DNA from: a phage | Assembly (NCBI GenBank): GCA_025812035.1 | Contig: GCA_025812035.1_4719.1 | Length of the DNA stretch: 64,000 nt | Reading direction: 5' to 3' (one strand) | Shown: positions 1 through 64,000 of the stretch, piece by piece | Numbering within the stretch: the first letter of the stretch is position 1 | How the letters are laid out: each line of letters starts with the position of its first letter | The notes under the pieces: model-generated | Database searches by the model: none | The model's input: the letters and a program-made list of their open reading frames with translations, nothing else | What the model was told of the DNA's origin: nothing | Translations under genes and position numbers: made by a program

Positions 1-1665
1 TGCCCAACCGGTTTGTTCCCAGCTACCAGACAGAACACGATCGATGATTTCGTGACGAGCGACAACACGCTGAGACATCGACATATCGGTACGGTCGAAG
101 CTGTCTTCCCATGCTTCTACGGTATCCGGGTTAGTGATGTTCATCATGTACAGATCGTCCATATCGCGAATATCGTGACGGTTACCATCCTGGTGGTTGT
201 AGTGACCCAGCGGGATACGGTTACCGGTAGCGTAGACCAGCGGTTGACCGTATTGATATTTCTTGCTGAAGCAGCCCAGGGTAGTATCATCGAAGGCACG
301 GAAGAGTGCTTTGTAACCTTCAGAGACTTCCCGAACATCAGCCTCAACATTACCCGTATAGATCTTCTCAGCCGCCGGGATCATACGCAACAGCCAGCTG
401 TATTCGCCTTCTTCCGGCACGTCGATAGAAATCAGCAGGGACGGATACAGTACCTGTTGCAGGAACTTGTAAATCTGCTCATTGGTTTGAGTAGACAGAT
501 CCAGCGGTGCGGTAACTTCCGGATCCAGCACCATCGCCAGAGCACCCGGGTTATGCGGACCGATACCACGAGCAGCGTTGCTGATTAAAGACTGCGCCCA
601 TGCCATGCCGCTGTTCAGCGTAGCAATGGTACCAATCAGACCCAATACAAAAGTATTCGGTGTGAATGCGTCCAGCTCCAGCGGGTAAGCGCTGGTCATC
701 ACGTAACGCGGCTGGTATTGTACAGTCGGCGGTACCGGATAACCGTTAACCAGAACAGGACCTTGGTTGAAGGTCGGGTTCTGCGGGCTGTAGGTCAGGT
801 CGATATAGCCGGTAGTTGCGACCAGACGCTGCTGGCTATCGTAATCGCTCATCGCTTGACGGATGCGGTTAGAGATAGTTACAGTGATGTCGGAACGCAC
901 TGGGTTACCAACGATATCGCTGTCCTGCATACCGCTGGTGTTATACTGAACGCTGCTGATCGGCTGATCGCTTGCCATCATGCCCAGGTTGAACTGCGGC
1001 AGGCCCAGTTTATCACCGAGACGGATTTCGATTGCGGTTTGGATTGCGTTATCTGCAGCAGACAGCAGGGTGGTTGCCAGGTGTGCAGATTCAGCGGTGA
1101 TTTCATTGGTCACCACAGCCAGACCAGCGATACGAACAGTACCATTAGCCTTGCCACCAATAGCCGCATACATTGCCGCCATGACTTCGTTGATGAACGT
1201 GCCGTTCAGGTTATCAACCCAGGTACGCGGTACCAGAATGTTACCATGCGGACCTTGTTCTTCACGACGCGGCAGCGGAGCCAAACCGGCAACCAGCGGA
1301 AGCACATAACCGAAGAAGTGGTTATGATCACCAACTTTCGCACCACTCATAACCACCAGGGTCGGATACGGTACACTGTACTGACCAGGATCGACAGTCA
1401 CCATGATGAAGTCGTCTTTAAAGCCTTTATCTTCCAGTTCTTTTTCCATCAGACGACGGAGGTTCAGTACTTGCTCAGAACCGGTGTTACGGCTAATACG
1501 ACGACTCAGTGTACGGTTGATCGTACGCATCGTATGAGTCACTTTAGGCTGGCCAGCAAAGTCTGCAGCGGTTTCCAGCGCTTCATCTGCACGTTGTGCG
1601 GTGCGGGTTTCAGCTGCACGAATTTCTACATTATCGTTACCGTTTTTACGTACGTCTAAGCCCAT
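1..1665 (-). CDS. Abundant protein, 3' end beyond window (555 codons visible); candidate chimallin-like nuclear shell protein, alternatively major capsid protein
   Basis: Open minus-strand frame from ATG at 1665 to window edge (checked at both ends and mid-gene); RBS AAGAGGAA; preferred-codon bias; early-promoter-like motif ~70 nt upstream. Missed by ORF track (no stop in window). Confidence 0.5.
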   Translation of the reverse strand, partial: MGLDVRKNGNDNVEIRAAETRTAQRADEALETAADFAGQPKVTHTMRTINRTLSRRISRNTGSEQVLNLRRLMEKELEDKGFKDDFIMVTVDPGQYSVPYPTLVVMSGAKVGDHNHFFGYVLPLVAGLAPLPRREEQGPHGNILVPRTWVDNLNGTFINEVMAAMYAAIGGKANGTVRIAGLAVVTNEITAESAHLATTLLSAADNAIQTAIEIRLGDKLGLPQFNLGMMASDQPISSVQYNTSGMQDSDIVGNPVRSDITVTISNRIRQAMSDYDSQQRLVATTGYIDLTYSPQNPTFNQGPVLVNGYPVPPTVQYQPRYVMTSAYPLELDAFTPNTFVLGLIGTIATLNSGMAWAQSLISNAARGIGPHNPGALAMVLDPEVTAPLDLSTQTNEQIYKFLQQVLYPSLLISIDVPEEGEYSWLLRMIPAAEKIYTGNVEADVREVSEGYKALFRAFDDTTLGCFSKKYQYGQPLVYATGNRIPLGHYNHQDGNRHDIRDMDDLYMMNITNPDTVEAWEDSFDRTDMSMSQRVVARHEIIDRVLSGSWEQTGWA

Positions 1666-1727
1666 TTGGGATTCCTCTTTTCTTAAACTTTATTAAATGA
1701 CGTCATTGAATCAGCTTCTACTCGCTC

Positions 1728-1809
1728 ATTCACCTAGGTAATATAACCCTGAAATTTTTTTCAATATTGGTGTAACCGTATTGAACGATATAAACCCCTA
1801 GGTGAATGC
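1728..1809. repeat. 12-bp perfect inverted repeat ATTCACCTAGGT ... ACCTAGGTGAAT flanking promoter motif A
   Basis: Arms at 1728-1739 and 1798-1809, 58-bp spacer. Confidence 0.4.
1735..1770 (-). promoter_or_regulatory. early-promoter-like motif, copy A
   Basis: Plus strand TAGGTAATATAACCCTGAAATTTTTTTCAATATTGG; minus-sense TATATTACCTA preceded by A-tract; ~70 nt upstream of the 1665 start. Confidence 0.4.
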
Positions 1810-1919
1810 TGCCGAGAAGCAACATTCTTTCTACATATAATCAGGATATGTCTGTAAACTTTTACTTCTCTTATTGAGAGTAACATCATATCCGCTTACT
1901 ACCTTCTTACGGAGTTCGT

Positions 1920-3014
1920 ATGTTTCGTGTTTTAAATAACCTCCCGCGAACATCATCGGGTGTGCAACCCATCCCTCAGAAAGACTATCTGATACGCGAA
2001 GTTCAAAGAAACCTACAAACAATCCAGAACCACTATCAGGGTTTTACCTTCGCGGTTCAGAGTGATCACATCCTTGCGTTGCTGCTCGCACAGCTCCCTA
2101 TGAGATACGACATCTCTGTACAAACTTACTACGACATGATTCTCGATCTTACACCAGAATTGGGTAATCGTGTTAAGTTGACAACATCGAGATACGCAGG
2201 TAAGTTATTCGACGGAGCTTTCTATCCGGGATTGCATGAAGCCATCATCGCAACCGGTGAAAGCCGTCTTATTTCACGGGATGTTCTTGACAACTGGCGT
2301 AATTGGTCACCGGTTAGAATCGTGACGCACCCGTACGCAAATCTTCGTTACATTCCTCTTCACCGAAAACAGGTTGAAGAAGGACGAGGTTTCGCGGTCA
2401 TCATGGTCGATGTACCTTTATTAGCATTACAGTATCGAATGTGGTCTTTGGTCATGGGCCATAACGTCGACGGTAAATGGGTGGTTAAAGAACCGGTTAC
2501 GAGCTTCCTTGCGAGTTTTCCATTGGTTAACGCATTATACTCACACAACGATGTTGTCATACGCAACCGTTGTTTGTGGGTACCTCCGGCTAAGAATCCA
2601 CTCAAGTCGCCGATTTACGTTAACGACCTGGATAACGTATTCAGTCAAGTCGTGCTGTCCGTACAACATCATTTATTACGAAGAAGACGAAGCTACACCG
2701 ACATGCTTAAACAGATACCGAGTTTATACGGGGATCAGTACCAAGCAACCCGAATGGGCTACACCGTCGATCTTCGACAAACCCGATGGGCAAGGGATCT
2801 AGGCTGTATGTCATTATGGCAGCAGCTCGTCACACTGCAAAACGTATCTGAAAGCGTCGGGTTCAGCAGTCAAATCGATAATGATCTGTACCGCGCCGCC
2901 GACCGGAGTCTGAAAGAAGGTAGCTGGGAATCCTCTCCGTTACCCGGCGATTTGCGGCGTGAAGTTATCGCACAGGTTGCCGACCTCTTAAAAATTCTTC
3001 CTGCTGGGACATAA
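1920..3014 (+). CDS. hypothetical protein
   Basis: 364-aa ORF, GGAG RBS before ATG 1920, followed by strong hairpin 3016-3070. Confidence 0.6.
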   Translation: MFRVLNNLPRTSSGVQPIPQKDYLIREVQRNLQTIQNHYQGFTFAVQSDHILALLLAQLPMRYDISVQTYYDMILDLTPELGNRVKLTTSRYAGKLFDGAFYPGLHEAIIATGESRLISRDVLDNWRNWSPVRIVTHPYANLRYIPLHRKQVEEGRGFAVIMVDVPLLALQYRMWSLVMGHNVDGKWVVKEPVTSFLASFPLVNALYSHNDVVIRNRCLWVPPAKNPLKSPIYVNDLDNVFSQVVLSVQHHLLRRRRSYTDMLKQIPSLYGDQYQATRMGYTVDLRQTRWARDLGCMSLWQQLVTLQNVSESVGFSSQIDNDLYRAADRSLKEGSWESSPLPGDLRREVIAQVADLLKILPAGT

Positions 3015-3015
3015 T

Positions 3016-3070
3016 CACCTCATCCCTTTCCTTGCATCCTCCCAACCCGTAAAGGGAAGGGAGGATGAGG
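3016..3070. terminator. bidirectional hairpin terminator (GTAA-capped family, copy 1)
   Basis: CATCCTCCC-AA-CCC-GTAAA-GGG-AA-GGGAGGATG between convergent genes. Confidence 0.5.
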
Positions 3071-3078
3071 GTATTATG

Positions 3079-5232
3079 TTACTCTGCGGCTTCTTGCTTC
3101 GGTAAATAACTTGCAGCGATATCTTGAGCTAACAATGTATTATTTTTATTCGAGATGAAAATACCGTAACTTTCCATCAACGCGTAATACGAACGAACAA
3201 GCGTAGAGATCAGTCGACGAATATCCATACCTTGAATAAAGATATCAGGAAGCCCGGAGGCTTCGATCACCGGTAATGGTATCGTTAAATTACTTATTGT
3301 TTTCTTATCGTTACGTACAATCCAATCGCGGAAACGTTGTTGTAACCCTTTATCCTCCCATGAATCAATCCAATCATTAAGAAGCGTTTTGTTCTTCGTC
3401 GCCAACGGCACACGAACCCCAACATAAGGAGGTTCGGAGCAATGGCCGTACGATTGAGCAAACACCTCTTCCCACATATCGTAAGACTGTTTCGTTACTG
3501 CAACATGTGGTTTCACTTTAACACGTGTTAAGAAATCGGGGTCACCTCGTTTCATTGACTCAACGATTTCGTTTTCTAACGAGATGATATCATCAAGAAC
3601 CAATCGAATACTGATCTTCTCGTTACGTAACAGCTTATCCATGATACCACACATCATCCGCTCAACACGTTGGACGATCATCTTCGGCGCTGATGCGTCG
3701 CGCATAACTGGGCCTTTCAATTCCAGCTTCGGTGGATTGATAGGAACCCCTTCACGCATGGTCATGTAACCGTAATAGTTTTTACCCATCGAGGTTAACG
3801 ACAGGATCAAGAACATATATTCGTTCTTCATTTCCATCACGTACATATGCTCTTTCGCCACACCGATATTACCAGAGCACATCGCCATCAGATGAACCGT
3901 GATCTGTGTAACCAGATAGATAAGCGTGTTGGCTAAGCGCGTCGAAACTGGATTGATCTCCATATTCCCAAATCGCCACTGAACCCACTCCTGACAGGTA
4001 AATACCGTTGAGTCGGTATCGGACAACACCCCCACTTCACGGATCGCTGATGGGAAAGCATAAACACCCGCCGGTTGGTTCTCGGTACGCCAGAACGCCA
4101 TAATCAAGTCAGCGTAACCTTGAATACGTTGCAACATTAATTTTGTCGTTGCTGCGGTAAGACGATAACCAAGTTCATTTCCTTTTTCTAGCGCGACGTA
4201 AATCGCTTCTCCATTCAAGAACTCCGTGCATTGTGCTGTAATCCATGCGACGGTGTTGTTATCCATGGAAGCAATAATGGCTTTAGCTTCTTCCATCGTT
4301 TCAACAGGTTCGGATGCCAGTTCACATAACGAGTCAAGAAAATGACGAACGAATTCAGGATTAAGCTCACGTAACGAGTACAGGTTATTGCTGTACATAT
4401 AGCAAGCGCGTTCCAACGGGGTTAAACCAGTGATTAGCTCCCGGATGACCAATTCTTTCTCTGGGTCGAAAGTGTACCGATGCAAGCATTTCGATACGTT
4501 AGCCCAAACCTCTTCCGGCGTAGGGTAATGCAGTTTGTATTTTACCATCACCTGCTCAATGGCGTTACGATCGCTATTGCGAACAATGCTTACGATGTTT
4601 TCAATTGCGATATCACAATCGTAATAATGGAAATTGCCTGCCAGGAAGCGTTCATTGTTCGCATTGGCCGAACCTGAAGCGCAGCGACATGTTGTTGTTA
4701 AACTCGGATGCGCAATCGGATTATAAAACGGATTAAACTTGGACGCCTGTGTTCCCGACAAACTGTTGTTATCTAACTTGGTGTTGGTTTGTCGTTTATC
4801 GTGTAGTTCAGCTTCGTCTTTACGTCCGTGTGCTTGTGCTATCGACATTTGTTTCTTTTGTTTCTTACGCAACTTACCGTTTTCAACCGCAAAGTCGCTT
4901 AGCACGCTGGAACGTGTCTCGCGTGGATAACAGTTAGCCCATACCGGCGTGATAATTAAATTATTTTCTTTAATATCGTTGAAATATTGACTGAACTTGA
5001 TGACTTCTTTTTCTCGATTTCCTTCGGTACGCTGTGTTAAAACAAGACAGTCGGGATCAACCATCCCGTATTTTCCGCCAGGACGTACCGTATCAAGAAC
5101 AAACTGCAGCGCTTCCTGCTGCGATATCCCACGCATGCGCATTAAGAACAGGGTATAATCCTGCACCGCTTCTTTGGTCATATCCAACGTACGACCGTAT
5201 CCGTTTTCATCGTAAAAGAACGGATTTTCCAT
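3079..5232 (-). CDS. putative RNA polymerase beta-prime-like C-terminal subunit
   Basis: 717 aa; SGSANANNERFLAG resembles beta-prime SGARGS..RQLAG motif; GLTPLE resembles bridge-helix region GLTPQE; GGAGGA RBS. Confidence 0.4.
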   Translation of the reverse strand: MENPFFYDENGYGRTLDMTKEAVQDYTLFLMRMRGISQQEALQFVLDTVRPGGKYGMVDPDCLVLTQRTEGNREKEVIKFSQYFNDIKENNLIITPVWANCYPRETRSSVLSDFAVENGKLRKKQKKQMSIAQAHGRKDEAELHDKRQTNTKLDNNSLSGTQASKFNPFYNPIAHPSLTTTCRCASGSANANNERFLAGNFHYYDCDIAIENIVSIVRNSDRNAIEQVMVKYKLHYPTPEEVWANVSKCLHRYTFDPEKELVIRELITGLTPLERACYMYSNNLYSLRELNPEFVRHFLDSLCELASEPVETMEEAKAIIASMDNNTVAWITAQCTEFLNGEAIYVALEKGNELGYRLTAATTKLMLQRIQGYADLIMAFWRTENQPAGVYAFPSAIREVGVLSDTDSTVFTCQEWVQWRFGNMEINPVSTRLANTLIYLVTQITVHLMAMCSGNIGVAKEHMYVMEMKNEYMFLILSLTSMGKNYYGYMTMREGVPINPPKLELKGPVMRDASAPKMIVQRVERMMCGIMDKLLRNEKISIRLVLDDIISLENEIVESMKRGDPDFLTRVKVKPHVAVTKQSYDMWEEVFAQSYGHCSEPPYVGVRVPLATKNKTLLNDWIDSWEDKGLQQRFRDWIVRNDKKTISNLTIPLPVIEASGLPDIFIQGMDIRRLISTLVRSYYALMESYGIFISNKNNTLLAQDIAASYLPKQEAAE

Positions 5233-5293
5233 AAATCCTCCAAAAGTTATTTAGACTGTCTACATCATCTCGTATATCTGTTAAAAAAGAAGG

Positions 5294-5334
5294 ACGGCAT
5301 AAAAAGAACCGATCCAGCCGAAGCCAGATCGGTT
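5294..5334 (-). terminator. hairpin plus U-tract with TATGCCGT module
   Basis: Stem AACCGATC/GATCGGTT; minus-sense followed by CTTTTTATGCCGT. Confidence 0.5.
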
Positions 5335-5530
5335 TAAATGGATAATAACTGACAGAAAGATATCGATGATGTTCGTGAAACAAGATCTTCTCTCGTGTAC
5401 ATTGATGCCAGATCAGAGGGAGGTTGTAGCACGAGAGGTGGTTCGCCAAAGAAGGAATAAACACGCGAACCTATCTTAGTTTCACTGATGGCACTAACCA
5501 CTCAAAATATATAGTACTGTATGTAAAAGT

Positions 5531-5944
5531 TTACTGATTAATCAAGTCGTTAGCAACGATCTTGGTGTAACCTGCTTGATTGAGAATTTGATTAATTTTC
5601 GTCACGTCGGTCGCATCCTCAATAATGATGCTGGGTTTATAGATCAACGTCTTAGTAACGATGATTGTACTCTCCTTAATCCAAGGAATCCCTAAAATTA
5701 CATACTCGCCATCCGCAGTGATGACCTCAACGTAGTTGTACTTCGTCGGATCGTTCGGTACACTAGATGGGAGTCGGGAATAAATCTGTTGATGTATAGC
5801 GTCTACATCGCGGCCGTTGCGTACAGCCGTACGATAGTTGTATACGGCACTAATTTCTACTCCGTTGAAGTTAACCCCAAGTTCTGAAGCGTACACGTCA
5901 AAACTCACAACAGAGCCAATCTTTTCTAAATCAGAAGCTGGCAT
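5531..5944 (-). CDS. hypothetical protein
   Basis: 137-aa ORF, weak RBS. Confidence 0.45.
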   Translation of the reverse strand: MPASDLEKIGSVVSFDVYASELGVNFNGVEISAVYNYRTAVRNGRDVDAIHQQIYSRLPSSVPNDPTKYNYVEVITADGEYVILGIPWIKESTIIVTKTLIYKPSIIIEDATDVTKINQILNQAGYTKIVANDLINQ

Positions 5945-5959
5945 AATAGCACCCTTTAT

Positions 5960-6355
5960 TTAAAAAATGTATTCATATCCGAAAGCCGTCGCTGACCAAA
6001 CTCGGATAGATGATAGTGTTCCGCCACGATAAAACGTTTTTGTGAACTCCATATCCTGGACAACACGATAATAGACACGTCCGATGATACGTACAATAAG
6101 GTATCGCGGTAACGATCGCTCCTCGCAGTACTCATCGATAAAGTCATCGTCGATATCCGATAAGACAACATCTGCGATTTCTTGCAGTAGGTTCCTCATC
6201 AGCATCTGCCTTCCTTCGGTACCCCATCCAGACAAACAGTAATCATCTTCTGCCTGACTATAGATGTCGTTAACCGCCTGTTCGAGCAGCTGCTCAAGAT
6301 AGTAGTCATCGCGTTTTATAACGTGGCGACGGCGCTCAATGGCGTATTTTTCCAT
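5960..6355 (-). CDS. hypothetical protein
   Basis: 131-aa ORF in minus-strand operon. Confidence 0.45.
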   Translation of the reverse strand: MEKYAIERRRHVIKRDDYYLEQLLEQAVNDIYSQAEDDYCLSGWGTEGRQMLMRNLLQEIADVVLSDIDDDFIDEYCEERSLPRYLIVRIIGRVYYRVVQDMEFTKTFYRGGTLSSIRVWSATAFGYEYIF

Positions 6356-6804
6356 CCTGTGTTTCTCTTGTTTGGCGTATGTATTAACGACGCCACAGTC
6401 TTATCTGGATCGTCCCACAACGCACGACGAAAACTGGATACTACCATAACGGTAGGATAGATTTGCACAACCTCCCACCCGTAACGATGCGCGTTAGTCG
6501 TACGTCCGACATTAAACAAACATAGCTGATTTAAGAAACAAAGCTGCATCTTCGTAAACAACATGGTATCTTCGCGTTTAACGTATCCGAGAATATAAGC
6601 ATTCTCGAACGCCTCACGCGACAAGACGGGACGATTAAGATACCGCAACGCTAACACCAGCAACGTCGTTATACGCAACGGATCTTCCGGGTCATTCATG
6701 CTGTTCAGCTCAGCTTGTAACCAGTCAGGAATAGTAACCGTCAGACGATAGGTATCTGTTCCGCGATCAACCACATTCAACGTTGAAAAAGGCAACATAT
6801 CCAT
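6316..6804 (-). CDS. hypothetical protein
   Basis: 162-aa ORF, GAAGGAA RBS before ATG 6804. Confidence 0.45.
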   Translation of the reverse strand: MDMLPFSTLNVVDRGTDTYRLTVTIPDWLQAELNSMNDPEDPLRITTLLVLALRYLNRPVLSREAFENAYILGYVKREDTMLFTKMQLCFLNQLCLFNVGRTTNAHRYGWEVVQIYPTVMVVSSFRRALWDDPDKTVASLIHTPNKRNTGWKNTPLSAVATL

Positions 6805-7342
6805 GAATTCCTTCTATCTCGAGGTTATTCTCGCCTGTCTTCGGTAATAACCCACTGGCTGTTAACATCTGTGTCATCGAGTAGTCAAAACACGGAAATA
6901 TAAGGTTAACGGTTTCCTGGATCGCATCAACATAACTATAAATGGCTTCATAGTACTCACCGTCATGATCCACGCTAACCAGGTTCTGGCACAGTTCTTC
7001 GCTTATCATTTCATATACCGGCGGATAAAACGAATGAAATGGTCGCTGCATACGTAACGACCAGTACTCGTACGTTGTATACTGAAGCACGTCATAAGCC
7101 GATACGTTAATGCGATCGAAGAAAGCGTACTTGTCCATGTGCTGGTACAGCATCGCCAGCACGGTTTCCAAGCACACTGATATCCGTACACCGTCATCTT
7201 TTCCGTTAAGGAAATTAGGTTTCTGCCGATAGCGTACAAATGCTGACGGCTTTGATTGTACTATTCCACCACCAACCATAACGTCATACTCGTATCTAAC
7301 GTAAAATTGAAATGCCACCAATCTTCTACACGTGGGATCCAC
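6767..7342 (-). CDS. hypothetical protein (start uncertain)
   Basis: 191-aa ORF; listed start is GTG without clear RBS; internal ATG at 7279. Confidence 0.4.
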   Translation of the reverse strand: MDPTCRRLVAFQFYVRYEYDVMVGGGIVQSKPSAFVRYRQKPNFLNGKDDGVRISVCLETVLAMLYQHMDKYAFFDRINVSAYDVLQYTTYEYWSLRMQRPFHSFYPPVYEMISEELCQNLVSVDHDGEYYEAIYSYVDAIQETVNLIFPCFDYSMTQMLTASGLLPKTGENNLEIEGIHGYVAFFNVECG

Positions 7343-7746
7343 GTACGAAGGATCTGGTTAACTTCGCTTCGCATTACCGATAAACGACAACGAAAGTCAA
7401 ACTTCTCTTCATGACCGTAGTCTTCATGCAAGAAAACTTCATCCAAAACGAACTCAAGTTGCATGTCGACATCGCGACCCGAGATATTTCGTTTATACAG
7501 ATACAGTTCAATCGTGTCGTAAAGCAGTGTATGAATATCATAATTTCCGTTCGGTGAGAAGTAAGGTAATCGCTCATCGAACATCGTAAACAGATATTCA
7601 CTGTAGTTTAATAACGGGATGATGTACCGACGTCCTGTCTGTGGTGTGCGAATATGTATCGAAACCTGACTTGGACGCGGAATAACCGACGGCTTAGAAT
7701 CGTCTCTCTGAAATTGCTCTAAAGATCGCAACAAAGGTGGCCGCAT
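7261..7746 (-). CDS. hypothetical protein
   Basis: 161-aa ORF, GGAGAG RBS. Confidence 0.45.
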   Translation of the reverse strand: MRPPLLRSLEQFQRDDSKPSVIPRPSQVSIHIRTPQTGRRYIIPLLNYSEYLFTMFDERLPYFSPNGNYDIHTLLYDTIELYLYKRNISGRDVDMQLEFVLDEVFLHEDYGHEEKFDFRCRLSVMRSEVNQILRTWIPRVEDWWHFNFTLDTSMTLWLVVE

Positions 7747-8323
7747 TGTAACTCTCCAACGCCCAATTATAAGGCCCTTCTAACATGTGTTCCCATACGT
7801 GAATAAACTCACTACCGAAGACAGGCTCCAGCGCCATGGTAAGATTCGTAAGTTCTGACGCAGCCACGTGGTAAGCATCGACATGCCTATCCATCGACGG
7901 ATCGTCTTCATTGAAAATACGTTCTGTGTCGCCAGCCCGTTCAATAAGTTCGATGATGAGATCTGTCCATGTCTCGTGACACGTCATCGTTTCCTGTTCT
8001 CGACTTAGTATGCCGATGTCTGCGTGAACGCTGGACTCGAACCGGTCTAAAAGGACCCGAAGAACGTGCACCTTGTCGATGTATTTCACCGTTATCCAAG
8101 AAAGCGGTTGCCATCGACCCAGCATCCATCCGGTACTCGGGAACCCCAAACTCATATAGTACGGGTTGCACGGGACCGAGGACGGAGCGACGTTGTTTAA
8201 ATCGTTCCTTAAGGGCAAGGCCCTGTTTAATGTAAACGGGTTCATTGGCGAGTTGTTCTGCTTTTCGTTTTGCGTGAGCCAATCGAAGTTCTTCCAATTG
8301 CCCAAGCCATTCGAATTGTTCAT
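7694..8323 (-). CDS. hypothetical protein; possibly the 3' part of a frameshifted gene with 7941-8918
   Basis: C-terminal ~150 aa look protein-like, but no convincing internal start/RBS. Confidence 0.35.
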   Translation of the reverse strand: MNNSNGLGNWKNFDWLTQNEKQNNSPMNPFTLNRALPLRNDLNNVAPSSVPCNPYYMSLGFPSTGWMLGRWQPLSWITVKYIDKVHVLRVLLDRFESSVHADIGILSREQETMTCHETWTDLIIELIERAGDTERIFNEDDPSMDRHVDAYHVAASELTNLTMALEPVFGSEFIHVWEHMLEGPYNWALESYNAATFVAIFRAISERRF

Positions 8324-8918
8324 CTGTTAGCTCCTGGGGACGTTCAACAACCACACCAGATGGGCAGACATTGATCGTAATGTTAATTGACGGCATTGCC
8401 ATCACACGAGGATTACTGTTGCGTACGTGGACAACATGTTCGGTTGCTGATTTACGATCGACGCAATACTCTGTTTCTTGGAACTCAAATGCTTTTAACG
8501 GTGTTGGTTTTGTTTGACGTTTTGGAACACGACCAAGATCAACAATATAGGCGTAATCACAAACACGTTCTATTCCGTAAATACGGTTATCCGACCAGTT
8601 CTTACCAAACAGCTTGTTGTGATGATAAGATAGATATTCGGTTACCATACCCTGAACAACATCGAAGTCTTCTCGAAATTCAGGCTGGTACCAAATCGGA
8701 CCGAGAATATCTGCGAACGATTCATGACGATATCGAGGATCGTGTCGGGTCCAGGTCATTCTCTGGTTAAGGTCGAAATCAACCAACAATTCTGTTAATT
8801 GCAGTTTTTCCTTCGGAGAAAGCTGGCGTTGATGATGCAAACTCAGGCAATCGATAAGCGGTAATGAAACCCACGATGCTAATGTGTACAAATCGATCCT
8901 GGCTAATCTCTTGGTCAT
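7941..8918 (-). CDS. hypothetical protein (C-terminal ~50 aa Arg-rich and implausible)
   Basis: AGGAAAAGAG RBS before ATG 8918; frame quality degrades near 8090. Confidence 0.45.
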   Translation of the reverse strand: MTKRLARIDLYTLASWVSLPLIDCLSLHHQRQLSPKEKLQLTELLVDFDLNQRMTWTRHDPRYRHESFADILGPIWYQPEFREDFDVVQGMVTEYLSYHHNKLFGKNWSDNRIYGIERVCDYAYIVDLGRVPKRQTKPTPLKAFEFQETEYCVDRKSATEHVVHVRNSNPRVMAMPSINITINVCPSGVVVERPQELTDEQFEWLGQLEELRLAHAKRKAEQLANEPVYIKQGLALKERFKQRRSVLGPVQPVLYEFGVPEYRMDAGSMATAFLDNGEIHRQGARSSGPFRPVRVQRSRRHRHTKSRTGNDDVSRDMDRSHHRTY

Positions 8919-9009
8919 ACTCTTTTCCTAAGTCCCCATTGTTTATACACACGATATCTGGGAATAGTTAAAATATACGGCGTATAGCGAAACAGGAGAG
9001 TTTCTGACG

Positions 9010-9330
9010 TCATTTTCTCCCTCTTCGAATACCACCGATACCTCTTCGATCCAAGACGTCCCATGCACGTTTTATTTCATCCTCCGTTGCTCTGGTATCT
9101 GGAGGGACAACCATAACACAATCGTGGAATGGCCAGTGCGTCGGTCTAGGGTCAGCAAATAGATTATCCCATTCAAGCGTCCATGATTGCTTTGAACGAT
9201 TATAGTAGATCGTAAGGTACGTATTAGTGTACGCTGGGTAACCACGCATAACTTCAACATCTTTACGATCCTGCCGTTCCTGATTCCAATCGTTAAATCG
9301 TTTTCTTATTTTATCCCATCGCTTTCCCAT
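9010..9330 (-). CDS. hypothetical protein
   Basis: Start trimmed to ATG 9330 with AGGAGA RBS; 106 aa. Confidence 0.45.
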   Translation of the reverse strand: MGKRWDKIRKRFNDWNQERQDRKDVEVMRGYPAYTNTYLTIYYNRSKQSWTLEWDNLFADPRPTHWPFHDCVMVVPPDTRATEDEIKRAWDVLDRRGIGGIRRGRK

Positions 9331-9342
9331 GCTTTCTCCTAC

Positions 9343-9374
9343 ACGGCATAAAAGCCTGCCCCGAAGGACAGGCT
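9343..9374 (-). terminator. hairpin plus U-tract with TATGCCGT module
   Basis: Stem AGCCTG/CAGGCT; minus-sense CTTTTATGCCGTGT directly precedes RBS of gene 9010-9330. Confidence 0.45.
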
Positions 9375-9383
9375 CGATAGAAC

Positions 9384-9584
9384 TTAACGACCATCCAATT
9401 TCAACGAAGGATGGTTGACGATATGTGCGTGTTTTGCTGGGTCGTATGGCAGATATGGAAAATAACCATGCCATTCACGACCTTGGCATTTCGTACACAC
9501 GAACTGACCACCGCTCCGTTGATTCTCGTAAGCGAGTTCAGTACTATCAACATGACCGCAACGTTCGCAGATAAACAGCGACAT
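9384..9584 (-). CDS. small zinc-ribbon protein
   Basis: 66 aa with two CxxC pairs (CERC, CTKC). Confidence 0.4.
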   Translation of the reverse strand: MSLFICERCGHVDSTELAYENQRSGGQFVCTKCQGREWHGYFPYLPYDPAKHAHIVNHPSLKLDGR

Positions 9585-9621
9585 AACGCATCCCCATTCA
9601 CTTGAACCTTTCGGTTCTGCA

Positions 9622-10602
9622 TTAGAATAGCAAGAAACCGCTGTTCTTCGCTTCCGCTACAGTTTCGTCACCAACTTTCGGTGCCTGTTGACGCGCGTTA
9701 CGATGTTCAATGTAACGTTTCGCTTCGTCAGCGATTTGTTTGATAATACCCCCTAAACGATCGGTACTTAAAACAAACGACGTCGCTTCACGGATTGGGC
9801 TGCTGTCAGGCACAAAACCGTCACAACTGTAAATAGCGTTAACACCCATGACTTTTGTCGCGTCTTTCGGATAAAGCGTACAGAAAGCAATGGGGCTATC
9901 GTTCTCTTTTGTCCAATCGTATCCCATGAACGTATTCAGTTCGGTGATCGTTGGTTCCAAACCGGTAACACGTGGATGGTTCAAGAAGTTTTCCAGGTCA
10001 GCGCTGTCAAGACGACGGTTCTCACCAGAAAACAGAACACAAAGCTGGCTAATAACAACCTGCACGTCCAGGTTGACATCCTGCTCCGATTTCCCATTTT
10101 CGCCATTCATGTGATAGCTGACGATCACCGGACGTTTCAACCCTTCTGCGGCTGCCATCAGTCCTTTAAAGGTGCGGTCTGCGTTGATCGTCTGACGCTC
10201 ATCATCGAACGAGGCAACGATGCAACATACCACACGTTCACCGCGTTCCAGCAGGTTAGCAACCAACGCAGGACCTGCAACAGAACCCGAACCACCGCTT
10301 AAACTAAAGACCACGATATTAAATTTACCTGGCGTATGTTTGTTGAGAATACCTGGGATTTGTGAACAGATCAGTTCAGCGTTCTCGTCACGCTTCTTAC
10401 CCGAACCGTCTAACTCGCGGCCTGCTGCATCTTTAAAGATGTAAATATGATCATCGTCCAGTGTGCTATCGCGTAGGTTAGCACGGCTGGTATCGACATA
10501 CGTCATGCTGTGTAATCCTTTCGCGACTTCGCCTTCAAACGCTGAGCCGATTTCGCCACCACAACCGCCGACAGCCCAAATATGTACTTGGTTCTCTTGC
10601 AT
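9622..10602 (-). CDS. phuZ: phage tubulin-like GTPase (PhuZ/TubZ family)
   Basis: 326 aa; N-terminal G-box VGGCGGEIG; tubulin/FtsZ signature SGGSGSVAGP; AGGAG RBS. Confidence 0.75.
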   Translation of the reverse strand: MQENQVHIWAVGGCGGEIGSAFEGEVAKGLHSMTYVDTSRANLRDSTLDDDHIYIFKDAAGRELDGSGKKRDENAELICSQIPGILNKHTPGKFNIVVFSLSGGSGSVAGPALVANLLERGERVVCCIVASFDDERQTINADRTFKGLMAAAEGLKRPVIVSYHMNGENGKSEQDVNLDVQVVISQLCVLFSGENRRLDSADLENFLNHPRVTGLEPTITELNTFMGYDWTKENDSPIAFCTLYPKDATKVMGVNAIYSCDGFVPDSSPIREATSFVLSTDRLGGIIKQIADEAKRYIEHRNARQQAPKVGDETVAEAKNSGFLLF

Positions 10603-10666
10603 GTGAACTCCTAACTTAGTATGTATTTAACGCACAATGAATCTTTCTTTACTAAAGGGGTGACCC

Positions 10667-11509
10667 ATGGGTGCTATTGACTACAGTGTAGATCGTATCT
10701 GTCGTACAATACCGGCAGATATCCTACAGTATTGCTATATCGATCGTTACGACTGGCGTAACCGATATCCACGTTCCGTCGAAGACATCATTACCGATTG
10801 GGTAATTCGTAAACGGGTTATCGGCGACATTGATATCTACGGGGGACTACAAACCGTTGTTCCCCTTGATGATGCAGGTGTTACTATCGAAGAAGTCACC
10901 ATTAACTGTTATGTTTTCCATATTCCATTGGAAGCCACACAGGGACGTTATATCACGTCCGCATTATCCATTATTTCAGGGAGTGTGAACAACTACGGTA
11001 TAAACTATAACGGTCAATGGGGCGCTTTCAACCAAACCCAGTTCCAACGACAGCTTTGCGGATGGAACCCTGCAAGCAACACATTACAGCAAGGGATGAA
11101 CGCATTCGGTCCCATGAACGTTCTTAGTACAGCGAACGTTGATATCATCGCTCCTAACACCATCATGGTGAACAACGTCACGCCTGTGCAGTTTCCACTG
11201 AGTCTACGTTGTTTCCTTGCCCACGATCCGGAACTCACCAACCTCAGCATGGAGGTTTGGAACGACTTCTACAAACTCTGTTTATATGCCACACAAAGTG
11301 ACATTTACAACAGAACCGTTATCCGTCTTGATAGAGGTGTTACCGCACAAGGACAAGAAGTCGGTGCATTCAAGGAATACATCGACCGCTTTGCTGACGC
11401 TGAAAACACGTATCAAGAATTCCTGAACGAAACGTGGGCAGGTGTTGCCGCATGGAACGATCCACAAACTAAACGTCGCGCTATTCGTTTGCAAACCGGT
11501 TACTTCTGA
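10667..11509 (+). CDS. hypothetical protein
   Basis: 280-aa ORF, AAAGGGGTGA RBS, followed by hairpin. Confidence 0.55.
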   Translation: MGAIDYSVDRICRTIPADILQYCYIDRYDWRNRYPRSVEDIITDWVIRKRVIGDIDIYGGLQTVVPLDDAGVTIEEVTINCYVFHIPLEATQGRYITSALSIISGSVNNYGINYNGQWGAFNQTQFQRQLCGWNPASNTLQQGMNAFGPMNVLSTANVDIIAPNTIMVNNVTPVQFPLSLRCFLAHDPELTNLSMEVWNDFYKLCLYATQSDIYNRTVIRLDRGVTAQGQEVGAFKEYIDRFADAENTYQEFLNETWAGVAAWNDPQTKRRAIRLQTGYF

Positions 11510-12036
11510 TTAGCTACCGCTTCCTCCCTCGGTGTTTTCGAGGGAGGTATTTGCCGTTTGAATACTTTCAGCATGTTCGCAAATTTAGCCGCGATGACAC
11601 AGGCCGAAGCCGATAGTTTATTGCTGAAGATAAGATCGTCCGGCAAACAATCGAAATGAATACCGTATTCGGTCTTTGTCTCTTCAACAATCAACGACAA
11701 CGCTGGTCTTGTCTTCTTAATGTCGGTGGTATACAAACGTAAGAACGTTTCACCGTCTTCGCTATCCGTTAAACGATAAGCGTTTCCAGAAAACTCAACG
11801 TGTGGTGTAACGATATATTGAACACGATCGTCGGCAGGATGGATATTTAACCAACGTGTCATATCGCTGCTACTCACATTTTGCATATTTACTACGGTAA
11901 AAGCAAATAGCGTATCGTTTTGTTTGGAATAATGCAACACATATGCCGCATCTTTCTTTCCGTGAATCCCTTCAATATACTCTATTAACGTATAGCCTGA
12001 TTTATATAGCTTTACTTGCGGTTTCTCGTTCATCAT
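11500..12036 (-). CDS. hypothetical protein
   Basis: Start trimmed to ATG 12036 (GGGAAGGG RBS; ATGA overlap with upstream stop); 3' end overlaps hairpin 11523-11547. Confidence 0.45.
   Translation of the reverse strand: MMNEKPQVKLYKSGYTLIEYIEGIHGKKDAAYVLHYSKQNDTLFAFTVVNMQNVSSSDMTRWLNIHPADDRVQYIVTPHVEFSGNAYRLTDSEDGETFLRLYTTDIKKTRPALSLIVEETKTEYGIHFDCLPDDLIFSNKLSASACVIAAKFANMLKVFKRQIPPSKTPREEAVANQK
11523..11547. terminator. hairpin CCTCCCTCG-GTGTTTT-CGAGGGAGG
   Basis: 9-bp stem 14 nt after stop of 10667-11509; overlaps 3' end of convergent ORF. Confidence 0.4.
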
Positions 12037-12332
12037 AACAACCCTTCCCGTTTCATCGCAGCACGCATACTTGCGTAAAGCGCATTCTTCATTGCACCTG
12101 GACGCAACGGATAACAAATCTCATATCGACGTCCTTGTTTCACAGCAATTTTCCTTCCATTCAAAAACAGCGTGCCATTATCCAGCAGCAACTCACCTTG
12201 TAGTACCATGAGTCCTGCTTTAACGTGACGTCCTTCTTCTTTAGTTAAGACCTTATAACCGTGTTTATCCAGTAACCACAATTCGTAGATACCGTGCGCA
12301 GCCTTCGGCATTACTTTCTTCTTCGTCGTCAT
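12033..12332 (-). CDS. hypothetical protein
   Basis: 99-aa ORF. Confidence 0.45.
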   Translation of the reverse strand: MTTKKKVMPKAAHGIYELWLLDKHGYKVLTKEEGRHVKAGLMVLQGELLLDNGTLFLNGRKIAVKQGRRYEICYPLRPGAMKNALYASMRAAMKREGLL

Positions 12333-12344
12333 GGAAGATCCTCC

Positions 12345-12719
12345 TTAAACCCCTTGTCGGACCATCACCAACCGGAGCATGTTGTATTCCAATGTAGCGC
12401 TTTCTAATTCGAATTCATATCGATACCAGAAATTCGGTTCTAATTGACCTACAACACATTTACGAACTTCGGTCTGCACCTTCCTTGACAATCCCTGTAA
12501 TAGTTGCGTTATCTCCGGCTTGAAGTAATACGCCAAACCTAACTGGTCAGAATAAAACAGGCCACAATCAAAGATGGCCTGTAAAATAACATATTCAACC
12601 ATCAGGTGTCGCGCGTCAGGTTCAGGAAACGGCGAACGTAAAGCGAGGTCTAACACATCGACGATTGGGCCGACATAAACGGCGGCACGGTACTCACGAA
12701 TAACACTGATGTTATCCAT
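12345..12719 (-). CDS. hypothetical protein
   Basis: 124-aa ORF. Confidence 0.45.
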   Translation of the reverse strand: MDNISVIREYRAAVYVGPIVDVLDLALRSPFPEPDARHLMVEYVILQAIFDCGLFYSDQLGLAYYFKPEITQLLQGLSRKVQTEVRKCVVGQLEPNFWYRYEFELESATLEYNMLRLVMVRQGV

Positions 12720-12732
12720 GGTAGCCTATTCG

Positions 12733-13557
12733 TTAACTGTCGCTTTCCGACGTATCGATGTAGTTGAAAATACGATCCCGTAAACACTCGTAACGAGGCA
12801 ACGCGCTAAGAATGATCATCTTCAGCTGCATCGCGATCGATGTACGTTCTTCGTCCGATGCGTCGTCTCCCCATTTACCCGGCATAACCTGAATGGGTTC
12901 GTTCGGATCATGCGGAAATATAAAACTTAACAACAGATAATCCGTGCGGAACTCCCACACTTCCCGACCGTCGTTATCGGTTTCTTTACGCAATGTGAAG
13001 AGTTGACGTTCGGTGGTTGGATCCAACATCAATGGTCGACCACGGACGATCTCCAGTTTACGCGGACTGACGAACGTTGTACGTTCCGGAAGGTACTTTT
13101 CAACATCGTCTGTATCCAGCAAGAACAAAATGATATCGTCGAAATACTTCGGTGCGTACGTGTGTATCGGTTCACCGTCGGTATACGAAGAGATCTCTTG
13201 AAGTATCGGCGTCTTATACGAGAAGTTCTGGCACGAACCACGAGTGATCGGTAAGGTGTTCCACTGATGCTCTGTAGACAATTCAACAGGCACCAACGGA
13301 TAGTCATCAATGAACACCACACACGTTGTGCTGACGGGTATTCTTCCATCGTTGCCTGGTTCAAAAACCAAACGTATCTTACCGGTAATTAACGCCATCT
13401 CATCCGGCATTAAATGGCTTGCTGAACGGGCGAGTCTGAAACCGCTCGCCTGTTTATAAGGTTCGGGTTTATATCCACGTACGATAAGAGAGATATCCGC
13501 AAGTTCAACGCTCACGAATGCGTTTTCGGTATCTTCATTGTTCGTCGTTAACGTCAT
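12733..13557 (-). CDS. hypothetical protein
   Basis: 274-aa ORF. Confidence 0.5.
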   Translation of the reverse strand: MTLTTNNEDTENAFVSVELADISLIVRGYKPEPYKQASGFRLARSASHLMPDEMALITGKIRLVFEPGNDGRIPVSTTCVVFIDDYPLVPVELSTEHQWNTLPITRGSCQNFSYKTPILQEISSYTDGEPIHTYAPKYFDDIILFLLDTDDVEKYLPERTTFVSPRKLEIVRGRPLMLDPTTERQLFTLRKETDNDGREVWEFRTDYLLLSFIFPHDPNEPIQVMPGKWGDDASDEERTSIAMQLKMIILSALPRYECLRDRIFNYIDTSESDS

Positions 13558-14572
13558 TGTTCATTTTCTCCGTTACAACAAATCGTTCAAGTTCACGTAA
13601 TAAACGCTCTTTTAACGCAGGATCAACTTCCGGAGCATGTTTATCACGATACCATTCTGTCCCGTTGTATTGCAGGCTAACATGCCATGTTCCTAACGGG
13701 CTTTCCTCTGCAGCAGCGATGAAATTCTTAACACCGGTTTTGGTAGGATACTCCATGATAGGAACAGCCTGCTTCAGATCCATTACAGTAAGATCCTGGA
13801 AGTTATAATCCAGGAGCGTTAACGCACGATTCTTGCGTAACAGTAACCCGCAATCCAAGATAGTGAAATCGATACCCCAGAAACGTAACTTGCCTCCAAC
13901 CCCAACAGGAGTATGGCCACGATAAACCGCAAGATAAATTTCACCTTTATCGGTTTCTTTGTTGTATCCGGCAATGAAAGCCGCTGTGATTAATGGTTGG
14001 TGTCCTTTTGCTAAGAAGACGGGGTGGTTTTGATACAACCAGTCACTACGAATCAGATCGGTAACCTGACCTAAACGTGCGGTTGGTACCATCGTTGATC
14101 CTAAAGTCTCATCAACAGGAATCTGATAATACTCGAACAGAACACCGTCGACTTCTTCGGTAGCGTAAGGGGTACGTGCGGGATCGTTAAGCAGCTTACG
14201 GAGTTTTGTGTCGATTTCATTAACGCGATTATCATGTTCTTTCTCACGGCTACCGATCACAAAAGCAACAAGATTGCGTACGCTAACAAAAACATCATCT
14301 TTTTCCGTGTCACTGAGATCAGCTTCATCAGGCATTGTTGTCCAATGTAGTGGTCCTTCAACAACCTTAAGCCATTTATCTTCGCGTTCAGGATAAACAA
14401 AAGGCTTATGCACAGGAACACTGGTGTGCTGAACACGTAATAACAGATTGCATAACGACGGTAATGTTTTCTCTAAAGGTGGGACAATACCTGATGTAAC
14501 GGAAATAACGTAGCGATTAAGAACAAGAGAAGCTGAATAGGTAATGTTATCTAATCCTGGTAATTGATCCAT
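13535..14572 (-). CDS. hypothetical protein
   Basis: 345-aa ORF, AAGGA RBS, preceded by 300-nt structured intergenic region. Confidence 0.55.
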   Translation of the reverse strand: MDQLPGLDNITYSASLVLNRYVISVTSGIVPPLEKTLPSLCNLLLRVQHTSVPVHKPFVYPEREDKWLKVVEGPLHWTTMPDEADLSDTEKDDVFVSVRNLVAFVIGSREKEHDNRVNEIDTKLRKLLNDPARTPYATEEVDGVLFEYYQIPVDETLGSTMVPTARLGQVTDLIRSDWLYQNHPVFLAKGHQPLITAAFIAGYNKETDKGEIYLAVYRGHTPVGVGGKLRFWGIDFTILDCGLLLRKNRALTLLDYNFQDLTVMDLKQAVPIMEYPTKTGVKNFIAAAEESPLGTWHVSLQYNGTEWYRDKHAPEVDPALKERLLRELERFVVTEKMNNDVNDEQ

Positions 14573-14827
14573 GATAGAAATCCTTAGTATGTTTGATATG
14601 TTGTTTAATTGACATATTAAGTTTAAAAGAGGTTATGTTTTACGTATGGTTAATAAAGTATTCTTATCTCTATTAAGTTACGTTCTATCTAAAGATAGTA
14701 AACTGATATAATGCTCCCCACCGCCCCATTCTCCCAAGTAATACTGGCCTACCGGCCCTCTCCTTTTTAAGGGAGAGAGTAAGCATTCAGTATTGCTCAA
14801 ATGAATAAGCAAAACAGTATAAACTTA

Positions 14828-14849
14828 CCGTCTTGAGATTTCAAGACGG
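14828..14849 (-). terminator. hairpin CCGTCTTGA-GATT-TCAAGACGG plus U-rich tract
   Basis: 9-bp perfect stem downstream of gene 14875-15228. Confidence 0.5.
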
Positions 14850-14874
14850 CGTAGTAACTATTTGTCTCTTTAGG

Positions 14875-15228
14875 CTAACAACCTATTTCTGCGTAAACCT
14901 TCAACGATTCGAATACATCTTCCTTCTTTATCATCGTCTTGTATAAACGTGATTGAGCAATGATCTTTATCCATTGTTGAGGATCGTGTAAGTTCACATT
15001 TTCAAAACAAGGTGAGGTATTAGCTCCATCGAGTCGGATATACCCTAAGAGCAATCCATCATGATGACCTCGACGGATTTCGATGTGTGGTTTGAAGAAG
15101 ATACGATTGTCTGGTGGATACCAGCTTACAGTGTAGTAATGGTTTCCTGAAACAACGGTTTCATGAACGGTTTTTGTTTCGCCGTCAATAGCCGCGTTTA
15201 CGCCGGGAATCATTAATTTTTGAAGCAT
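14875..15228 (-). CDS. hypothetical protein
   Basis: Start trimmed to ATG 15228 (GGAGG upstream); ATG 15213 also possible. Confidence 0.4.
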   Translation of the reverse strand: MLQKLMIPGVNAAIDGETKTVHETVVSGNHYYTVSWYPPDNRIFFKPHIEIRRGHHDGLLLGYIRLDGANTSPCFENVNLHDPQQWIKIIAQSRLYKTMIKKEDVFESLKVYAEIGC

Positions 15229-15812
15229 GGGACATAAACCTCCATCAACATCGCATAAAGCGCACCGAGCCCATGCAGGACTCGGTCGGGGGCGAAGGTT
15301 GGCGTGTAACACACTTGTTCGGTTGGTGCTTGTTGACGAAAATCTAACGGATCTCCATTGATAAGCATCTGTAGAAGATCAACATCATCTTGCAGCGTAT
15401 CTTCATCGATGTATGCATCAACACAAAGCAGTCGGTGTAGCTGCTCTGGTTTAATTGAAATACCCACAACCATGCAGTTGTTGTAGGTGGCGTTGTCCAG
15501 AAAGAAGTGAATGACGCCTGCTTGAGGATCGCCGCCGTAGTGTAGCCAACGCGTAAAGCCAGCTGACATCATCCACAACGGATTGTGTTGCAGTGCACTG
15601 ACGACGCGGGTCTCGAATTCCAAACCAAACTTCTGGAAGATCGCACCCATCTGGAAACGATCTTCATCGAGACGGTAACGGAATATACAGGCATCGGATC
15701 CTGTTGAGTTGTCGTACACCGAAAGAAACCCGCGATGGATTTCCACGGTAACATTGTTGTCGTCAAGCGTGGCACTTGCAGTGCCGTTAGAAAAGGTTGG
15801 AACAAAGCTCAT
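15213..15812 (-). CDS. hypothetical protein
   Basis: 199-aa ORF. Confidence 0.5.
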   Translation of the reverse strand: MSFVPTFSNGTASATLDDNNVTVEIHRGFLSVYDNSTGSDACIFRYRLDEDRFQMGAIFQKFGLEFETRVVSALQHNPLWMMSAGFTRWLHYGGDPQAGVIHFFLDNATYNNCMVVGISIKPEQLHRLLCVDAYIDEDTLQDDVDLLQMLINGDPLDFRQQAPTEQVCYTPTFAPDRVLHGLGALYAMLMEVYVPCFKN

Positions 15813-16333
15813 CTTGTAATCCTTAATTTACCTGAATGAATTATCGTTGATGGGTCCACGATGCGACCGTATTTCGCGCTACGTAATACACGATGCCCAA
15901 AGAAGTCAGCGGTTTCCAAAACAACCGTATAACAACCGAGTTGATGTTGGTGTCCCCAAAACCGTTCAATGGGAATCCAGCAGGGCGTCATGCCCTTGTG
16001 TCGCCAATCCGTAACGCAACCGAATTCAGCAAACTGTTCAGTAAACCACTCATCAATATCGGTATCCGTAAAGAGAAACACGTGGTCTTTAACCAGATAA
16101 GCAAACCCCGGATAAAAAAGCTGAGGGTCATCCGGGTCACGAAGATAAACACGAAGTTTATCTAGCGTACCCTCGATAACGATTGTATCGGGTAATCCTG
16201 GTGGTGTGAACCGAAGTTGGAAGTTATCCTCGTTTGCCGAGGCGTTAACCAAATACCCCAATTGAAGGGGTCGATGCAATTCGAAAAGGTTGAACGTTAA
16301 TGCATATTCGATATACTCTAATCCTATATTCAT
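15809..16333 (-). CDS. hypothetical protein
   Basis: Start trimmed to ATG 16333; variant early-promoter-like motif upstream. Confidence 0.5.
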   Translation of the reverse strand: MNIGLEYIEYALTFNLFELHRPLQLGYLVNASANEDNFQLRFTPPGLPDTIVIEGTLDKLRVYLRDPDDPQLFYPGFAYLVKDHVFLFTDTDIDEWFTEQFAEFGCVTDWRHKGMTPCWIPIERFWGHQHQLGCYTVVLETADFFGHRVLRSAKYGRIVDPSTIIHSGKLRITR

Positions 16334-16385
16334 GTCTGACCTATGTGGTATGGATGACAACGCTTTGCCTTCCGCGAGTGTAATC

Positions 16386-16416
16386 AGGAAGGTAATGTAG
16401 GTTTATTTTAATCTCC
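16386..16416 (-). promoter_or_regulatory. variant early-promoter-like motif, copy D
   Basis: AGGAAGGTAATGTAGGTTTATTTTAATCTCC in divergent intergenic region. Confidence 0.25.
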
Positions 16417-16471
16417 ATTTCGCGATGATATGACAGTCTTTATTACGTTTACCATCTGAGGGAGCATGCTC

Positions 16472-17710
16472 ATGTCTTCTATTTTACAGGTGTTTAATGC
16501 GCATGCGGAAGGCATTGACATCGACGAGTATTTTGTTAATCAGGTTATCCGTTACGCGACGCGCTTCCGTACGCAAGACCAAGAACACATGCGTTTTTTC
16601 GGTGGGGTTCTGTTAGGCGTGCAAAAAATCCGGTTCACAACAAAACATAACGATATGTGGTTTTCCGACGTCTTGATGATGGATGAAGAAAGCTTACGAC
16701 GCGATTTGAGTAAACTGCCCTTTTACAATACGCAGACCAACCGCGTTGCATCGAATGCGTTTAATCTAAGTTGCTGTTGGTTGCTCTATGCGATTTTCCA
16801 TAGCAAACGAATCAAAAAAGAAAAGGTTCGTGAAGCCGGGATGCTTGCAGCAATGCAAGTCCTTCATTATAAATTCATTTGTGGTTTGGTAGCACGACGT
16901 TACCCTTATAACGCCGATCCGGCTATTGCCATTAAGGCGTACGATGAGTTGACACTCAAATCGGGTATCAAACGCATGAATAGCTGGAACGAGTACATCG
17001 ATGAGCGCTGTAATGCCATCATCGCGCGTAATAGTACACATTTCAGTCGCTGGTCAACCCTGGAACCTGACAGTGTCGCCGAACGATTCGTGCGTGATGT
17101 GAATACCGGAATCCGTAAAGTTATCAACCGTATCACCGATACGTACTACGCGATGTATGAAGAAGGTAAGAAAATCGGCACGTCTTCTCAAACCGTAGAG
17201 TTGGACGATGGTCTCGCTGTCCGCGATATTAAACGTAACGAAACCACGTATCGTCAATACCTGTTCGAAATCGCTTATGATCGAACAAGTTTCGTTAAAC
17301 GCGAACTCATGGTTGTCATCCTCGACGTACATCATACCACCAATCTCCTATCCCTTGAGCGAGCATTAAGCTACATCAGTGCTAACGTAGAACGACCGAC
17401 GAAAGATGGAAAACAGGTCTCTCAGATGTTGCGGCTTGTAATGGAGCATGCTATCGAGTATATCATCTTGAATAAGGTCGATATGCGTGATCTTACGTTC
17501 TTATTCTACATGCGTAACGTGTATACGTCTAACCGTACCAGCAACCCGAAACTGTTAGAACTGCGTAAACTCGGCTCTGAAATCATTAAGAAAGCAACCA
17601 ATGCAAGAAACGACGCTGAAGCCGCAGCGACACGCACAGGCGTCTTTCTCTACATCCTGCTTCGTGTGTTTAGCCGTAACTACTATGTTCGTCGTGCGAT
17701 GTCGCGTTAA
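16472..17710 (+). CDS. hypothetical protein
   Basis: GAGGGAG RBS 7 nt before ATG 16472; hairpin terminators downstream. Confidence 0.55.
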   Translation: MSSILQVFNAHAEGIDIDEYFVNQVIRYATRFRTQDQEHMRFFGGVLLGVQKIRFTTKHNDMWFSDVLMMDEESLRRDLSKLPFYNTQTNRVASNAFNLSCCWLLYAIFHSKRIKKEKVREAGMLAAMQVLHYKFICGLVARRYPYNADPAIAIKAYDELTLKSGIKRMNSWNEYIDERCNAIIARNSTHFSRWSTLEPDSVAERFVRDVNTGIRKVINRITDTYYAMYEEGKKIGTSSQTVELDDGLAVRDIKRNETTYRQYLFEIAYDRTSFVKRELMVVILDVHHTTNLLSLERALSYISANVERPTKDGKQVSQMLRLVMEHAIEYIILNKVDMRDLTFLFYMRNVYTSNRTSNPKLLELRKLGSEIIKKATNARNDAEAAATRTGVFLYILLRVFSRNYYVRRAMSR

Positions 17711-17753
17711 CAAGGTAACGGTAAAACTTTACTGACCTTGGTTATTATTTGAA
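17711..17753 (+). terminator. hairpin CAAGGT-N18-ACCTTG plus U-rich tract
   Basis: Immediately after stop of 16472-17710. Confidence 0.35.
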
Positions 17754-17863
17754 GCATAGGGCTTCACCCAGGAGTACCATCCCTTTAAGTCGTTTGTCCT
17801 CTCCTGGTTAACTGTCGTTCTCTCACAGTGCTCGGCAGACCAAAAAATGCTCAGGCCTCATAG

Positions 17864-17892
17864 CCTCCTCTGGGAATGGAACCCAGAGGAGG
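17864..17892. terminator. bidirectional hairpin CCTCCTCTGGG-AATGGAA-CCCAGAGGAGG
   Basis: 11-bp perfect stem between convergent genes. Confidence 0.5.
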
Positions 17893-17904
17893 ACTATGTT
17901 TGCT

Positions 17905-18213
17905 TTAAAATTCAATGCGACCTTTTGTCGTAAATAATACGCCTCTTTGCCAACAGAAAAGATCCTCCGATTGAGCGCAAACACGAATACCCGCATCGAA
18001 TAGATGTTTTGTTCTGGCGCTTAAACAATCTGGATCTTCTACATACAACAGAAGACGTTGACATTTATTTTGAATGCGTTCAACAAGGATGTTCTTATCG
18101 CTTAAAATAAAATGCGCGTTATCTGTTAAGTTATCGTCAGTTTCCAGCTGTCTGACAAGTTTGATTAAAATACGCAATTGCTCAAGTGTGTCATGATCAA
18201 ATGAATCGCCCAT
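17905..18213 (-). CDS. hypothetical protein
   Basis: Start trimmed to ATG 18213 (GAGGT RBS); listed start is TTG. Confidence 0.4.
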   Translation of the reverse strand: MGDSFDHDTLEQLRILIKLVRQLETDDNLTDNAHFILSDKNILVERIQNKCQRLLLYVEDPDCLSARTKHLFDAGIRVCAQSEDLFCWQRGVLFTTKGRIEF

Positions 18214-18235
18214 GGCGTACCTCAACGTTCTACGT

Positions 18236-18257
18236 CGTTAGTATTATAATACTAACG
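18236..18257. repeat. 22-bp perfect palindrome CGTTAGTATTATAATACTAACG
   Basis: Contains TATAAT at centre; lies between hairpin 18265-18287 and start of gene 17905-18213. Confidence 0.35.
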
Positions 18258-18264
18258 TTATAAT

Positions 18265-18287
18265 CTCCCCGCCGGTATTAACGGGGA
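18265..18287 (-). terminator. hairpin CTCCCCG-N9-CGGGGAG
   Basis: Downstream of terL stop (18303). Confidence 0.4.
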
Positions 18288-18302
18288 GTCTGCAGACTAC
18301 TC

Positions 18303-20534
18303 TTAGAAAAAACCTCCCGGACGGTACTGACCCATCGTCATCCACGCATTACGAGAAATATTTCGTTCGTTCGAAGAGCGGCTTATCTGACGATAAGTAT
18401 TCGCACGTTCCTCCCTTGCTTTCGTGATCATCGCGTCAATAGAAACGGACGCTGAATCCTCTCCACGTATTTTTCCTTTATACGTAAGAAGCTCTGCCTC
18501 CAACCGATCCAAGATAAGACCGTTAGTTTCGGTTTTAAGCAACTCATAGATTTCAGCAACGCGCTGACGCAATTTCGTCTGCTGTTGGTTCAGATAAGCT
18601 TCGTACGGATCAATTTCACCCGTTACAGATGCCGGTAAACGACTCATGACTTTAAGCGGATCGATACCGTAGTGAATCTGTTTCTTAGCGCGCTTAATGA
18701 ACCACATCGCTAACATCCATGCGAAGGTCATGTCATCGTGCATGCCATCCTGGTGGTCGACACGCCCGTCTTTGATAACCAATCCAAGGATCTCAGAACA
18801 CAGCATCTTGTCACGTAACTGCCCGCGGGTTTCTACAATACCTTCCATCAAGATGTCGGAATACAACTCCATACGTTTGCGTGCATCCGTCGTGAAGCCT
18901 AAATGCCGTTTACGTTGAGCGTACCAACTTTCGTCACGCATACTCAATGGTAACTTCAGGTCTTCAAACATCGCTGGGTTATCGGCGTGTCGGTCCACAA
19001 TGGTGTTGTACACGCGTTTGAACACGTCGATACCTGCTTGTCTCAGGAACTCTTCAATCGCGTCTAGCAACATGATTGCACTGCTTTTACGTTCAGGAAT
19101 CAACGTAACGTTCTTATAGCGCATCATGAAGTTGGCCATCCAACGAGCAAAAGAAAGCAAGCTTAGTTTATTGAAACGTCCTGTAGCGACAACTTCTGCT
19201 GTTTCCACATCTACCATCACCAGACCGATGGCATCACGACCGATAGCGTCACTGGTGTCTAAACCCGCAACCACCTTATTGTTCTGCATGTACGTCTCGA
19301 TTTGACCTCGGGGTATATACCAGTTAATGCAGTAGCCTTCGGGTGAGATCTCAATATGGTCGATTTCACGTTGCCCTGCCATGATCATCTCAACCATCTC
19401 AGCGGTTAACGGGCTTTCTGCTGAACCGTTGGTCCAGATGTTCATGTAGTCGCGGTCTTTCTGAAGTTTATCACCTTCCGTTTCGTTCATGGTTTTTGCT
19501 AACCATTCATCACTGAATCCCAACTGAGCATGGTTCCATTGTGCCCCGATCCTGACAGTCGCTTTACTAAGCTCGCACGGTACGTTGTTCAATACCGTCT
19601 GATGCAGATGCTTTTCGTTACGACAGTCAAAGAAACTTTCAGAGAACGGCGCTGAACGCATGAAAACTTCATAGGCCCATTTACCTTCACGTTTATCCAA
19701 TTCACCCGCTGTTGTCGTATAGATGATACTTGTCAAGTCGCCGTTGCTTAACGCTTCATCACGCGCCGCACCCATCGCACCGATACCAGCAGGAACAATA
19801 ATTTCGATGTACTTTGTAAACGCGGTTTCGTCGCTATGGAATATCGGGGTTGTTAGACCACGACCGATGTTTGTTGCTTGTTTCTTATCCGAACGTGGGA
19901 TCTTCACCGATAACTTGTTCTTGAAACGTGTGTAGGTCACGTTCTCTTTGTTCGATGAGTCACGACTATCCAACGTCCAAAGATACGCAGGTAACAGGTC
20001 GCGTATACTGCGCACGTCTTCTACTGTTTTCGTACGAGCATCACCGTCTTTTGTTAGCTGAATAACCTCGGTGTTTCGACTACGAACATAGGTTAGATAA
20101 CAGAACAATCCCAACATGGTCATGGATTTACCGGTCTGACGTATCTGTATCTGATACCAGTTCGTTCGGGTAAATATTCCCCAGAGCATCGGAATGTTAC
20201 CGCGGTTAGCGCGGAAAGAAATTTTGTTATCACCCGCTTTAGCTGGAACGCGCATCACTTCACGGAAGAAGTACCACGGATTAAGATAGCATTCCGCACC
20301 GATCATCTGAATTTGTTCTGACGTCAAATTCGGTGCGTGGGGATCAACACCAATCAATCTTGGGTTTAATAGCGCCATGAAAAACGCGGAGTTTCGGACA
20401 CCGAATTCACGGCGATACAAGATCGCTAAATCACGCCAACTTGTGTTTGTGGTTTCCCAGTGTGGGACAGCCTGAGGAAAATAATCCCAATCTTCCTCAA
20501 ACAGGATGATTTTTTTCGGATCGACAATCGACAT
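18303..20534 (-). CDS. terL: terminase large subunit (putative)
   Basis: 743 aa; T4 gp17-like deviant Walker A RQTGKS; Walker B-like IFHSDE; C-terminal acidic HQDGMHDD nuclease-like motif; GGAGGAG RBS. Confidence 0.55.
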   Translation of the reverse strand: MSIVDPKKIILFEEDWDYFPQAVPHWETTNTSWRDLAILYRREFGVRNSAFFMALLNPRLIGVDPHAPNLTSEQIQMIGAECYLNPWYFFREVMRVPAKAGDNKISFRANRGNIPMLWGIFTRTNWYQIQIRQTGKSMTMLGLFCYLTYVRSRNTEVIQLTKDGDARTKTVEDVRSIRDLLPAYLWTLDSRDSSNKENVTYTRFKNKLSVKIPRSDKKQATNIGRGLTTPIFHSDETAFTKYIEIIVPAGIGAMGAARDEALSNGDLTSIIYTTTAGELDKREGKWAYEVFMRSAPFSESFFDCRNEKHLHQTVLNNVPCELSKATVRIGAQWNHAQLGFSDEWLAKTMNETEGDKLQKDRDYMNIWTNGSAESPLTAEMVEMIMAGQREIDHIEISPEGYCINWYIPRGQIETYMQNNKVVAGLDTSDAIGRDAIGLVMVDVETAEVVATGRFNKLSLLSFARWMANFMMRYKNVTLIPERKSSAIMLLDAIEEFLRQAGIDVFKRVYNTIVDRHADNPAMFEDLKLPLSMRDESWYAQRKRHLGFTTDARKRMELYSDILMEGIVETRGQLRDKMLCSEILGLVIKDGRVDHQDGMHDDMTFAWMLAMWFIKRAKKQIHYGIDPLKVMSRLPASVTGEIDPYEAYLNQQQTKLRQRVAEIYELLKTETNGLILDRLEAELLTYKGKIRGEDSASVSIDAMITKAREERANTYRQISRSSNERNISRNAWMTMGQYRPGGFF

Positions 20535-20546
20535 ATAAACTCCTCC

Positions 20547-20573
20547 GATGGAGGGTGCCGAGCACCCTCCATC
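20547..20573 (-). terminator. hairpin GATGGAGGGTGC-CGA-GCACCCTCCATC (attenuator-like)
   Basis: 12-bp stem between stop of 20585-22318 and RBS of terL; no clear U-tract. Confidence 0.3.
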
Positions 20574-20584
20574 GTTGTATTACT

Positions 20585-22318
20585 TTATGCGACTTTACTA
20601 ATAACGACTGCGGTGATGCCGAGATGTAGGTCGACGCCATTCTGTACTTTAATCCAGCGGATATACAGGTTAGCGTTATCCTGTCCCGTACCACCTGGGA
20701 CGTTATTGTTCTTATTCCATTGTGAGATTTCGAAACGTTTCTGCACGTTAGGACCAACCATGATTTCAAAGTGGGTCGGTTCTGGCGCTTTCGATTCCGT
20801 CTTCTCAAGATAGAGTGGGTGTGTCGCGTAGTAAAGCTGATTCAACCATTCGCCCAGATCTGAGTGTTTGTTTGTCAAATCAACATACGCGTTACCAGCA
20901 ACATCGTAAGTAAACAGCGCTTTCGTATTACGGCCATACACGTCTGTTGTCGTCGGTGTTGTTTGCGAACTGAACGTTACTGTCCAGTAATCACCGGATG
21001 TTGCCGAACCTGCTTGCAGTAGCGTCATTCGAATAGTCTGCGTATGACGTACGCGTTTGTAAATGGTAGGGTCGACTTCATCTAACCAGATATTGTACGC
21101 AAATTCTTGAACCTGTCCGTATTTCTTAGGACTAAACTCAGGACTATTCAATGCCAACTGTACTTTATCGGTTACGTTGTAATACCGTTCGCGGTCAACG
21201 TTATACAACCAGAATACCAGCTGGTACCCCACAGCATCAGATACCCATTGCGGATAACAGAACAGTTTAACACTGTAAGCACCCTTCGCCTCTTTAGAAA
21301 CGACGGTATAAGGTACGCTGATATGTTTCACTGCTCCTGGTAATGCGTAGGACGTGTCCTCATCGTCATCCAGGTAGTAGTGTAACGCCAGCGGATGTTT
21401 GCTGTTGATGACCTGAGACGTGAAGACGTTAAGGCCGTCCAACACAACCTTGTTACCCGTAACCGGCCAATGCTTAATGGAACCGTCACTGTAGGTGACT
21501 TCCGCTTGAAGGTCAACGGAATCCAGGTTGACGTTAATCGGTAGCTCAAGCAGTTTGGAATCACTGCTACTTAGCCACGTTGACTTCAGTCGTACCCCGT
21601 CTTCCAGAATGTATTTAATACCCTGGTCAGGTGTGCGTACATAGTCGGTGATACGAACGATCATGCGTTTCATGGACAGCGGTTGTGGTCCATCACCATA
21701 ACCTACCACCATCACCTGCTCGAAATCTTCGACAGGCTTAATGCAGTAACCTTCACGGGGTGCCCAGATGGCTTTATTCGTTCCGTCTTTGTAAGCGATA
21801 AGCTGACACGGAATGAAATCACTGATCTTATTCCCGCTGTTGTCATACATCGCACTGATGATTTCACCTTTGGCACTGATATCAGAACCACGGAACACCG
21901 CAATACGTCGAATATCTGATCCATGCAAATGGAAACGACGATCGATATTCATTGTAGCAGGGATCGTGTTCGTATTAATCAATACGCGCCATGTATCGTA
22001 CGACCACGTCGGATCAATACCCTCAAAGGTTGTCGTCCCATCGTCCTGACCATCGAACGGAGCAGAAAGTTGACCGATAAGTTTAAGGGTACTTAGTTTA
22101 GTGCGATCGTCTACGGCGATAACACGGTATACTGCGTTGGTATCCCAGTCTTCAACTTTATCGTCCACGTTGGGAACGTAAAGTTTCCAGTCTTCTTCAA
22201 CACCATTATAGATCTCTTTATACGCATAGGTGGTATAGCGTCTGTCGAGATCCTGAATAGCGAGTTTATCCGGATGCTGTTGTGCGTAAAGCACCGGATT
22301 GGTAATCTCTCTTCCCAT
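20585..22318 (-). CDS. hypothetical protein (possible virion protein)
   Basis: Start trimmed to ATG 22318 (AGGTGA RBS); in operon with terL. Confidence 0.5.
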   Translation of the reverse strand: MGREITNPVLYAQQHPDKLAIQDLDRRYTTYAYKEIYNGVEEDWKLYVPNVDDKVEDWDTNAVYRVIAVDDRTKLSTLKLIGQLSAPFDGQDDGTTTFEGIDPTWSYDTWRVLINTNTIPATMNIDRRFHLHGSDIRRIAVFRGSDISAKGEIISAMYDNSGNKISDFIPCQLIAYKDGTNKAIWAPREGYCIKPVEDFEQVMVVGYGDGPQPLSMKRMIVRITDYVRTPDQGIKYILEDGVRLKSTWLSSSDSKLLELPINVNLDSVDLQAEVTYSDGSIKHWPVTGNKVVLDGLNVFTSQVINSKHPLALHYYLDDDEDTSYALPGAVKHISVPYTVVSKEAKGAYSVKLFCYPQWVSDAVGYQLVFWLYNVDRERYYNVTDKVQLALNSPEFSPKKYGQVQEFAYNIWLDEVDPTIYKRVRHTQTIRMTLLQAGSATSGDYWTVTFSSQTTPTTTDVYGRNTKALFTYDVAGNAYVDLTNKHSDLGEWLNQLYYATHPLYLEKTESKAPEPTHFEIMVGPNVQKRFEISQWNKNNNVPGGTGQDNANLYIRWIKVQNGVDLHLGITAVVISKVA

Positions 22319-22320
22319 TA

Positions 22321-24915
22321 TCACTCACCTTTGATTGTGTAAAACTTCGTGAAGTCCACGCGATCTTTCAAGAACTCACGACTGACACGTTCTAAGAACC
22401 GCAGTTGTTTAACCGTAACTTCGAGCGGCGTCCAACTGTCATGTGGATGAATAGAAACCATCCGCCAATCGTAATTACGTAACGCGGGATCGTAGTCATA
22501 GAACCATTTATACGGCTCCATGAAATCCATCAGCTTAACGTCCTGCATATCAGGATCAGGGTCGATAACACCGTTGATAAGATCGTACGTTACCGCCATC
22601 AGCGTTGGACTGATAAGCTGATATTTGTTTTCAATCGTTACCGGCGTATCATACTTCACACGAGGGAAATACAAGGACATATAGTCTTCAACACGTTTAT
22701 CGGTTTCAAGACTCTTGTCGCGTAGATAATAGGTGTCCGTGTTCACGAGACCGCGGATAGGAGCAATAACACGGTAAATCGCATAAGGCACCCCATCGTT
22801 GACTTTGATGTCGGCAGGGTATTGCGTATCCTCTGCGGTAACCACTTCGCTACGATCGTAAATACGTCCACCAACCACAATACGAACAACATGATCGTCA
22901 CGAACATTGAACACGTCATCGTAAGAAAGCTGGCCATGCATCGTCCAACCGGTATCGTAAACAGGTTCGGTGGTTAAGTCTGTGCGTGGGAAACCCGTAC
23001 ATCTCACGGTAACCGTGTGCGTGTTCCCTTCACTGAAATAACGTTTCGCATTGATCACGATCGTTGGCCATTTTACGATATAATCGATATCGCGTACCAA
23101 GCTGTAGCTTTTGGTTGCTTTCCCGTCACCTAACCATACTTCGATTTGACCCGGTTCGAAAGGTAACGGATATTCAACATCGATGCCCGTAGTAACATCC
23201 AACCACACGGTGTGATTACGATGTTGTATCGTGGTCTTATACGCTAAGAAGTAGGTATCGAACAATACGAGACCGGTTTTCTTGCGCCCGTCTAACGCCC
23301 ATTTTATTACCCCGTTCTCTTCCGTTACCACAGAAGCATCGTCGGTAACATCCTTCCATGTGCTTGCAACAGGTTGTCCGTTACGAAGGTTTACGCTGTA
23401 GCAGCGGTAGCTCGCCCATTCGCGGATTGGAACGTCGGCAACACCCATCACGTAATCAAGCGTTCTTCCACCAACACCAGACCGACCCTCAACGTAGGAC
23501 GTTGTTTTATACTGCGGGTAAAAATGTCGACCTGCCGGATGTTGTGTGATACCCAATAATAGACCGTTATTATCGTACTCGAAGAACGTCGCGTTTGCAC
23601 GCAAGCCCCACGGTACTTCAGCGGCAGGCGTACCTATTTCGTCGGTAACACGTTGTGGACTATCTGCAACCAGTTTCGCCATCGCGTTATACCCGTAAGC
23701 GGAGGTCACCATGTCGATTGTGATGTTGCTTTCCTTATTACGCATGATACGCGTATAATCACTGGCTTCAAGCGTACGCGCAAAGAACTCGGGTATGTTA
23801 GCGTTCTGTTCCAGCATCGCGCCGATGATGACGTCGTCTGGAAGTTTATACAGTTCGTGGATACGATTATGTTCGAAGGTTAAACGCGTTTTCAAACCGC
23901 TATCGCGGACAACCACTTCCAGGGTTAAATCACGAAGCGATTCTGCACCATCAATTCGTTCAACGAAGTAGCTGACATAATCAACAGGAATCCCGTAATC
24001 ACGATGCGTGAGCATGCGGATACTATTTTCCTGGTTGGTATGGTAATAACGCCCTTTTCCATTAGGGCCTTTCACGTAGATGTCGACGTCATCACGATAC
24101 TGGATCTTAGTATCCGTTTCATCTTTCGGTGGATGAATAAGATACTTCACTTTTTTGTCCAGATCGCTGTTGTACGTTTTAAGATCTTCTACACGGAAGC
24201 TGTAACGATGAACAACCGTACCATCATAGACGACCTGAATACTATCGCCGATCTTAAAACTTGACGGTGGAATATCTTCAACCGCTTCACCATTGATGCT
24301 ACAGTGCGTCCAACCGATCCCGGTTTCCTGGATTTTTTTACGCCAAGCGTATAACTGACGCTGCCATTGTAGAACCTGCGTTGAACTGGTGACAATCCCA
24401 CCAAGGACATGCACCTCACGTCCCGTCGGTTTCGTAAATGCTGGGTACCCTTCCGCGAAGTCGGCATTGAGATAGGTGCGCCAGTAATAATCACCAACGC
24501 CGAGGTCGGCGATATTCGGTTGGTCCAACACACAGACCAACATCGTTTCATTTTCCAGATTACCCGTCCACGTTAATGTCAGCGGGAATTCTTTACCGTC
24601 CTCAGTGTAGATGTTGTAATACGATCCCTTCACTTCACAGAACTTGCTGAGTTCCCGCCACCACAACCGACCCGCCCCGACATTAAAATCCTCTCCCATG
24701 TGTCGTCCAATAACAAACACATGGAACGTATTCGTATCGTCAGGAAGATTGAATGTACGATGCCAAGCCGTAAAGTTTTTTACTGCGCCGGTCTTTCCGG
24801 TAATACGACGCATCTTAATACGATGCTGGTTGTCCATTAATGGACGGCAGTTCACGTTCAGCGCAGCATGATTTATCAAGTATTGCGCTGTAGGATTAGA
24901 AGCGTTCAACACCAC
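22321..24915 (-). CDS. large hypothetical protein (possible portal/structural)
   Basis: 864-aa ORF; GTG start with GGAGG RBS; upstream of terL operon. Confidence 0.5.
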   Translation of the reverse strand: MVLNASNPTAQYLINHAALNVNCRPLMDNQHRIKMRRITGKTGAVKNFTAWHRTFNLPDDTNTFHVFVIGRHMGEDFNVGAGRLWWRELSKFCEVKGSYYNIYTEDGKEFPLTLTWTGNLENETMLVCVLDQPNIADLGVGDYYWRTYLNADFAEGYPAFTKPTGREVHVLGGIVTSSTQVLQWQRQLYAWRKKIQETGIGWTHCSINGEAVEDIPPSSFKIGDSIQVVYDGTVVHRYSFRVEDLKTYNSDLDKKVKYLIHPPKDETDTKIQYRDDVDIYVKGPNGKGRYYHTNQENSIRMLTHRDYGIPVDYVSYFVERIDGAESLRDLTLEVVVRDSGLKTRLTFEHNRIHELYKLPDDVIIGAMLEQNANIPEFFARTLEASDYTRIMRNKESNITIDMVTSAYGYNAMAKLVADSPQRVTDEIGTPAAEVPWGLRANATFFEYDNNGLLLGITQHPAGRHFYPQYKTTSYVEGRSGVGGRTLDYVMGVADVPIREWASYRCYSVNLRNGQPVASTWKDVTDDASVVTEENGVIKWALDGRKKTGLVLFDTYFLAYKTTIQHRNHTVWLDVTTGIDVEYPLPFEPGQIEVWLGDGKATKSYSLVRDIDYIVKWPTIVINAKRYFSEGNTHTVTVRCTGFPRTDLTTEPVYDTGWTMHGQLSYDDVFNVRDDHVVRIVVGGRIYDRSEVVTAEDTQYPADIKVNDGVPYAIYRVIAPIRGLVNTDTYYLRDKSLETDKRVEDYMSLYFPRVKYDTPVTIENKYQLISPTLMAVTYDLINGVIDPDPDMQDVKLMDFMEPYKWFYDYDPALRNYDWRMVSIHPHDSWTPLEVTVKQLRFLERVSREFLKDRVDFTKFYTIKGE

Positions 24916-25843
24916 GGCATGCCTCCAGGAGGTATTTCATGTTGGCTTGGAAGTCATTAACGTCACGCGCCATACGACGCTGATCCGCCATGAGACGAGC
25001 CAACACGGTATCACGATAACCACGGTCGTGGTCGGCAGCAGAGCATAAAAGAATAAATGTTGGTGGGTGCTCTAAAGCAATCCCAGCAACTTCTTTACTG
25101 TACCCCCCAACCCAACTGTACGCGGTGATTTCAAACAACAGCGCTTGGGTTAACGTATTCAAACGGGGACTAATATTACTTTCTTTTAGCGCGGTTACAA
25201 AAGCCGCCATGTTAGGGATATAACCCAGGTTTTCGGTTACGATACCGATGCTTGCAAAATCGTAACGAAGCGTTGTCTGGATGGTGCGCACCATAGTTAG
25301 TCTTTCATTATTTGTAAGGCTATCTTTAAACAAGCAAAGATAATACCATGCTGTTATGATGGCAACATCACGACGTTGTTGAAGGTCCAGTCCTAGACGC
25401 TGTGTAATTTGTCCGCTAATCCAATCACAAAAGACACGCATCGGGATAGGGCCAAGACGTTCAAAAGGACGTGTGCCCAAGGATTCCCATCCTACCTGAA
25501 GATACGCACGTGATTGAAGAAAGTTATATTCACGTTCGTTAACAACGGTAGTACGCGATCCTGGGCGTGAGGTGTCTGTTGGAGTGCGTGCGTAAGCACG
25601 TTGGTCAACAACAACGCGCTGTCCATCCATCACCGTTTTAATGACCAACGGATGGCCAAAAGAAGGGATATCGTCCAGCGTATTTTTGTTGCCGATAACT
25701 TCGAGAACGGGGGTGTTTACAGCACTTTCTTCACCTGGTGCACTTAACAATCCGCCGACGTAAGCAATTTCGACAGCGGTTCGGATACGGTCAATGCCTT
25801 TCAGTTTTGTTCCAACAGTTGTGTCGTAAGGAGAGATGAACAT
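24896..25843 (-). CDS. hypothetical protein
   Basis: 315 aa, AAAGGAA RBS; TATGCCGT motif ~20 nt upstream. Confidence 0.5.
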   Translation of the reverse strand: MFISPYDTTVGTKLKGIDRIRTAVEIAYVGGLLSAPGEESAVNTPVLEVIGNKNTLDDIPSFGHPLVIKTVMDGQRVVVDQRAYARTPTDTSRPGSRTTVVNEREYNFLQSRAYLQVGWESLGTRPFERLGPIPMRVFCDWISGQITQRLGLDLQQRRDVAIITAWYYLCLFKDSLTNNERLTMVRTIQTTLRYDFASIGIVTENLGYIPNMAAFVTALKESNISPRLNTLTQALLFEITAYSWVGGYSKEVAGIALEHPPTFILLCSAADHDRGYRDTVLARLMADQRRMARDVNDFQANMKYLLEACRGVERF

Positions 25844-25859
25844 ATGTAATTCCTTTATT

Positions 25860-25867
25860 ACGGCATA
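25860..25867 (-). promoter_or_regulatory. TATGCCGT element without adjacent hairpin
   Basis: Minus-sense TATATGCCGTAATAAAGGAATTAC-ATG upstream of gene 24896-25843. Confidence 0.3.
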
Positions 25868-25925
25868 TAAGAAAACGGGTTAAGCACACAGATTTACGCA
25901 TAATTGTAATTTTTTACGTTATGCC

Positions 25926-25959
25926 TATGACATTGTGTCACGTGTGCAATTATGTCATA
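25926..25959 (+). promoter_or_regulatory. inverted repeat TATGACAT-N18-ATGTCATA centred on CACGTG
   Basis: 30-60 nt upstream of sheath-candidate start; candidate late promoter or operator. Confidence 0.3.
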
Positions 25960-25986
25960 CAATTTCCTTAAATTAAGGAGAGTTCC

Positions 25987-28059
25987 ATGAGGCTTAAGAA
26001 TAGCACGCCTCGCGCGATTTTTACGGGCTTTAAAGAGGGTCTTACCACGGATCCGGTTACAGCCCCAGAGATCACGCCCATTCACCTCCCGTATGTTTTC
26101 ATTCAGGGTGGTCGTGGTAAAGAGGACACCTTGCTGTTAACAGGGGACGCCCTGTCTACAGTCTACGGTGAAGATATGCTGAACTACCGCAGTAAGTACG
26201 CTTCTCCGGCAACATTGATTGCTCGTCAAGCTGCTTCTACGGGTAGCGCAATCTTCACAAAACGTTTGGTTGCACCGGATGCGACAGCTGCACGTATTCG
26301 TATCGGTGTTGAAATCGTTGCCGATAAACTGGTCGTTTACCAGCGTAACGTTGACGGGTCTTTCAAAAAGGACACCGCCGGTAACAAAATCCCCGACGGC
26401 GATAAAACCGTTGATGGGTTGAAACTGCGTTGGGTTGTTAACCACGACAAAGATGCCGAAACACCGAATGTTTTCGGTAAGGATGAAGTGGTTATTGGCC
26501 AACTGACGGCAACTGACGGTACCCAGAGTAACTACTATCCTATTCTGGATGGGTTAGTGAGCTGGCGCGGTGCTGACGGGGATAACATCGGCGTGCGTTT
26601 GGAAGCACCGACCGCGCTGAGCAGTAACCCTACCCGTACCGATATTATCGAACGCATCGGTGCTTTCCTGTACCGCATTCAGTTCGTGGAACGCAAGTCT
26701 TCACGTACTGCGCCGACAGTCATTCGTACAATCAGCGGTATGGAACAAGAAACCTTCGCACTGCAGGAAGGTGTTATCCAACCTGATGATGAAACCGATC
26801 TGTCCTTCGGTAAAGTGGTCGTTGACGCCTACGAGTATAATGAGACGGGTAACACCCCGATCTTTGCTCCGATGGATCAGATGCATCTTTATCAGAAGAA
26901 CATCGACGAAATCGTCAAGAAGCTGTACGAATCTGAAAGCAAAGTTAACAACGATCTGTTAACCGACGTTGAATTCGTCGAAGGACAGATGAACATCTTC
27001 ACCGGTGTTGATTACAACGGTATTCCGTATCAAACCATCGAAGTTCTCGATGCGGATCAGGGCGGCGCTATCTTCGATGGTACCAGCACCTTTTACGCAA
27101 TCGATGGTAGTGATGGCGACGTAAGCTGGGATACCTTCGATGCGTTAGCGAAGCAGCAGTTCGAATCGTTCGGCAACATGGGCGAAGATCTGGAAGACAT
27201 GGCTTTCTATCCGTTCTCCATCGTGTATGACATTGGTTACAAAGTCGACACGAAGAAAGCGATGGCGAATGTCTTGTCTCTGCGTCCTGACGTCATGATT
27301 ATTGCATCAACCCACACCTGGAAGGGCGTGGAGCTGAACGTCGACGAAGAAAGCTCCATGGGTGCAATGCTGCGTAACTACTACCGTCTGCATCCAGAAA
27401 GCGTGCTTTACAATACCCCAGCCTGTCGTGCTGCTGTGTTTATGCAATATGGCGAAAGCATCGAAGCGCCAAGCCTGGGTAAAGTTCCGCTGACGCTGGA
27501 AGTTGCTAATAAACTTGCAACGTACATGGGTGCTTCAGATGGTGTTATCCGCGGTACCCGCATCGATAACAACCCTGGTAACGTTGTCACAACGATGCGT
27601 AAAATCAACAAGACGTATCGTAACGCAACGGTCCGCGATCGTGATTGGGAAAACGGCTTGAACTATGTTCAGACCTATAACCGTAATTCCAACTTCTTCC
27701 CGGCTTGGGGCACGATTTACAATAACGACCGTTCGGTATGGCGTTCGTTGATCAACGTGATCATCGGTTGCGATCTGACTCGTGTCTGCTATCGTCTCTG
27801 GGCAGAAACCACCGGTACCACAGGAATGGACGAGTCGCTGTTCCTGAAACTGATGGGCGAACGCTTCCTGGAATACACCACGGGTCGTTACAACGACCAT
27901 GTGACTGTTAAGGGACGTTTCTACCTGGATAAAGAAGACGGTTATAATGGCTTCAGCTATCATGGTGATATCAGCCTGATCGGTGATCCGGGTATGACCG
28001 TGGGTACGTTTACCATCACCGGGCTGCGTCGTAACACCGAAGCAGCAGAAGCGGCGTAA
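25987..28059 (+). CDS. putative tail sheath protein (alternative: another major structural protein)
   Basis: 690 aa, preferred-codon bias, AAGGAGAG RBS; followed by tube-sized gene and strong terminator; phiKZ gp29-like size. Function by context only. Confidence 0.4.
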   Translation: MRLKNSTPRAIFTGFKEGLTTDPVTAPEITPIHLPYVFIQGGRGKEDTLLLTGDALSTVYGEDMLNYRSKYASPATLIARQAASTGSAIFTKRLVAPDATAARIRIGVEIVADKLVVYQRNVDGSFKKDTAGNKIPDGDKTVDGLKLRWVVNHDKDAETPNVFGKDEVVIGQLTATDGTQSNYYPILDGLVSWRGADGDNIGVRLEAPTALSSNPTRTDIIERIGAFLYRIQFVERKSSRTAPTVIRTISGMEQETFALQEGVIQPDDETDLSFGKVVVDAYEYNETGNTPIFAPMDQMHLYQKNIDEIVKKLYESESKVNNDLLTDVEFVEGQMNIFTGVDYNGIPYQTIEVLDADQGGAIFDGTSTFYAIDGSDGDVSWDTFDALAKQQFESFGNMGEDLEDMAFYPFSIVYDIGYKVDTKKAMANVLSLRPDVMIIASTHTWKGVELNVDEESSMGAMLRNYYRLHPESVLYNTPACRAAVFMQYGESIEAPSLGKVPLTLEVANKLATYMGASDGVIRGTRIDNNPGNVVTTMRKINKTYRNATVRDRDWENGLNYVQTYNRNSNFFPAWGTIYNNDRSVWRSLINVIIGCDLTRVCYRLWAETTGTTGMDESLFLKLMGERFLEYTTGRYNDHVTVKGRFYLDKEDGYNGFSYHGDISLIGDPGMTVGTFTITGLRRNTEAAEAA

Positions 28060-28074
28060 TGAGAGGAGTCCATA

Positions 28075-28965
28075 ATGCGTCCTGATAATACCCTACTCGG
28101 TGAACAGGGTGTTGGTGCTCTTAGCAACGCGGCTATGGTCGATATTCGTGCGGGTGCCCAAAACGGGTACATCAGCAATATCGGTACGTACGTTGCTAAC
28201 GCCAACTACATTCCGAACCAAATGTTCTGTCTCCTGCTGGAGGCACCACGTGGTTTCAACTATCTACCTAACCCGGATGTACAGATTGGTTATCTGAAGG
28301 CGTTGGTAGAAGAGGTTGCGCATTCGATTACCGGTCTGCAACGCGGATTGGAAGTTGAATTCGTTAGCGTCCCGGTTTCTGGTTCCGGTGAAATCCAGGA
28401 AGAAGTCTCTGACGTTAAACGTCCTCGCTCTAACCCGACTTTCGGGATCTATGAGAAAGAAGGTCGTTCCGTTAGCTACTTCCTGGAACAATGGATCACG
28501 TATCTGTTGATGGACCCGGATGCTAAATATCCGATGCTGTCGTCTATCGTATCCACCGGTGGTCCGACCGACCTGCTGGCGGATTATCGTAGCGCAACAA
28601 TGCTGTTCGTTGAACCAGACCGTCAACACAAGAAAGTGGTTAACGCCTGGTTGTGTACGAACATGATGCCTCACGGTACCGGCGACTGGACATCACGTCG
28701 TAACAAGAACGATGCACCAAACGTGGTAGAATTGAGCATTCAGTTCACTGCGCTAACACAGACCAACTACGGCGTGCGTGCTTTTGCGCAGCGTCTGTTG
28801 GACAAGATGAATCTGCTTAAAGTAAACCCGGATTTCCGTCCGGCTTATCTGAGCGACATCGATCCCGCTGTGGCAGCGCAGAAGGTTGGCTACACCTTCG
28901 ACTTTGATAACAGCGATACCTTCGAGGTACCGAACGCTTATCAAAACGTAACACCTCGCGTGTAA
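28075..28965 (+). CDS. putative tail tube protein
   Basis: 296 aa, GAGAGGAG RBS, immediately downstream of sheath candidate; function by context only. Confidence 0.35.
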   Translation: MRPDNTLLGEQGVGALSNAAMVDIRAGAQNGYISNIGTYVANANYIPNQMFCLLLEAPRGFNYLPNPDVQIGYLKALVEEVAHSITGLQRGLEVEFVSVPVSGSGEIQEEVSDVKRPRSNPTFGIYEKEGRSVSYFLEQWITYLLMDPDAKYPMLSSIVSTGGPTDLLADYRSATMLFVEPDRQHKKVVNAWLCTNMMPHGTGDWTSRRNKNDAPNVVELSIQFTALTQTNYGVRAFAQRLLDKMNLLKVNPDFRPAYLSDIDPAVAAQKVGYTFDFDNSDTFEVPNAYQNVTPRV

Positions 28966-28988
28966 CGTAAAAAAAAAAGCATAGTAAC

Positions 28989-29041
28989 TCCCTCCTTCCC
29001 TAGCCATCAAGGCCGGGGAAGGAGGGTTTATAGTTTATTTA
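28989..29041 (+). terminator. strong rho-independent terminator after tube-candidate gene
   Basis: Stem CCCTCCTTCCC/GGGAAGGAGGG, then TTTATAGTTTATTTA; preceded by A10 run 28969-28978. Confidence 0.6.
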
Positions 29042-29578
29042 CTGTTTGTTCTTAGCTTCACGGATGAAAATGACGTCGGGATATTCTTGGGATTCAATGA
29101 ATTCAGGATTACGATAACGACGAATATGACGCATCGTCGTACATGCAAGTTTATAAAGATGTTCCTCCTCACGTTGTGTTAGTAACATCAATTGTGTATC
29201 TGGAATCACGAACGGGAGTCTTTCATTCACGTATTCTTGAAGGTTGTCGAGATCATCGTGATGAATACCCTCTGAGAGCTTATATAACGCTTCCAGCAAT
29301 TCTAATCCACCGAATTGATAACTTCCTATTGTTGTCTTAAACAATGCGCCAGAACGCGTGGTGGATGCTCTATCGGCAACATCGTATTGTTCCAACATAT
29401 ATCCGTAGACCATGCTGCGTCTATCCAACGTTTCCGTAACGAGATTACGCCACCGTTCCAGTCTTTTGAGCGCCTTGTCGATAGAGTAAACGATCATGTC
29501 ATACTCATCCAACTCTTCCGCGATACCCAATAGCTCGGTGTTGTTAGGTTTTGCTGCGCCGATAAGAAAAACACTCAT
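29039..29578 (-). CDS. hypothetical protein
   Basis: 179 aa, AAGGAG RBS, TAATG overlap with upstream gene. Confidence 0.5.
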   Translation of the reverse strand: MSVFLIGAAKPNNTELLGIAEELDEYDMIVYSIDKALKRLERWRNLVTETLDRRSMVYGYMLEQYDVADRASTTRSGALFKTTIGSYQFGGLELLEALYKLSEGIHHDDLDNLQEYVNERLPFVIPDTQLMLLTQREEEHLYKLACTTMRHIRRYRNPEFIESQEYPDVIFIREAKNKQ

Positions 29579-29991
29579 TACTCAAACTCCTTATTCCAAA
29601 ACTCGATTAACGAATCGAGCTGTTCCTTACTGGTTATCTCACCTCCTCTAACAAAATGAAATCGTTCTTGAATCGCGATCTTTTCGAGGATATCGGTAAG
29701 CAAATGACGGTGACAGAAATTTCCTGCAGGACAATAACACCCTAACACCACAACCGGATGAGAGAATAAAGCCAGCCATTCCGGTGTGTGATCAACAAAG
29801 CTTTTACGCATAAGCGCGTAATAGCCTGTGGTATATTCATCCTCGGTTAACGTTTTTGATTTGATTCCTGTAACAAGTTCCCATGATGGTGCGAAGAGCG
29901 GGTTACCTGTTTTCACCGTCGTGTCCAGTAGGAACGCTCGTGTGCCTGAAAGCCAACGATGTTTGGCTAATTGAAGGGTGTATAAAAACAC
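29578..29991 (-). CDS. hypothetical protein
   Basis: 137 aa; GTG start, weak RBS. Confidence 0.4.
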   Translation of the reverse strand: MFLYTLQLAKHRWLSGTRAFLLDTTVKTGNPLFAPSWELVTGIKSKTLTEDEYTTGYYALMRKSFVDHTPEWLALFSHPVVVLGCYCPAGNFCHRHLLTDILEKIAIQERFHFVRGGEITSKEQLDSLIEFWNKEFE

Positions 29992-30095
29992 AGCGCTAAC
30001 CCCAAAGGATAAAAATAAAACCTTGACATAACCACCACCGCAACCCCGTTACAGGGCTACGGTGGGGTCATACAGAGAGACGTGTTAGGTTATAA

Positions 30096-30575
30096 TCAGT
30101 CTTTCAGCAGCTCAGCTGCATACGCACTGATATTGTCGCGGATATGCTTAACCTGAGTTGTTGGGAAAGATTTCTTATACGCGGTGGTCAGACGTCCGTA
30201 AACCTGTTTCTTCTCGTTAGAGCCGAAACCAACTTCAGCGCTACGTTGAATTGTTGCAGACACAACGTCTTTACCCAGCGGCAGTGTAACAGAAACAACG
30301 TCAACCTGCTTGTTATCCGCCATGAACTGCGCACCAACGCGACCAACTGCCAGGCCGTGAGCCAGACCGATATCAGTGGTCAGCTTCTGCGCTTTTTCCA
30401 GGATTTCTTTTTCTTCCGGTGTTACCAGAGTACCCAGGAAATCACTGCCTAACTTCTGGCTACCGGATTCGTCCAGTTTGATACCAGCTGCGATTTTATC
30501 AGAAAGCGCCTGAACTTCCGGACGTACGTTAGAAGTGGTTTCAGTTGCTACGGTGGTTTCTACAGCTTCAGACAT
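30096..30575 (-). CDS. acidic hypothetical protein (likely early, abundant)
   Basis: 159 aa, TGGAGT RBS, preferred-codon bias; early-promoter-like motif copy B ~120 nt upstream. Confidence 0.55.
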   Translation of the reverse strand: MSEAVETTVATETTSNVRPEVQALSDKIAAGIKLDESGSQKLGSDFLGTLVTPEEKEILEKAQKLTTDIGLAHGLAVGRVGAQFMADNKQVDVVSVTLPLGKDVVSATIQRSAEVGFGSNEKKQVYGRLTTAYKKSFPTTQVKHIRDNISAYAAELLKD

Positions 30576-30694
30576 GTTAATACTCCAATTAGTTTTTTCG
30601 ATCGATCAAAAGGATAAAATCAGAAGATTCTTTCTTCATAGGGAAAACACAAGTCGGTTAAGGTTTACTTCTCAAACTCCTTGCGTTCTATCAG

Positions 30695-30730
30695 TTAGGT
30701 AATATAGACCTCAACTTTTTTCCAATAATG
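30695..30730 (-). promoter_or_regulatory. early-promoter-like motif, copy B
   Basis: TTAGGTAATATAGACCTCAACTTTTTTCCAATAATGC; lies between two minus genes, which fixes the functional strand as minus. Confidence 0.4.
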
Positions 30731-31508
30731 CCGCAACGTTCCGCGCGAAGCGAATAACTTTGTAATTGCGGGTCTGTTTGACATCTTCTCCATCGCTGTC
30801 ATCTTCGGACGGATCATCCCACATGAAGTCTTGTTCGTCCGCTTTCTGTAAGTAGCGGTATAACTGCACCATGCTGCGTGCGGTTGGAGAGATAGCGCGA
30901 AGTTCGTCTAAATCTTCATCGGTAAGCAGAACGCACGGTGAACGCAGTGGTTCCATTGCCGTATTACACAGTAGACGAATAAGCAGATCGACACACGGAA
31001 TAACGGAACTTGGTGAGGCGATTTCTGGGTGTAGTGTATAACCCCAATACACGCTGTTAAAATAAGTCAATACCGCAGGTAATGAAGGATGCTCCATCAC
31101 ACGACCAATTTGCTGTCTTACAATAGATGCACGATCGTTCAGTACATCGAGAGTAATTTGTTGCGGTTCCATAACAGCGAGTGACATACCGTACGCATCG
31201 GCTACGCCAAGGATTTCATGAAGAGCCGAACGCTCTTCTTCTGCGGATGTTGTCCCGATCGCTTTACGTCCAGCAAGTTCGATTAGCATCGGTGAAACAG
31301 TTTCTTTAACCTCGTTTAAAGAAGCCTGGTAAGCATGTTTGTGAAGGTACAGTGTCCACGCTAATGCGCGCACAGCTGCATGAAGCAGATCGACATAAGA
31401 CTGTTCTTGATAGCATGGCCCGTACACGCTCACCGCAAGCTTGGTGGCTTTCTCGGAAGCTTGCATAATAGCATCAGGTGATTTAGGCATATCGCGTTCT
31501 TCTTGCAT
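30711..31508 (-). CDS. hypothetical protein
   Basis: 265 aa; terminator/TATGCCGT module upstream. Confidence 0.55.
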   Translation of the reverse strand: MQEERDMPKSPDAIMQASEKATKLAVSVYGPCYQEQSYVDLLHAAVRALAWTLYLHKHAYQASLNEVKETVSPMLIELAGRKAIGTTSAEEERSALHEILGVADAYGMSLAVMEPQQITLDVLNDRASIVRQQIGRVMEHPSLPAVLTYFNSVYWGYTLHPEIASPSSVIPCVDLLIRLLCNTAMEPLRSPCVLLTDEDLDELRAISPTARSMVQLYRYLQKADEQDFMWDDPSEDDSDGEDVKQTRNYKVIRFARNVAALLEKS

Positions 31509-31596
31509 CTTTTAAATTCCTACTTAACAATAAAGTTTATATACGGCGTATGTATCCGTAGAATAATGAGTTCCGGTAAGATCTTACATCAAAATG

Positions 31597-31638
31597 ACGG
31601 CATAAAAAGTACCTCCTTACCCACATGGGTAAGGAGGT
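31597..31638 (-). terminator. hairpin plus U-tract with TATGCCGT module
   Basis: 12-bp stem ACCTCCTTACCC/GGGTAAGGAGGT; minus-sense followed by CTTTTTATGCCGT. Confidence 0.55.
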
Positions 31639-31789
31639 TCGTCCATCACGACGGAAGGACGTTATGTGACGCGGTGTCCATAACGGCCCTGGTAGCAGGC
31701 ATTAAAAAGATAACAAAAGGATGTAAGTTGAGCTAAACCACCTAAATACGGTAACGATTACTTCCGTACACAATATAACGTAACATCTT

Positions 31790-32599
31790 TTACCACTGAT
31801 TAAAGCTGCCCGCTTTAACGATGTCACAACGCAGATGGTTACATAACTGATCCAGGAAGACAACCGGACTGTCACCGGACAACATGGCCAGTGCGTGCTG
31901 ACCACCAGAACGAACAACGAGATCATCAACCATTGGCGCAGTAATCGGGAGATCGTACGCGTCCATGATTGCTTTGGCTTCCTGTTCTACGTCTTTCTGA
32001 AACCCTTCCATCGTCGGAGAGTCATATTTGGTTGCAAACTCGATCCCAGGCAAGTTAACGTAATCGTAAGTCATCACGCGGGTCATAACGCGACGGCGCT
32101 CACGTTGCCAGATTTGGGGATCGGTTAACGCACGAACTGAAAAACACACGTTCACTAGCGGTGTTTCAAAATCCTTACGTAACGCATCACCGTACGGACC
32201 ACAAGGAATAACGTCCCCCATCACCATCACGACAGGACGACCACGACGATCACGTCCAGCTTCTTCCAACCAAATCTTAGAAAAGCAATGACTCACTTTG
32301 GTTTCTTCGATTCGTAATGCGCGCTGTAAAAAGCTGGTGGCATCCTGACCGATCTCTGGTTTAGGGTGACCGTATTCACCTTTCAGCGAACGATTGCGTG
32401 CGTTTGTTTGCAGTAAGCTGTTTTCCAGGAACAACGGTTTCGAACGCTCAAGTTCGTAATATTCTTCGGTATTGTTAAAACAGTTAAACCCACCGATAAC
32501 ACAGGTGTAGGCACCGTCAGCGTTAGGACGGATAATACCTTTTTTATTCACACCAAGATAACTGGTGCAAACAAGATTACTAATTGGTGGTTGCATCAT
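31790..32599 (-). CDS. hypothetical protein
   Basis: 269 aa; CCTTCTTGACGTA element ~48 nt upstream. Confidence 0.5.
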   Translation of the reverse strand: MMQPPISNLVCTSYLGVNKKGIIRPNADGAYTCVIGGFNCFNNTEEYYELERSKPLFLENSLLQTNARNRSLKGEYGHPKPEIGQDATSFLQRALRIEETKVSHCFSKIWLEEAGRDRRGRPVVMVMGDVIPCGPYGDALRKDFETPLVNVCFSVRALTDPQIWQRERRRVMTRVMTYDYVNLPGIEFATKYDSPTMEGFQKDVEQEAKAIMDAYDLPITAPMVDDLVVRSGGQHALAMLSGDSPVVFLDQLCNHLRCDIVKAGSFNQW

Positions 32600-32676
32600 A
32601 ACCCCTTTATAAGCAACTGAATGAAAAACGTTACCTTCCCGCTTTTACGTCAAGAAGGCGACACGTAAGCGTTATA

Positions 32677-33408
32677 TCACCATTCATACGATCCGGCGCA
32701 CTGATGTCCCAACAGCACCAATGCGTCGTCTTTGGCGGCCAGGTATTTTTCCAACGTTATCCGTGAAACAGACACATTGGAGAAATCCATCACACCTAAG
32801 CGATGATCGTAATGGTTAATTTGCATCCGGTAATAACCTTTCTTTACCACCAAAAACTCACCCTGACGCAACCATAACGGAACGTTGTCCACCTCCGCAT
32901 GGATATAAAACACCGGACATTCTGTCGTAACGGAGTTTTCCTTCCCATCACTATCCGTGATCTTCCCTTTGGGAACAGCCGCGATAAAACATTCTCCGAT
33001 ACGTTCGGTTTGATACCCGTTCGGATAGCATGGATCGTGAAATAGCCAATGCTCATCGCTGATATCAACATCGGATAACAGCGTACGATGTGGGCGTAAG
33101 GCGATGTCGAACGGAACACGATAGATAACGTATCCGCCTAACCAATGCGCTAAGTGGCCACCGGAATAGTACTGCTTGATTGCGGTACTGTAACCGTATA
33201 CACAACCCATCAAACTACTGGATACACAGATCCTTGGAAACGATCCATCCTCCATACGCAAGGTACGTTGAGGAATGCGCGGCATCATCGTTTTCAGTTC
33301 GGTATCGGTGCTAATATGCAATAAACCGAAAGGAAGCGTTTTACTCGGGACCCACGCGCAACGTTCCATAATCGCTCTTGGGACAATAGTCTCGATAGAC
33401 GATAACAT
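32677..33408 (-). CDS. hypothetical protein
   Basis: 243-aa ORF. Confidence 0.5.
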   Translation of the reverse strand: MLSSIETIVPRAIMERCAWVPSKTLPFGLLHISTDTELKTMMPRIPQRTLRMEDGSFPRICVSSSLMGCVYGYSTAIKQYYSGGHLAHWLGGYVIYRVPFDIALRPHRTLLSDVDISDEHWLFHDPCYPNGYQTERIGECFIAAVPKGKITDSDGKENSVTTECPVFYIHAEVDNVPLWLRQGEFLVVKKGYYRMQINHYDHRLGVMDFSNVSVSRITLEKYLAAKDDALVLLGHQCAGSYEW

Positions 33409-33409
33409 A

Positions 33410-34120
33410 TCACCCCCTCAGAATCGCTTCTGTTTCGCTGATCGTGTCCGCGGGATAAACCAAACTACTATCGATTGCATTGTTCACGTAACCACCCATC
33501 AGGTTGGTGATGGTGTTTGTGCCGCTATCGATAATGTTTCGTAATCCGATGTCGATGGCTTTTAACGTGCTGCGTTCTTCATCTGAAAGCAGACGCCACG
33601 CCCGACGGCGATCGTTGGGGTCACGCGTGGTGATAGAAGCCAGAACAGAATAGATACTGCTATCCGCATTCAATTTAACACCGGCCAATTTCGCCGATGT
33701 GTAGAGCAGCTGATATTTTTCTTTTTCAGTATACCACCATGGCACTTTACCGAGTGTATAGATCTCGTTATACATCAGCCATGGGAAAGAGTTTCGCATC
33801 ACGACATCGGTCGACACCAACACCGTGTCACCAGGAAGAAATACGAACTCGTAAAACGGCTGACCATCCATGGTAATTTCACGGATGTCAGACGGGTCGA
33901 TATGGAGCTGGGTCAATGCGTGGCTGACACCATACTGACCATCAGGAAGAATAATCGGGCAGCACGCACAAACCCGGTTCTCACTCCCAATGATAGATAA
34001 ACCCAATCCCTCGTAACGGACGGGCGTCAGAATCGAACACCCGCCACGAGTAACAACAGATTTATCTTCTTGTATGTCCCAGTCCGCAAGCACCGCAGCA
34101 CCGTTGCGGACAAGCGCCAT
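33410..34120 (-). CDS. hypothetical protein
   Basis: 236-aa ORF. Confidence 0.5.
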   Translation of the reverse strand: MALVRNGAAVLADWDIQEDKSVVTRGGCSILTPVRYEGLGLSIIGSENRVCACCPIILPDGQYGVSHALTQLHIDPSDIREITMDGQPFYEFVFLPGDTVLVSTDVVMRNSFPWLMYNEIYTLGKVPWWYTEKEKYQLLYTSAKLAGVKLNADSSIYSVLASITTRDPNDRRRAWRLLSDEERSTLKAIDIGLRNIIDSGTNTITNLMGGYVNNAIDSSLVYPADTISETEAILRG

Positions 34121-35644
34121 TTACACCTCGCTAATCTGGATAACGTAAAGCTGCTGGGCCACGTAATCGGTGGTCAGATGCATTGTTGCGATGGTTGCTG
34201 CTTCGAATACCGTAAGTTCAGGACGTTCACGCATAATCAAATCGATTTCATCGATGAGACGGTTAACACCTTGAGCGTCTTCATGATGCATCGTTTTCAC
34301 GTAGAGCGTACGGAAATACTGCTGGAAATTAGCTACGTCGGTATCGGTAAGGTTAGCAACTTCACCACGCACAATTTCCATGACCTTCTTACGGGCATCT
34401 TCGTCGAGGTCGACCGTAATCAGATCAGCGAACACACCCTGCAATGCCAGCGCGTATGCACGTAAGCGGTTTGCGGCCTGCTGACTGGCTTTCATGTTGA
34501 TGTAGTTACGGTAATGCTGCATGAAGCCTGCACCGTTAGCCAGCAGTTCATCTTTACTGATGAGTTCACGCTCTAACAGAACGGCTGCGGTTAATGCTTC
34601 CGGTGAACCACCTTCTTGCAGATAACCCATGTAAACATCCGCGTTAACGAAAATCGTCATCGTTGACGCATCTTCAGCACGTTGAATCTGAGAAGCTGAC
34701 GGCGCAGAAAGAATCAGCTCGCCACGCTCCATACGCAAGATACGATCACGACCGACGCGCGCCATCCCGTTGATCGCCGCAGCGCGAGCTTGTTGCATTT
34801 TAGCGCGGTAGTTTTCAAGCATCATGTCGTTGCCGTCCTGGATATCTTCCAGCAGGTTAACGGCCCACATATAGCAGAGGAATGCAGGAGTTGCCGCAGC
34901 GCGCGAACCATGGAATGCAACGTTATCGCTATCTGGGTACGTAATCAGATAAGCGGTGATGTTCGAAGAAGGGGCGGAACCACGGAAGAAAAGGTTGTAA
35001 ATGTCTTCCAGTGCCTGATCGCTCATCCCTTCCGTTGCTTGCTGTACAAAACGATCCAGGTTTTCATTACCGGTATACAGCAACGTACGCAGCTTGTCAC
35101 CAGTGATAAATGCAAGCTTTTCGGTTGGGGTGAAATCGTTATTAATCGAAATCAAGCCATTGAGATCATAATCGCTAACTAATGCCTGATATTCTTCGGA
35201 GTTATAAAACTCAGGATAGTAACTCAGGCTTACCGTCGGGATCAGTTTCGGTGCCAGGATGATCGAATCGATACGTTTTTCCAGTTCCGGGTACAGCGCA
35301 CGGCATTTCGGCAGGATGGTATTACGCGCCAACTCTTTGGCATACACCACTTTTTCCACCACGTCTTGAACTGCGGTCTGTAAAACTTCATCGTGGATAT
35401 AAACCTCGCGTTCGCTGGCAGGTGCTACAGCGCCATCTTCGGTTTCATCAAGTGTTTCAGCAACAACCATACGTTCAGCACTGAGCTGCACCAACGCATC
35501 AGCGTCTTCTGGTGGTTGGTTCCAATGCATGGTTTCACAAACTGCGGCTAACGGAGTGCCTGGAATCGCAGCAACGATTTGATTACGTTTGATAAACCCT
35601 TCAACAATAGGCTCAACGGCATAAACAGTTTTATTGGTGATCAT
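34121..35644 (-). CDS. hypothetical protein
   Basis: 507-aa ORF; TAATG coupling with upstream gene. Confidence 0.55.
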   Translation of the reverse strand: MITNKTVYAVEPIVEGFIKRNQIVAAIPGTPLAAVCETMHWNQPPEDADALVQLSAERMVVAETLDETEDGAVAPASEREVYIHDEVLQTAVQDVVEKVVYAKELARNTILPKCRALYPELEKRIDSIILAPKLIPTVSLSYYPEFYNSEEYQALVSDYDLNGLISINNDFTPTEKLAFITGDKLRTLLYTGNENLDRFVQQATEGMSDQALEDIYNLFFRGSAPSSNITAYLITYPDSDNVAFHGSRAAATPAFLCYMWAVNLLEDIQDGNDMMLENYRAKMQQARAAAINGMARVGRDRILRMERGELILSAPSASQIQRAEDASTMTIFVNADVYMGYLQEGGSPEALTAAVLLERELISKDELLANGAGFMQHYRNYINMKASQQAANRLRAYALALQGVFADLITVDLDEDARKKVMEIVRGEVANLTDTDVANFQQYFRTLYVKTMHHEDAQGVNRLIDEIDLIMRERPELTVFEAATIATMHLTTDYVAQQLYVIQISEV

Positions 35645-35877
35645 TACTGCGCTCCCTCCAACGCATTACTACCTACGGGTTCTTTGGTTTCCAAACGGCT
35701 GTTTAAACGCGCAGCAACCGCATCTTCCAGCCCCAACGGCATAACCTTTTTGTTCACGTCAGGATCGGCAGCATCATTACCAACGGTTTGACGTACGACC
35801 TCAGCAACCAACGTTACCGCGTTCGTCAGCGCAACAAAGCTCGCTGCTCGAGCCGTGTTAAGTTGTTCTTGGTTCAT
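35644..35877 (-). CDS. small hypothetical protein
   Basis: 77 aa, AAAGGAAAAG RBS; palindromic element upstream. Confidence 0.4.
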   Translation of the reverse strand: MNQEQLNTARAASFVALTNAVTLVAEVVRQTVGNDAADPDVNKKVMPLGLEDAVAARLNSRLETKEPVGSNALEGAQ

Positions 35878-35908
35878 TCACTTTTCCTTTTAATGTCAGA
35901 GCATCGCA

Positions 35909-35928
35909 TTCTTGACATACGTCAAGAA
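35909..35928 (-). promoter_or_regulatory. palindrome TTCTTGAC-ATAC-GTCAAGAA
   Basis: 8-bp perfect arms; shares 13-mer TACGTCAAGAAGG with 32646-32658; both ~40-48 nt upstream of minus-gene starts. Confidence 0.3.
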
Positions 35929-35952
35929 GGTACTGCGTTCAGCGAAATAAAC

Positions 35953-35977
35953 GAGCAGGGGCATGAAGCCCCCTGCT
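35953..35977 (-). terminator. hairpin immediately after RNAP beta-like gene stop
   Basis: Stem AGCAGGGG/CCCCTGCT, then U-rich GTTTATTTCGCT in minus sense. Confidence 0.5.
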
Positions 35978-35978
35978 C

Positions 35979-38900
35979 TTATTTAGCGTCGTTAAAATAA
36001 ATATCAACAGCTCGTTCCGTTGCGTAGAGGAGACCAAGGTTCACAGTCCCAACCACTTCCGGCGAAGCGATGATACGGTTAGCGATACTGGTGCCACTGA
36101 AGATAGCATCAAGGGTGTGCCCGTCTTCGGTTTTGTTCACACCATGACCCACGGAAGAGACAACGGATTTCGCTTGTGCTGCGAAGGTACCCTTATCACC
36201 CATCCCCGCACCAAGGTCGTAACGCATGAAAATACGGATGGCGATCTGGTTCTCGCCTAACGGATTACCGTCTATTCTCACGTTACTGTTGTTGATACGC
36301 CCCGTCGTTGCTTCATTGAGTTTCAGTTCCTTGACGCGTTTAGCTCGCGCTTTATCCGCATCGCCGACGAGCGCCGCCATGGTTTCACTCATATCCTCAA
36401 TCTGAGCGCGGTACAGCACATCGATCTGTACAACTTCACCATGAACGTCAGCACGTGGGTTATACTGACTCATACGACGTAATGCTTCAACAGCTTCCTG
36501 ACTCTCATCACTCAGATCGGTTGCGATCGGTTCTTCCAGTGTTGCAAGAATCGTTCGAGGTTCAACATGATCGCCGATTTTTACGAGACCACGAATGTTG
36601 AGATGGGCGTCAACAATGAGCGTACGGCTCTTAATCGATGGTGTTACGAGACGATCGGCAAGATTGTCGAAGATATACGAACTGTCCTCGTGCGTCTCTG
36701 GAATATCCAGAATACCGACAAGAGACAGGACGCCTGCGCGCCAAACAACCTGACCTGGGTTCCACCAATCGCGTTTAAAATAAAGACGATGGAAAACCAC
36801 CACGTCCTGATCCTTAACGCGATCCCCAACTTTATAATCGGTAATGAGGTCGTGAGGATAATACTTACCTGGTCCTTTCCCGATTATCGTACCGAGTTGG
36901 AAAACCTCTTCTCCTAACTCTGGATCGTCGTATTGTACCGTAAGCGCAGTTTTGGTGACCTTCTTAACAACACCATCGCCTTGGGCAGCTGCGGCGAAGA
37001 GTTTACCGACACGATGCGCGATAACAGTCTCGCCACCCGTACGCCATGGTTGTACATCGTAACCTTCAGCAGCAATCATGCGGTTGTGTTGGATCCCGAC
37101 GAAGACCAGACGTTTTCCATCGTCACGGTCTACAGCCGGAACAGCTAACGCCGATGTACTCATTACCGATGAGATGCCGTCTGTCTTTTCATCGAATGGT
37201 CGTGTTTCACCATATACAGACACGATATTAGCATTAGGTGCCAGATAGGCAGAAATACCTACATCCCCGCTATCCTTCGTACCTTCTGATACAATACCGA
37301 CATCTGACTTATCGTATTCACGATCGCGTGCGCGGCGAAGCGATGTCTTTGAGCGACCCCCGATACCGGTCATCGTTGCTTCTTCACCCTGCTTGATATC
37401 CAGCATCGGGTTGGTTTCATCGATCACGATGGACGCGCTGTCGTCGAGAATTTGGTTCCAGACACTCACTGGACTGATTGAGATTTTCTGTCGGTTTCCT
37501 TGACTGCTGTTCTCGTTTTGACGAATAGCACCAACCAGGTCCTTATACACCAGCTCAGCGAACTTATCGTACGTTTTAAAACGTTGGTAGTTCACATCGT
37601 TCGTGTTAGGTGCCCAATCATCCAGAAGCAGTTCAACAGCACGCAGCAACAACATGGCGAAATCGGTAGGTTCTCCCATGTTCTGTAATAGCGTACGGCT
37701 TACCGGATCGACGAAAAGACGCTCCATGAGTTCAAGTTCGCGTAAATGGCGAACCTTAAGTCCAGCACCATCGACAACGTTAAAATAGATATCTCGATTG
37801 TCAAAAGCACCGCGAGCGTAACCGATGTAGTTACGGTATTCGTTAAACCCACCCATCAACAACGTCGTCATGCGATCGTCTTTACTGAAGATCAAACTTT
37901 CGTCGTCGAAGCTCACCGCGAACTCGTCTGATGCTAAACCCATACGAGAGCCACGAGGAACAGTACGATAATTCGCTTTAAGATGTTCTAATAACGGGGT
38001 AAGCCCACCCAGATAACTTAGAACAACGCCAACCGGAATACGTACGCCCATGAATTCAAGATCGGCAGCTTCGATTGGCATCTTAGCCGCATTGATGCCG
38101 AAGAAATCAGGGAACGTCCCTACAGGTGTTGGTGTTTGTCCTGACTGACAGATATAGAGCTGGTTGCGTTCATCGATCGCTAAGAATTCGCCCGACGTAT
38201 TACGCGCGAACGTCAGGAGTCCTTCGGCTAACTGTTCGTTGAACCGATCTTCCCCAATGAACTCCGGTAACGTTTTTATATCGAGACGTATATCCCAATC
38301 AGCGAATTGGATTTGGGTATAATTGCGCGCAAGCACGGCGAAGTAATACGGGACTTTGACAGCCGGATCAAAGACGTTACCACGTTTTAACGTTGTTAAG
38401 GGCGAGGACTTATCGTAATACATCGCCGTAAGTTGACGTGTTAGCCAACGACCAGCGTTATTAACGACGCGCTCTGAACGTTTAACGAACACCTTACCGT
38501 AGGCGGTACTCAACGCAACTTCGGATGACGATACCTTTCTAATAGGTTTATCAACGCGCTGTTTACGCATCCGGTACTTGATACCGTTAACAACATAAAT
38601 GCCATCCTTACGAACCTTCGGCAACATCACCGGGAACGTGGTTGGGACACCGCCTACAGGAGCCAGTTTAATCGTGATGACTTGATAATCCCCCATCACG
38701 TCAACAACATCTTCAACTTTATATCCCGTAACAGGGTAACCTGCTTGCTGTACCGCAACAACGGCAGCTGCGATGTCCTTTTGCATTACATGTTCAACGT
38801 AATGTTTATCCCACACCGCGAGCGTTGATTTACATAAGCTCTTATCAACGATAACATCCGCTTCCGGCATAACCTTTGCGGGAGCTAGTTTCGCGGCTTT

Positions 38901-40325
38901 TGGTTTAACTTCAACATATTCAGCGAGCGTTAATCCAGAACCGTCAGGTGCTTCGATTTCGTGGATGGCGTCAGCATTACGCATCGCTGCTTTATATTGG
39001 ACGCCACTTAACTGACCTGCATCCGCCAGATCGCTCGCACGCACCAACACCGCATCCGATAACGACTGAATATACTCACCATGTGTTTTTGGTAACGTTG
39101 CTGCGTCAAAGACATCAACCTTTTCTTCGGCGGTATCGTCGGGGACGACTTCGAAGAGATCGTCGGTAATGTCCTGATCTTCATCAGGTTGGAAATCCGG
39201 TTGTACTTCTACCCCAGGTACTTCACGAACATCTTCAAACGTGCGCTCTACGATTGCGTTCCACGCATCAGCATCATCGTCTTCATCCGACCCACCGACC
39301 AACTCCGCTTCTAACTCATCGGGGTCAAGAACAGTGGCCAGATCCTCACCGTTAGGAAGCACGACATCGCGATCATCGTACTCCGCATCCGGGCTGTCCG
39401 CAAGAATATCTCGCTCTTGACGAAGAACCTGTTCCTCTTCTTGTTTCTGTTCTTCTTCATTCGCGCTCTGCGACCACAGACGTGTTACCGCCATCATCCA
39501 ACGACGCTGGAAGGTTTCAAGTGTCGTTTTATCGAGTTCTTCCCCTTCCTTTACGAGCCCGGTACGCCATTCCTCCAGCAGACCGAGATTCAGCGTAAAG
39601 AAGTACACACCGTCTGTAAATACAACGTTAAGCTTATCCAGCGTGGCTCTGTCTAACGAAGCCATCGTGCTGTTCTCACGATCGGTTCCCAACCAGCGGA
39701 AGAAGTCAAAGAACGACAGCTCCTCCGGTGTGGCGAAATTCATGAGGTTGTTACGGGTCGGTGCCTGTTGCGTGGTACGCATCAACGAAATCTTCGGCAA
39801 TGTTGACGGTATACGGAACAACAAAAAGTGTTGACGATCGCTTTGCTGGGCGATTTCGTTGGCTTTCGACCAAATTGTTTTACGTACGTTGAACCACTCA
39901 TCGTACCAACGGGTGAGCGTTGGACGATAGATGTACATGTGGTTAAGATGCGCGTAGTTAGCAACGATCTGCGCGTTGATGTTTTTCTCCACCGTGCTTA
40001 GATCGGTAACCAAACGAAAACGACGATGTGATGCACGATAATCCAATTTCGCTCGTGGAAGTTGGAATCGTTGATCGCGTCGAGGTGCGCCCTGTTTGGT
40101 TGCGAGATCATCAGCAAACGAAATCCATAGTTGAGCATTTTCTTTACTCAGCATGTATTCGTTTTCTGGAGGACCTATCAATGATGGATCCGTTGCGGTG
40201 TAATGATAGACAGCATAACGCGGCAGCTGCAATAGCTGCACTAAACGTAATCTCGGTGACAATAGCTCTTGGTATCGTCTGACGCCAAACTGTCGGTAGT
40301 AATCAAGGTATTTAAGTTTTGCCAT
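35979..40325 (-). CDS. multisubunit RNA polymerase beta-like subunit
   Basis: 1448 aa; GIGGRSKTSLRRARDRE...VGIVSEGTKDSGDVGIS resembles RpoB GPGGLTRERAGFEVRD...ETPEGPNIGL; GDKGTF...EDGHTLD resembles RpoB GDKMAGRHGNKG region. Confidence 0.6.
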   Translation of the reverse strand: MAKLKYLDYYRQFGVRRYQELLSPRLRLVQLLQLPRYAVYHYTATDPSLIGPPENEYMLSKENAQLWISFADDLATKQGAPRRDQRFQLPRAKLDYRASHRRFRLVTDLSTVEKNINAQIVANYAHLNHMYIYRPTLTRWYDEWFNVRKTIWSKANEIAQQSDRQHFLLFRIPSTLPKISLMRTTQQAPTRNNLMNFATPEELSFFDFFRWLGTDRENSTMASLDRATLDKLNVVFTDGVYFFTLNLGLLEEWRTGLVKEGEELDKTTLETFQRRWMMAVTRLWSQSANEEEQKQEEEQVLRQERDILADSPDAEYDDRDVVLPNGEDLATVLDPDELEAELVGGSDEDDDADAWNAIVERTFEDVREVPGVEVQPDFQPDEDQDITDDLFEVVPDDTAEEKVDVFDAATLPKTHGEYIQSLSDAVLVRASDLADAGQLSGVQYKAAMRNADAIHEIEAPDGSGLTLAEYVEVKPKAAKLAPAKVMPEADVIVDKSLCKSTLAVWDKHYVEHVMQKDIAAAVVAVQQAGYPVTGYKVEDVVDVMGDYQVITIKLAPVGGVPTTFPVMLPKVRKDGIYVVNGIKYRMRKQRVDKPIRKVSSSEVALSTAYGKVFVKRSERVVNNAGRWLTRQLTAMYYDKSSPLTTLKRGNVFDPAVKVPYYFAVLARNYTQIQFADWDIRLDIKTLPEFIGEDRFNEQLAEGLLTFARNTSGEFLAIDERNQLYICQSGQTPTPVGTFPDFFGINAAKMPIEAADLEFMGVRIPVGVVLSYLGGLTPLLEHLKANYRTVPRGSRMGLASDEFAVSFDDESLIFSKDDRMTTLLMGGFNEYRNYIGYARGAFDNRDIYFNVVDGAGLKVRHLRELELMERLFVDPVSRTLLQNMGEPTDFAMLLLRAVELLLDDWAPNTNDVNYQRFKTYDKFAELVYKDLVGAIRQNENSSQGNRQKISISPVSVWNQILDDSASIVIDETNPMLDIKQGEEATMTGIGGRSKTSLRRARDREYDKSDVGIVSEGTKDSGDVGISAYLAPNANIVSVYGETRPFDEKTDGISSVMSTSALAVPAVDRDDGKRLVFVGIQHNRMIAAEGYDVQPWRTGGETVIAHRVGKLFAAAAQGDGVVKKVTKTALTVQYDDPELGEEVFQLGTIIGKGPGKYYPHDLITDYKVGDRVKDQDVVVFHRLYFKRDWWNPGQVVWRAGVLSLVGILDIPETHEDSSYIFDNLADRLVTPSIKSRTLIVDAHLNIRGLVKIGDHVEPRTILATLEEPIATDLSDESQEAVEALRRMSQYNPRADVHGEVVQIDVLYRAQIEDMSETMAALVGDADKARAKRVKELKLNEATTGRINNSNVRIDGNPLGENQIAIRIFMRYDLGAGMGDKGTFAAQAKSVVSSVGHGVNKTEDGHTLDAIFSGTSIANRIIASPEVVGTVNLGLLYATERAVDIYFNDAK

Positions 40326-40328
40326 GGG

Positions 40329-41975
40329 TTAGGCTCCACGAGGTCCCGTTAAGTTGCGTAATAGGAACGCAACCGTATCGTAACCAATATCGATGTTGAA
40401 TTTATTTTTACCACTTACCCAGAAAGCACGTTTCTTGTGCGAGTTGGTAATTTCGTCAATGGCTTCCATGGAATAAAGAACGTTAACCGAGACCGTATCG
40501 CCATCAAAGTCCCCACCAAGTCCGGCGAGGTACGGGGCTGGAACAATAGTCGTTTCTACGAACGAAGCATTAGGTAACCAATCTGGGTATTCCCATGCGA
40601 TAAATCGCTCATCCGTTATTGGTTCCCAGTTACTATCCAGTTCGGTTTTCGGTTTTGCTGCAACGGTCGTACGCGCATAACAGGTTAACGGAATGACGGA
40701 TTGCATACCCGATACCGGATAACGTGTTACCATCGCTGCCAGGTTATTCCAGTATTTATATCCAGCAATATAGATAAGCTCAGTATACGTAATGGGGTGA
40801 ACATCCGCCCCGGGTTTGTTAAGCATCTCTGGGGGTAATTCACTCATACCACGGAATAACCGAAACGAATCATTATTCACATAGACCAGGCAGAGATAAC
40901 GTCCATTGACCATGATAGGTTCGTTACGCACACCTGGATCGCTTAAGGTGTTCAGTAAACGTTCTATCCCATCCCATGTTGTAAAGTCATCGATGGTGTC
41001 TGGATCAAGCGTGACGCGTTCACGTTCCATCGTTTCGGTATCAATAAGTTCAACTTCTGTAACATCACGGACAAATATTTCCTGCAAAATCCCCGTACGT
41101 AACGCATGTTGCGTTACTGGGAGAGCAGCTTTACTCATCTGGTATAACCCTAACTGAACTGCAGTACAGGAAGGCTGGTTAGGCGACCCTAGTACCTCCG
41201 TTGTGGGGTTAATTGCTGAAATAACGTTACGGGTTGAGTTCCAAACACGACGTGAGCCGAACTTACCTTGGAAGATCCCTTTCTTACCTTGGAACATATC
41301 CAACAACAAAGCGTAGATGTCGTTAAATGTTCTCTGTAAGCTCCAGCGCTGACCGTCGTAAACGGGATCCGAATAATCTTTTAATCCATCCGGGACGGTG
41401 TTAGAAATTGCCAGGAAACGACGATACAACTCTGTGATTTCTTGCTCGCTTTCATACCCGCCTTCTTTTACTTCTATTTCACGTAAACCCGCAGGTAAAA
41501 CCAGTAGATGACGAGTCATCGCTTTGAACATGTTCTCTTCGACAACCTTGATTCGTAGCTCTCGTTGAGCTGAACCCGTTGAAACGAACTTGATATCAGC
41601 GACGTGTTGTGCAAAGAACCCGTATCCTGTTTGTCCTGTTAGCGCATCGGACGCAACGAAGTCACGTTGTTCAGGATCCCAACGCGCGTACGCCTTCCCC
41701 GACATGATATCACCGTAGAGGTGTTTTAGTCGAATGAGACGATCGTAGATGACAGGGTGTAGGATTTCAACTTTGCATTCAATCACCGCAAATCGACGGT
41801 CTCGATCTTCGCTACCCGCACTACCAAAGATGGTGTATGAATAGAAACCGTCATCGTGGAAATTACCGGTGCTTGGATCACGAATGCTCATGCTCGTGAT
41901 CTTGGGGAGAAAACGTAACTGCTGTTTATCGAGGTGTAAAATGCTAATATTAAACGGCTCTCTGACTTTAGCCAT
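40329..41975 (-). CDS. multisubunit RNA polymerase beta-prime-like N-terminal subunit
   Basis: Start trimmed to ATG 41975 (AAAGAGGAG RBS); RRFAVIECKVEILHPVIY resembles beta-prime RMGHIELAAPVAHIWF; GKFGSRRV...NVISAIN resembles [27 protein letters not shown] catalytic motif near C-terminus. Confidence 0.65.
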   Translation of the reverse strand: MAKVREPFNISILHLDKQQLRFLPKITSMSIRDPSTGNFHDDGFYSYTIFGSAGSEDRDRRFAVIECKVEILHPVIYDRLIRLKHLYGDIMSGKAYARWDPEQRDFVASDALTGQTGYGFFAQHVADIKFVSTGSAQRELRIKVVEENMFKAMTRHLLVLPAGLREIEVKEGGYESEQEITELYRRFLAISNTVPDGLKDYSDPVYDGQRWSLQRTFNDIYALLLDMFQGKKGIFQGKFGSRRVWNSTRNVISAINPTTEVLGSPNQPSCTAVQLGLYQMSKAALPVTQHALRTGILQEIFVRDVTEVELIDTETMERERVTLDPDTIDDFTTWDGIERLLNTLSDPGVRNEPIMVNGRYLCLVYVNNDSFRLFRGMSELPPEMLNKPGADVHPITYTELIYIAGYKYWNNLAAMVTRYPVSGMQSVIPLTCYARTTVAAKPKTELDSNWEPITDERFIAWEYPDWLPNASFVETTIVPAPYLAGLGGDFDGDTVSVNVLYSMEAIDEITNSHKKRAFWVSGKNKFNIDIGYDTVAFLLRNLTGPRGA

Positions 41976-42217
41976 GGAGACACTCCTCTTTACCACCACC
42001 GGCGGCGGTATCATCTGAACACACGAGAGACGTAATGGGTGATGGCGTCACCCATCGCTTCCTTGCTTGAGGCGAGGAAGTTATTAGGTTACGTACCTGT
42101 TTGATAAAATCAAACAGGCGATGTGTGAAGTTACGCTTCAACATTATCAATGCCGAAGGTAAACTTCGTGCATCACGTTCCAACGTAACATGGGAACGTA
42201 TCGAACTGGAGGTATAC

Positions 42218-45200
42218 ATGGTAGATAAAACCCGTGTTGAGGGTGATGATAATTGGGACAACTGGGATGAAGACTTCTCCCTGGATCTCGATTTTAACGA
42301 GCCTAAAGACGATCGTAAACCAATAACACGCTTTGCGATAGGAGCGGTTAAAGGTGCTGCTGAGGATCTTACTTCCTACGAAAGAATGAAGGAGATCGCC
42401 AGAAACGCATTGCCTAAGGGCTATAGCGACGGTATGGATCTTATCGATTCCGCCGTCGGATCCACGAAGGAACTATACAATGAAGCCGTTCGTGATGTTC
42501 TTCCTAAGGTCCAAAGCTCAAAACGGTTAGCAGCACAACTAACCAAGAAATATCGTGCAAGCATGCCCGATTTCTCGAAGAAAATTATCGAGCGTTGGGA
42601 GCAAGAAGCCAAAGAAGAAGACGAACGTAAACAGGCTGAAGCAGAACTCAAGCAACGCATGGCGAACGCGGGAGATGATGAAATCGCCCGTAAGGTTGCC
42701 GAAGCGTTAGGCGAGTCAGCAAACCAAAGCGCGGATCAGTTTGCCGAACAGCAAGCAAAAGAAAGTATCCGTGACGATATTGCCGACAAACGGTACGCTG
42801 TAACCAACAAACAAATGAGTGCGATGCAAGAAGGCGTCGCCAAGATGGTTGGTTTCAACAACGAATTCGCTGCACGCTACATGCGTAAAAGCCTGGAACT
42901 GAAATATCGTTCCTTAGCGATTCAACGTGCAAGTTTTGATCAGCATAAAAAGTTAGCCGAAGTCTATATCGGTTTATTACAAAACATCCAGAAGAACACG
43001 GCTTTACCTGATGCAGCTAAAGCGAAAATGTCGGAAGAATTCCGTCGTAGTGCATACCAACGTTTCTTTGGTAATGCGTTAGATGCGATGAGTTCTTTCG
43101 AGAGCCGTTTCTTTGCCGATGTTAAGAAAAACCTTGCCACCAACGCATTAGGTGCTTTAAAAGGCGTCGTGTCTGGAGCAAACGATGCGTTATACGGTTT
43201 AAACGAAGCGCGTGACTCGATGTCCATGATGGATGGGATGGGGTCAGAAGGCGATATTAAGGAAATGCAAGGAAAGATGTTGGGTCAGTTTATTGGCTCA
43301 ACTGTTGCACCATGGATGGCTAATAAAGGCATGATGGCATTACGCGATTTAGCAAAACGTCATCCCAATGCTAAATTCGCAAGTGCGTTAAAAGCCGTGG
43401 ATCAAGGTGGTGAGGCCGCCGCCTACACAACGCGTAATATCGGTAAACTGCTCCAGGAAGATATTCGTAAAAACGAATTCAATCTTAACGATCCGTTTTA
43501 CAAGCAGTTGTTACGTGGTGCAGGGCGTTGGGCGTTCAACATGGACAGTGGACGTAACTTCCGTGTGATGAACGACACCGCTGAAACACTGGCGGAGCAA
43601 ACGTCATTCGATGGTTTGACTTACCGCAGCATCAATGAGGTTATTCCTGGTTTTCTTGCTCGCATTCTGAAAAGCAGTGAAGGCATCCGCACGGGAAACA
43701 GTGATCCCGACTACGAGGTCTATGACGGCATCAGCGGGCAATTCGTGGCTCAGCGCACGCGCGAACAAAGCGTCAACGACACACTGTTTAACAAACGTTC
43801 GTTTGGTTATTACGCGAGTCGTTTCAATGAGGTCATCTCGGTCATCGATCCCGATAAACAGTTATCGGAAAAAGCCAGGAAGGCATTGGCTAAACAGCTG
43901 GCACGAGACAGTGACGCAAACATCGCATTCGACCCAGCTCGTTTTACGGATGAAAGTAACTTCGATCGCAGTATCGACCGTGACGCTATTAAGGAACTTT
44001 CCACGTACTTCCGTGACCGTTACGGTATTCGCGATCATGTCGATGATAAGGGCGAACGTCAGCAAGTCATTGAAAACCGCGGGCAATATTACACGGAACG
44101 TAACCGAGCGGATCTTCGTTACGGTAATCTGAAATCCTTACAGCCGGATATCCAGCGTAACCTTAACCTACTGAAACGTACTGGCGACGTCCAATATCTG
44201 GAACGTATCGGTATCGTAACAAGAAATAGTGACGGTAGCTACTCGGTTAACCACGATCGGTATTTCTCTGAAATCGATCAATACATCGATCGACCAGAGT
44301 ACGCTGACCGCGGCGATGTCAGTACGCGATTAACCGATCAGGAAACAAGAGCGCTGGCGCTGGGTTATCGTGACGCAAAACCATCAACTGGCGACGTCCA
44401 AAATTCTGGTCTGCCGAACATCGATCGTAAGGCTGCTGGAACAGTAACCGTTGATGAAAACATCGGTTACGATAAATGGTGGAATGACGCAGGTGTTATC
44501 ACCACATCGCTTGAAGAACAGAATCGAGCATGGCAAGAGCTTTATCTCGAAGCGCTGTCTGAAGCATCCGAACAACGTGTTGAGATGCTTGCGTTACTGA
44601 AAGCCATTTCTGAGAAAGACTGGTCTAATAACGTTTCGCTGGATGGCGAAGACGTACCTGAAGGTACAGCACCCATTTCGTTTATCGATCGCGCTAAACA
44701 AAAACTCGGTACACACAACCTCTTTAAACGTGGTCGTAATCTCCTCTGGAAAGGAATTAAAAATACCGCACGGTTGGGTGTTAAAGGTGCGCGTTGGGGT
44801 GCAGAACGCACGTTGGGTAGTTTGGTAAATTCTGGCCGACGTATTATCAACTTCAACCGCTTCGTGTTCGGCGCATTATCCAAGGTTGATCAGGTTCCAT
44901 TCGACATTTACGTTAAAGGGGAATCCCAACCGCGTATATTGGCAGCCAAGCTTCGTCAGGGGTTATACTTCGACGAAGCTACGGGAAAAGCCGTAAAACG
45001 GATGAAGGATATCAAAGGCCCACTCGTTGATGCAGATGGAAACATCGTAATCAGCAACGAGGATATCGAGAAAGGGCTGGTCACTCGCGCCGGTCGTGCT
45101 TTTGAGAATTCGGGACTTAAAGCGTGGGCGCGTGAAGGCCTTAATGGGATAACAACGGTATTAAGTCTACCACGGATGTTAAAACGCGGTGCGGTTGAGA

Positions 45201-48200
45201 TCTATAAACAGCTTGACAAGACGCCCGACGTTTACGTCAAAGGAGAATCAACACCTCGCCTACTGTCCATGGTGTTAGCGGCGGGCGGGTATTTCCGTCG
45301 CTCTGATGGACAAGTCATCAAAAATCTTGAAGACATTGACGGTGACGTTGTTGATGCGCAAGGTAACGTTGTACTTACGCTTGCCGACATGCAGAAAGGG
45401 CTTGTCGATAAAAACGGTAAAGCGATTCGTCGCTTAAAAGAAAAGCTTATCAACTTCGGTGTGAAAGCTTTCACGTTACCGTTAACCCTGCTACGTAAAA
45501 CAAAGGACATCCTTAAAACCCTTCCCAGTAAAACGGTTAATGGTTTACGACGGATGGGATTAAACTTCCAATCACCTGATGCATTATTGGTAGGAACAAC
45601 GTCGGGTATGGTAGATCGCCTCGATGCTATTTACCAGCTTCTTGACCAGCGTATGCCGGGTGGTGACAGGGATTATCGCGATTGGAATGGTGACGGTGTT
45701 CGAGAAGGATCGTTGGAAGACCTGAAACGTAAACGTGAAGCCAAGGAAAACGGTAAGGATAACGCAGGCAAAGATTCTGGTAAAGGAGAAGAAAAGGAGA
45801 AGAAACGAGGATTACTCGGAAGCCTTTTCGATATGCTCGGCGATACCGCGTTAGGTAAACGACTCATGGCGAGTCCGCTTGGAAAAATCCTAGGTGGTCT
45901 TGGGGCGGTGTTAAGTGGTGGTGCATCACTAACCGGGTTGTTAGGTAAGGGACTTGTTAGAGGAACCGGTGCGCTGGTTAGAGGAGGACTCAGTGCGGCG
46001 GGATGGTTAGGACGTGGTGCGCTGATGGCTGGTGGGGCCGCACTTAATGCTGTTGGTGGTATGGCTGGACTAGGCGCGTTCCTCATCTCACCTGTTGGGC
46101 TTGCTATTGCTGGCGGTGCGTTGGCTGCTTATGCTGGATGGAAAATCTATCAGCATTTCGCTGAGAAGCCTGACCCAATGCAGAAGCTCCGTCTTATTGC
46201 ATACGGTGCAAAAGGGGACGATAAAGACTTCAATAAGAAGTTGCTTGCGACAGAAACATACCTCACCGATCACGTGGTCATGACCGGGGACACCATCGGA
46301 TTCGATCCAAAAGCCGATTCTGAAAAGATTCTCGAAATCTGGGAATTGTCTCTGGAAGATTCCGATCGAATGAACGAATGGAAACGTTGGTATCTGCATC
46401 GTTTTATTCCTGTTTTCGCTCGTGCGTACAAACTCTGGAAAGAGCATATGCCGGACGAGAAGAAATACATGGAAATGGACAAATATCCAAACGGTGAGAA
46501 CAAAGTGAAATGGTCGGAAGCATTCATCTGGCCTTCCGATAGTCCTGACGGTCCGTATTACGTTGAGGCGAATCCGTTGGGTTCTTCCGGCGCGACGCTT
46601 TATATTGCCGGTCAAGACGTCAAAACCTTGATGCTGAAACAACTCGAAGCCATCAAGAAAGAGTACCAGAATCAGATTAAACAATACTCTCATGATGAGG
46701 CTATTGCTGATTGGTCACGGATGTCTGACACACAGCGTAAATCCGTCGCACCTAATGCGTTGCGAGGCCAGAAAGCGTCATTACGTTTTAACGATAAACG
46801 TTACAACAGTGCTGGTGCTAAAGGACGACAGAAACTGGATGCAACCGCGGTTATCGAAAGCGTAGACCGTCGTGGTAGAAAATGGGTTGCCGGTGGGTAC
46901 ATCGATGAACTCACCAGTCTCCGTGTTCGTGCGTACGGTATTAAGGTTCCGTTGCTAAGCCAGATAAAAGTGCTGATGGAACTCGAAGACGCTGTAGAAC
47001 CGGGCGTTGTCGCTGAAGGTAAAGGCGTTAAATACGGCGGTGATCTTGTCGCTCTCTACAAGAAATTCGCGACGAAGTTCGGAAGAGACGTTAACGGTAA
47101 ACAGGATCAGGATATCTGGTTTGCTTGGATGAACAACCGTTTCCTGCCCGTCTTTTTAACCTATTACCAACAAGTTAGCGAAATGGGTGGTCAAGGTCTT
47201 CTGTCCGATGTGGTACAGAACCTGAAAGACAGCCAACGTTGGGAAATCGGTGAAGCGCTTGTCGCGACGCAATACCGCGATAAAAAGGGTGCGCTACAAC
47301 CCGTGTGGTCGTGGAATAGCTGCGGTTTCTCCGGTACCGAAGCCAACACCACCAGCAGTTCAACAAAGAGCCAGCTCGATCTGTTAAAAGAATACGCGGA
47401 TAAAGAGAAGGTTCGTGAGAAGAACGCGGAAGCATCGCAAGAGGATACCGATAAATTATCGAAGATCCAAGAGCTGATGATGAAGCAGGCTGGGTACGAG
47501 AAGAAAGACGGTGTCTGGCAGAAGAAATCTCGCATTACCGGCGGAATGAGTAATTCCGAAGCGAATTACAACCCCAATGGGAATAAAGTCGGTGCAAGCA
47601 GCTTTACCGCCTCGGCTACTTCCGGTGCGGGATTGGGATCAACCGGCGATCTTACTGGGTTGCCGAACATGGGCTTACAGAAACCTGCAACGGGACCAGG
47701 TCCTGAAGCTGGACGACGTACGCTTGTTAAATCCGCTGTGAAACACGGCATCACCGATCCAATGGAAATGGCCATGTTCCTTGCGAACATCGAACATGAA
47801 TCGGGGAACTACACTCACGTACGTGAGGGGAACTATAAGACGCCCGAGCGTCTTAAACAGGTCTTCCCTTACAAATTCCGTGACGTGCAGGATGCCGCAC
47901 AGACGATTAGCATGGGGCCAGAAGCGGTATTCGAACGTGTGTATGGTAATCGTAAAGATCTAGGGAACACACAGAAAGGGGACGGAGCGAAGTATTTAGG
48001 ACGTGGCTTCATTCAGGTTACCGGTAAAGCTAACTACGCTCGTCTGTCCAAGACCTTGAATAAGGATCTTGTCAGCGATCCGTCTTACCTGGAAACGCCG
48101 GAAGGTGCAGCGGAAGGTAGTGTTGCGTGGTGGCTCAACCGAGGTAACGTACTACGTGATCCCGCAAAACGGGGTGATGTACGCAAAGTTCGTTATCTGG

Positions 48201-48883
48201 TTAACGGCGGCTATAACGGATTACGTGATGTCGAACAACGTTCTGCCTATTGGATTCAGGCGGCTAAGAATGGCACCCTGAAGAAAATGATGGACGAGTT
48301 ATCGGGATCAACATCGGGCGATCAAACTGAAGGACCAACTACCGCCGAACAGGTGAAGAACGAAGCAGCGCAGGAGGCAAACGGAACACCTGCGACAAGC
48401 AACGATCCGCAAGCTCCAGCGCCTTCTACCACCCCTGAAGCTAAACCGGCTGCGGCTGCCGGGACGGCTCCAGCACCCGGAGAAACGTCACCGACACCTG
48501 GAAGTTTCGAAACAGCAAAAGCCGCAGCAGGACAACCGGCATCAACCCCAGCACCGAGCGATTTACCGTCAAACCCCGGCGCAAATCGAGGGATATCGGT
48601 TCCGAGCACACCTACACAGGTTGCGCAGTCAGCGTCACAAACATCGGCTGCAAGCGAGAACTTCTACGGTAGCGCAGGCGAAATTCTCCGACAACAGCTG
48701 ACCACACAGCAGAACATCGAGAAGAACACTGGTAGAACGAATGAACTTATTTCGGAACTGATCCAGGCCGTTAAGGGTTCTTCTATCGGTAAGGGTTCTG
48801 CAAGTCCTTCTCAACAACAGACGATGCCGCTACCTAATCGTCCGCAAGGAATCTCTCCGACACGGACAAGGTACGCACAGTAG
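42218..48883 (+). CDS. giant virion-associated protein with C-terminal GH19 peptidoglycan-hydrolase domain (phiKZ gp181-like)
   Basis: ~2221 aa from ATG 42218 (GGAGG RBS); GH19-like block FLANIEHESGNY...YLGRGFIQVTGKANY (~47720-48290); Gly-rich hydrophobic segment; tandem ~105-aa repeat; Pro/Ala/Thr-rich tail. Confidence 0.7.
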   Translation: MVDKTRVEGDDNWDNWDEDFSLDLDFNEPKDDRKPITRFAIGAVKGAAEDLTSYERMKEIARNALPKGYSDGMDLIDSAVGSTKELYNEAVRDVLPKVQSSKRLAAQLTKKYRASMPDFSKKIIERWEQEAKEEDERKQAEAELKQRMANAGDDEIARKVAEALGESANQSADQFAEQQAKESIRDDIADKRYAVTNKQMSAMQEGVAKMVGFNNEFAARYMRKSLELKYRSLAIQRASFDQHKKLAEVYIGLLQNIQKNTALPDAAKAKMSEEFRRSAYQRFFGNALDAMSSFESRFFADVKKNLATNALGALKGVVSGANDALYGLNEARDSMSMMDGMGSEGDIKEMQGKMLGQFIGSTVAPWMANKGMMALRDLAKRHPNAKFASALKAVDQGGEAAAYTTRNIGKLLQEDIRKNEFNLNDPFYKQLLRGAGRWAFNMDSGRNFRVMNDTAETLAEQTSFDGLTYRSINEVIPGFLARILKSSEGIRTGNSDPDYEVYDGISGQFVAQRTREQSVNDTLFNKRSFGYYASRFNEVISVIDPDKQLSEKARKALAKQLARDSDANIAFDPARFTDESNFDRSIDRDAIKELSTYFRDRYGIRDHVDDKGERQQVIENRGQYYTERNRADLRYGNLKSLQPDIQRNLNLLKRTGDVQYLERIGIVTRNSDGSYSVNHDRYFSEIDQYIDRPEYADRGDVSTRLTDQETRALALGYRDAKPSTGDVQNSGLPNIDRKAAGTVTVDENIGYDKWWNDAGVITTSLEEQNRAWQELYLEALSEASEQRVEMLALLKAISEKDWSNNVSLDGEDVPEGTAPISFIDRAKQKLGTHNLFKRGRNLLWKGIKNTARLGVKGARWGAERTLGSLVNSGRRIINFNRFVFGALSKVDQVPFDIYVKGESQPRILAAKLRQGLYFDEATGKAVKRMKDIKGPLVDADGNIVISNEDIEKGLVTRAGRAFENSGLKAWAREGLNGITTVLSLPRMLKRGAVEIYKQLDKTPDVYVKGESTPRLLSMVLAAGGYFRRSDGQVIKNLEDIDGDVVDAQGNVVLTLADMQKGLVDKNGKAIRRLKEKLINFGVKAFTLPLTLLRKTKDILKTLPSKTVNGLRRMGLNFQSPDALLVGTTSGMVDRLDAIYQLLDQRMPGGDRDYRDWNGDGVREGSLEDLKRKREAKENGKDNAGKDSGKGEEKEKKRGLLGSLFDMLGDTALGKRLMASPLGKILGGLGAVLSGGASLTGLLGKGLVRGTGALVRGGLSAAGWLGRGALMAGGAALNAVGGMAGLGAFLISPVGLAIAGGALAAYAGWKIYQHFAEKPDPMQKLRLIAYGAKGDDKDFNKKLLATETYLTDHVVMTGDTIGFDPKADSEKILEIWELSLEDSDRMNEWKRWYLHRFIPVFARAYKLWKEHMPDEKKYMEMDKYPNGENKVKWSEAFIWPSDSPDGPYYVEANPLGSSGATLYIAGQDVKTLMLKQLEAIKKEYQNQIKQYSHDEAIADWSRMSDTQRKSVAPNALRGQKASLRFNDKRYNSAGAKGRQKLDATAVIESVDRRGRKWVAGGYIDELTSLRVRAYGIKVPLLSQIKVLMELEDAVEPGVVAEGKGVKYGGDLVALYKKFATKFGRDVNGKQDQDIWFAWMNNRFLPVFLTYYQQVSEMGGQGLLSDVVQNLKDSQRWEIGEALVATQYRDKKGALQPVWSWNSCGFSGTEANTTSSSTKSQLDLLKEYADKEKVREKNAEASQEDTDKLSKIQELMMKQAGYEKKDGVWQKKSRITGGMSNSEANYNPNGNKVGASSFTASATSGAGLGSTGDLTGLPNMGLQKPATGPGPEAGRRTLVKSAVKHGITDPMEMAMFLANIEHESGNYTHVREGNYKTPERLKQVFPYKFRDVQDAAQTISMGPEAVFERVYGNRKDLGNTQKGDGAKYLGRGFIQVTGKANYARLSKTLNKDLVSDPSYLETPEGAAEGSVAWWLNRGNVLRDPAKRGDVRKVRYLVNGGYNGLRDVEQRSAYWIQAAKNGTLKKMMDELSGSTSGDQTEGPTTAEQVKNEAAQEANGTPATSNDPQAPAPSTTPEAKPAAAAGTAPAPGETSPTPGSFETAKAAAGQPASTPAPSDLPSNPGANRGISVPSTPTQVAQSASQTSAASENFYGSAGEILRQQLTTQQNIEKNTGRTNELISELIQAVKGSSIGKGSASPSQQQTMPLPNRPQGISPTRTRYAQ
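44897..45540 (+). repeat. tandem duplication of a ~105-109-aa module inside the giant virion protein gene
   Basis: PFDIYVKGESQPRILAAKL... vs PDVYVKGESTPRLLSMVLA..., matching periodic D/G/K positions; diverged at nucleotide level. Confidence 0.5.
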
Positions 48884-48894
48884 TCATTAGTTAA

Positions 48895-48913
48895 GGGCGG
48901 GAGATTCCCGCCC
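48895..48913 (+). terminator. hairpin GGGCGGGA-GATT-CCCGCCC (attenuator-like)
   Basis: Between giant gene stop and downstream gene RBS; followed by TCTTCTT. Confidence 0.35.
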
Positions 48914-48932
48914 TCTTCTTGAGGAATGTTAC

Positions 48933-51074
48933 ATGGGTATTCTTGTTCAAAACGCCCTAATCACCAAACAGGCGTTTTTATTACCAGGCGATAGCAGCAC
49001 GCTTAGTGCCGACATGATTAAAGCGAGACATACACCGTATTCCTACGATAACGTCGATGATACCACCTTAGGTGGGAACTGGGTGCTTAACCCACCACCG
49101 CAATATACAAAATTTGCTGATATCAAGGAACGACGGCGTGCGGTTATGCCGGGGTCAACGGGTATGGGTCGCGGCTACAGTGAAAGCATTAACAGCTTTA
49201 AAGAAGTCGTTACGTTACGATTCGGTAAACCTCGCTTTACAGGCGCAAGTATCTTCTTCACTGATTTCTACGATGCGGATGTTGCTGTAACGGTTAAAAC
49301 AGGCCGCGATCCTGGTATTCTTTATTACGCAGCCAAAGCGTATACGACCGTTCTTTCTTACCTCACACCCCTACCTTACTTGTATATGGTTGGACGTATC
49401 GGTCGATATTTCCTGGGTAAGCCTACCAGTCAATATTACTATCAAGTACCAACCATGCATGTGTATTGGGCGTCTTTCCAGACGCTGGTAAACCAAACAG
49501 CGATGAACATGGGCCTTATCGCTGGTGCAGGTAAAGATAAAGGTTACGTGGAAGAAGGAGGTACCGTACTCCACCAATATTCAATCGGTGGTCAGGATGT
49601 TAAAGAATTCCTCAATTACGCCTCTAAGACGTTACCGGGGATTTATAAGAAAGGCGGTGGGATCGATATCTACCAGATTGCGACACGACGTCAGCGTATA
49701 CAGAACGCGTGGGTACGTCGTATTCAATCCATGATGGAAAACGATTACTCGTCTTACGAGGAGTTCTGGAACGATCTTGATAAACGACTTGATAGCGGAG
49801 CATTTCCATCGGATGTTACCGGTCGTACGCTAACGCAGTATCTTGCCGACACACAGAAGTCTGCTGTTTACAGCGCGACAGCGGGTGATAATAAACAAAC
49901 GATGGACGACCTTTTATTCGGAAGAGCTTCATACACCAATAAAGATGCTGATGCCAACTTCAAAGTTTCAGCGGCTACCTCCGATGGTGGCACATCAGCG
50001 CAAAGCCAGGGTACCACAGCCAACGTAGGTAACTCAACATCAGGAACAACGCAAGCGTCGACAGCAGCGTCAACGGCTGGAGGTGCGAACGTACAGAGCA
50101 AAGGAATCGGGCAAACGAACGCCGCCGAAGAAGCTACGTTTCTTGATCTGATGGATGCTGAATTGGCTGACGGTGCTCAGTTTATCAGTTTTCGAGTCGA
50201 CTCTGTCACCAGCGTAACCGAAACGTTTTCAAACAGCGCTTCAGAAAGTTCGATCGCACAGACGATGAATAGCCGCGCGCAGGCGAACATCGAACGTCGT
50301 TTCACTCTTTCAGGTGGCAATACTGGATGGGCTGTACTGGACGAAGCAATCAAAGCCGGTTCCGATCTCGTTAACGGTGCTATTTCCGGGATGGGTCTGG
50401 ACGGTATTTTTGGTGCCTTCATGGGTTCCGGTTTTGCAGACATTCCGAAATTCTATTCTGGATCGTCGGTTAGTCTTCCACGTGCAGATCTGACGATGGA
50501 ATTACGTTCCTGGAGTGGGGATCGCTGGTCGATCTTTACAAACCTCATGGTACCTCTTTTAGCCATTCTTGCAGGTGGTTTACCTCAGGCTACCGGTAAA
50601 TCGTCCTACGGGATGCCATTCATGTGCGAATGTTATATTCCTGGTAAAGTCCAGATTAAAATGGGCCTTATCGACAATATCACCGTAACGCGCCATGTTG
50701 GTAACGTACCTTCAACACGTGAACGGTTACCATTAGGTATCGACGTCAGCTTCAGCGTTTATGACCTCTCGTCTATCGTCGCAATGCCGATCACGACGAC
50801 AGCCGCATCGATTGCAAAATTAGATCCTCGTGGCTTCTTAAGTGATCTTCTTGCTGACGATACGCCACTCAACAACTATCTTGCTGTGTTATCGGCATTG
50901 ACACTTACGGAACAAGTTTACATGATTCCTGATTTAAGTCGTCGCATGCATAAAACCATGGCCGATATCGATAGTTTCTGGAGTAAAGGTAATTTTGCTA
51001 GCTGGTTGTCTGACACCATGCCTGGCAGGATAGCATCAGGGCTGTTATGGAAACGTACAGAACGACCGTTCTGA
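48933..51074 (+). CDS. hypothetical protein (possible virion protein)
   Basis: 713 aa, GAGGAA RBS, co-oriented downstream of giant gene, followed by hairpin. Confidence 0.55.
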   Translation: MGILVQNALITKQAFLLPGDSSTLSADMIKARHTPYSYDNVDDTTLGGNWVLNPPPQYTKFADIKERRRAVMPGSTGMGRGYSESINSFKEVVTLRFGKPRFTGASIFFTDFYDADVAVTVKTGRDPGILYYAAKAYTTVLSYLTPLPYLYMVGRIGRYFLGKPTSQYYYQVPTMHVYWASFQTLVNQTAMNMGLIAGAGKDKGYVEEGGTVLHQYSIGGQDVKEFLNYASKTLPGIYKKGGGIDIYQIATRRQRIQNAWVRRIQSMMENDYSSYEEFWNDLDKRLDSGAFPSDVTGRTLTQYLADTQKSAVYSATAGDNKQTMDDLLFGRASYTNKDADANFKVSAATSDGGTSAQSQGTTANVGNSTSGTTQASTAASTAGGANVQSKGIGQTNAAEEATFLDLMDAELADGAQFISFRVDSVTSVTETFSNSASESSIAQTMNSRAQANIERRFTLSGGNTGWAVLDEAIKAGSDLVNGAISGMGLDGIFGAFMGSGFADIPKFYSGSSVSLPRADLTMELRSWSGDRWSIFTNLMVPLLAILAGGLPQATGKSSYGMPFMCECYIPGKVQIKMGLIDNITVTRHVGNVPSTRERLPLGIDVSFSVYDLSSIVAMPITTTAASIAKLDPRGFLSDLLADDTPLNNYLAVLSALTLTEQVYMIPDLSRRMHKTMADIDSFWSKGNFASWLSDTMPGRIASGLLWKRTERPF

Positions 51075-51089
51075 TATTCACCGCATAAA

Positions 51090-51122
51090 CCCCTCTCCCA
51101 ACCCGTAAGGGAAGGGAGAGGG
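51090..51122. terminator. bidirectional hairpin terminator (GTAA-capped family, copy 2)
   Basis: CCCTCTCCC-AA-CCC-GTAA-GGG-AA-GGGAGAGGG between convergent genes. Confidence 0.5.
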
Positions 51123-51128
51123 AATATG

Positions 51129-52196
51129 TTAACCTAACGTCACCGTCGGTAAATCAGGATAAAGTTTCTTCAATCCCGCCATCGTGGTGGTAGTTGTGTA
51201 ATTCTTACCCATCACAGCGAGAGATGCGTATTTCTTGCTGCGTGAGAAAAGGGAATAGAATCCACTGGATGTTTCCATCCACATCGTGAGGAGTTCTGCA
51301 TCTTTACCGTGATAGTTCGTTTTCCCCCATCCGGGTTTAAACGCGTCAGCAAAATCAATTAAACGCGATGCTTCAGTGTCGTATTCTTTAAGGGCAACAT
51401 ACGGCGGGATACGGTAGTTACGAAACAGCAACGTAATGAGTTCGGGAACAACGCTACGGGCACGTTCAGCAGTAATGAGTTCGGTGATAACAGCAGCCGT
51501 ACGGAAATCGCCGTTAAGACCAACACTGCTTAACGATTCCGCTAAAGTGGTTGCCATCGCTACTTTATCCTCCGCTGACCCAGAGTCGTACAAACTACGT
51601 ACATCGATATAATTGCCTGCTAATGCGGCTTGTCGAATCAGCGACGTGACAACCGTCCGGTTCGTCTTATAGTCGTTGTAGCTGAATTCGGTTCGCGTTT
51701 TCCCTTGATCGTCGAGATACCGGTCAACAATCGTAGACAGTTTATAATACTCATCGCCCGACATCAGACTGTCGAGAAGTTTAACGTTTCCATCTTTATC
51801 GATAAGCTTCCCTAGCGCACCATTGGATTGCTGGTTAATGGTACTGTATATCTGATCTTTTACTTGCGATAAGATGTTATCCGTCGACGATATATTCAGA
51901 CCTGTGACATCTTTGATCTTATTCATCAACGCGTTTTCATTCAGGGAGATTTTACCTCCGCTGATATCGATGAAAGCGTTAAGATCGCTTATGGAAATCA
52001 GGTTTCCTGTTAGTGCCGATAACGTACTATTGATACTGTTCGTAATACTGCTACGAAAACTGGTTAACGCATCCGCAGCTGAAACAGCGGTACCGCTAAC
52101 CGCTTTAAGGAGCGTATCACGCCCTGTCGAAAAATCGCTGGTGATGGTTTTGATCTTGGACGTATCTATACTCGGCAGTTTGTCGTAAAGACTCAT
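51129..52196 (-). CDS. Ser/Thr-rich hypothetical protein
   Basis: Start trimmed to ATG 52196 (AGGAGGA RBS); terminator/TATGCCGT module upstream. Confidence 0.5.
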   Translation of the reverse strand: MSLYDKLPSIDTSKIKTITSDFSTGRDTLLKAVSGTAVSAADALTSFRSSITNSINSTLSALTGNLISISDLNAFIDISGGKISLNENALMNKIKDVTGLNISSTDNILSQVKDQIYSTINQQSNGALGKLIDKDGNVKLLDSLMSGDEYYKLSTIVDRYLDDQGKTRTEFSYNDYKTNRTVVTSLIRQAALAGNYIDVRSLYDSGSAEDKVAMATTLAESLSSVGLNGDFRTAAVITELITAERARSVVPELITLLFRNYRIPPYVALKEYDTEASRLIDFADAFKPGWGKTNYHGKDAELLTMWMETSSGFYSLFSRSKKYASLAVMGKNYTTTTTMAGLKKLYPDLPTVTLG

Positions 52197-52226
52197 CACG
52201 TCCTCCTGAAAAAGAAAAAAAGAAAT

Positions 52227-52263
52227 ACGGCATAAAGCCTACCCACACAATGGTGGGTAGGCT
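52227..52263 (-). terminator. hairpin plus U-tract with TATGCCGT module
   Basis: Stem GCCTACCCAC/GTGGGTAGGC; minus-sense followed by CTTTATGCCGTATTTCTTTTTTTC. Confidence 0.55.
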
Positions 52264-52279
52264 AAGATCAACATCGATG

Positions 52280-52792
52280 TTAAACTTCTTCGTTTTCTGA
52301 ACCTAATGATTCAGCATCTGGATCGTCAACAGGAATTGTTGCATCAAAATACCGTTTCGTGTGCGTGGTTGTATATCCTACGCTATCTGTGATGGAAATC
52401 GTAAACGTGACTTCTCTCGCACGGATTAAGCGTAGTTTATTCATGAAGTTACGGAACGGCATCGATCCCCGATTCAACTCCTTAATGACGTTTCCTCGAA
52501 TACTGGAAATGTCTTTATTCGTCTTATCAGGATGTCGTTTCTTCACATCACGCATGTGTCGGGTAATATACGAATTGAGCTGATTTGCGCCGATCCCTCT
52601 CTCCGTATAAATCTGCAACAGGAACTCCGTAAGGAAATCCTGTCTACCCGTAGGCGTCCAGAAATTGTTACCGTGATTGTAGTTAGTCGCTCGTCCTCGA
52701 TTGCTTTGAGGACTTTCATCATCGTTTTCGTCGCGGCGCTTAAGCGGATTAATGCGTGCGCGAAAAGAGACTTCATTATATTTATCTATCAT
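52280..52792 (-). CDS. hypothetical protein
   Basis: Start trimmed to ATG 52792 (ATGA overlap with upstream stop). Confidence 0.45.
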   Translation of the reverse strand: MIDKYNEVSFRARINPLKRRDENDDESPQSNRGRATNYNHGNNFWTPTGRQDFLTEFLLQIYTERGIGANQLNSYITRHMRDVKKRHPDKTNKDISSIRGNVIKELNRGSMPFRNFMNKLRLIRAREVTFTISITDSVGYTTTHTKRYFDATIPVDDPDAESLGSENEEV

Positions 52793-53304
52793 AATACACC
52801 AGTGTACTGACTGAGTGCGAAGGTTAGGAGTTCGCAACAGTCTCTCGCTAGTTTCCTTGTTTTGCGTAATCCATAAGCCGCATCCAAATCGTCACGTTCC
52901 GCCAGCGCGTCTAACCACGTCGCAAGTATGCGTCCATACTCGATAACGTCACGCATGAGAACGTCGAACTGGATAACACGACCATCGGCATCAGCAAGCC
53001 AACGATTGAATGTGATTTGTGGTGCTAGTATTGCATATGTTCTCTCCTCTAATGCTATTACGTTTATGTTGCCTTCGTTATCGAACGCTTGATGCCAACG
53101 GCGAAGGTCAAGCATCAGCGACTCAGCGTCCATATACCACAACGGTAAATACGTTTTACGTGCAACGCGTATATCGTAGATGTTGTGAACCCAAGACGTT
53201 GTTTTGTAAAGCAACAAGAGTTCGTTTAACCGTTGCCTATCGTCTTGAAACGTCTTCCTTTTATACCGTTGGAATGCACGCCTCAAGAAAAAGCGATGTA
53301 ACAT
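52789..53304 (-). CDS. hypothetical protein (likely early)
   Basis: 171 aa, TAGGTGA RBS; early-promoter-like motif copy C ~90 nt upstream. Confidence 0.5.
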   Translation of the reverse strand: MLHRFFLRRAFQRYKRKTFQDDRQRLNELLLLYKTTSWVHNIYDIRVARKTYLPLWYMDAESLMLDLRRWHQAFDNEGNINVIALEERTYAILAPQITFNRWLADADGRVIQFDVLMRDVIEYGRILATWLDALAERDDLDAAYGLRKTRKLARDCCELLTFALSQYTGVL

Positions 53305-53392
53305 GGCATCACCTATGTATCATTCTTGCAGGCATCAATGAAACCATCACAAGAAGGTAACGTTTTACGTCGCCTTCATGACAGTCATCATG

Positions 53393-53425
53393 AAGGTAAT
53401 ATAGTCCTGTTATTTTTTTCAATCC
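53393..53425 (-). promoter_or_regulatory. early-promoter-like motif, copy C
   Basis: AAGGTAATATAGTCCTGTTATTTTTTTCAATCC; overlapped by 9-bp inverted repeat CCTTCATGA/TCATGAAGG (53373-53396). Confidence 0.4.
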
Positions 53426-53438
53426 GGAGAATGTAATA

Positions 53439-54068
53439 ATGAGCGAATACGGTGTTGTCCCTGTAGATGATGAACCGCAAGAGGCACCCGATAAATTCGA
53501 GGTCCGCCTTGACGAAACCCGCAATATCCGTCAACGATTTATTCAACGCCTTGAAATGCTGTTGGATAGCGAATTCAAGGAATTTGAGCATAATCCTGGC
53601 GCTGATAACAAAGCCATCGTCGACGTCGAAAACGTCGACCGTATAGGTAAGCTGCTATTGAAATCGTTGGGTGATAACGATAAAGTCGACCTAACGCTGA
53701 AACGTATCAGTGCTGACCAGGCCATGAACGACAGCGCATTGAAAACAGCACAAGCCCTAACCGAAACCATGCTGCGCCGCTTAGGTCAGTTGGATCAACA
53801 TCCTCTCGCAGCAGGGGCTGTTTATGAAGGCGAAGTCGTGAAGCCAGTCACGCCTGAGGAACGCGATCGTCGACTTGGTTTTGCGTCATTGGAAGAGTTC
53901 AATAGCAAAGAGTTCTCACCAGGCATTCTCATCCAGGGACGTGTTGAAGAAACCAGTGACGCTTTCTATGCTAGAATGGCTCAACTGACGGCGTCGGTTC
54001 GTGAGGAGGTATCTCAGAAGATGGCTGCAGATCATCAGTCTTCGGAGGCGTCACACGAGGAGGAATAA
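53439..54068 (+). CDS. acidic hypothetical protein
   Basis: 209 aa, GGAG RBS; acidic C-terminal tail. Confidence 0.5.
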   Translation: MSEYGVVPVDDEPQEAPDKFEVRLDETRNIRQRFIQRLEMLLDSEFKEFEHNPGADNKAIVDVENVDRIGKLLLKSLGDNDKVDLTLKRISADQAMNDSALKTAQALTETMLRRLGQLDQHPLAAGAVYEGEVVKPVTPEERDRRLGFASLEEFNSKEFSPGILIQGRVEETSDAFYARMAQLTASVREEVSQKMAADHQSSEASHEEE

Positions 54069-54759
54069 AATAACTGAACCATTTTATTCCAAAGAACCGC
54101 ATGAACATCACAGGCGCATTAGAAAGCTCGATTGCTTCGTAAAGTTTGTCATAAGCCAGATCAGAATCAGGGATGGTTTCGCTGATTCGTCTGGCTACAA
54201 CCAATACATTACAAATCGGGTTGTCTTCTAACAGCATCTGATTGGGGAGGTGCCACCGTTTGAAATCGTAAAAGAACATCGCGTTATACGTCTTACGGAT
54301 TTCTGATGGATGCAGTGTAGCCGGATGACGATAAATAATCTCAACGCTATCTTGCGCGCCGAGATATTGTTGGACGCCTTCTTTTAACGCAATAGCGGCA
54401 TCTCCCACAAATTCAAACGGATACGTGTTCACATGAACCGAGAAATCCGGTGCTGCAATCCCCGTCAAGCGGTCTTTCATGTAATCAGCGACCACGTAAC
54501 ATAATCGCCACATCAACTCCGTCGGAATGCATTTATCGAGAATGGTTTCGTCGATATTTGCCAACGCGTTCTTAAACTCTTCGTAAGTATAAGTAACTCC
54601 CGCCTGTTTCTCCGGCTCCAGGTTATAGGGTCGGTAATGCCATTTCTTCCCCCACTTCCCGATAGCCTTCGGATCCAACGTTGTTGCCACCGCCATTTCG
54701 ATATCGAGCAGCGCCTCGAGTTCCACATACACCGTCACTAACGCCGCACTTCCAGTCAT
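53971..54759 (-). CDS. hypothetical protein (3' end overlaps convergent gene by 98 nt; C-terminus doubtful)
   Basis: 262-aa ORF; ATGA-coupled to upstream gene. Confidence 0.4.
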   Translation of the reverse strand: MTGSAALVTVYVELEALLDIEMAVATTLDPKAIGKWGKKWHYRPYNLEPEKQAGVTYTYEEFKNALANIDETILDKCIPTELMWRLCYVVADYMKDRLTGIAAPDFSVHVNTYPFEFVGDAAIALKEGVQQYLGAQDSVEIIYRHPATLHPSEIRKTYNAMFFYDFKRWHLPNQMLLEDNPICNVLVVARRISETIPDSDLAYDKLYEAIELSNAPVMFMRFFGIKWFSYFIPPRVTPPKTDDLQPSSEIPPHEPTPSVEPF

Positions 54760-55463
54760 CGCTGCTCTCCAGATTCACCAGTTACCATCTGCATATCGGG
54801 AGACATTTTAATTTTCTTCTCGTACTCTTTTGTTTGTTTGAATACCAGCTCACCGATTTCTTCCAATTCTTCAACGGTGACCGTATGCAAATAGAGCAAC
54901 GGAATAATCCAGGTATTCGCATGAAGCATGTCCTGAATATCGTCAACGGTGGGTAACTCCGTAAAGAACTGTTCGTCTACCGCGAATAAATCCCGTGCGA
55001 TGCCATCCACCAGTTTATGATTGCTTTCATGAATCCATGCAAAACTTTCAGCAAGATGGTCAACCAACATTTTGATGTCATCGTCCGTTGAGAATACCGT
55101 ACGACGAACGTGCGTTGTGAGATCCATTGTGAAGCCCATTAACGAAGGGGTTTCCTCGGAACGGAGTTCACGCCAAAGACGGAGCATGTTTTCAGGGATA
55201 AACAAATCATGGATGAACGTTACACTGAATTTCGTAATCCAATCACGAATCGTCGCCCCTTTGGAATATTGTTGCGGTGGAGAATACAAATACACCCAGC
55301 GTTTTGTATACTCAATAACTTCCTTTCGCATCACGGCATCTAAAACAAGCACGTAACGATCGGAAGCAAGCTCTTCTAATAAAAGCTCGAATGCGGTATC
55401 ACTCTCTGGGGAGAACGATCGTTTTATTTCTGCGATACGCCGTGATAACTGACTACGTAACAT
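54756..55463 (-). CDS. hypothetical protein
   Basis: 235-aa ORF. Confidence 0.5.
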   Translation of the reverse strand: MLRSQLSRRIAEIKRSFSPESDTAFELLLEELASDRYVLVLDAVMRKEVIEYTKRWVYLYSPPQQYSKGATIRDWITKFSVTFIHDLFIPENMLRLWRELRSEETPSLMGFTMDLTTHVRRTVFSTDDDIKMLVDHLAESFAWIHESNHKLVDGIARDLFAVDEQFFTELPTVDDIQDMLHANTWIIPLLYLHTVTVEELEEIGELVFKQTKEYEKKIKMSPDMQMVTGESGEQR

Positions 55464-55465
55464 GA

Positions 55466-56140
55466 TTAGCCCTCATCGAGGTTGTTCTGGAGATGCATCG
55501 CGGTGAGAATAACGCCAACAGCGGAAACCGATTTTGCTTTACTGTCTTCAGGGAGCTGTTCCAAGCTTACAGTACCTGTTTCTAGCAACATGCGGTTCAT
55601 TGCGTTGAACTTCTTATCATCACCACCACGAGCCTGCATCAACTCTCGGTTCACGTTCGGCATCGAGCGTCCTAACGTCGCTTGCATCTCCGGTTGACTC
55701 CAAGTAGAACCTTTACTATCACCAGTCGGCTGATTGGTGAGCTGGTCCTTGGTGTTGTTGTTTTTCGGAATCGATATTTTAGCGCTCAACGTTTCGGCTT
55801 GCCGACGATTTGGAATCAGGTACAATCTGGTTGGACGATCACGAAGCACCAATTGTCCTGTTTTCTGATCGGTGAGATAAATGCGTTGGAAGAAAGGGAA
55901 ACCGTATTTCTTACCGACTTCCAACGCACGTTTTATCGTCACCTCGTTTTTGTTCATATTGGGTACCCAGATGGGTAGAATCTCTTTCTTATCCCGACAT
56001 AAACGCATATAAGCATCAAACGTCTCATCATCGATTTCAGCGAAACGTTTTTTGTAAATAGCGTATGTCGGGCTCGATTCTCCCACCAGGTCTTTGATGT
56101 ACCCGAGAATGAATTTTTCTGCTGCAGCGCGGTTGGACAT
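55466..56140 (-). CDS. hypothetical protein
   Basis: 224-aa ORF. Confidence 0.5.
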   Translation of the reverse strand: MSNRAAAEKFILGYIKDLVGESSPTYAIYKKRFAEIDDETFDAYMRLCRDKKEILPIWVPNMNKNEVTIKRALEVGKKYGFPFFQRIYLTDQKTGQLVLRDRPTRLYLIPNRRQAETLSAKISIPKNNNTKDQLTNQPTGDSKGSTWSQPEMQATLGRSMPNVNRELMQARGGDDKKFNAMNRMLLETGTVSLEQLPEDSKAKSVSAVGVILTAMHLQNNLDEG

Positions 56141-56149
56141 AAACGTCTC

Positions 56150-56491
56150 CTATTGTCGTGTCTGTTGCGGAAATACCCGAAACACCTGGACAATGATGTT
56201 CTTGTCCTCGCGGTTGGCGATGTCGATCATGTGTTTTGTTCCAGGACTTTTGAAATCCCAGAACGCAATTAAATGCGTAATGACATCGCCCATCCACTCA
56301 TTGCGTCTGAATCCAGCACCTTTACGATAAGGACCATCCCAATCGGCAGGAAACGTGGTATATTTAAACCCGTAATCCTTCGCATAGCGGCGCACATGCA
56401 AATCAGCACCCGAATGCGCACCGCCAGCAATGAGATGAACTTTGTCGTGGGGAAGGTTATGTAACATCTGGTTCATGCGCTTTTCGAACAA
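56150..56491 (-). CDS. putative SLOG-superfamily (DprA/YpsA-like) Rossmann-fold protein
   Basis: 113 aa; HLIAGGAHSGADLHVRRYA resembles the GxARGxDxxAH nucleotide-binding loop of DprA/SLOG proteins. Confidence 0.3.
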   Translation of the reverse strand: MFEKRMNQMLHNLPHDKVHLIAGGAHSGADLHVRRYAKDYGFKYTTFPADWDGPYRKGAGFRRNEWMGDVITHLIAFWDFKSPGTKHMIDIANREDKNIIVQVFRVFPQQTRQ

Positions 56492-56544
56492 GGGATAATC
56501 ATCCCAGTAGCGTGATCCCGATACCCCTACACGATAGGGTTCGC

Positions 56545-56865
56545 TTATCTTCCACCGCGCAATGACTTTACGTTGCGTGCAATAAAGGGTGCAACGTAGT
56601 CACGGAAATTATGGATCCATCCTTTAATGGGTTGGTTGTCTAGCAAGCACTCTCGCACCGAGAACGTACTTACTTCTAATACGCCGAACTGCAGTCGCCA
56701 ATAACGATTGATTTCGGCTTGGGCATGTTCTAAAGTCATGTACTCGGGAACACGAGCCAGTAGGTCATGTTTAAATTGCTCGGCAATCGCTGGTTGATGC
56801 GATGCAATTGTCTGTGTGATAACATCAACCAGCTCGTGCGCATGCTTAATAGCAGGTGCGGTCAT
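56545..56865 (-). CDS. hypothetical protein
   Basis: 106-aa ORF. Confidence 0.45.
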   Translation of the reverse strand: MTAPAIKHAHELVDVITQTIASHQPAIAEQFKHDLLARVPEYMTLEHAQAEINRYWRLQFGVLEVSTFSVRECLLDNQPIKGWIHNFRDYVAPFIARNVKSLRGGR

Positions 56866-56877
56866 TTATTCAGCCTT

Positions 56878-58368
56878 TTATTTTTTGCTTGGACGATTTA
56901 ATGCGGGTACCGGGTTCTTTGGTTGCTTTGTCTTTTCATCCATCCAGTACGGGAAGTACTCGCCGGTACGCATACGCAATAAGTCCATTGTGGACAGGAA
57001 CGGTAGCGGGTTAGGATCATCCAGATACGTCCAGTAACCTCGCGTGTTTAACAATACATCCCAATCGAAACCTTTTGCTTTAAGATCGTCGTACAGTTCC
57101 TGTGGGGTGCAATACAATTGTGGATTTTCGTAAACCTCTTGACGCCAGAGATTATGCATCTGACACAGCTCCGACGTAATTTCCAGCGCACGCTGTAAAT
57201 ATTCATCTTCTTCACAGAGAGAACGAATGGTCGTGCGTTGTAATGCAACATCAGGATAAATATCCAAATATACCGTCGAAGCACCATCAGCTGACTTACC
57301 ACCTGACGCATGCATGCCCCAACCGCGCATCCAATCTTTATCACGCAGGTAGTGGTATTCCGTTAACGACGGTTTAACCCCTTCGCTCTGACTAACCACA
57401 ATCGGGAACGGTAAGCCAGTAGGTCCGTTTTTAGCACGCATGTTGAAGACTTGAATCATCTGTAGGTCGGTATCGCCGATAAGGTTGTCACCAGGTCCGC
57501 GTGGATAAAGGACGCGTTTATCAGCGTTCTGAAGAATCGTCAGTTTATCGATTTTCCAGAGGTTGTTCGTATAAAACGTGAAACGTTCAGGGACGTTCTT
57601 AAACTTCTCATCACCCTTAAACCCTTTCAGTTTTCGTACCGGTTGCTGTCCTGGCATACCGCCAACGTTTACACCATCACCAAGGTGGGCAGTCATGGTG
57701 ATGTAGATACCCGCCGATGCTGTGAGTACTGGCATCTGTGATAGAATCTGGCTTTTCGCTGCCGCCGAACGCATCGCTTCAGCATTCAGTTTCGCACCAC
57801 CTGCGGTCTCTTTATCGAACAATGCATCAACGGCATCGATCGGTAATCCAGAGAAACTGTCGATGAGTACAACCGTAGGTAACCACCAGGTATAGTTCTC
57901 ACCATGTTTATTAATAAACGGAACGGCTTTGCGTTGCGATTTATCTTTGACCTTGTCGTCACGGAATTTCTTAATCGCGTCAAACCAAATGTTACCACTC
58001 ATTTGAACAGCGTCGGTGATAAACACGCGTTCTTCTTCGAACAGATCAACGCCAGCGATATTAGACATATTCATCGCAAGCGTTAAGATACGTGTCGTCG
58101 TTAATGACATTTCTGTGTCGTAAACGCTGCTATTACTGTTCGCGTAACGATCGATAACACGTAACAAGCGAAACATTATGAACGTGGTTTTGTTCATGTT
58201 GCCGCGAGCGCCTGCGCCCTCAACGAGCATCATGCCGCCATTACAAATGCTTTCGCCGTGTTTACCAACATAGTACCGACCACCAGATGTGGGAATATCC
58301 ATTAAGCAACCAATGTTGAGATTAAAACGCATCTCTTCACCGGGAGAAAGGTACTTATTAAGATTCAT
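56878..58368 (-). CDS. putative RecA/UvsX-like ATPase
   Basis: 496 aa; GAGARGNMNKTTF (deviant Walker A), VVLIDSFSGL (Walker B-like) and AEAMRSAAAKSQIL resembling RecA ARMMSQAMRKL; GAAGGAG RBS. Confidence 0.4.
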   Translation of the reverse strand: MNLNKYLSPGEEMRFNLNIGCLMDIPTSGGRYYVGKHGESICNGGMMLVEGAGARGNMNKTTFIMFRLLRVIDRYANSNSSVYDTEMSLTTTRILTLAMNMSNIAGVDLFEEERVFITDAVQMSGNIWFDAIKKFRDDKVKDKSQRKAVPFINKHGENYTWWLPTVVLIDSFSGLPIDAVDALFDKETAGGAKLNAEAMRSAAAKSQILSQMPVLTASAGIYITMTAHLGDGVNVGGMPGQQPVRKLKGFKGDEKFKNVPERFTFYTNNLWKIDKLTILQNADKRVLYPRGPGDNLIGDTDLQMIQVFNMRAKNGPTGLPFPIVVSQSEGVKPSLTEYHYLRDKDWMRGWGMHASGGKSADGASTVYLDIYPDVALQRTTIRSLCEEDEYLQRALEITSELCQMHNLWRQEVYENPQLYCTPQELYDDLKAKGFDWDVLLNTRGYWTYLDDPNPLPFLSTMDLLRMRTGEYFPYWMDEKTKQPKNPVPALNRPSKK

Positions 58369-58466
58369 TGGGTAAAAACTCCTTCGATTCTTCGACTAAT
58401 TCTTAGTGTTCAGAGAATAACTATTTTTAGTTAAGACTGACAACCGCTATTTCCACGAGGACAATC

Positions 58467-59309
58467 ATGCATAAATTTACCATTCCTGAAGACCCGATTA
58501 CACTGCAGACCCTTTGGGATTCACATCGTGCTTTATCAATGGAAGGCTTTGCACAAGACTTCGCTTCACTTACCGCAGTAACGAATCTTCGTAGTATGTT
58601 TACCAACGGCAAGAAGTTCGTTGCTGATTGGCTTAAGAAACGCGATGTAACGGTTTATCCTAAAGTCTTCAATGACCTCGATACTATCTTTAACGACAAC
58701 ACTTACAGCGACCTCATTGGCTATCGTGCTTTTATTCCGAATGGTTTAAATGTACCGATGTCAGATTATGTTGTTGCTTTAACCCAAAGTCTGGATAGTG
58801 TGATTGGTACCATCCTACCCGATTTGGATAAGTTGACCGTAACGTGCGCTAAAGCCGTCAATGACGTTAATTTCCGTCGTAGCAGTGGTATGGCTCAAAC
58901 ATTACCTAAAAACGACCCAGAGAACGTTCTAGAGACGCTGCGAGCGATGTTCAAACGTGGGACGGTAACACAGACCACTGTAGGCCGCGCATATAAGAAC
59001 GAAGACGATATCCGCCAGATCGAAAAAGATCTGGATGCTTCCCGTACCCGTGCGCTTGACGTTAATCCTAAAGACGTGAAGAAAGCAATCGAACGTTTCA
59101 TGGAGGTGGCTGACCGCTTAACCGAAATCCTGGTTCAAGATTACAATGAGGGTGCGGTGAGCAACGCAATGATTCGTGATATTAGCGACGCTATCTACCA
59201 AACAGCCAAGCAGGCTGAACTGTATGCGTTTCTCGTGAACGCTTTGGCTGAAGCGATCATCGCATATAACGACACATGGGACGCCGTTAAAAGGAACGCG
59301 AAAAAATAA
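58467..59309 (+). CDS. hypothetical protein
   Basis: 280 aa, GAGGA RBS, followed by hairpin. Confidence 0.55.
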   Translation: MHKFTIPEDPITLQTLWDSHRALSMEGFAQDFASLTAVTNLRSMFTNGKKFVADWLKKRDVTVYPKVFNDLDTIFNDNTYSDLIGYRAFIPNGLNVPMSDYVVALTQSLDSVIGTILPDLDKLTVTCAKAVNDVNFRRSSGMAQTLPKNDPENVLETLRAMFKRGTVTQTTVGRAYKNEDDIRQIEKDLDASRTRALDVNPKDVKKAIERFMEVADRLTEILVQDYNEGAVSNAMIRDISDAIYQTAKQAELYAFLVNALAEAIIAYNDTWDAVKRNAKK

Positions 59310-59317
59310 CATAATAA

Positions 59318-59354
59318 CCCACCCTACTACCCCGTTAAGGGCGGTAGGGTGGGA
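59318..59354. terminator. bidirectional hairpin CCCACCCTAC...GTAGGGTGGG
   Basis: 10-bp stem with GTTA-type loop region, between convergent genes. Confidence 0.5.
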
Positions 59355-59360
59355 TAAGGT

Positions 59361-59792
59361 TTATTTGCCGTATAGCTGTACCACTCGTTGTGTCGTAGGA
59401 ACGCAGACTCTTACCAGAAGCTTTTTAATCTCCTGACGAATCGTTGCTTTATCATCATAATAAAGCCATGGTGGAACGCGTTGCATTATGCGCTGCACGG
59501 CTTCATCGTAGTTCGTCGTCTCATTAAGTAACGTCTCACTATCCAGATCTTTCCATGCGGTAATACCAAGCCGCGCAGCAAACATCAGCGCTGAAACCGA
59601 CTCAGCTATCTCCAATCGCTCATTCATATCCGCAAGACCTTTTAGCATGATGTAATTATCGTCATGCTGATGTAGGGTCCCAAACAAACTTCCAAAGAGA
59701 AGTATACGTTTAGCTTTTGCGGTTAAGAGGAACGACAGGAGAGCGTGTTTCAACGGTTGTTTCTCACGTTCTACCTGTTCGACCATCACCAT
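59361..59792 (-). CDS. hypothetical protein
   Basis: 143-aa ORF. Confidence 0.45.
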   Translation of the reverse strand: MVMVEQVEREKQPLKHALLSFLLTAKAKRILLFGSLFGTLHQHDDNYIMLKGLADMNERLEIAESVSALMFAARLGITAWKDLDSETLLNETTNYDEAVQRIMQRVPPWLYYDDKATIRQEIKKLLVRVCVPTTQRVVQLYGK

Positions 59793-59795
59793 TGA

Positions 59796-61322
59796 TTACT
59801 CCAACACATAACGTGGGTTACTGTATATGTTAGCCCATATACCAACGTCGTCTCCCGATTCAATAATCACTGCGAAACGAAACGCAATATCAGATTCGCG
59901 ATAAGTTACCGCGTACGCTTTCGTTTCTGGTGATGCTAAATAGCTCAAGTTCAGACGTTGAGGTAGGTCTAACCCCAAGGACATGGTACAAGACGTAACG
60001 CCCTGCTTATCGGGGTTCAGTCTATAATTCACGTCCACCTTCAGACTTTTCGTAACCTGCGTAATCGCACTATGCACTTTGGTAACCGTCTTGCCTTTCT
60101 TATCCTTTTCTGTTTCGAAAAGAACATCGGTAATTTCGGTTACAACCAAACGCGGTGTGGATTCGCGGTTAGCGTCCAGCCATTCATCCAGTAACGTCTT
60201 TAAGAAGTTCAAGGAATCAATAGCGCGCCAAGCAAGGTTAGGCGGATTGCACGCTTCCATTAAAATGGCTGTGTTGGATCCACCTAGCGGAAGATGCACG
60301 CTCTTACCGAGGCCCGTAGGACGCATCGTAAGATCGCACTCACCCTCAAGAATATCGCGATGATGTTGTCGATGATGAAGGTTATCAATGTATGCAATAT
60401 ACACCGACTCCGTTGTCCCATGCTCTAATACCCGAGACGCATGCGTACGCATAATCTCAACAGCGTCATCCGGTTTGCTTAAATAGATAACACTGTACGC
60501 ACTATCACTAATCCTTTTCCCTAACTCAAGACGTCCCTTGTTGTCTTTATCGGTGTTACCACCGAAATAGATGTAGCGACCATCTTTCGCGCGCTCTTGC
60601 TGCTGGTTCGTGGTGAAATAGCAGCGTGAGAACGTAAAGAACGGACTTATTACCGGCTCAGGGTTCCAATACCCCTTGGTCGGAAGTTCGCGACGTATTT
60701 GGGTTCTTACAGCCCAGTCCTGGTTTTGTGACAGATATGTTCCACGCGTTGCCAACATATCCGCACGTTCGTTACCAACATTGCCCTCATGTCCAGGAAC
60801 GTAGCGCAGCGAAATATCGATAGCGTCGCGCTTCGCATCCCTTATTGCGCCATCGAGTTTCCGCCACCGTTCCGCATTCATTAACGGTTTATTGTCGGAT
60901 TTAACCCAGTTGTTCTCTCGCCAGTTAGCAAGATGGTTGGTTGCACCTACAACAACATATTGGCTGTCCGACAACAGCTGGATCCGTTTTGCCCCTTTTG
61001 CTTTTCCAAGTTCAATCGCACGTATCGCAGCATCCAACTCAGCCTGATTGTTTGTTACATTGAAACCCAAAGCCTCTAACTCATCCACGTATTCCTTGGG
61101 TTCGACCAGCACGGCGTCTTTAGGAAAGTCGAGTTTAGGGTCAACGTAACCGTATTGCGTTGGTTTGGGCTTTCCACTTTTTGAGGGTTCCAAGGTACCT
61201 TTTATTTCTTTCACCATATCGTAGGTGTAGCCATGTACGCCATAGCCACCGTACCCACTCGATGTTGGACGGGATCCCCCATCGCAGTAGAAAACGGCAC
61301 CCAGCTCAGTATTTCCTGCCAT
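59796..61322 (-). CDS. RNase H-like protein with ~300-aa C-terminal extension
   Basis: Start trimmed to ATG 61322 (GAGG RBS); RNase HI motifs in order: YCDGGS, NQAELDAAIRA, LSDSQYVV, NHLANWRENNW, VPGHEGNVGNERADMLA. Confidence 0.65.
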   Translation of the reverse strand: MAGNTELGAVFYCDGGSRPTSSGYGGYGVHGYTYDMVKEIKGTLEPSKSGKPKPTQYGYVDPKLDFPKDAVLVEPKEYVDELEALGFNVTNNQAELDAAIRAIELGKAKGAKRIQLLSDSQYVVVGATNHLANWRENNWVKSDNKPLMNAERWRKLDGAIRDAKRDAIDISLRYVPGHEGNVGNERADMLATRGTYLSQNQDWAVRTQIRRELPTKGYWNPEPVISPFFTFSRCYFTTNQQQERAKDGRYIYFGGNTDKDNKGRLELGKRISDSAYSVIYLSKPDDAVEIMRTHASRVLEHGTTESVYIAYIDNLHHRQHHRDILEGECDLTMRPTGLGKSVHLPLGGSNTAILMEACNPPNLAWRAIDSLNFLKTLLDEWLDANRESTPRLVVTEITDVLFETEKDKKGKTVTKVHSAITQVTKSLKVDVNYRLNPDKQGVTSCTMSLGLDLPQRLNLSYLASPETKAYAVTYRESDIAFRFAVIIESGDDVGIWANIYSNPRYVLE

Positions 61323-61372
61323 TGTAAACCTCATTAATCATTGTCCGTATGATAGCCCAAAGTTGTACGGTA

Positions 61373-61924
61373 TTACCGATTACCCTCCGTTGATGCTGAT
61401 TGATTACGATCGACTTTCATTGACCTTAATTTTCCACCGTTAGTTACGCATTGATTACGCTGTTCTACGGAGGTCAGACTATTACAAACATAATAGGTAT
61501 CGATAAAACGATCAACGCGTTCTTGAAACTTCCTCCCACCAACTTGCTCTTTTTCAAAAGTTCGTAACGCTCGATCGACCTCACCTTGGAGAATCCGGTT
61601 CTGCTCAATCATACTGTCGATTAAACGGCCTCGTACTTCGTTCGATGTGTAGAGTTGATGAATCAGTTCTCGGTTGGTGTCTCGCGCATAACGCAATGTT
61701 GTATTTTCCTGACGTAAACTATTCGCCTCAGCCATCAAGGTAATGATTTTTTCGCCAGCAAACAACGTCACGATACCCAGTACGATGAAAAAACCCGTAA
61801 TCAAGAATATCGAGGACTGTCGAGATCCATCTCGACGATAACGTGTGGGTGGTCGCTTACTTCGCCGAAACAACTCGCGAAGAAAAGGGAAAAGCCAGGG
61901 CAACGCCTTGAGTGTAGTAAACAT
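61373..61924 (-). CDS. membrane protein with N-terminal TM helix and helical ectodomain (i-spanin-like?)
   Basis: Start trimmed to ATG 61924 (AAGGACA RBS); hydrophobic IFLITGFFIVLGIVTLFAG after basic stretch; rest helical/charged. Confidence 0.4.
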   Translation of the reverse strand: MFTTLKALPWLFPFLRELFRRSKRPPTRYRRDGSRQSSIFLITGFFIVLGIVTLFAGEKIITLMAEANSLRQENTTLRYARDTNRELIHQLYTSNEVRGRLIDSMIEQNRILQGEVDRALRTFEKEQVGGRKFQERVDRFIDTYYVCNSLTSVEQRNQCVTNGGKLRSMKVDRNQSASTEGNR

Positions 61925-61978
61925 GCGTGTGTCCTTGATAGTATGAAATTTCCAATACAACTTAACCGAGGACGTCGA

Positions 61979-63319
61979 ATGATTAGTATTTTTGGTTTTT
62001 ATACGTACAAAGGGTACGCTAATAACCACCCAAAAACCACGGCGAAATTCGGTGAGTTCAGTCAGCACAGTGCTACGTTCAGTCGCGAGATCGGCATCTA
62101 TACCAACACGGCGTACGAACGTACGACCTTATTAGTGTTGAATGCAGAAAACGAAGCTGGTGAGGCACAAACGCTGAATGACGACACCGCAGGCCGCATT
62201 CTTCAGGTTGGTCAATGGTTACTGGAAAAAGCCTCAGCAGGCGAAATCCAAGATGACCGAGACCAAGTTATTGGCTACCTAAAAGACGACTTCACAACGT
62301 ATTTGGATTCTATCGACATCCCAACACCCACCACCGACGGGAAAGTCTATCTACCGGCGTGGATCAGTTTCAAGATAACAGCCACCGGCGATGTTGTCAA
62401 GATTTGGTTGTCTGATAGCGTATTCCAAAGTCAATATCCAAAATACGAATATGAAGTCGTTCCTCCTGTTCCTAAGGATCAGTTAGACACCTTCTTCGAA
62501 GATCTGGTAACATTAAAGAAACTGGTTGACAGTCGAAGTAGCGAGAAACTGACCGAAGAAATCAATGAGGTGCGCGACCAATTCCCAGACACACAATTGT
62601 GGACGAAAACCTATAAAGCGTACGATTACACCGACGATTCGAAATACATCGATACCGATTGGACGGTGATTATCTACGGTGCAGCAGGTAACAACATTGA
62701 TAATATCAAGGAGTTCCTGCAAAACTGGATTCTTAGCAACAGCACGCACGGACGTCCAGACTGGGAGATCGTTTTACCGGATCTTTTTATTCCGACAGAA
62801 CACATCTTCATCCCAATCTGGAACCGCCACAGTGCTCCAGAGATGACCAATCAGGCACGTATTTATAGTCCTATCTTCGATGATTCGTTGATGGATACCT
62901 ACCTGAAAAACTTTGCTGATGGTTACGGCGCAGTTGCTGAAGTCCGTAAATCGCTTCAAGCCGTGCCAACGTTATGGCGCTCGATCGGTTTCTTAAGTGT
63001 TGGTAACTTACGTAACCGCGACGGTAAACTTAAGTTCTACGACCGCTGGCCGCAATACGCGCTCATCAGCACAACCAGCATTGATATTAACCGTATCGAT
63101 GACGCGACACGTGAATTTATCACCTTCACTTACGAAATGCTGAAACTGGCTGAATCGCTCACCGAAGACGATCCGGTACCGTTGGGCTATAGTCGTGTCA
63201 CACGTGGCAACAACAGCTTCTTAGCAAAAAGCCACAACGATGTTCAGTATCTCTTCTTAACAAAAGAAGCGTTCCTGAAGAAAATGCCGGATGAAGCCGA
63301 CACGCCTGTTGGAGGTTGA
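61979..63319 (+). CDS. hypothetical protein
   Basis: Start trimmed to ATG 61979 (GAGGA RBS 6 nt upstream). Confidence 0.55.
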   Translation: MISIFGFYTYKGYANNHPKTTAKFGEFSQHSATFSREIGIYTNTAYERTTLLVLNAENEAGEAQTLNDDTAGRILQVGQWLLEKASAGEIQDDRDQVIGYLKDDFTTYLDSIDIPTPTTDGKVYLPAWISFKITATGDVVKIWLSDSVFQSQYPKYEYEVVPPVPKDQLDTFFEDLVTLKKLVDSRSSEKLTEEINEVRDQFPDTQLWTKTYKAYDYTDDSKYIDTDWTVIIYGAAGNNIDNIKEFLQNWILSNSTHGRPDWEIVLPDLFIPTEHIFIPIWNRHSAPEMTNQARIYSPIFDDSLMDTYLKNFADGYGAVAEVRKSLQAVPTLWRSIGFLSVGNLRNRDGKLKFYDRWPQYALISTTSIDINRIDDATREFITFTYEMLKLAESLTEDDPVPLGYSRVTRGNNSFLAKSHNDVQYLFLTKEAFLKKMPDEADTPVGG

Positions 63320-63321
63320 TT

Positions 63322-63948
63322 ATGGCTGTAACACGTATGACGCCAAGTCCCGGTGCTGTCGGGGTATTCACAGTATCAGCGCCGTTCTCTGTTGGTGCGT
63401 CAACGCTATATACCGTTACAGCGTTGCGAAGATTCAGTGAAGTCATCGGCAGTGGAATCGATCTATTTACGGAACTGTACGAACCGCTATCGATAGACAA
63501 ATCCACTTTCGAAGCACATCTTGAAGCGAATGCTTATCTCGTCACTTTGCAACCGGATTACGGCGCGCCTGTACTGGTACCTGACACGTATATCACGTCG
63601 TACCCAAAGAACGATTCCTTGCGGTATCGTCGCATTATTCTGGGTATCGATTTCGGACCTCTTCCTCCAGGTCTTGACCTTTCGTATTTAACAACGATAT
63701 TGAAAGGTAAAGCCAGTGATATTCTTGGTGTCGAACCTGAAGTTAAAATAATGGAAATCACTGTCGATGATACCGTTACTCAGGAACAGCACCAGATAAA
63801 CGAAGCTCGTCGTCAGGCTGCGATAAAAGAGCGAGATACCATTTACGCACGCTGTGAAACGCAAGAGAAGCAGATAACGGCTTTGCTTGCAACCCAAAAG
63901 CAACTTATCAAGTTGCTTCAAGACGCCGGTATCAATCCGACACCTTAA
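63322..63948 (+). CDS. hypothetical protein
   Basis: ATG 63322 with GGAGG RBS; followed by hairpin. Confidence 0.5.
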   Translation: MAVTRMTPSPGAVGVFTVSAPFSVGASTLYTVTALRRFSEVIGSGIDLFTELYEPLSIDKSTFEAHLEANAYLVTLQPDYGAPVLVPDTYITSYPKNDSLRYRRIILGIDFGPLPPGLDLSYLTTILKGKASDILGVEPEVKIMEITVDDTVTQEQHQINEARRQAAIKERDTIYARCETQEKQITALLATQKQLIKLLQDAGINPTP

Positions 63949-63954
63949 CATATT

Positions 63955-63986
63955 CCCTCCTCCTTCCCTTACGGGTTGGAGGAGGG
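63955..63986. terminator. hairpin terminator (GTAA-capped family, copy 3, opposite orientation)
   Basis: CCCTCCTCC-TT-CCC-TTAC-GGG-TT-GGAGGAGGG after gene 63322-63948. Confidence 0.45.
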
Positions 63987-64000
63987 TTATGCTGTCAAGC

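What the first reader, a model, noticed from the sequence alone, without database searches (positions are those of the whole stretch)
3016..3070. Three near-identical GTAA-capped hairpins with conserved 2x2 A.A internal loop
3035-3067, 51090-51122 and 63955-63986 (reverse orientation) share the architecture CCCTCC-AA-CCC-GTAA-GGG-AA-GGAGGG: a 9-bp GC stem, A.A internal loop, 3-bp stem and GNRA-type tetraloop. This goes beyond what a generic terminator needs and suggests a dedicated structured RNA element, perhaps a protein-binding or RNA-stability signal.
Basis: seen in the sequence. Interest (0 to 1): 0.55.

Follow-up and report, generated by a model that had tools for sequence, protein, structure and literature searches.

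The report
Two-way phage transcription terminator hairpins
The three hairpins are real members of a 15-copy family in Goslar-like jumbo phages that most likely stop transcription from both directions between genes; this is a local variant of a terminator already described in phage phiKZ, so it is fairly ordinary.

Summary
The three hairpins exist as described, with small corrections: site 1 has a 5-nt GTAAA loop, and the stems differ by compensated changes. The window is a ~94% relative of the nucleus-forming E. coli jumbo phage Goslar. Goslar has 15 copies. All lie 4-31 nt after stop codons, and 10 sit at the genome's 20 convergent gene junctions. All three window copies are at convergent junctions.

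Read on the other strand, the element is CATATT-CCCTCCTCC-UU-CCC-UUAC-GGG-UU-GGAGGAGGG-UUAUGCUGU. That matches the published phiKZ/201phi2-1 intrinsic-terminator design (pyrimidine arm, loop, purine arm, TTATKYYGT), with an added apical module. The arms are perfectly complementary with compensatory changes and no G.U pairs, and the flanks are inverted copies (CATA...TATG). The module can therefore act on both strands.

The "A.A internal loop plus GNRA loop" is not fixed to a transcript. The core is inverted between near-identical genomes at 10 of 15 sites, and 45% of loops are not GNRA.

Best reading: a bidirectional factor-independent terminator, as a lineage-specific variant of a known kind. 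The invariant 2x2 mismatch and CCC/GGG mini-stem remain unexplained. No 3'-end data exist for Goslar.

The parts
3035..3067 (.). Family copy 1 (orthologue of Goslar site N, between gp245 and the DNA polymerase gene gp244). 9-bp stem CATCCTCCC/GGGAGGATG, 2x2 AA/AA mismatch, CCC/GGG, loop GTAAA.
   Evidence: 47.4 bits. Convergent ORFs 1920..3014(+) and 3079..5232(-).
3010..3034 (.). Left flank of copy 1: CATAAT (3010-3015, containing the TAA stop of the + gene at 3012-3014) plus an atypical 19-nt spacer (3016-3034). The spacer can form an alternative outer helix, CCTCATCC 3018-3025 with GGATGAGG 3063-3070.
   Evidence: The spacer is absent from the orthologue in metagenome locus L420.
3068..3081 (.). 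Right flank of copy 1: AGGGT-ATTATG (TATG at 3075-3078), then TTA (3079-3081), the stop codon of the - strand DNA polymerase gene.
51084..51128 (.). Family copy 2 with flanks (Goslar site O, between gp203 and gp202): CATAA(51084-51088)-AC-stem 51091-51099, core, stem 51114-51122, AA-TATG (51125-51128). On the - strand it reads TAA-CATATT-hairpin-GTTTATGCGGT.
   Evidence: (66.2 bits)
63949..63995 (.). Family copy 3 with flanks (Goslar site A, between gp187 and gp001 across the record ends): CATATT (63949-63954, directly after the TAA stop at 63946-63948), hairpin 63955-63986, tail TTATGCTGT (63987-63995), which matches the phiKZ tail consensus TTATKYYGT exactly.
   Evidence: (66.0 bits)
17864..17892 (.). 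Related terminator-type hairpin, same class but not the strict family: CATAG-CCTCCTCTGGG-aatggaa-CCCAGAGGAGG-ACTATG, at the gp224/gp223 convergent junction.
28990..29026 (.). Related two-tier hairpin of a second subfamily (CCCTCCTTCCC-tagccatcaaggccg-GGGAAGGAGGG) at the gp217/gp216 convergent junction.
   Evidence: 24.6 bits
59318..59353 (.). Related two-tier hairpin (CCCACCCTAC-ta-CCC-cgttaa-GGG-cg-GTAGGGTGGG) at the gp192/gp191 convergent junction. Its orthologue is annotated as a 'putative transcriptional terminator' in Goslar.
52236..52263 (-). Related simple hairpin after gp202, followed on the - strand by TTATGCCGT (an exact phiKZ-type tail).

Best explanation
Each hairpin is a compact (~45 bp), palindromic, factor-independent transcription terminator that works in both directions. 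It is the Goslar-lineage version of the conserved chimallivirus (phiKZ-type) terminator.

Proposed mechanism:
1. A phage RNA polymerase (or the host enzyme) passes the stop codon and transcribes the element.
2. The CCC/GGG mini-helix nucleates folding.
3. The 9-bp pyrimidine/purine helix zips up to within 1-5 nt of a U/A-only stretch that ends in UAUG.
4. The hairpin plus the weak UUAU hybrid releases the RNA a few nucleotides downstream.

The arms are perfectly Watson-Crick complementary and the flanks are inverted copies (CATA...TATG). A polymerase arriving on the opposite strand therefore meets the same signal, so one module closes two convergent transcription units and blocks antisense read-through.

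Shown here: the structure, covariation, copy number, position after stop codons, enrichment at convergent junctions, the TATG tail and its link to gene direction, and the similarity to mapped phiKZ terminators.

Inferred: that RNA 3' ends form here in Goslar-like phages; the release mechanism; and that the conserved 2x2 mismatch serves to add stability (about -5 to -7 kcal/mol over a plain 9-bp hairpin) without creating a long perfect palindrome or duplex.
For: 1. Identity of the genome: the window is 94% identical to and collinear with Goslar, a chimallivirus.

2. Census: exactly 15 sites in Goslar and 3 in the window score 41-67 bits with the family model. The next hits are at or below 26 bits.

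3. Position: all 15 lie 4-31 nt after a stop codon. Ten occupy 10 of the 20 convergent junctions against 5 of the 227 other junctions, Fisher p = 2e-9.

4. Structure: 99.4% of cells are paired, 6 of 9 outer pairs show double compensatory changes, and there is no G.U state. This fits a hairpin needed on both strands.

5. Tail: TATG lies within 12 nt of 41 of 118 strong-hairpin ends in Goslar against a 2.4% background, p = 1e-35.
   - Within the family it is present on 22 of 25 tails that face an upstream gene but on only 1 of 5 that do not, p = 0.006.
   - The tail often extends to TATGYYGT.

6. Published match: phiKZ ONT-cappable-seq terminators have the consensus BCCYCCCC-HWWD-GGGRRGG-BYTTATKYYGT, with overlapping bidirectional terminators at convergent genes (PMC10914365). 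The same motif occurs in 201phi2-1, where eight of that phage's mapped terminators (chosen to span its motif types) terminate strongly in vivo (PMC11512511).

7. Direct comparison: phiKZ instances read CATAAT-GCCCTCCC-GCAA-TGGGAGGGC-TTATGCTGT, and the Goslar-built model hits phiKZ intergenic terminators at 15-23 bits. A Serratia Moabitevirus has the same design.

8. Goslar's depositors annotated two family copies (27746-27777 and 93445-93476) as putative terminators.

9. The ATG in the tail is not a start codon; the ORFs it opens are mostly 2-23 aa.
Against: - No RNA 3'-end mapping exists for Goslar or its relatives, so termination is inferred by analogy.
- The tail has only three U residues, so this is not a canonical U-tract.
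- Site 1, the finding's own coordinates, has no TTATG directly after the stem. It lies 7 nt away on the + strand and about 20 nt away on the - strand.
- The absolute invariance of the AA/AA (or UU/UU) mismatch and of CCC/GGG in every copy is not required by a simple terminator model.
- Perfect arm complementarity could partly reflect mechanical palindrome correction or gene conversion rather than selection. Stem-type swaps at orthologous sites point to conversion.
Confidence: 0.75

Rival explanations
1. The hairpins are RNA 3'-end processing or stability elements rather than sites of polymerase release. Long read-through transcripts would be cut (for example by host RNase III at the interrupted helix) or trimmed back by 3' exonucleases to the hairpin, which then protects the upstream mRNA.
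For: - Very stable hairpins sit directly after stop codons.
- The helix is interrupted by a 2x2 internal loop, as in phage T7 RNase III sites (own knowledge).
- With the outer CAUA/UAUG pairs the stack reaches about 16-18 layers.
- The tail is U-poor.
Against: - The conserved TATGYYGT tail, and its dependence on the presence of an upstream gene, are not explained by a pure exonuclease barrier.
- The homologous-looking phiKZ elements were classed as intrinsic terminators, and eight mapped terminators from 201phi2-1, which carries the same motif, terminate in reporter assays.
- The 9+3 bp helix is short for RNase III.
- This rival is not mutually exclusive with termination.
Confidence: 0.12
2. 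The invariant apical module (2x2 mismatch, CCC/GGG, R..A loop) would be a binding site for a dedicated phage protein that acts on mRNA 3' ends, for example in stability, export from the phage nucleus or translation. The analogy is the histone mRNA stem-loop and its binding protein SLBP.
For: - The mismatch and mini-stem are invariant in all 40 distinct instances while the outer stem varies.
- The first and last loop positions are constrained, to R...A or U...Y.
- Other hairpin subfamilies in the genome also place an internal loop and a 3-bp mini-stem at the same height.
Against: - The core flips between A.A/GNNA and U.U/UNNY forms at 10 of 15 orthologous sites without loss of the element. A given transcript therefore does not keep one form.
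- The two central loop positions are hypervariable.
- phiKZ and Moabitevirus terminators lack the module.
- The only chimallivirus RNA-binding protein studied by eCLIP (ChmC) binds near start codons with no motif (PMC11077065).
Confidence: 0.07
3. The flanking TATG motifs are late promoters of the phage non-virion RNA polymerase (phiKZ consensus TATG, with G as the start site). The hairpin would be an insulator between divergently firing promoters.
For: - TATG is the phiKZ late-promoter core (PMC4666361).
- TATG flanks most hairpins.
Against: - At the 10 convergent sites a start at either TATG would only make antisense RNA to the neighbouring gene.
- TATG is kept on strands with an upstream gene and decays where there is none. 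This is the pattern expected of a terminator tail, not of a promoter for a downstream gene.
- The conserved extension YYGT is a terminator feature in phiKZ, whereas late promoters show no conservation downstream of TATG.
Confidence: 0.04
4. The element is a selfish or DNA-level palindromic repeat. It could be REP/MITE-like, a cruciform, or a site for a DNA-binding protein. It would spread or be homogenised by recombination, with no RNA-level role.
For: - It is a multi-copy imperfect palindrome.
- The core inverts frequently.
- Stem types are swapped at orthologous sites, and in one relative an extra gene carries its own copy.
- There are no G.U pairs.
Against: - The 15 sites are orthologous in every genome where the region was recovered, always 4-31 nt after stop codons and never inside genes.
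- The conserved tail depends on strand and gene direction.
- Palindrome-correcting mutation would erase the 2x2 mismatch, yet it is invariant.
- No target-site duplications were seen in the flanks.
Confidence: 0.04

Closest known systems
Conserved intrinsic terminator motif of phiKZ (5'-BCCYCCCCHWWDGGGRRGGBYTTATKYYGT-3'; Putzeys et al. 2024, PMC10914365) and of 201phi2-1 (motif A and A/B; PMC11512511)
   Same: - Pyrimidine-rich 5' arm and purine-rich 3' arm, followed by TTAT(G)YYGT.
- Located just after stop codons.
- Palindromic, overlapping bidirectional versions at convergent genes, with CATAA upstream.
- Window site 3 and phiKZ 25205(-) share the identical tail TTATGCTGT.
- The Goslar-built model detects phiKZ terminators.
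   Different: - phiKZ has a 7-8 bp stem closed directly by a 4-nt loop.
- The Goslar family has a 9-bp stem, an invariant 2x2 mismatch, a CCC/GGG mini-stem and a variable loop (a 14-nt apical module).
- Spacing to TTAT is 0-4 nt rather than 2.
- No mapped 3' ends exist for Goslar.
Canonical bacterial Rho-independent terminators, including bidirectional ones at convergent genes (own knowledge)
   Same: A GC-rich hairpin directly after a gene, and one palindromic hairpin serving both strands. Unrelated viral contigs carry CC-UU-CCC-loop-GGG-UU-GG hairpins followed by U-runs.
   Different: There is no 6-8 nt U-tract, only UUAUG with a conserved G. The host-type consensus scan did not report the three copies (one search covered site 1 only).
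E. coli REP/BIME extragenic palindromes (own knowledge)
   Same: Multi-copy imperfect palindromes of about 35-45 nt in 3' intergenic regions, often between convergent genes, found in both orientations, and linked to mRNA stabilisation or termination.
   Different: - The copies here are at fixed orthologous positions.
- They carry a polymerase-specific tail.
- They are phage-encoded.
- No associated transposase is evident, although this was not searched for.
Phage T7 RNase III processing hairpins (own knowledge)
   Same: Intergenic phage hairpins with an internal loop interrupting the helix, which leave a protective 3' stem-loop.
   Different: T7 sites have about 20 bp or more with asymmetric loops and lie within co-directional polycistronic RNA. 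Here the helix is 9+3 bp, mostly at convergent junctions, with a conserved downstream tail.
Small hairpin-loop inversions flanked by short inverted repeats in plastid genomes (e.g. PMC6824564, PMC12928735)
   Same: Recurrent, homoplasious inversion of the non-palindromic centre of a hairpin between close relatives, while the arms stay unchanged.
   Different: A different biological system. The parallel concerns only the mutational process, not the function.

Membership tests
phiKZ-type (chimallivirus) conserved intrinsic terminator | Stem with a pyrimidine-rich 5' arm (CCYCCCC) and a purine-rich 3' arm (GGGRRGG) | tested here: met
   All 40 distinct instances have a Y-only 5' arm apart from A in the CATCC type, and an R-rich 3' arm.
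phiKZ-type (chimallivirus) conserved intrinsic terminator | Hairpin followed by TTAT(K)(YYGT) | tested here: met
   Window sites 2 and 3 read GTTTATGCGGT and TTATGCTGT. 23 of 30 Goslar family tails have TATG at a spacing of 1-5 nt. Site 1 is an exception, with TATG 7 and about 20 nt away.
phiKZ-type (chimallivirus) conserved intrinsic terminator | Short 7-bp stem closed directly by a 4-nt HWWD loop | tested here: not met
   The family has a 9-bp stem plus a 14-nt apical module made of a 2x2 mismatch, CCC/GGG and a loop. It is therefore a variant and does not match the published consensus over its full length.
phiKZ-type (chimallivirus) conserved intrinsic terminator | Intergenic, just downstream of stop codons, and bidirectional at convergent gene pairs | tested here: met
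   The copies lie 4-31 nt after stop codons. 10 of 15 are at convergent junctions, p = 2e-9.
phiKZ-type (chimallivirus) conserved intrinsic terminator | Coincides with experimentally mapped transcript 3' ends and a drop in read-through | not testable with these tools
   No Goslar 3'-end data were found. The phiKZ supplement is not held.
phiKZ-type (chimallivirus) conserved intrinsic terminator | Reciprocal recognition by a sequence/structure model | tested here: inconclusive
   Model R1 hits phiKZ intergenic terminators at 15-23 bits (E 2.5e-5 to 1e-2) and Moabitevirus ones at 19-26 bits. This is far below the family scores of 41-67 bits.
Canonical Rho-independent terminator | GC-rich hairpin immediately followed by a U-tract of about 6-8 nt | tested here: not met
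   The hairpin is present, but the tail is UUAUG or AAUAUG with at most 3-5 U. Only Goslar site F has a T-run.
GNRA tetraloop hairpin | A 4-nt loop G-N-R-A conserved across members | tested here: not met
   In the AA reading, GTAA (20) and GTGA (2) give 22 of 40 instances. The rest are GTCA, ATCA, AACA, AGCA or 5-nt loops. Window site 1 is GTAAA. The loop is on the opposite strand after core inversion.
Any Rfam family | Match at or above the gathering score | tested here: not met
   There are 0 matches in the whole window at gathering thresholds. The best permissive hit at site 2 is 16.8 bits against a gathering score of 50.
RNase III processing site | About two helical turns of dsRNA, and cleavage by RNase III | not testable with these tools
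   The helix is 9+3 bp plus 3-4 weak outer pairs. Cleavage cannot be assessed in silico.
REP/MITE-like mobile palindrome | Presence/absence polymorphism at insertion sites between close relatives | tested here: not met
   All 15 sites are occupied wherever the region was recovered in the relatives (8-9 further genomes, each sampled only in part). The one extra copy arrives together with an extra ~470-nt segment.

The most novel reading that the evidence does not exclude
The terminator tail and the late promoter may share one recognition code. [quoted passage not shown] That capture would pause the enzyme at the right distance for the hairpin to release it. The palindromic CATA-hairpin-TATG module would then be a polymerase-specific, U-tract-independent, two-way stop signal. 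Its invariant interrupted apical module and its flip-flop inversion would be tuned to that enzyme, or to a partner protein in the phage nucleus.
Probability: 0.2. Interest if true: 0.6.

Novelty: new variant of a known kind. Interest (0 to 1): 0.3.

Why it matters
The finding gives Goslar-like E. coli jumbo phages, a main model for the phage nucleus, a genome-wide map of likely transcription-unit ends. No transcript-boundary data were found for them.

It extends the phiKZ terminator code across chimallivirus genera.

It also supplies a compact 45-bp candidate two-way terminator for engineering.

The conserved G of the TATG tail, the invariant 2x2 mismatch and the frequent core inversions are concrete handles for testing how the unusual phage RNA polymerases terminate. 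As a kind of element it is nevertheless expected rather than surprising.

Tried and rejected
- Rfam: nothing at gathering thresholds in the window, and only noise at permissive thresholds around site 2.
The same loose pattern in viral contigs needed tightening.
- Start codon or Shine-Dalgarno idea: the 3' arm GGAGG followed by ATG looks like a ribosome-binding site plus start codon. The ATG opens ORFs of only 2-23 aa at most sites, so I rejected it as a general role. The exception is Goslar gp047, whose annotated start is that ATG.
- TATG as a promoter: rejected as the main role because of the convergent context and the dependence on gene direction.
- Mapped phiKZ 3'-end coordinates: the supplement is not held.
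- Literature on Goslar promoters, terminators or 3'-end mapping: none found. The ChmC eCLIP study gives no 3'-hairpin motif.
- The host-type terminator scan (run on window 1-20000 only, so only site 1 was covered) does not list the family, because its loop limit is 8 nt.
- I did not transcribe the full Goslar CDS table into a script. Junction counts were made by hand.

Full report
**1. What is in the sequence**

The three hairpins are present:
- Site 1, 3035-3067: CATCCTCCC-AA-CCC-GTAAA-GGG-AA-GGGAGGATG.
- Site 2, 51091-51122: CCCTCTCCC-AA-CCC-GTAA-GGG-AA-GGGAGAGGG.
- Site 3, 63955-63986 on the reverse strand: CCCTCCTCC-AA-CCC-GTAA-GGG-AA-GGAGGAGGG.

Site 1 therefore has a pentaloop, and the three outer stems differ at several pairs, each difference compensated.

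The 18-nt core with up to 3 mismatches occurs three times against 0.02 expected. Either strand folds into the two-tier hairpin at -26.5 to -29.3 kcal/mol, z = -4.2 to -7.5.

The TAA/TTA inside or next to them is the stop codon of a neighbouring gene.

**2. Context**

The window is 94% identical to and collinear with Escherichia phage Goslar (NC_048170), a nucleus-forming chimallivirus. It covers Goslar 171,234-237,291.

The three sites lie between convergent genes:
- Site 1: ORFs 1920..3014(+) and 3079..5232(-), corresponding to gp245 and the DNA polymerase gp244.
- Site 2: ORFs 48933..51074(+) and 51129..52199(-), corresponding to gp203 and gp202.
- Site 3: ORF 63316..63948(+), corresponding to gp187, and gp001(-) across the record ends.

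Contiguity across the Goslar record ends is confirmed in locus L027.

**3. Genome-wide family**

I fetched the whole Goslar genome and found 15 sites, labelled A-O. A covariance model built from 40 distinct instances scores exactly these 15 plus the 3 window copies at 41-67 bits. The next hits, at or below 26 bits, are other hairpins at gene junctions.

All 15 sites lie 4-31 nt after a stop codon. Ten occupy 10 of the 20 convergent junctions of the genome, five are at co-directional junctions, and none is at a divergent junction. Fisher p = 2e-9 (counts by hand; test).

The same sites are occupied in two IMG/VR contigs (237.5 and 182.9 kb) and in at least five further Goslar-sized metagenome contigs.

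**4. Structure is selected**

On the 40-sequence alignment:
- 99.4% of cells form Watson-Crick pairs.
- 6 of the 9 outer-stem pairs show changes on both sides.
- There is not one G.U state.
- Slid-partner and shuffle controls are far lower.

The absence of G.U is what a hairpin needed on both strands would show, since G.U on one strand is C.A on the other. Palindrome-correcting mutation or gene conversion could contribute as well. At sites K and N, orthologues in different genomes carry different stem types, which looks like cassette replacement.

The two inner stem pairs, the 2x2 mismatch and CCC/GGG are invariant.

**5. Which strand, and is it a GNRA/A.A motif?**

Read on the other strand, the consensus is CATATT-CCCTCCTCC-TT-CCC-TTAC-GGG-TT-GGAGGAGGG-TTATG(CYGT). 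At 13 of 15 Goslar sites this U.U/UUAC form is on the strand that carries the hairpin-TTATG form (the strand of the gene ending nearest, and the main coding strand).

The asymmetric centre is not fixed. With identical flanks, the core AACCCGTAAGGGAA is replaced by its reverse complement TTCCCTTACGGGTT in one or more relatives at 10 of 15 sites. This includes the orthologues of all three window sites.

The loop is hypervariable between genomes that differ by about 5% overall. In the AA reading the counts are GTAA 20, AACA 6, GTCA 4, ATCA 3, GTGA 2, AGCA 2, plus three 5-nt loops. Only 55% are GNRA.

So the A.A-plus-GNRA description is one of two interchangeable faces of a palindromic module. It is not a conserved feature of a given transcript.

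**6. What it matches**

ONT-cappable-seq of phiKZ defined a conserved intrinsic-terminator motif, 5'-BCCYCCCCHWWDGGGRRGGBYTTATKYYGT-3'. It has a pyrimidine arm, a loop, a purine arm and then TTAT. That study also reported overlapping bidirectional terminators at convergent genes (PMC10914365).

The same motif occurs in 201phi2-1. That study reports 132 termination sites, 15 of them bidirectional, motif combinations that elongate the hairpin, and eight of its mapped terminators (chosen to span the motif types) validated in vivo (PMC11512511).

Window site 3 ends GGAGGAGGG-TTATGCTGT and site 2 ends GGGAGAGGG-GTTTATGCGGT, which fit that tail. In the first 50 kb of phiKZ I found, for example, CATAAT-GCCCTCCC-GCAA-TGGGAGGGC-TTATGCTGT at a convergent junction, and a palindromic pair at 34908/34918. 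The upstream CATA is therefore shared too.

The Goslar-built model picks up phiKZ intergenic terminators at 15-23 bits. A Serratia Moabitevirus has TGA-CATAT-CCCTCCTCCTACC-ttaacg-GGTAGGAGGAGG-TTTAT. Goslar's depositors annotated two family copies as putative terminators.

**7. The tail**

In Goslar, TATG lies within 12 nt of 41 of 118 ends of strong hairpins against a 2.4% background, p = 1e-35. The window shows 11 of 34, p = 1e-10.

Within the family, TATG is present on 22 of 25 tails that face an upstream gene but on only 1 of 5 that do not. There it has decayed to TATT or TATA. p = 0.006.

The ATG is not a start codon. The ORFs it opens are mostly 2-23 aa; gp047 is the one annotated exception.

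[quoted passage not shown] At convergent junctions a promoter would only make antisense RNA. The YYGT extension is also terminator-specific. I therefore read TATG here as part of the stop signal. Whether the polymerase's promoter pocket reads it as a pause signal is an untested inference, given as the novel case.

**8. The apical module**

Predicted free energies:

| Form | kcal/mol |
|---|---|
| Natural U.U form | -27.9 |
| A.A form | -25.9 |
| Hypothetical fully paired stem | -32.5 |
| phiKZ-style 9-bp hairpin without the module | -20.7 |

Other hairpin subfamilies in the genome place a different internal loop and a 3-bp mini-stem at the same height. Examples are window 28990-29026 and 59318-59353, and Goslar 146607 and 83251.

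My inference is that the module adds stability and a folding nucleus while avoiding a long perfect palindrome or duplex. A specific protein partner cannot be excluded, but the flips argue against one.

**9. Site 1 is atypical**

Site 1 keeps the CATAAT...ATTATG flanks, which pair in the minimum-free-energy fold of the + strand in both the window and Goslar. It has a 19-nt spacer at 3016-3034, so TTATG is 7 nt away on the + strand and about 20 nt away on the - strand. One metagenomic relative (L420) has a compact canonical copy at this site.

**10. Verdict**

The element is a real, selected, multi-copy structured element. Its most probable function is bidirectional factor-independent transcription termination. 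It is a Goslar-lineage variant of the known chimallivirus terminator, not a new class of RNA.

The main gap is the lack of 3'-end mapping for these phages. The invariant 2x2 mismatch, the conserved G of the tail and the flip-flop of the core are the unexplained and mildly interesting parts.

Noticed in passing
window 40508-40510 (ORF 40329..42014, - strand): The window lacks, cleanly, the 2,045 bp that in Goslar (211754-213798) hold a group I intron and an HNH/ORF179-like homing endonuclease gene interrupting an RNA polymerase subunit gene. The window has an uninterrupted 561-aa ORF across the junction, and Rfam finds no intron there.
   Followed up: partly
window 28990-29026; Goslar 11186-11220, 200229-200265, 84366-84396: A second repeated two-tier hairpin subfamily (CCCTCCTTCCC-tagccgtcaaggccg-GGGAAGGAGGG) occurs at other gene junctions. 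The copy at Goslar 84366 has its inner part inverted.
   Followed up: partly
window 31611-31638 vs Goslar 202853-202880: A fully paired 12-bp hairpin (ACCTCCTTACCC/GGGTAAGGAGGT) has loop ACAT in the window and ATGT in Goslar. This is a loop inversion at an orthologous site.
   Followed up: no
window 63987-64000; Goslar record positions 1-55 and 237253-237307: The Goslar record starts inside the site-A hairpin and ends just after it with a run of 16 A, so its ends overlap by about 55 nt, probably an assembly break at the palindrome. The window ends 14 nt after the same hairpin, so it appears to be the last 64 kb of a record in the same frame.
   Followed up: no
Goslar 14972-15825 (L001): A stretch of about 850 nt has no annotated gene. 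It lies between gp021 and gp022, next to family site C (15778-15809).
   Followed up: no
L056 3828-4344 (IMGVR_UViG_3300011560_000001): This Goslar relative has an extra ~470-nt segment followed by its own family terminator, inserted between the gp076 and gp075 equivalents. It looks like a gene-plus-terminator cassette.
   Followed up: partly
Goslar 93445-93476 (site K) and 174267-174298 (site N) vs relatives (L071, L077, L420): Orthologous sites carry different stem types and loops in genomes about 94% identical. Examples are CCCTCTCCC/AGCA against CCCTCCTCC/GTAA, and a compact CCTCCTCC copy at site N in L420. This points to replacement or gene conversion between family copies.
   Followed up: partly
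Goslar 49770-49772 (gp047 start): The annotated start codon of gp047 is the ATG of the terminator tail TTATG directly after family site G, and the hairpin's 3' arm GGGAGAGGG sits where a ribosome-binding site would. Either the start is mis-annotated or termination and translation initiation overlap here.
   Followed up: no
many loci (e.g. L118, L024, L036, L013, L222): Unrelated viral and bacterial contigs contain hairpins with the same CC-UU-CCC-loop-GGG-UU-GG core followed by a classical U-run. Tandem U.U mismatches near the top of terminator hairpins are therefore not unique to this phage group.
   Followed up: no

What the first reader, a model, noticed from the sequence alone, without database searches (positions are those of the whole stretch)
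9622..10602. Phage tubulin (PhuZ-like) gene marks this as a likely nucleus-forming jumbo phage
The 326-aa product has both tubulin/FtsZ GTP-binding signatures in correct order (N-terminal glycine box VGGCGGEIG, T4-loop-like SGGSGSVAGP). PhuZ-type tubulins in phiKZ-like phages build the spindle that positions the phage nucleus. The split RNAP and gp181-like giant protein in the same window support that lineage.
Basis: partly seen in the sequence, partly recalled or inferred. Interest (0 to 1): 0.8.

Follow-up and report, generated by a model that had tools for sequence, protein, structure and literature searches.

The report
Known PhuZ tubulin, Goslar-like phage
The gene is a real phage tubulin (PhuZ) in a nucleus-forming jumbo phage, but it is 98.8% identical to the PhuZ of E. 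coli phage Goslar, whose filaments, mutant phenotype and structure are already published, so the finding is correct and ordinary.

Summary
It has a Shine-Dalgarno sequence and both glycine-rich tubulin loops in the right order.

The interpretation also holds:
- It matches the PHROG family 'tubulin PhuZ' over its full length (E 2.4e-68).
- It matches the solved PhuZ structures of phiKZ and 201phi2-1 by sequence.
- A confident AlphaFold model (pLDDT 86) superposes on them at TM about 0.8.

The protein is not new. It is identical at 322 of 326 residues to PhuZ of Escherichia phage vB_EcoM_Goslar. That protein has a cryo-EM structure (PDB 9pm9) and published cell biology. The whole 64-kb window is collinear with Goslar at 93-95% nucleotide identity. 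It includes a truncated chimallin (nuclear-shell) gene at 1-1665, which is the real hallmark of nucleus formation. The exact protein sequence is already public, labelled 'hypothetical protein [Escherichia coli]'.

One correction concerns mechanism. In Goslar, PhuZ builds a vortex that rotates the phage nucleus. It does not build a bipolar spindle that centres it.

Novelty: already known. Interest is low.

Side note: the window carries an intron-less RNA polymerase gene at the site where Goslar has a group I intron with an HNH homing endonuclease.

The parts
9622..10602 (-). PhuZ (phage tubulin) coding sequence, 326 aa plus stop
   Evidence: ORF. phrog_4733 'tubulin PhuZ' E 2.4e-68. 98.8% aa identity to Goslar PhuZ YP_009820885.1. 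PDB 9pm9 E 2.5e-218.
10608..10612 (-). Shine-Dalgarno AGGAG, 5 nt upstream of the ATG
   Evidence: Read directly from the sequence.
10546..10572 (-). Codons for residues 11-19, VGGCGGEIG: T1 nucleotide-binding loop
   Evidence: G12, G13, G15 nearly invariant. Lies inside the Pfam Tubulin match to residues 9-151.
10270..10299 (-). Codons for residues 102-111, SGGSGSVAGP: T4 / tubulin signature loop
   Evidence: G103, G104 and V108 invariant; S105, G106, S107 and P111 nearly invariant.
9997..10008 (-). Codons for residues 199-202, DSAD: T7-loop aspartates D199 and D202, the putative GTP-hydrolysis site
   Evidence: Both invariant in 24 relatives. D202 retained. D202A is the published hydrolysis-defective mutant of Goslar PhuZ (PMC9891218).
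9625..9762 (-). Codons for residues 281-326: long C-terminal helix (H11, 281-305), short helix 312-321 and flexible tail ...NSGFLLF
   Evidence: AF2 secondary structure, with pLDDT falling to below 50 at residues 323-326. G322 nearly invariant. The H11 helix plus tail is the PhuZ-specific polymerisation element (PMC7950403).
1..1665 (-). Chimallin (ChmA, phage nuclear shell protein). Codes for the N-terminal 555 of 631 residues; the 3' end of the gene lies beyond the window's start.
   Evidence: phrog_4795 'nuclear shell protein' E 5e-43. 96.8% identical to Goslar gp246 'nuclear shell protein'.
35979..40325 (-). Context: split multisubunit RNA polymerase piece, 1448 aa
   Evidence: phrog_3148 'RNA polymerase beta subunit' E 0. 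99.3% identical to Goslar gp207.
40329..42014 (-). Context: split RNAP piece carrying the DFDGD catalytic motif, uninterrupted here. The likely true start is the MAKVRE methionine 13 codons into the listed ORF.
   Evidence: phrog_2986 E 2.2e-179. 547 of 548 residues identical to Goslar gp205 plus its second exon once the 2044-nt intron is removed.
55466..56140 (-). Context: small split RNAP piece, 224 aa
   Evidence: phrog_3233 E 1.1e-65. 100% identical to Goslar gp196.
42125..48883 (+).
   Evidence: phrog_3201 'tail fiber protein' E 1.1e-293 and an endolysin-like domain at residues 1872-2117. 97.1% identical to Goslar gp204.

Best explanation
The gene encodes the PhuZ tubulin of a Goslar-like (genus Goslarvirus, family Chimalliviridae) nucleus-forming jumbo phage of enterobacteria.

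Inferred mechanism, taken from the 98.8%-identical Goslar protein and from PhuZ structural work: GTP binds the N-terminal domain at the T1 and T4 loops. Monomers polymerise head to tail, with the C-terminal H11 helix and tail of one subunit gripping the next. The T7-loop aspartates D199 and D202 of one subunit complete the GTPase site of its neighbour, so hydrolysis makes the filaments dynamic.

In infected cells the filaments form a vortex-like array around the chimallin-shelled phage nucleus. By growing against the cell envelope they rotate the nucleus, which is thought to spread capsids over its surface for DNA packaging. They do not centre the nucleus at midcell.

Shown here: sequence, motifs, fold, orthology, selection and genomic context. 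Inferred from the literature on the orthologue: polymerisation, vortex and rotation.
For: - Family match: full-length match to phrog_4733 'tubulin PhuZ', E 2.4e-68.
- Solved structures by sequence: Goslar PhuZ 9pm9 E 2.5e-218, phiKZ PhuZ 3zbp E 2.2e-29, 201phi2-1 PhuZ 3r4v E 2.9e-15.
- Orthology and selection: 322/326 residues identical to Goslar PhuZ, with 42 synonymous against 4 nonsynonymous codon changes.
- Catalytic and nucleotide-binding residues are invariant in relatives.
- Fold: AF2 model pLDDT 86, pTM 0.86. Foldseek gives TM 0.91 to 9pm9 'PhuZ Tubulin from phage Goslar', 0.82 to 3zbq and 0.80 to 3r4v. TubZ, CetZ and FtsZ score 0.5-0.7.
- Context: the window is collinear with Goslar at 93-95% nt identity. 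All 58 Goslar genes in the stretch have counterparts, including chimallin.
- Experimental basis for the mechanism: GFP-PhuZ vortex, and D202A abolishing vortex and rotation but not positioning (PMC9891218). The C-terminal tail is required for polymerisation (PMC7950403).
Against: - The Pfam Tubulin match (30.5 bits) is just below Pfam's gathering cut-off of 33.
- The protein does not match Pfam PF22334 (phage tubulin C-terminal domain), although 19 of 24 relatives do.
- Both points apply equally to the experimentally validated Goslar protein, so they show divergence of this clade rather than non-membership.
- No experiment has been done on this exact variant. Four substitutions relative to Goslar (G49D, E229D, S255N, E266D) could in principle change filament behaviour, though three are conservative and D49 is also present in the cluster representative.
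Confidence: 0.95

Rival explanations
1. It is a PhuZ that builds a bipolar spindle and centres the phage nucleus at midcell, as in the Pseudomonas phages 201phi2-1, phiKZ and PhiPA3.
For: Same family and fold as those proteins. Centring is documented for 201phi2-1, phiKZ, PhiPA3 and RAY (PMC10299810).
Against: Identity to those proteins is only 23-27%. The 98.8%-identical Goslar protein forms a vortex. The Goslar nucleus is not positioned at midcell, and D202A does not change its position (PMC9891218).
Confidence: 0.05
2. It is a TubZ-type partition tubulin that segregates a plasmid-like or prophage genome with a TubR adaptor and a centromere, as in Clostridium phage c-st or Bacillus pBtoxis.
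For: TubZ structures are significant fold matches: 3v3t at TM 0.64 and 2xkb at TM 0.58. A weak trace of Pfam Tubulin_2 was seen at E 9.4.
Against: PhuZ structures match far better, at TM 0.80-0.91. The neighbours are DUF7484 and small unknown genes; Pfam finds only DUF7484 in the divergent neighbour and no family is on record for the flanking gene products in four ~7-kb loci that carry the identical PhuZ protein, though no TubR model was searched for specifically. The genome is a lytic chimallivirus carrying chimallin and virion genes.
Confidence: 0.01
3. It is a decaying or functionless remnant, because PhuZ is dispensable and has been lost from a third of the family.
For: PhuZ is accessory and absent from about one third of Chimalliviridae (PMC10299810). 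Erwinia phage Asesino forms a nucleus without it (title and abstract of PMC11724907).
Against: The ORF is intact with a Shine-Dalgarno sequence. Synonymous changes outnumber nonsynonymous ones 42 to 4. All catalytic and nucleotide-binding residues are kept. Its 98.8% identity to Goslar is above the window median of 97.8%. The identical protein was seen on 47 contigs.
Confidence: 0.01

Closest known systems
PhuZ of Escherichia phage vB_EcoM_Goslar (gp201 in Birkholz et al. 2022; YP_009820885.1; PDB 9pm9/9pmk)
   Same: Same length, with 322 of 326 residues identical. Same genomic position and neighbours. All functional motifs match, including D202. The predicted fold superposes on the cryo-EM monomer at TM 0.91.
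   Different: Four substitutions (G49D, E229D, S255N, E266D) and 46 nucleotide differences. The host phage is a distinct Goslar-like variant at 93-95% nt identity.
PhuZ/TubZ of Pseudomonas phage phiKZ (gp39; PDB 3zbp/3zbq)
   Same: Same family, with the same tubulin GTPase domain, T7 aspartates and C-terminal helix and tail. TM 0.82, sequence E 2.2e-29.
   Different: About 27% identity. phiKZ PhuZ forms a bipolar spindle that centres the nucleus, whereas the Goslar-type protein forms a vortex and does not centre it.
PhuZ of Pseudomonas phage 201phi2-1 (gp59; PDB 3r4v, 3j5v)
   Same: The founding member of the family. TM 0.80. The T7 motif aligns: 'RLDVHDVANW' against 'RLDSADLENF'.
   Different: About 23-27% identity. 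The sequence match starts only at residue 65. Forms a three-stranded filament and a centring spindle.
TubZ (Clostridium phage c-st, Bacillus plasmids), CetZ and FtsZ
   Same: Tubulin/FtsZ superfamily fold and GTP-binding loops.
   Different: TM 0.5-0.7 and 11-16% identity. They act in a different biological setting: plasmid partition, archaeal cell shape and cell division.

Membership tests
Tubulin/FtsZ superfamily | Match to the Tubulin/FtsZ GTPase-domain profile (Pfam PF00091) above its curated threshold | tested here: inconclusive
   E 5.6e-07 and 30.5 bits over residues 9-151, against a gathering cut-off of 33 bits. All 24 relatives match the family at E<=0.01.
Tubulin/FtsZ superfamily | Glycine-rich T1 loop and T4 signature loop (GGGTG[ST]G-like) in the N-terminal domain, in that order | tested here: met
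   VGGCGGEIG at residues 11-19 and SGGSGSVAGP at 102-111. G103 and G104 are invariant.
Tubulin/FtsZ superfamily | T7-loop acidic residues that activate GTP hydrolysis in the neighbouring subunit | tested here: met
   D199 and D202 are invariant in 24 sequences. D202 is the residue mutated in Goslar PhuZ(D202A).
Tubulin/FtsZ superfamily | Two-domain tubulin fold | tested here: met
   AF2 pLDDT 86. 1103 PDB matches at E<=0.001; all 50 listed are PhuZ, TubZ, CetZ or FtsZ.
PhuZ (phage tubulin of Chimalliviridae) | Full-length similarity to the PhuZ family profile and to structurally solved PhuZ proteins | tested here: met
   phrog_4733 E 2.4e-68, residues 1-323 against profile positions 1-321 of 323. 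3zbp E 2.2e-29 and 3r4v E 2.9e-15.
PhuZ (phage tubulin of Chimalliviridae) | Long C-terminal helix H11 plus an extended tail that mediates longitudinal contacts | tested here: met
   The model has a helix at 281-305, a helix at 312-321 and a low-confidence tail at 323-326. It aligns over 309 columns with the phiKZ protofilament subunit. G322 is nearly invariant. The feature is described in PMC7950403.
PhuZ (phage tubulin of Chimalliviridae) | Match to Pfam PF22334 (TubZ_C_2, phage tubulin-like protein C-terminal domain) | tested here: not met
   No hit even at E<=10, although 19 of 24 relatives hit. The experimentally validated Goslar PhuZ is 98.8% identical, so this profile is not a necessary feature; the Goslar clade has a divergent C-terminal domain.
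PhuZ (phage tubulin of Chimalliviridae) | Encoded by a chimallin-encoding jumbo phage genome | tested here: met
   Chimallin fragment at 1-1665. Collinear with Goslar, taxonomy Goslarvirus. Contigs carrying the identical protein are 238-243 kb.
PhuZ (phage tubulin of Chimalliviridae) | GTP-dependent assembly of dynamic filaments in infected cells | not testable with these tools
   Shown for the 98.8%-identical Goslar protein by GFP imaging and the D202A mutant (PMC9891218).

The most novel reading that the evidence does not exclude
The head-to-head PhuZ-DUF7484 gene pair is conserved down to 32% PhuZ identity. It might reflect a functional partnership, for example a virion-associated DUF7484 protein that couples capsids or the nuclear shell to PhuZ filaments, rather than simple core-genome synteny. 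My evidence leans against this, because DUF7484 is more widespread than PhuZ, but does not exclude it.
Probability: 0.05. Interest if true: 0.45.

Novelty: already known. Interest (0 to 1): 0.1.

Why it matters
As a discovery it matters little. Goslar PhuZ already has published live-cell imaging, a hydrolysis-defective mutant and a cryo-EM structure, and this protein differs from it by four residues.

The practical value is in annotation. The identical sequence sits in public databases as 'hypothetical protein [Escherichia coli]', and cluster relatives are filed under Shigella and Salmonella. One likely reason is that Pfam's Tubulin model scores just under its threshold. Recognising these records as PhuZ of Goslar-like chimalliviruses flags roughly 240-kb nucleus-forming phage genomes hidden in bacterial assemblies and metagenomes. 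It also provides natural sequence variants of a structurally solved phage tubulin.

Tried and rejected
- Primary paper for PDB 9pm9/9pmk: a text search for '9PM9' found only a benchmarking preprint. The Avs5 anti-jumbo-phage paper that mentions PhuZ turned out to be unrelated to this entry.
- The original PhuZ structure paper (Kraemer 2012, PMC3401054) is not held. I used a review (PMC7950403) for the C-terminal tail instead.
- A search of complete E. coli RefSeq genomes with the gene found nothing. The phage appears in draft assemblies and metagenomes instead.
- The sigma-70 promoter and terminator scan around the gene gave no more sites than shuffled sequence. This was expected, since chimalliviruses use their own RNA polymerases.
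- My first attempts to splice out the Goslar intron in silico failed. The first removed one base too many. The second, with the boundary corrected to 2044 nt, still compared the two proteins out of register. A global alignment then gave 547 of 548 identical residues.
- I considered a TubZ-type partition system and a decaying-gene reading and rejected both (see the rival explanations).
- I considered DUF7484 as a PhuZ-specific partner and judged it unlikely, because DUF7484 occurs in more phage records than PhuZ (248 against 174).

Full report
**Observation.** Window 9622-10602 holds an ATG-to-stop ORF of 326 aa on the minus strand. The plus-strand frame is full of stops. An AGGAG Shine-Dalgarno sequence lies at 10608-10612, 5 nt upstream of the ATG.

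**What it is.**
- PHROGs gives a full-length match to phrog_4733 'tubulin PhuZ': E 2.4e-68, residues 1-323 against profile positions 1-321 of 323.
- Pfam gives the Tubulin/FtsZ GTPase domain at E 5.6e-07. The score of 30.5 bits is just under the curated cut-off of 33.
- Against PDB sequences the best hit is 9pm9 (E 2.5e-218). Next come phiKZ PhuZ/TubZ 3zbp (E 2.2e-29) and 201phi2-1 PhuZ 3r4v/3j5v (E about 3e-15).
- Foldseek names 9pm9 as 'PhuZ Tubulin from phage Goslar (locally refined monomer)', released 2025-12-24.

**Identity of the genome.** Megablast of the gene finds only Escherichia phage vB_EcoM_Goslar, at 95.3% nt identity. The RefSeq record annotates the gene as 'tubulin PhuZ'. The whole 64-kb window is collinear with Goslar record positions about 171,234-237,291 at 93-95% identity, with a single 2-kb gap. 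All 58 Goslar CDS in that stretch have counterparts in the window. The median amino-acid identity is 97.8%, and PhuZ is at 98.8%.

**Residue-level comparison.**
- The window protein differs from Goslar PhuZ at four positions: G49D, E229D, S255N and E266D.
- Of 46 differing codons, 42 are synonymous. Of 46 nucleotide differences, 44 are at third codon positions. This indicates strong purifying selection.
- In an alignment with 23 database relatives (24-97% identity), several residues are invariant. They include the T4 glycines G103 and G104, and the T7-loop aspartates D199 and D202. G12, G13 and G15 of the T1 loop are nearly invariant.

**Fold.** AlphaFold2 with that alignment gives mean pLDDT 86 and pTM 0.86. 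The model has a long C-terminal helix (281-305), a short helix (312-321) and a low-confidence terminal tail. Foldseek against the PDB gives the following:
- 9pm9: TM 0.91
- phiKZ protofilament subunit 3zbq: TM 0.82
- 201phi2-1 PhuZ 3r4v: TM 0.80
- c-st TubZ, CetZ and FtsZ: TM 0.5-0.7

Neither is met.

**Is it a nucleus-forming phage?** Yes, but the best evidence is not PhuZ. PhuZ is an accessory gene absent from about one third of Chimalliviridae (PMC10299810). At least one nucleus-forming phage lacks it, according to the title and abstract of PMC11724907. The hallmark is chimallin. Window 1-1665 (minus strand) encodes the N-terminal 555 residues of a protein that matches phrog_4795 'nuclear shell protein' (E 5e-43). 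It is 96.8% identical to Goslar's nuclear shell protein, and the gene is cut by the window edge.

- Split RNAP pieces at 35979-40325, 40329-42014 and 55466-56140.
- A 2252-aa tail protein at 42125-48883 with an endolysin-like domain.
- A phiKZ-type DNA polymerase, a terminase and a tail sheath.

**Mechanism.** What follows is inferred from the literature on the orthologue and the family, not tested here. PhuZ monomers bind GTP and polymerise. The C-terminal H11 helix and tail of one subunit bind the next subunit, and removing or mutating the tail abolishes assembly (PMC7950403).

[quoted passage not shown] The D202A mutant polymerises at much lower expression levels, which suggests a hydrolysis defect, and it acts as a dominant negative. 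With D202A the vortex disappears and rotating nuclei fall from 97% to 29%. Nucleus position and growth are unchanged, and the Goslar nucleus is not placed at midcell (PMC9891218).

For this protein the most likely role is to drive nucleus rotation, and possibly capsid delivery.

**Rivals.** I considered three and rate each unlikely:
- A centring bipolar spindle. This is contradicted by the Goslar data.
- A TubZ-type partition tubulin. The fold match is worse, no family beyond DUF7484 was found in the flanking genes, and the context is a lytic chimallivirus.
- A decaying accessory gene. This is contradicted by the 42:4 ratio of synonymous to nonsynonymous changes and by the intact motifs.

**Novelty.** The finding is already known. 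The exact 326-aa sequence is in public databases (EKA1377604.1, HDC4419191.1, DAH94036.1), named 'hypothetical protein [Escherichia coli]', and was seen on 47 contigs of up to 242,781 bp. Its 90% cluster has 111 members, includes Goslar's PhuZ, and has members attributed to Shigella and Salmonella assemblies. Contigs of 125-240 kb in ENA metagenome assemblies carry the identical protein; three of the four shown are about 240 kb. In the 7 kb around the gene they differ from the window by about 1.3%. The sub-threshold Pfam score probably explains the 'hypothetical' labels.

**Seen in passing.**
1. Goslar has a 2044-nt insertion (record 211,754-213,797) that the window lacks.
   - It contains an Rfam-confirmed group I intron (67.7 bits; no intron anywhere in the window).
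   - It also contains gp206, a 490-aa HNH_3/NUMOD1 endonuclease.
   - It splits the RNAP gene exactly between GGD and FDGD of the catalytic DFDGD motif. Removing it in silico restores a protein 547 of 548 residues identical to the window's uninterrupted ORF.
   - The window phage therefore carries the intron-less allele, which is presumably the homing target. The precedent is PhiPA3 gp210, an intron-encoded HNH endonuclease in an RNAP gene that nicks the phiKZ homologue and gives a competitive advantage (PMC11620839).
2. The DUF7484 gene at 10667-11509 is divergently paired with PhuZ here, and in relatives whose PhuZ is only 56% and 32% identical. DUF7484 is in more phage records than PhuZ (248 against 174), and a few records call it a virion structural protein. 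Core-genome synteny is the simpler reading.
3. The genes most diverged from Goslar (84-90% aa identity) are small unknowns, and several flank PhuZ.

Noticed in passing
window 40329-42014 (-), junction near 40508-40510; Goslar L003 8754-10797 (record 211,754-213,797): The window has an uninterrupted RNAP gene carrying the DFDGD catalytic motif. At this site Goslar has a 2044-nt group I intron (Rfam RF00028, 67.7 bits) with an HNH_3/NUMOD1 homing endonuclease (gp206), inserted between GGD and FDGD. Goslar with the intron removed in silico is 547 of 548 residues identical to the window protein. The window phage is therefore the intron-less allele and the probable homing target, analogous to the PhiPA3 gp210 / phiKZ gp178 pair (PMC11620839).
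   Followed up: yes
window 10667-11509 (+); L008 3119-3961; L009 3096-3944: A DUF7484 gene (PF24302, E 2.9e-87; phrog_3179, unknown function) is transcribed divergently from PhuZ across a 64-bp spacer. The pairing is kept in relatives whose PhuZ is only 56% and 32% identical. DUF7484 occurs in 248 phage records against 174 for PhuZ, and a few records call it a virion structural protein, so it is more likely a core gene than a PhuZ partner.
   Followed up: partly
window 13535-14572, 11503-12036, 9390-9584, 14878-15228, 61376-61924, 9049-9330 (all -): These small genes of unknown function are the most diverged from Goslar, at 83.8-90.4% aa identity against a median of 97.8%. Several lie immediately beside the well-conserved PhuZ and DUF7484 genes, which suggests fast-evolving accessory genes.
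   Followed up: no
window 9622-10602 (-); loci L004-L007: The identical PhuZ protein is deposited as 'hypothetical protein [Escherichia coli]', and cluster relatives are filed under Shigella and Salmonella. It occurs on 125-243 kb contigs in isolate assemblies and metagenomes, many of them close to the 237-kb length of the Goslar genome. Goslar-like phage genomes therefore sit unrecognised in bacterial sequence records. The sub-threshold Pfam Tubulin score (30.5 against 33 bits) probably contributes.
   Followed up: partly
window 42125-48883 (+): The giant 2252-aa tail protein (phrog_3201, E 1.1e-293) has an endolysin/chitinase-like domain at residues about 1872-2117. It has no Pfam hit at E<=0.001. 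The mechanically listed ORF starts 8 codons upstream, at a TTG at 42101.
   Followed up: partly
window 1-1665 (-): A chimallin (nuclear shell) gene is cut off by the start of the window.
   Followed up: yes

What the first reader, a model, noticed from the sequence alone, without database searches (positions are those of the whole stretch)
25926..29041. Sheath/tube-like gene pair framed by a palindromic upstream element, an A10 run and a strong terminator
Two codon-biased genes (690 and 296 aa) are preceded by TATGACAT-N18-ATGTCATA centred on CACGTG and followed by A10 (28969-28978) and an 11-bp GC hairpin with U-tract. Functions are assigned by size and context only. The A10 run is a potential polymerase-slippage site.
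Basis: inference. Interest (0 to 1): 0.45.

Follow-up and report, generated by a model that had tools for sequence, protein, structure and literature searches.

The report
Goslar-type tail sheath–tube operon
These two genes are the already-solved tail sheath and tail tube proteins of a close relative of E. coli jumbo phage Goslar; the gene pair is ordinary, apart from an unusually conserved 84-base leader in front of it and a terminator typical of this phage family behind it.

Summary
The window is about 95% identical to Escherichia phage Goslar (Chimalliviridae). The 690-aa protein is the tail sheath (97.5% identical to Goslar gp218). The 296-aa protein is the tail tube (99.3% identical to gp217). 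Both have been built into cryo-EM maps of the Goslar tail, so their function is known.

The palindrome TATGACAT-N18-ATGTCATA is exact, but on its own it is not beyond chance (P about 0.11). It lies inside an 84-nt leader (25904-25986) that is 89% identical in a relative whose sheath gene is only 72% identical. This leader is the only highly conserved non-coding stretch in 21 kb. It most likely holds the phage-polymerase promoter and the 5' UTR; the start site is unmapped.

The hairpin at 28990-29026 is real. It shows compensatory stem changes, has paralogous copies in the genome, and fits the published phiKZ-type terminator (GC-rich hairpin followed by TTAT).

The A10 run lies after the stop codon and varies from A7 to A12 among relatives. 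Read on the other strand, it is a T-run 11 nt after the hairpin. That layout occurs at 10 of 41 minus-direction terminators in Goslar. It is not a programmed slippage site.

Overall this is a known system with low novelty.

The parts
24896..25843 (-). Divergently transcribed neighbour, the homologue of Goslar gp219 (PhiKZ_VTX-type virion protein)
   Evidence: ORF list; Goslar annotation; Pfam PF25614 on the orthologue in L016
25857..25867 (-). TATGCCGTAAT box 21 nt upstream of the gp219 start codon. Conserved in the 9 Goslar-like genomes but not in the 75% relative
25904..25986 (+). Strongly conserved leader block, presumed to be the promoter plus 5' UTR of the sheath-tube operon
   Evidence: 79/89 aligned columns identical (89%) to L016, against 72% for the sheath CDS and 42% for the rest of the intergenic region. 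It is the only non-coding stretch with at least 90% identity in 40-nt windows across 21 kb. There is no second copy in the genome
25913..25917 (+). TTTAC box. Together with CGTGTGC 23 nt downstream it is shared with the major-capsid-gene leader
25926..25933 (+). Left arm TATGACAT (contains TATG on the + strand). Invariant in all three lineages
25939..25947 (+). CACGTG plus the overlapping CGTGTGC. CACGTG itself is not a recurrent intergenic motif
25952..25959 (+). Right arm ATGTCATA (TATGTCATA is itself a 9-bp palindrome; it reads TATGACAT on the - strand). A25952 is G in the 75% relative, leaving a 7-bp inverted repeat, or a U.G pair if the element acts as RNA
25965..25980 (+). Small hairpin TCCTTAA-A-TTAAGGA that contains the ribosome-binding site AAGGAG (25975-25980). 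Only the central base 25972 varies among relatives
25987..28059 (+). Tail sheath gene (690 aa), the homologue of Goslar gp218 and phiKZ gp29
28075..28965 (+). Tail tube gene (296 aa), the homologue of Goslar gp217 and phiKZ gp30
28969..28978 (+). A10 run in the 3' untranslated region. It is a T10 on the minus strand, 11 nt after the hairpin. Its length varies among relatives
28980..28983 (-). TATG on the minus strand, 7 nt after the hairpin (part of the reverse-direction terminator signature)
28990..29026 (.). Terminator hairpin (11-bp outer stem, 3-bp inner stem) serving both converging transcription units
29027..29041 (+). T-rich tail TTTATAGTTTATTTA (TTTATGG in 7 of 9 relatives). Its last three bases are the stop codon of the converging gene
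29039..29578 (-). Converging gene, the homologue of Goslar gp216 (function unknown)

Best explanation
This is the tail sheath-tail tube operon of a Goslar-like nucleus-forming jumbo phage (Chimalliviridae). The two genes are read as one message.

Upstream: the message starts somewhere inside a strongly conserved 84-nt leader (25904-25986). This leader most likely combines the promoter for the phage's own non-virion RNA polymerase with a short structured 5' UTR that ends in a strong ribosome-binding site. The 'palindrome' is part of this leader. Its two arms are two copies of the nearly self-complementary word TATGWCAT, and they place the tetranucleotide TATG (the start-site motif of phiKZ late promoters) on both strands of a divergent promoter region. 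The exact start site is not known. Candidates are G25929 (the TATG rule) or about 25937-25940 (a TTAC box at -24, as in phiKZ middle promoters).

Downstream: the message ends at a hairpin of the type conserved in this phage family, a pyrimidine-run/purine-run stem followed by TTAT. The hairpin sits between converging genes and works in both directions.

A10 run: it is not a coding or slippage signal. On the opposite strand it is the T-run that follows the hairpin and a TATG by about 11 nt, an arrangement repeated at other minus-strand terminators of this phage. Its length drifts by replication slippage.

Shown versus inferred: shown are the gene identities, the conservation, the hairpin covariation and the family signature. 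Inferred are promoter use, the start site, the role of the arms and termination by the phage polymerase.
For: Identity: 95.4% nucleotide identity to Goslar. The sheath is identical at 673/690 residues and the tube at 294/296. Pfam PF20961 scores 191 bits and PF23806 scores 376 bits. PDB chains 11ei, 36za and 11ec match at E = 0 to 2.5e-201, and phiKZ gp29/gp30 (9xpf) at 3.5e-79 and 3e-45. The cryo-EM and mass-spectrometry assignment is in bioRxiv 10.64898/2026.04.21.720040. Both genes are among the three most codon-biased of 49.

Leader: 89% identical to the 75%-aa relative L016, against 72-74% for the flanking coding sequence and 42% for the distal intergenic region. It is the only non-coding segment of at least 90% identity in a 21-kb comparison, where other intergenic regions are 15-50% identical. 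The left arm and the minus-strand TATGAC of the right arm are kept in all three lineages, while the nearby TTATGCC is lost in one clade. TATGWC is 2.8-fold enriched in Goslar intergenic DNA, and 8 of 16 gene-oriented upstream copies lie 30-49 nt before a start codon. The sheath intergenic region has 6 TATG, the most of 25 divergent regions (P = 0.0175). In phiKZ, TATG with G = +1 is required by the non-virion polymerase (PMC4666361, PMC12809450). phiKZ has the same gp28|gp29-gp30 layout with three tandem TATG upstream. TTTAC-N23/24-CGTGTRC is shared with the capsid-gene leader and kept in both lineages.

Terminator: z = -5.8. Three stem variants carry compensating changes. Paralogous copies occur after gp13 and at 84366. 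In Goslar, 37 of 61 hairpin tails in the direction of transcription carry TATG within 8 nt, against 4 of 29 other tails and a 4.8% background. This matches the published phiKZ motif ...GGGRRGGBYTTATKYYGT (PMC10914365).

A-run: lengths are 7, 8, 10, 12 or interrupted in relatives, and A6 versus A8 in the 75% clade. T-runs of at least 6 start 8-14 nt after 10 of 41 minus-direction hairpins and after 0 of 20 plus-direction ones.
Against: There are no transcript-end data for Goslar or any close relative, so the promoter, start site and termination are inferred by analogy with phiKZ and 201phi2-1.

TATG is not generally enriched in Goslar's 25 divergent intergenic regions (31 observed, 31.4 expected). 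It shows no significant strand bias in tandem intergenic regions (50 versus 40). Many structural genes have no TATG upstream. The TATG in the capsid-gene leader is not conserved.

The + strand TATGTC in the right arm is lost in the 75% relative. The inverted repeat alone is within chance (P = 0.11). The TTTAC...GTGTRC pattern is not enriched in the window as a whole (2 observed, 1.46 expected).

In the window the + strand tail reads TTTATAG, which departs from the family motif (K = G/T). The T10 is 11 nt from the stem, too far for a textbook intrinsic terminator.
Confidence: 0.75

Rival explanations
1. The inverted repeat is an operator: a dimeric phage DNA-binding protein binds the two arms and switches the sheath-tube promoter (and perhaps the divergent gp219 promoter) on or off during infection.
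For: The 8-bp arms are exact and are kept as at least 7 bp in three lineages. The site lies in a divergent promoter region. The surrounding DNA is under strong constraint.
Against: The spacer is conserved as well as the arms, which is not expected for a two-half-site operator. The arm centres are 26 bp apart (2.5 helical turns), so they face opposite sides of the helix. The motif occurs nowhere else as a pair, and the 34-mer is unique even with 3 mismatches allowed. The leader has no paralogue. An inverted repeat of this size is expected by chance in 11% of such regions.
Confidence: 0.12
2. The element works as RNA. The arms pair to form a stem-loop at or near the 5' end of the sheath-tube mRNA, followed by a second small hairpin over the ribosome-binding site. 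Together these would control mRNA stability, translation, or handling of this very abundant message.
For: RNAalifold predicts exactly these two hairpins. The two substitutions that fall on predicted pairs in the 75% relative keep pairing (U-A to U.G; U.G to U-A). The only variable base of the second hairpin is in its loop. If transcription starts at G25929, the stem begins at the first nucleotide of the RNA.
Against: The folding energy of the region is not unusual (z = -1.35; 21 of 200 shuffles fold as well). No pair shows a change on both sides. With only three lineages, the two compatible transitions could be chance. If the start site is near 25937, the left arm is not transcribed at all. 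There is no Rfam match.
Confidence: 0.2
3. The A10 run is a programmed slippage site: transcriptional or translational slippage would produce an extended or alternative tube protein.
For: Homopolymer runs of 9 or more A are known slippage sites in other systems. This is the only A10 in the window.
Against: The run starts 3 nt after the TAA stop codon, so neither ribosome nor polymerase slippage can change the protein. The run length is 7-12 or interrupted by C in close relatives. Equivalent A/T runs sit next to other terminator hairpins, including junctions with no plus-strand gene. The solved Goslar tube chain is the 296-aa product.
Confidence: 0.02
4. The operon is read by host RNA polymerase from a sigma-70-type promoter (GTGTCA-17-TACAAT, 25935-25963) that overlaps the palindrome.
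For: The scan finds a 9-of-12 match there. The -35-like hexamer is conserved, and the -10-like hexamer keeps A2 and T6 in the 75% relative.
Against: Such matches are fewer than chance in this region (2 found, 7.1 expected). In phiKZ-type phages transcription is rifampicin-resistant and is carried out by two phage polymerases on DNA enclosed in a vesicle and then a protein nucleus (PMC4666361, PMC12809450). Goslar encodes both polymerase sets.
Confidence: 0.04

Closest known systems
Escherichia phage vB_EcoM_Goslar gp218 (tail sheath) and gp217 (tail tube); PDB 11ei, 11ec, 36za; bioRxiv 10.64898/2026.04.21.720040
   Same: 97.5% and 99.3% protein identity. Same neighbours (gp219 divergent, gp216 convergent). 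The leader is identical except for 1 nt. The terminator hairpin is in the same place.
   Different: A different strain. A10 here versus A12 in Goslar. One compensated base pair differs in the stem. The base after TTTAT is A here and G in Goslar. The loop base is A here and G in Goslar.
Pseudomonas phage phiKZ gp29 / gp30 (PDB 9xpf, 3j0h, 3spe)
   Same: Same protein families (PF20961, PF23806). Same gene order, gp28 (minus) | gp29-gp30 (plus). TATG repeats upstream, and a hairpin plus TTTATG after the block.
   Different: Only about 30% protein identity. phiKZ has an extra small ORF (gp30.1) before the terminator. The leaders cannot be aligned.
Conserved intrinsic terminator motif of phiKZ and 201phi2-1 (5'-BCCYCCCCHWWDGGGRRGGBYTTATKYYGT-3'; PMC10914365, PMC11512511)
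   Same: A pyrimidine-run/purine-run GC-rich stem directly followed by TTAT. It is used many times per genome. Some copies are bidirectional.
   Different: This copy has a longer stem (11 bp) and a 15-nt structured loop. The window reads TTTATAG rather than TTATK. The reverse direction has a 7-nt spacer before TATG and then a T10 run.
phiKZ non-virion RNA polymerase promoters (late: TATG with G = +1; middle: AAanTTACc centred at -24; PMC4666361, PMC12809450)
   Same: TATG boxes 36-67 nt upstream of the start codon. There is a TTAC box whose -24 rule would place the start between the arms.
   Different: No start sites have been mapped in Goslar-like phages. TATG is not generally enriched at Goslar gene starts. 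Such a long, highly conserved leader is not described for phiKZ promoters.
Bacterial bidirectional Rho-independent terminators (A-tract, hairpin, U-tract)
   Same: An A-rich tract upstream, a GC-rich hairpin and a T-rich tract downstream, all placed between converging genes.
   Different: The A-run is 11 nt from the stem rather than adjacent and does not pair with the T-rich tail. The polymerase is presumably the phage enzyme.

Membership tests
phiKZ-type contractile tail sheath (Pfam PF20961 gp29PR-containing; PHROG 3242) | Significant match to the family profile above the curated cut-off | tested here: met
   PF20961 scores 191 bits against a cut-off of 26, E = 2.9e-56. phrog_3242 'tail sheath' matches at E = 1.5e-189 over residues 4-685.
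phiKZ-type contractile tail sheath (Pfam PF20961 gp29PR-containing; PHROG 3242) | Full-length homology to a protein shown by structure to form the sheath | tested here: met
   PDB 11ei/36za (Goslar sheath) at E = 0 over residues 1-690. phiKZ gp29 (9xpf) at E = 3.5e-79 over residues 4-686. 673 of 690 residues identical to Goslar gp218.
phiKZ-type contractile tail sheath (Pfam PF20961 gp29PR-containing; PHROG 3242) | Protein present in virions of this very phage | not testable with these tools
   Shown by mass spectrometry only for Goslar itself.
Phage tail tube protein family Phage_TTP_14 (PF23806) | Profile match above the cut-off, and homology to a structurally assigned tube protein | tested here: met
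   PF23806 scores 376.5 bits against a cut-off of 27. PDB 11ec 'Tail Tube of Bacteriophage Goslar' at E = 2.5e-201. phiKZ gp30 at E = 3e-45. 294 of 296 residues identical to gp217.
Chimalliviridae conserved terminator (phiKZ motif) | GC-rich stem made of a pyrimidine run and a purine run, more stable than chance | tested here: met
   CCCTCCTTCCC/GGGAAGGAGGG, -32.7 kcal/mol, z = -5.8. Compensatory changes in relatives.
Chimalliviridae conserved terminator (phiKZ motif) | TTAT directly after the stem, followed by K (G/T) YYGT | tested here: inconclusive
   TTTAT is present. The next base is A in the window and L010, and G in 7 of 9 relatives. YYGT is not matched (GTTT).
Chimalliviridae conserved terminator (phiKZ motif) | Transcript 3' ends map at the motif | not testable with these tools
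   No Goslar transcript-end data were found.
phiKZ late promoter (TATG, G = +1) | TATG upstream of the gene, kept in relatives | tested here: met
   TATG at 25926-25929 is invariant in three lineages. TATG at 25920 and at 25951 are each lost in one lineage.
phiKZ late promoter (TATG, G = +1) | Motif associated with gene starts across this genome | tested here: not met
   No enrichment in 25 divergent intergenic regions (31 observed, 31.4 expected). Sense versus antisense counts are 50 versus 40, not significant. Absent upstream of many structural genes.
phiKZ late promoter (TATG, G = +1) | Transcription starts at the G | not testable with these tools
   Needs 5'-end mapping or in vitro transcription.
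Programmed slippage site | Homopolymer lies inside a coding sequence, with an alternative frame to enter | tested here: not met
   The run starts 3 nt after the stop codon, and no ORF continues through it.
Programmed slippage site | Run length conserved among relatives | tested here: not met
   A7, A8, A10, A12 and A3CA6.
Operator for a dimeric regulator | Inverted repeat beyond chance and recurring at co-regulated promoters | tested here: not met
   P = 0.11 by shuffling. The repeat is unique in the window and in Goslar. The spacer is conserved as well as the arms.

The most novel reading that the evidence does not exclude
Two linked readings remain open.

(1) In Goslar-like phages the TATG word is also the 3' half of the terminator. 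In phiKZ the non-virion polymerase binds TATG in a pocket of its beta-like subunit to start late transcripts. Here TATG follows the hairpin within 8 nt on whichever strand is transcribed, and on both sides at 9 of 17 convergent junctions. This suggests the promoter-recognition pocket is reused as a pause signal that lets the hairpin release the transcript.

(2) The 84-nt sheath leader, with two opposed TATGAC boxes, is the most conserved non-coding sequence of the region. It could be a dedicated control element for the most abundant tail message, for example a promoter-proximal pause or a signal for mRNA stability, export or translation, rather than a plain promoter.
Probability: 0.2. Interest if true: 0.6.

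Novelty: already known. Interest (0 to 1): 0.22.

Why it matters
The gene pair adds nothing new, because the Goslar sheath and tube are already solved at 3.2-3.4 Å.

The modest value lies in the non-coding parts. First, the leader in front of the sheath gene is more conserved than any protein-coding gene around it. That makes it the best candidate in this phage group for mapping a strong promoter of the phage's own polymerase, whose recognition rules are still poorly understood even in phiKZ. Second, the 'hairpin plus TATG' terminator signature extends from Pseudomonas phages to an E. coli phage. It is directional, which gives a testable link between promoter recognition and termination by this unusual polymerase. 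Both elements would also be useful parts for engineering Goslar-type phages.

Tried and rejected
- **TTATGCC (25919-25925) as the sheath promoter.** Rejected. TATGCCG is enriched in intergenic DNA, but it turned out to be the tail of terminator hairpins. The copy here is TAATGCC in one clade.
- **TATG as a general Goslar promoter mark.** Not supported genome-wide.
- **CACGTG or GACGTC as recurrent motifs.** CACGTG occurs once in intergenic DNA against 3.3 expected. GACGTC is not enriched.
- **Rfam search of 25700-29200 at E ≤ 1.** No hit.
- **Sigma-70 promoter and classical terminator scan.** Promoter-like sites are fewer than chance. The hairpin was not flagged because its loop exceeds the scanner's limit.
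- **Small ORF in the leader.** None on the plus strand. The 32-aa ORF called in the 75% relative is not conserved.
- **Second copies of the leader.** None in the window or in Goslar.
- **RNA stability of the palindrome.** Not significant (z = -1.35 and -0.10).
- **Published phiKZ start-site tables.** The supplements are not held. The Goslar RNA-binding-protein paper has no start-site data.
- **Bipartite TTTAC-N14-28-GTGTRC pattern.** Intergenic bias in Goslar (4 of 6, P = 2.5e-4), but total counts are at chance level. Kept only as a lead.
- **Structure prediction.** Not run, because solved structures of near-identical proteins exist.


Full report
**What the window is.** The 3.3 kb around the finding is 95.4% identical, end to end, to Escherichia phage vB_EcoM_Goslar (NC_048170, 197035-200339). 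No other deposited phage matches at the DNA level. Goslar is a nucleus-forming jumbo phage (Chimalliviridae). Its record calls the two genes gp218 'tail sheath' and gp217 'virion structural protein'. They are flanked by gp219 (divergent) and gp216 (convergent). The window shows the same arrangement.

**Checking the observation.** The ORFs are at 25987-28059 (690 aa) and 28075-28965 (296 aa).
- The inverted repeat TATGACAT (25926-25933) / ATGTCATA (25952-25959) is exact, with 18 nt between the arms.
- CACGTG (25939-25944) is one base off the centre.
- A10 is at 28969-28978 and is the only such run in the window.
- The hairpin has an 11-bp outer stem (28990-29000 / 29016-29026) and a 3-bp inner stem. 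It folds at -32.7 kcal/mol with z = -5.8.
- The 'U-tract' is TTTATAGTTTATTTA, so it is interrupted.
- Codon bias is real. The tube and sheath genes rank 2nd and 3rd of 49 window genes by effective number of codons (Nc 42.3 and 43.4), with E. coli-type preferred codons.

On chance: an 8-nt inverted repeat with a 3-40 nt spacer turns up in 11% of shuffles of the 143-nt intergenic region. An A10 turns up in 31% of shuffles of the window. Those two features are therefore not significant on their own. The hairpin is.

**The proteins.**
- The 690-aa protein matches Pfam PF20961 (phiKZ gp29PR) at 191 bits against a cut-off of 26, and PHROG 3242 'tail sheath' over its whole length.
- The 296-aa protein matches PF23806 (Phage_TTP_14, tail tube) at 376 bits.
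- Against solved structures, the sheath matches Goslar chains 11ei/36za at E = 0, phiKZ gp29 (9xpf) at 3.5e-79 and another jumbo-phage sheath (8au1). The tube matches 'Tail Tube of Bacteriophage Goslar' (11ec) at 2.5e-201 and phiKZ gp30 at 3e-45.
- Identity to Goslar is 673/690 for the sheath and 294/296 for the tube.
- The Goslar virion paper (bioRxiv 10.64898/2026.04.21.720040) builds gp218 and gp217 into 3.4 Å and 3.2 Å maps. It counts 47 sheath and 46 tube layers and detects both proteins by mass spectrometry.

The proposed refutation, a hit to capsid or chimallin families, did not occur. The chimallin gene is in fact at window 1-1665 on the minus strand.

**The upstream element.** I collected nine Goslar-like genomes from IMG/VR and metagenomes. 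I then obtained a more distant lineage with 75% sheath protein identity, seen in three samples, and a 21-kb stretch of that lineage.
- Among the nine close genomes there are two clades. The intergenic region differs between them at nine places, none of which falls in 25921-25971.
- In the distant lineage, sheath, tube and gp219 coding DNA is 72%, 74% and 60% identical to the window. The gp219-proximal part of the intergenic region (25844-25902) is 42% identical. The sheath-proximal 84 nt (about 25903-25986) is 89% identical, 79 of 89 aligned columns.
- Across 21 kb, only 16 stretches reach 90% identity in 40-nt windows. Fifteen lie inside the tubulin, terminase, gp221 and sheath genes. The sixteenth is the sheath leader (25898-25971), which is also the longest.
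- All other intergenic regions are 15-50% identical.
- The leader has no second copy in the genome, no Rfam match and no plus-strand ORF.

The palindrome therefore sits inside a strongly constrained, unique non-coding block, and the spacer is conserved as well as the arms.

**What the arms may be.** Each arm is a copy of the nearly self-complementary word TATGWCAT. TATGTCATA is itself a 9-bp palindrome. The 'inverted repeat' can thus be read equally as two direct copies 25 nt apart.
- In phiKZ the non-virion polymerase needs TATG, starts at the G, and holds these four bases of the non-template strand in a pocket of its beta-like subunit (PMC4666361, PMC12809450).
- In the window there are three plus-strand TATGs (25920, 25926, 25951) and three minus-strand ones. 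This is the highest count among the 25 divergent intergenic regions of Goslar (P = 0.0175 against shuffles).
- Conservation separates them. TATG at 25920 is AATG in one clade. TATG at 25951 is TGTG in the distant lineage. The left-arm TATGAC and the minus-strand TATGAC of the right arm are kept everywhere.
- TATGWC is 2.8-fold enriched in Goslar intergenic DNA, and half of the gene-oriented upstream copies lie 30-49 nt before a start codon.
- phiKZ itself has three tandem TATGs upstream of its sheath gene.

Against a simple 'TATG promoter' reading:
- TATG is not enriched overall in divergent intergenic regions.
- It shows no significant strand bias.
- It is missing upstream of many structural genes.
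- It is not conserved in the capsid-gene leader.

A second lead comes from the sheath and capsid leaders. They share TTTAC, then 23-24 nt, then CGTGT(A/G)C, and this is kept in both lineages of both genes. The pattern is intergenic in 4 of its 6 genome copies. It recalls the phiKZ middle-promoter TTAC box at -24 and would put the start near 25937-25940, between the arms. Its total count is at chance level, so it remains a lead.

An RNA reading is also possible. RNAalifold pairs the arms and finds a second hairpin over the ribosome-binding site. The few substitutions are compatible with this (U-A to U.G, U.G to U-A, one loop change). But there are no double compensations, and the folding energy is ordinary.

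My conclusion is that the leader is a promoter plus 5' UTR for a very highly expressed operon. The arms are part of it. Which base starts the RNA cannot be decided without transcript mapping.

**The terminator.** In the nine close genomes the stem occurs in three versions whose differences are compensated: CCCTCC.../...GGAGGG, CCTTCC.../...GGAAGG and TCCTCC.../...GGAGGA.
- Goslar carries two more copies of the same hairpin core. One is after gp13 with the same TTATAGTTTATTTA tail. The other is at 84366 in the opposite orientation.
- More generally, Goslar intergenic regions are full of pyrimidine-run/purine-run hairpins.
- In 37 of 61 hairpin tails that point in the direction of transcription, TATG follows within 8 nt. 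This compares with 4 of 29 other tails and 4.8% at random intergenic positions (Fisher P = 3e-5).
- At 9 of 17 convergent junctions TATG is present on both sides.
- This is the same signature as the published phiKZ terminator motif, hairpin + TTATKYYGT (61 copies; PMC10914365), which is also seen in 201phi2-1.

The tube-gene hairpin fits this. The plus-strand tail is TTTATGG in seven relatives and TTTATAG in the window. The minus-strand tail carries TATG 7-8 nt after the stem. In the distant lineage the junction has two separate hairpins, one per direction, each followed by TTATGC. The element is therefore a bidirectional terminator of the family type, placed between the tube gene and the converging gp216 gene, whose stop codon lies 12 nt from the stem.

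**The A10 run.** It starts 3 nt after the tube stop codon, so slippage there cannot alter a protein.
- Its length is 7, 8, 10 (five genomes), 12, or interrupted (A3CA6) among close relatives. It is A6 versus A8 at the equivalent place in the distant lineage.
- In Goslar, runs of eight or more A or T are rare. Six of the ten lie next to terminator hairpins.
- T-runs of at least 6 begin 8-14 nt after 10 of 41 minus-direction hairpins and after none of 20 plus-direction ones. This includes junctions with no plus-strand gene.

The most economical reading is that the run belongs to the minus-strand terminator (hairpin, TATG, T-run) and drifts in length by replication slippage. It is too far from the stem to be a textbook U-tract, so its exact role is inferred.

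**Comparison with what is known, and novelty.** The gene pair is a strain-level variant of Goslar gp218/gp217 and a member of the phiKZ gp29/gp30 families. The terminator belongs to the described Chimalliviridae type. Two points are not in the papers I could read. One is the exceptional conservation of the sheath leader. The other is the strict directionality of 'hairpin + TATG', including its presence on both sides at convergent junctions. These are modest extensions of known things. The most novel reading still open is that the polymerase's TATG pocket serves termination as well as initiation, and that the leader is a dedicated control element. I give that about 0.2.

**Verdict.** The finding is real and is correctly interpreted as sheath plus tube, but it is already known. 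The palindrome is part of a conserved leader rather than a stand-alone operator, the terminator is typical of the family, and the slippage idea is not supported. Interest is low (0.22).

Noticed in passing
window 28990-29026; loci L003, L013, L014 (about 5995-6035): The 15-nt loop of the terminator hairpin is reverse-complemented in one clade of relatives. The A/G loop polymorphism occurs in both orientations. This suggests repeated flip-flop inversion, or gene conversion with the oppositely oriented paralogous copy in Goslar (84366-84396).
   Followed up: partly
window 3035-3067, 51091-51122, 63955-63986; at least 10 sites in Goslar (L005-L009): There is a repeated terminator hairpin family, CCCTCYYCC-AACCCGTAAGGGAAGG-RRGAGGG, mostly at convergent gene junctions and usually with TATG on both flanks.
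   Followed up: partly
Goslar genome (L005-L009), 45 intergenic hairpins: TATG lies within 8 nt after the hairpin in 37 of 61 tails in the direction of transcription, against 4 of 29 other tails. Nine of 17 convergent hairpins have it on both sides. T-runs of at least 6 follow only minus-direction hairpins (10 of 41, against 0 of 20).
   Followed up: yes
window 1730-1745, 16384-16399, 30691-30706, 53388-53403 (all minus strand): Boxes of the form TAYATTACCTnnnTGA, preceded by a T/A-rich stretch, resemble the phiKZ early-promoter consensus TATATTAC. The first lies upstream of the chimallin (nuclear shell) gene, which occupies window 1-1665 on the minus strand and runs off the window.
   Followed up: partly
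window 35979-40325 and 40329-42014 (minus strand): The two virion RNA polymerase beta-like genes abut here. In Goslar they are separated by a group I intron and an HNH endonuclease gene (gp206, about 2.2 kb). The window phage therefore lacks that mobile insertion.
   Followed up: no
window 30096-30575 (minus strand): This 159-aa gene, the homologue of Goslar gp214 (function unknown), has the strongest codon bias of 49 window genes (Nc 36.6; CTG is 86% of Leu codons). This hints at very high expression.
   Followed up: no
Goslar 45662-45810 (L005) and L022 2869-3000: The major-capsid-gene leader also has a proximal block of about 100 nt conserved in a 71% relative. It shares TTTAC-N23/24-CGTGTRC with the sheath leader, but its TATG is not conserved.
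   Followed up: partly
window 1660-1919: The chimallin/gp245 divergent region holds a second pair of facing TATG boxes (GGATATGTC ... CATATCC in Goslar) and a 12-bp palindrome, AATGACGTCATT, in the chimallin 5' region. A second AATGACGTCATT lies in another Goslar intergenic region (142862).
   Followed up: no
protein hits: Sheath proteins 97-100% identical to this one sit on 235-247 kb contigs filed under E. coli, Salmonella and Shigella assemblies. Goslar-like phage genomes are therefore common passengers in enterobacterial sequencing projects.
   Followed up: no
window 25910-25921 and 28963-28974: A 12-nt word, TTTTTTACGTTA, in the leader recurs on the minus strand right after the tube stop codon, overlapping the A-run. 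BLAST E is about 0.2-0.8, so it is probably chance.
   Followed up: no
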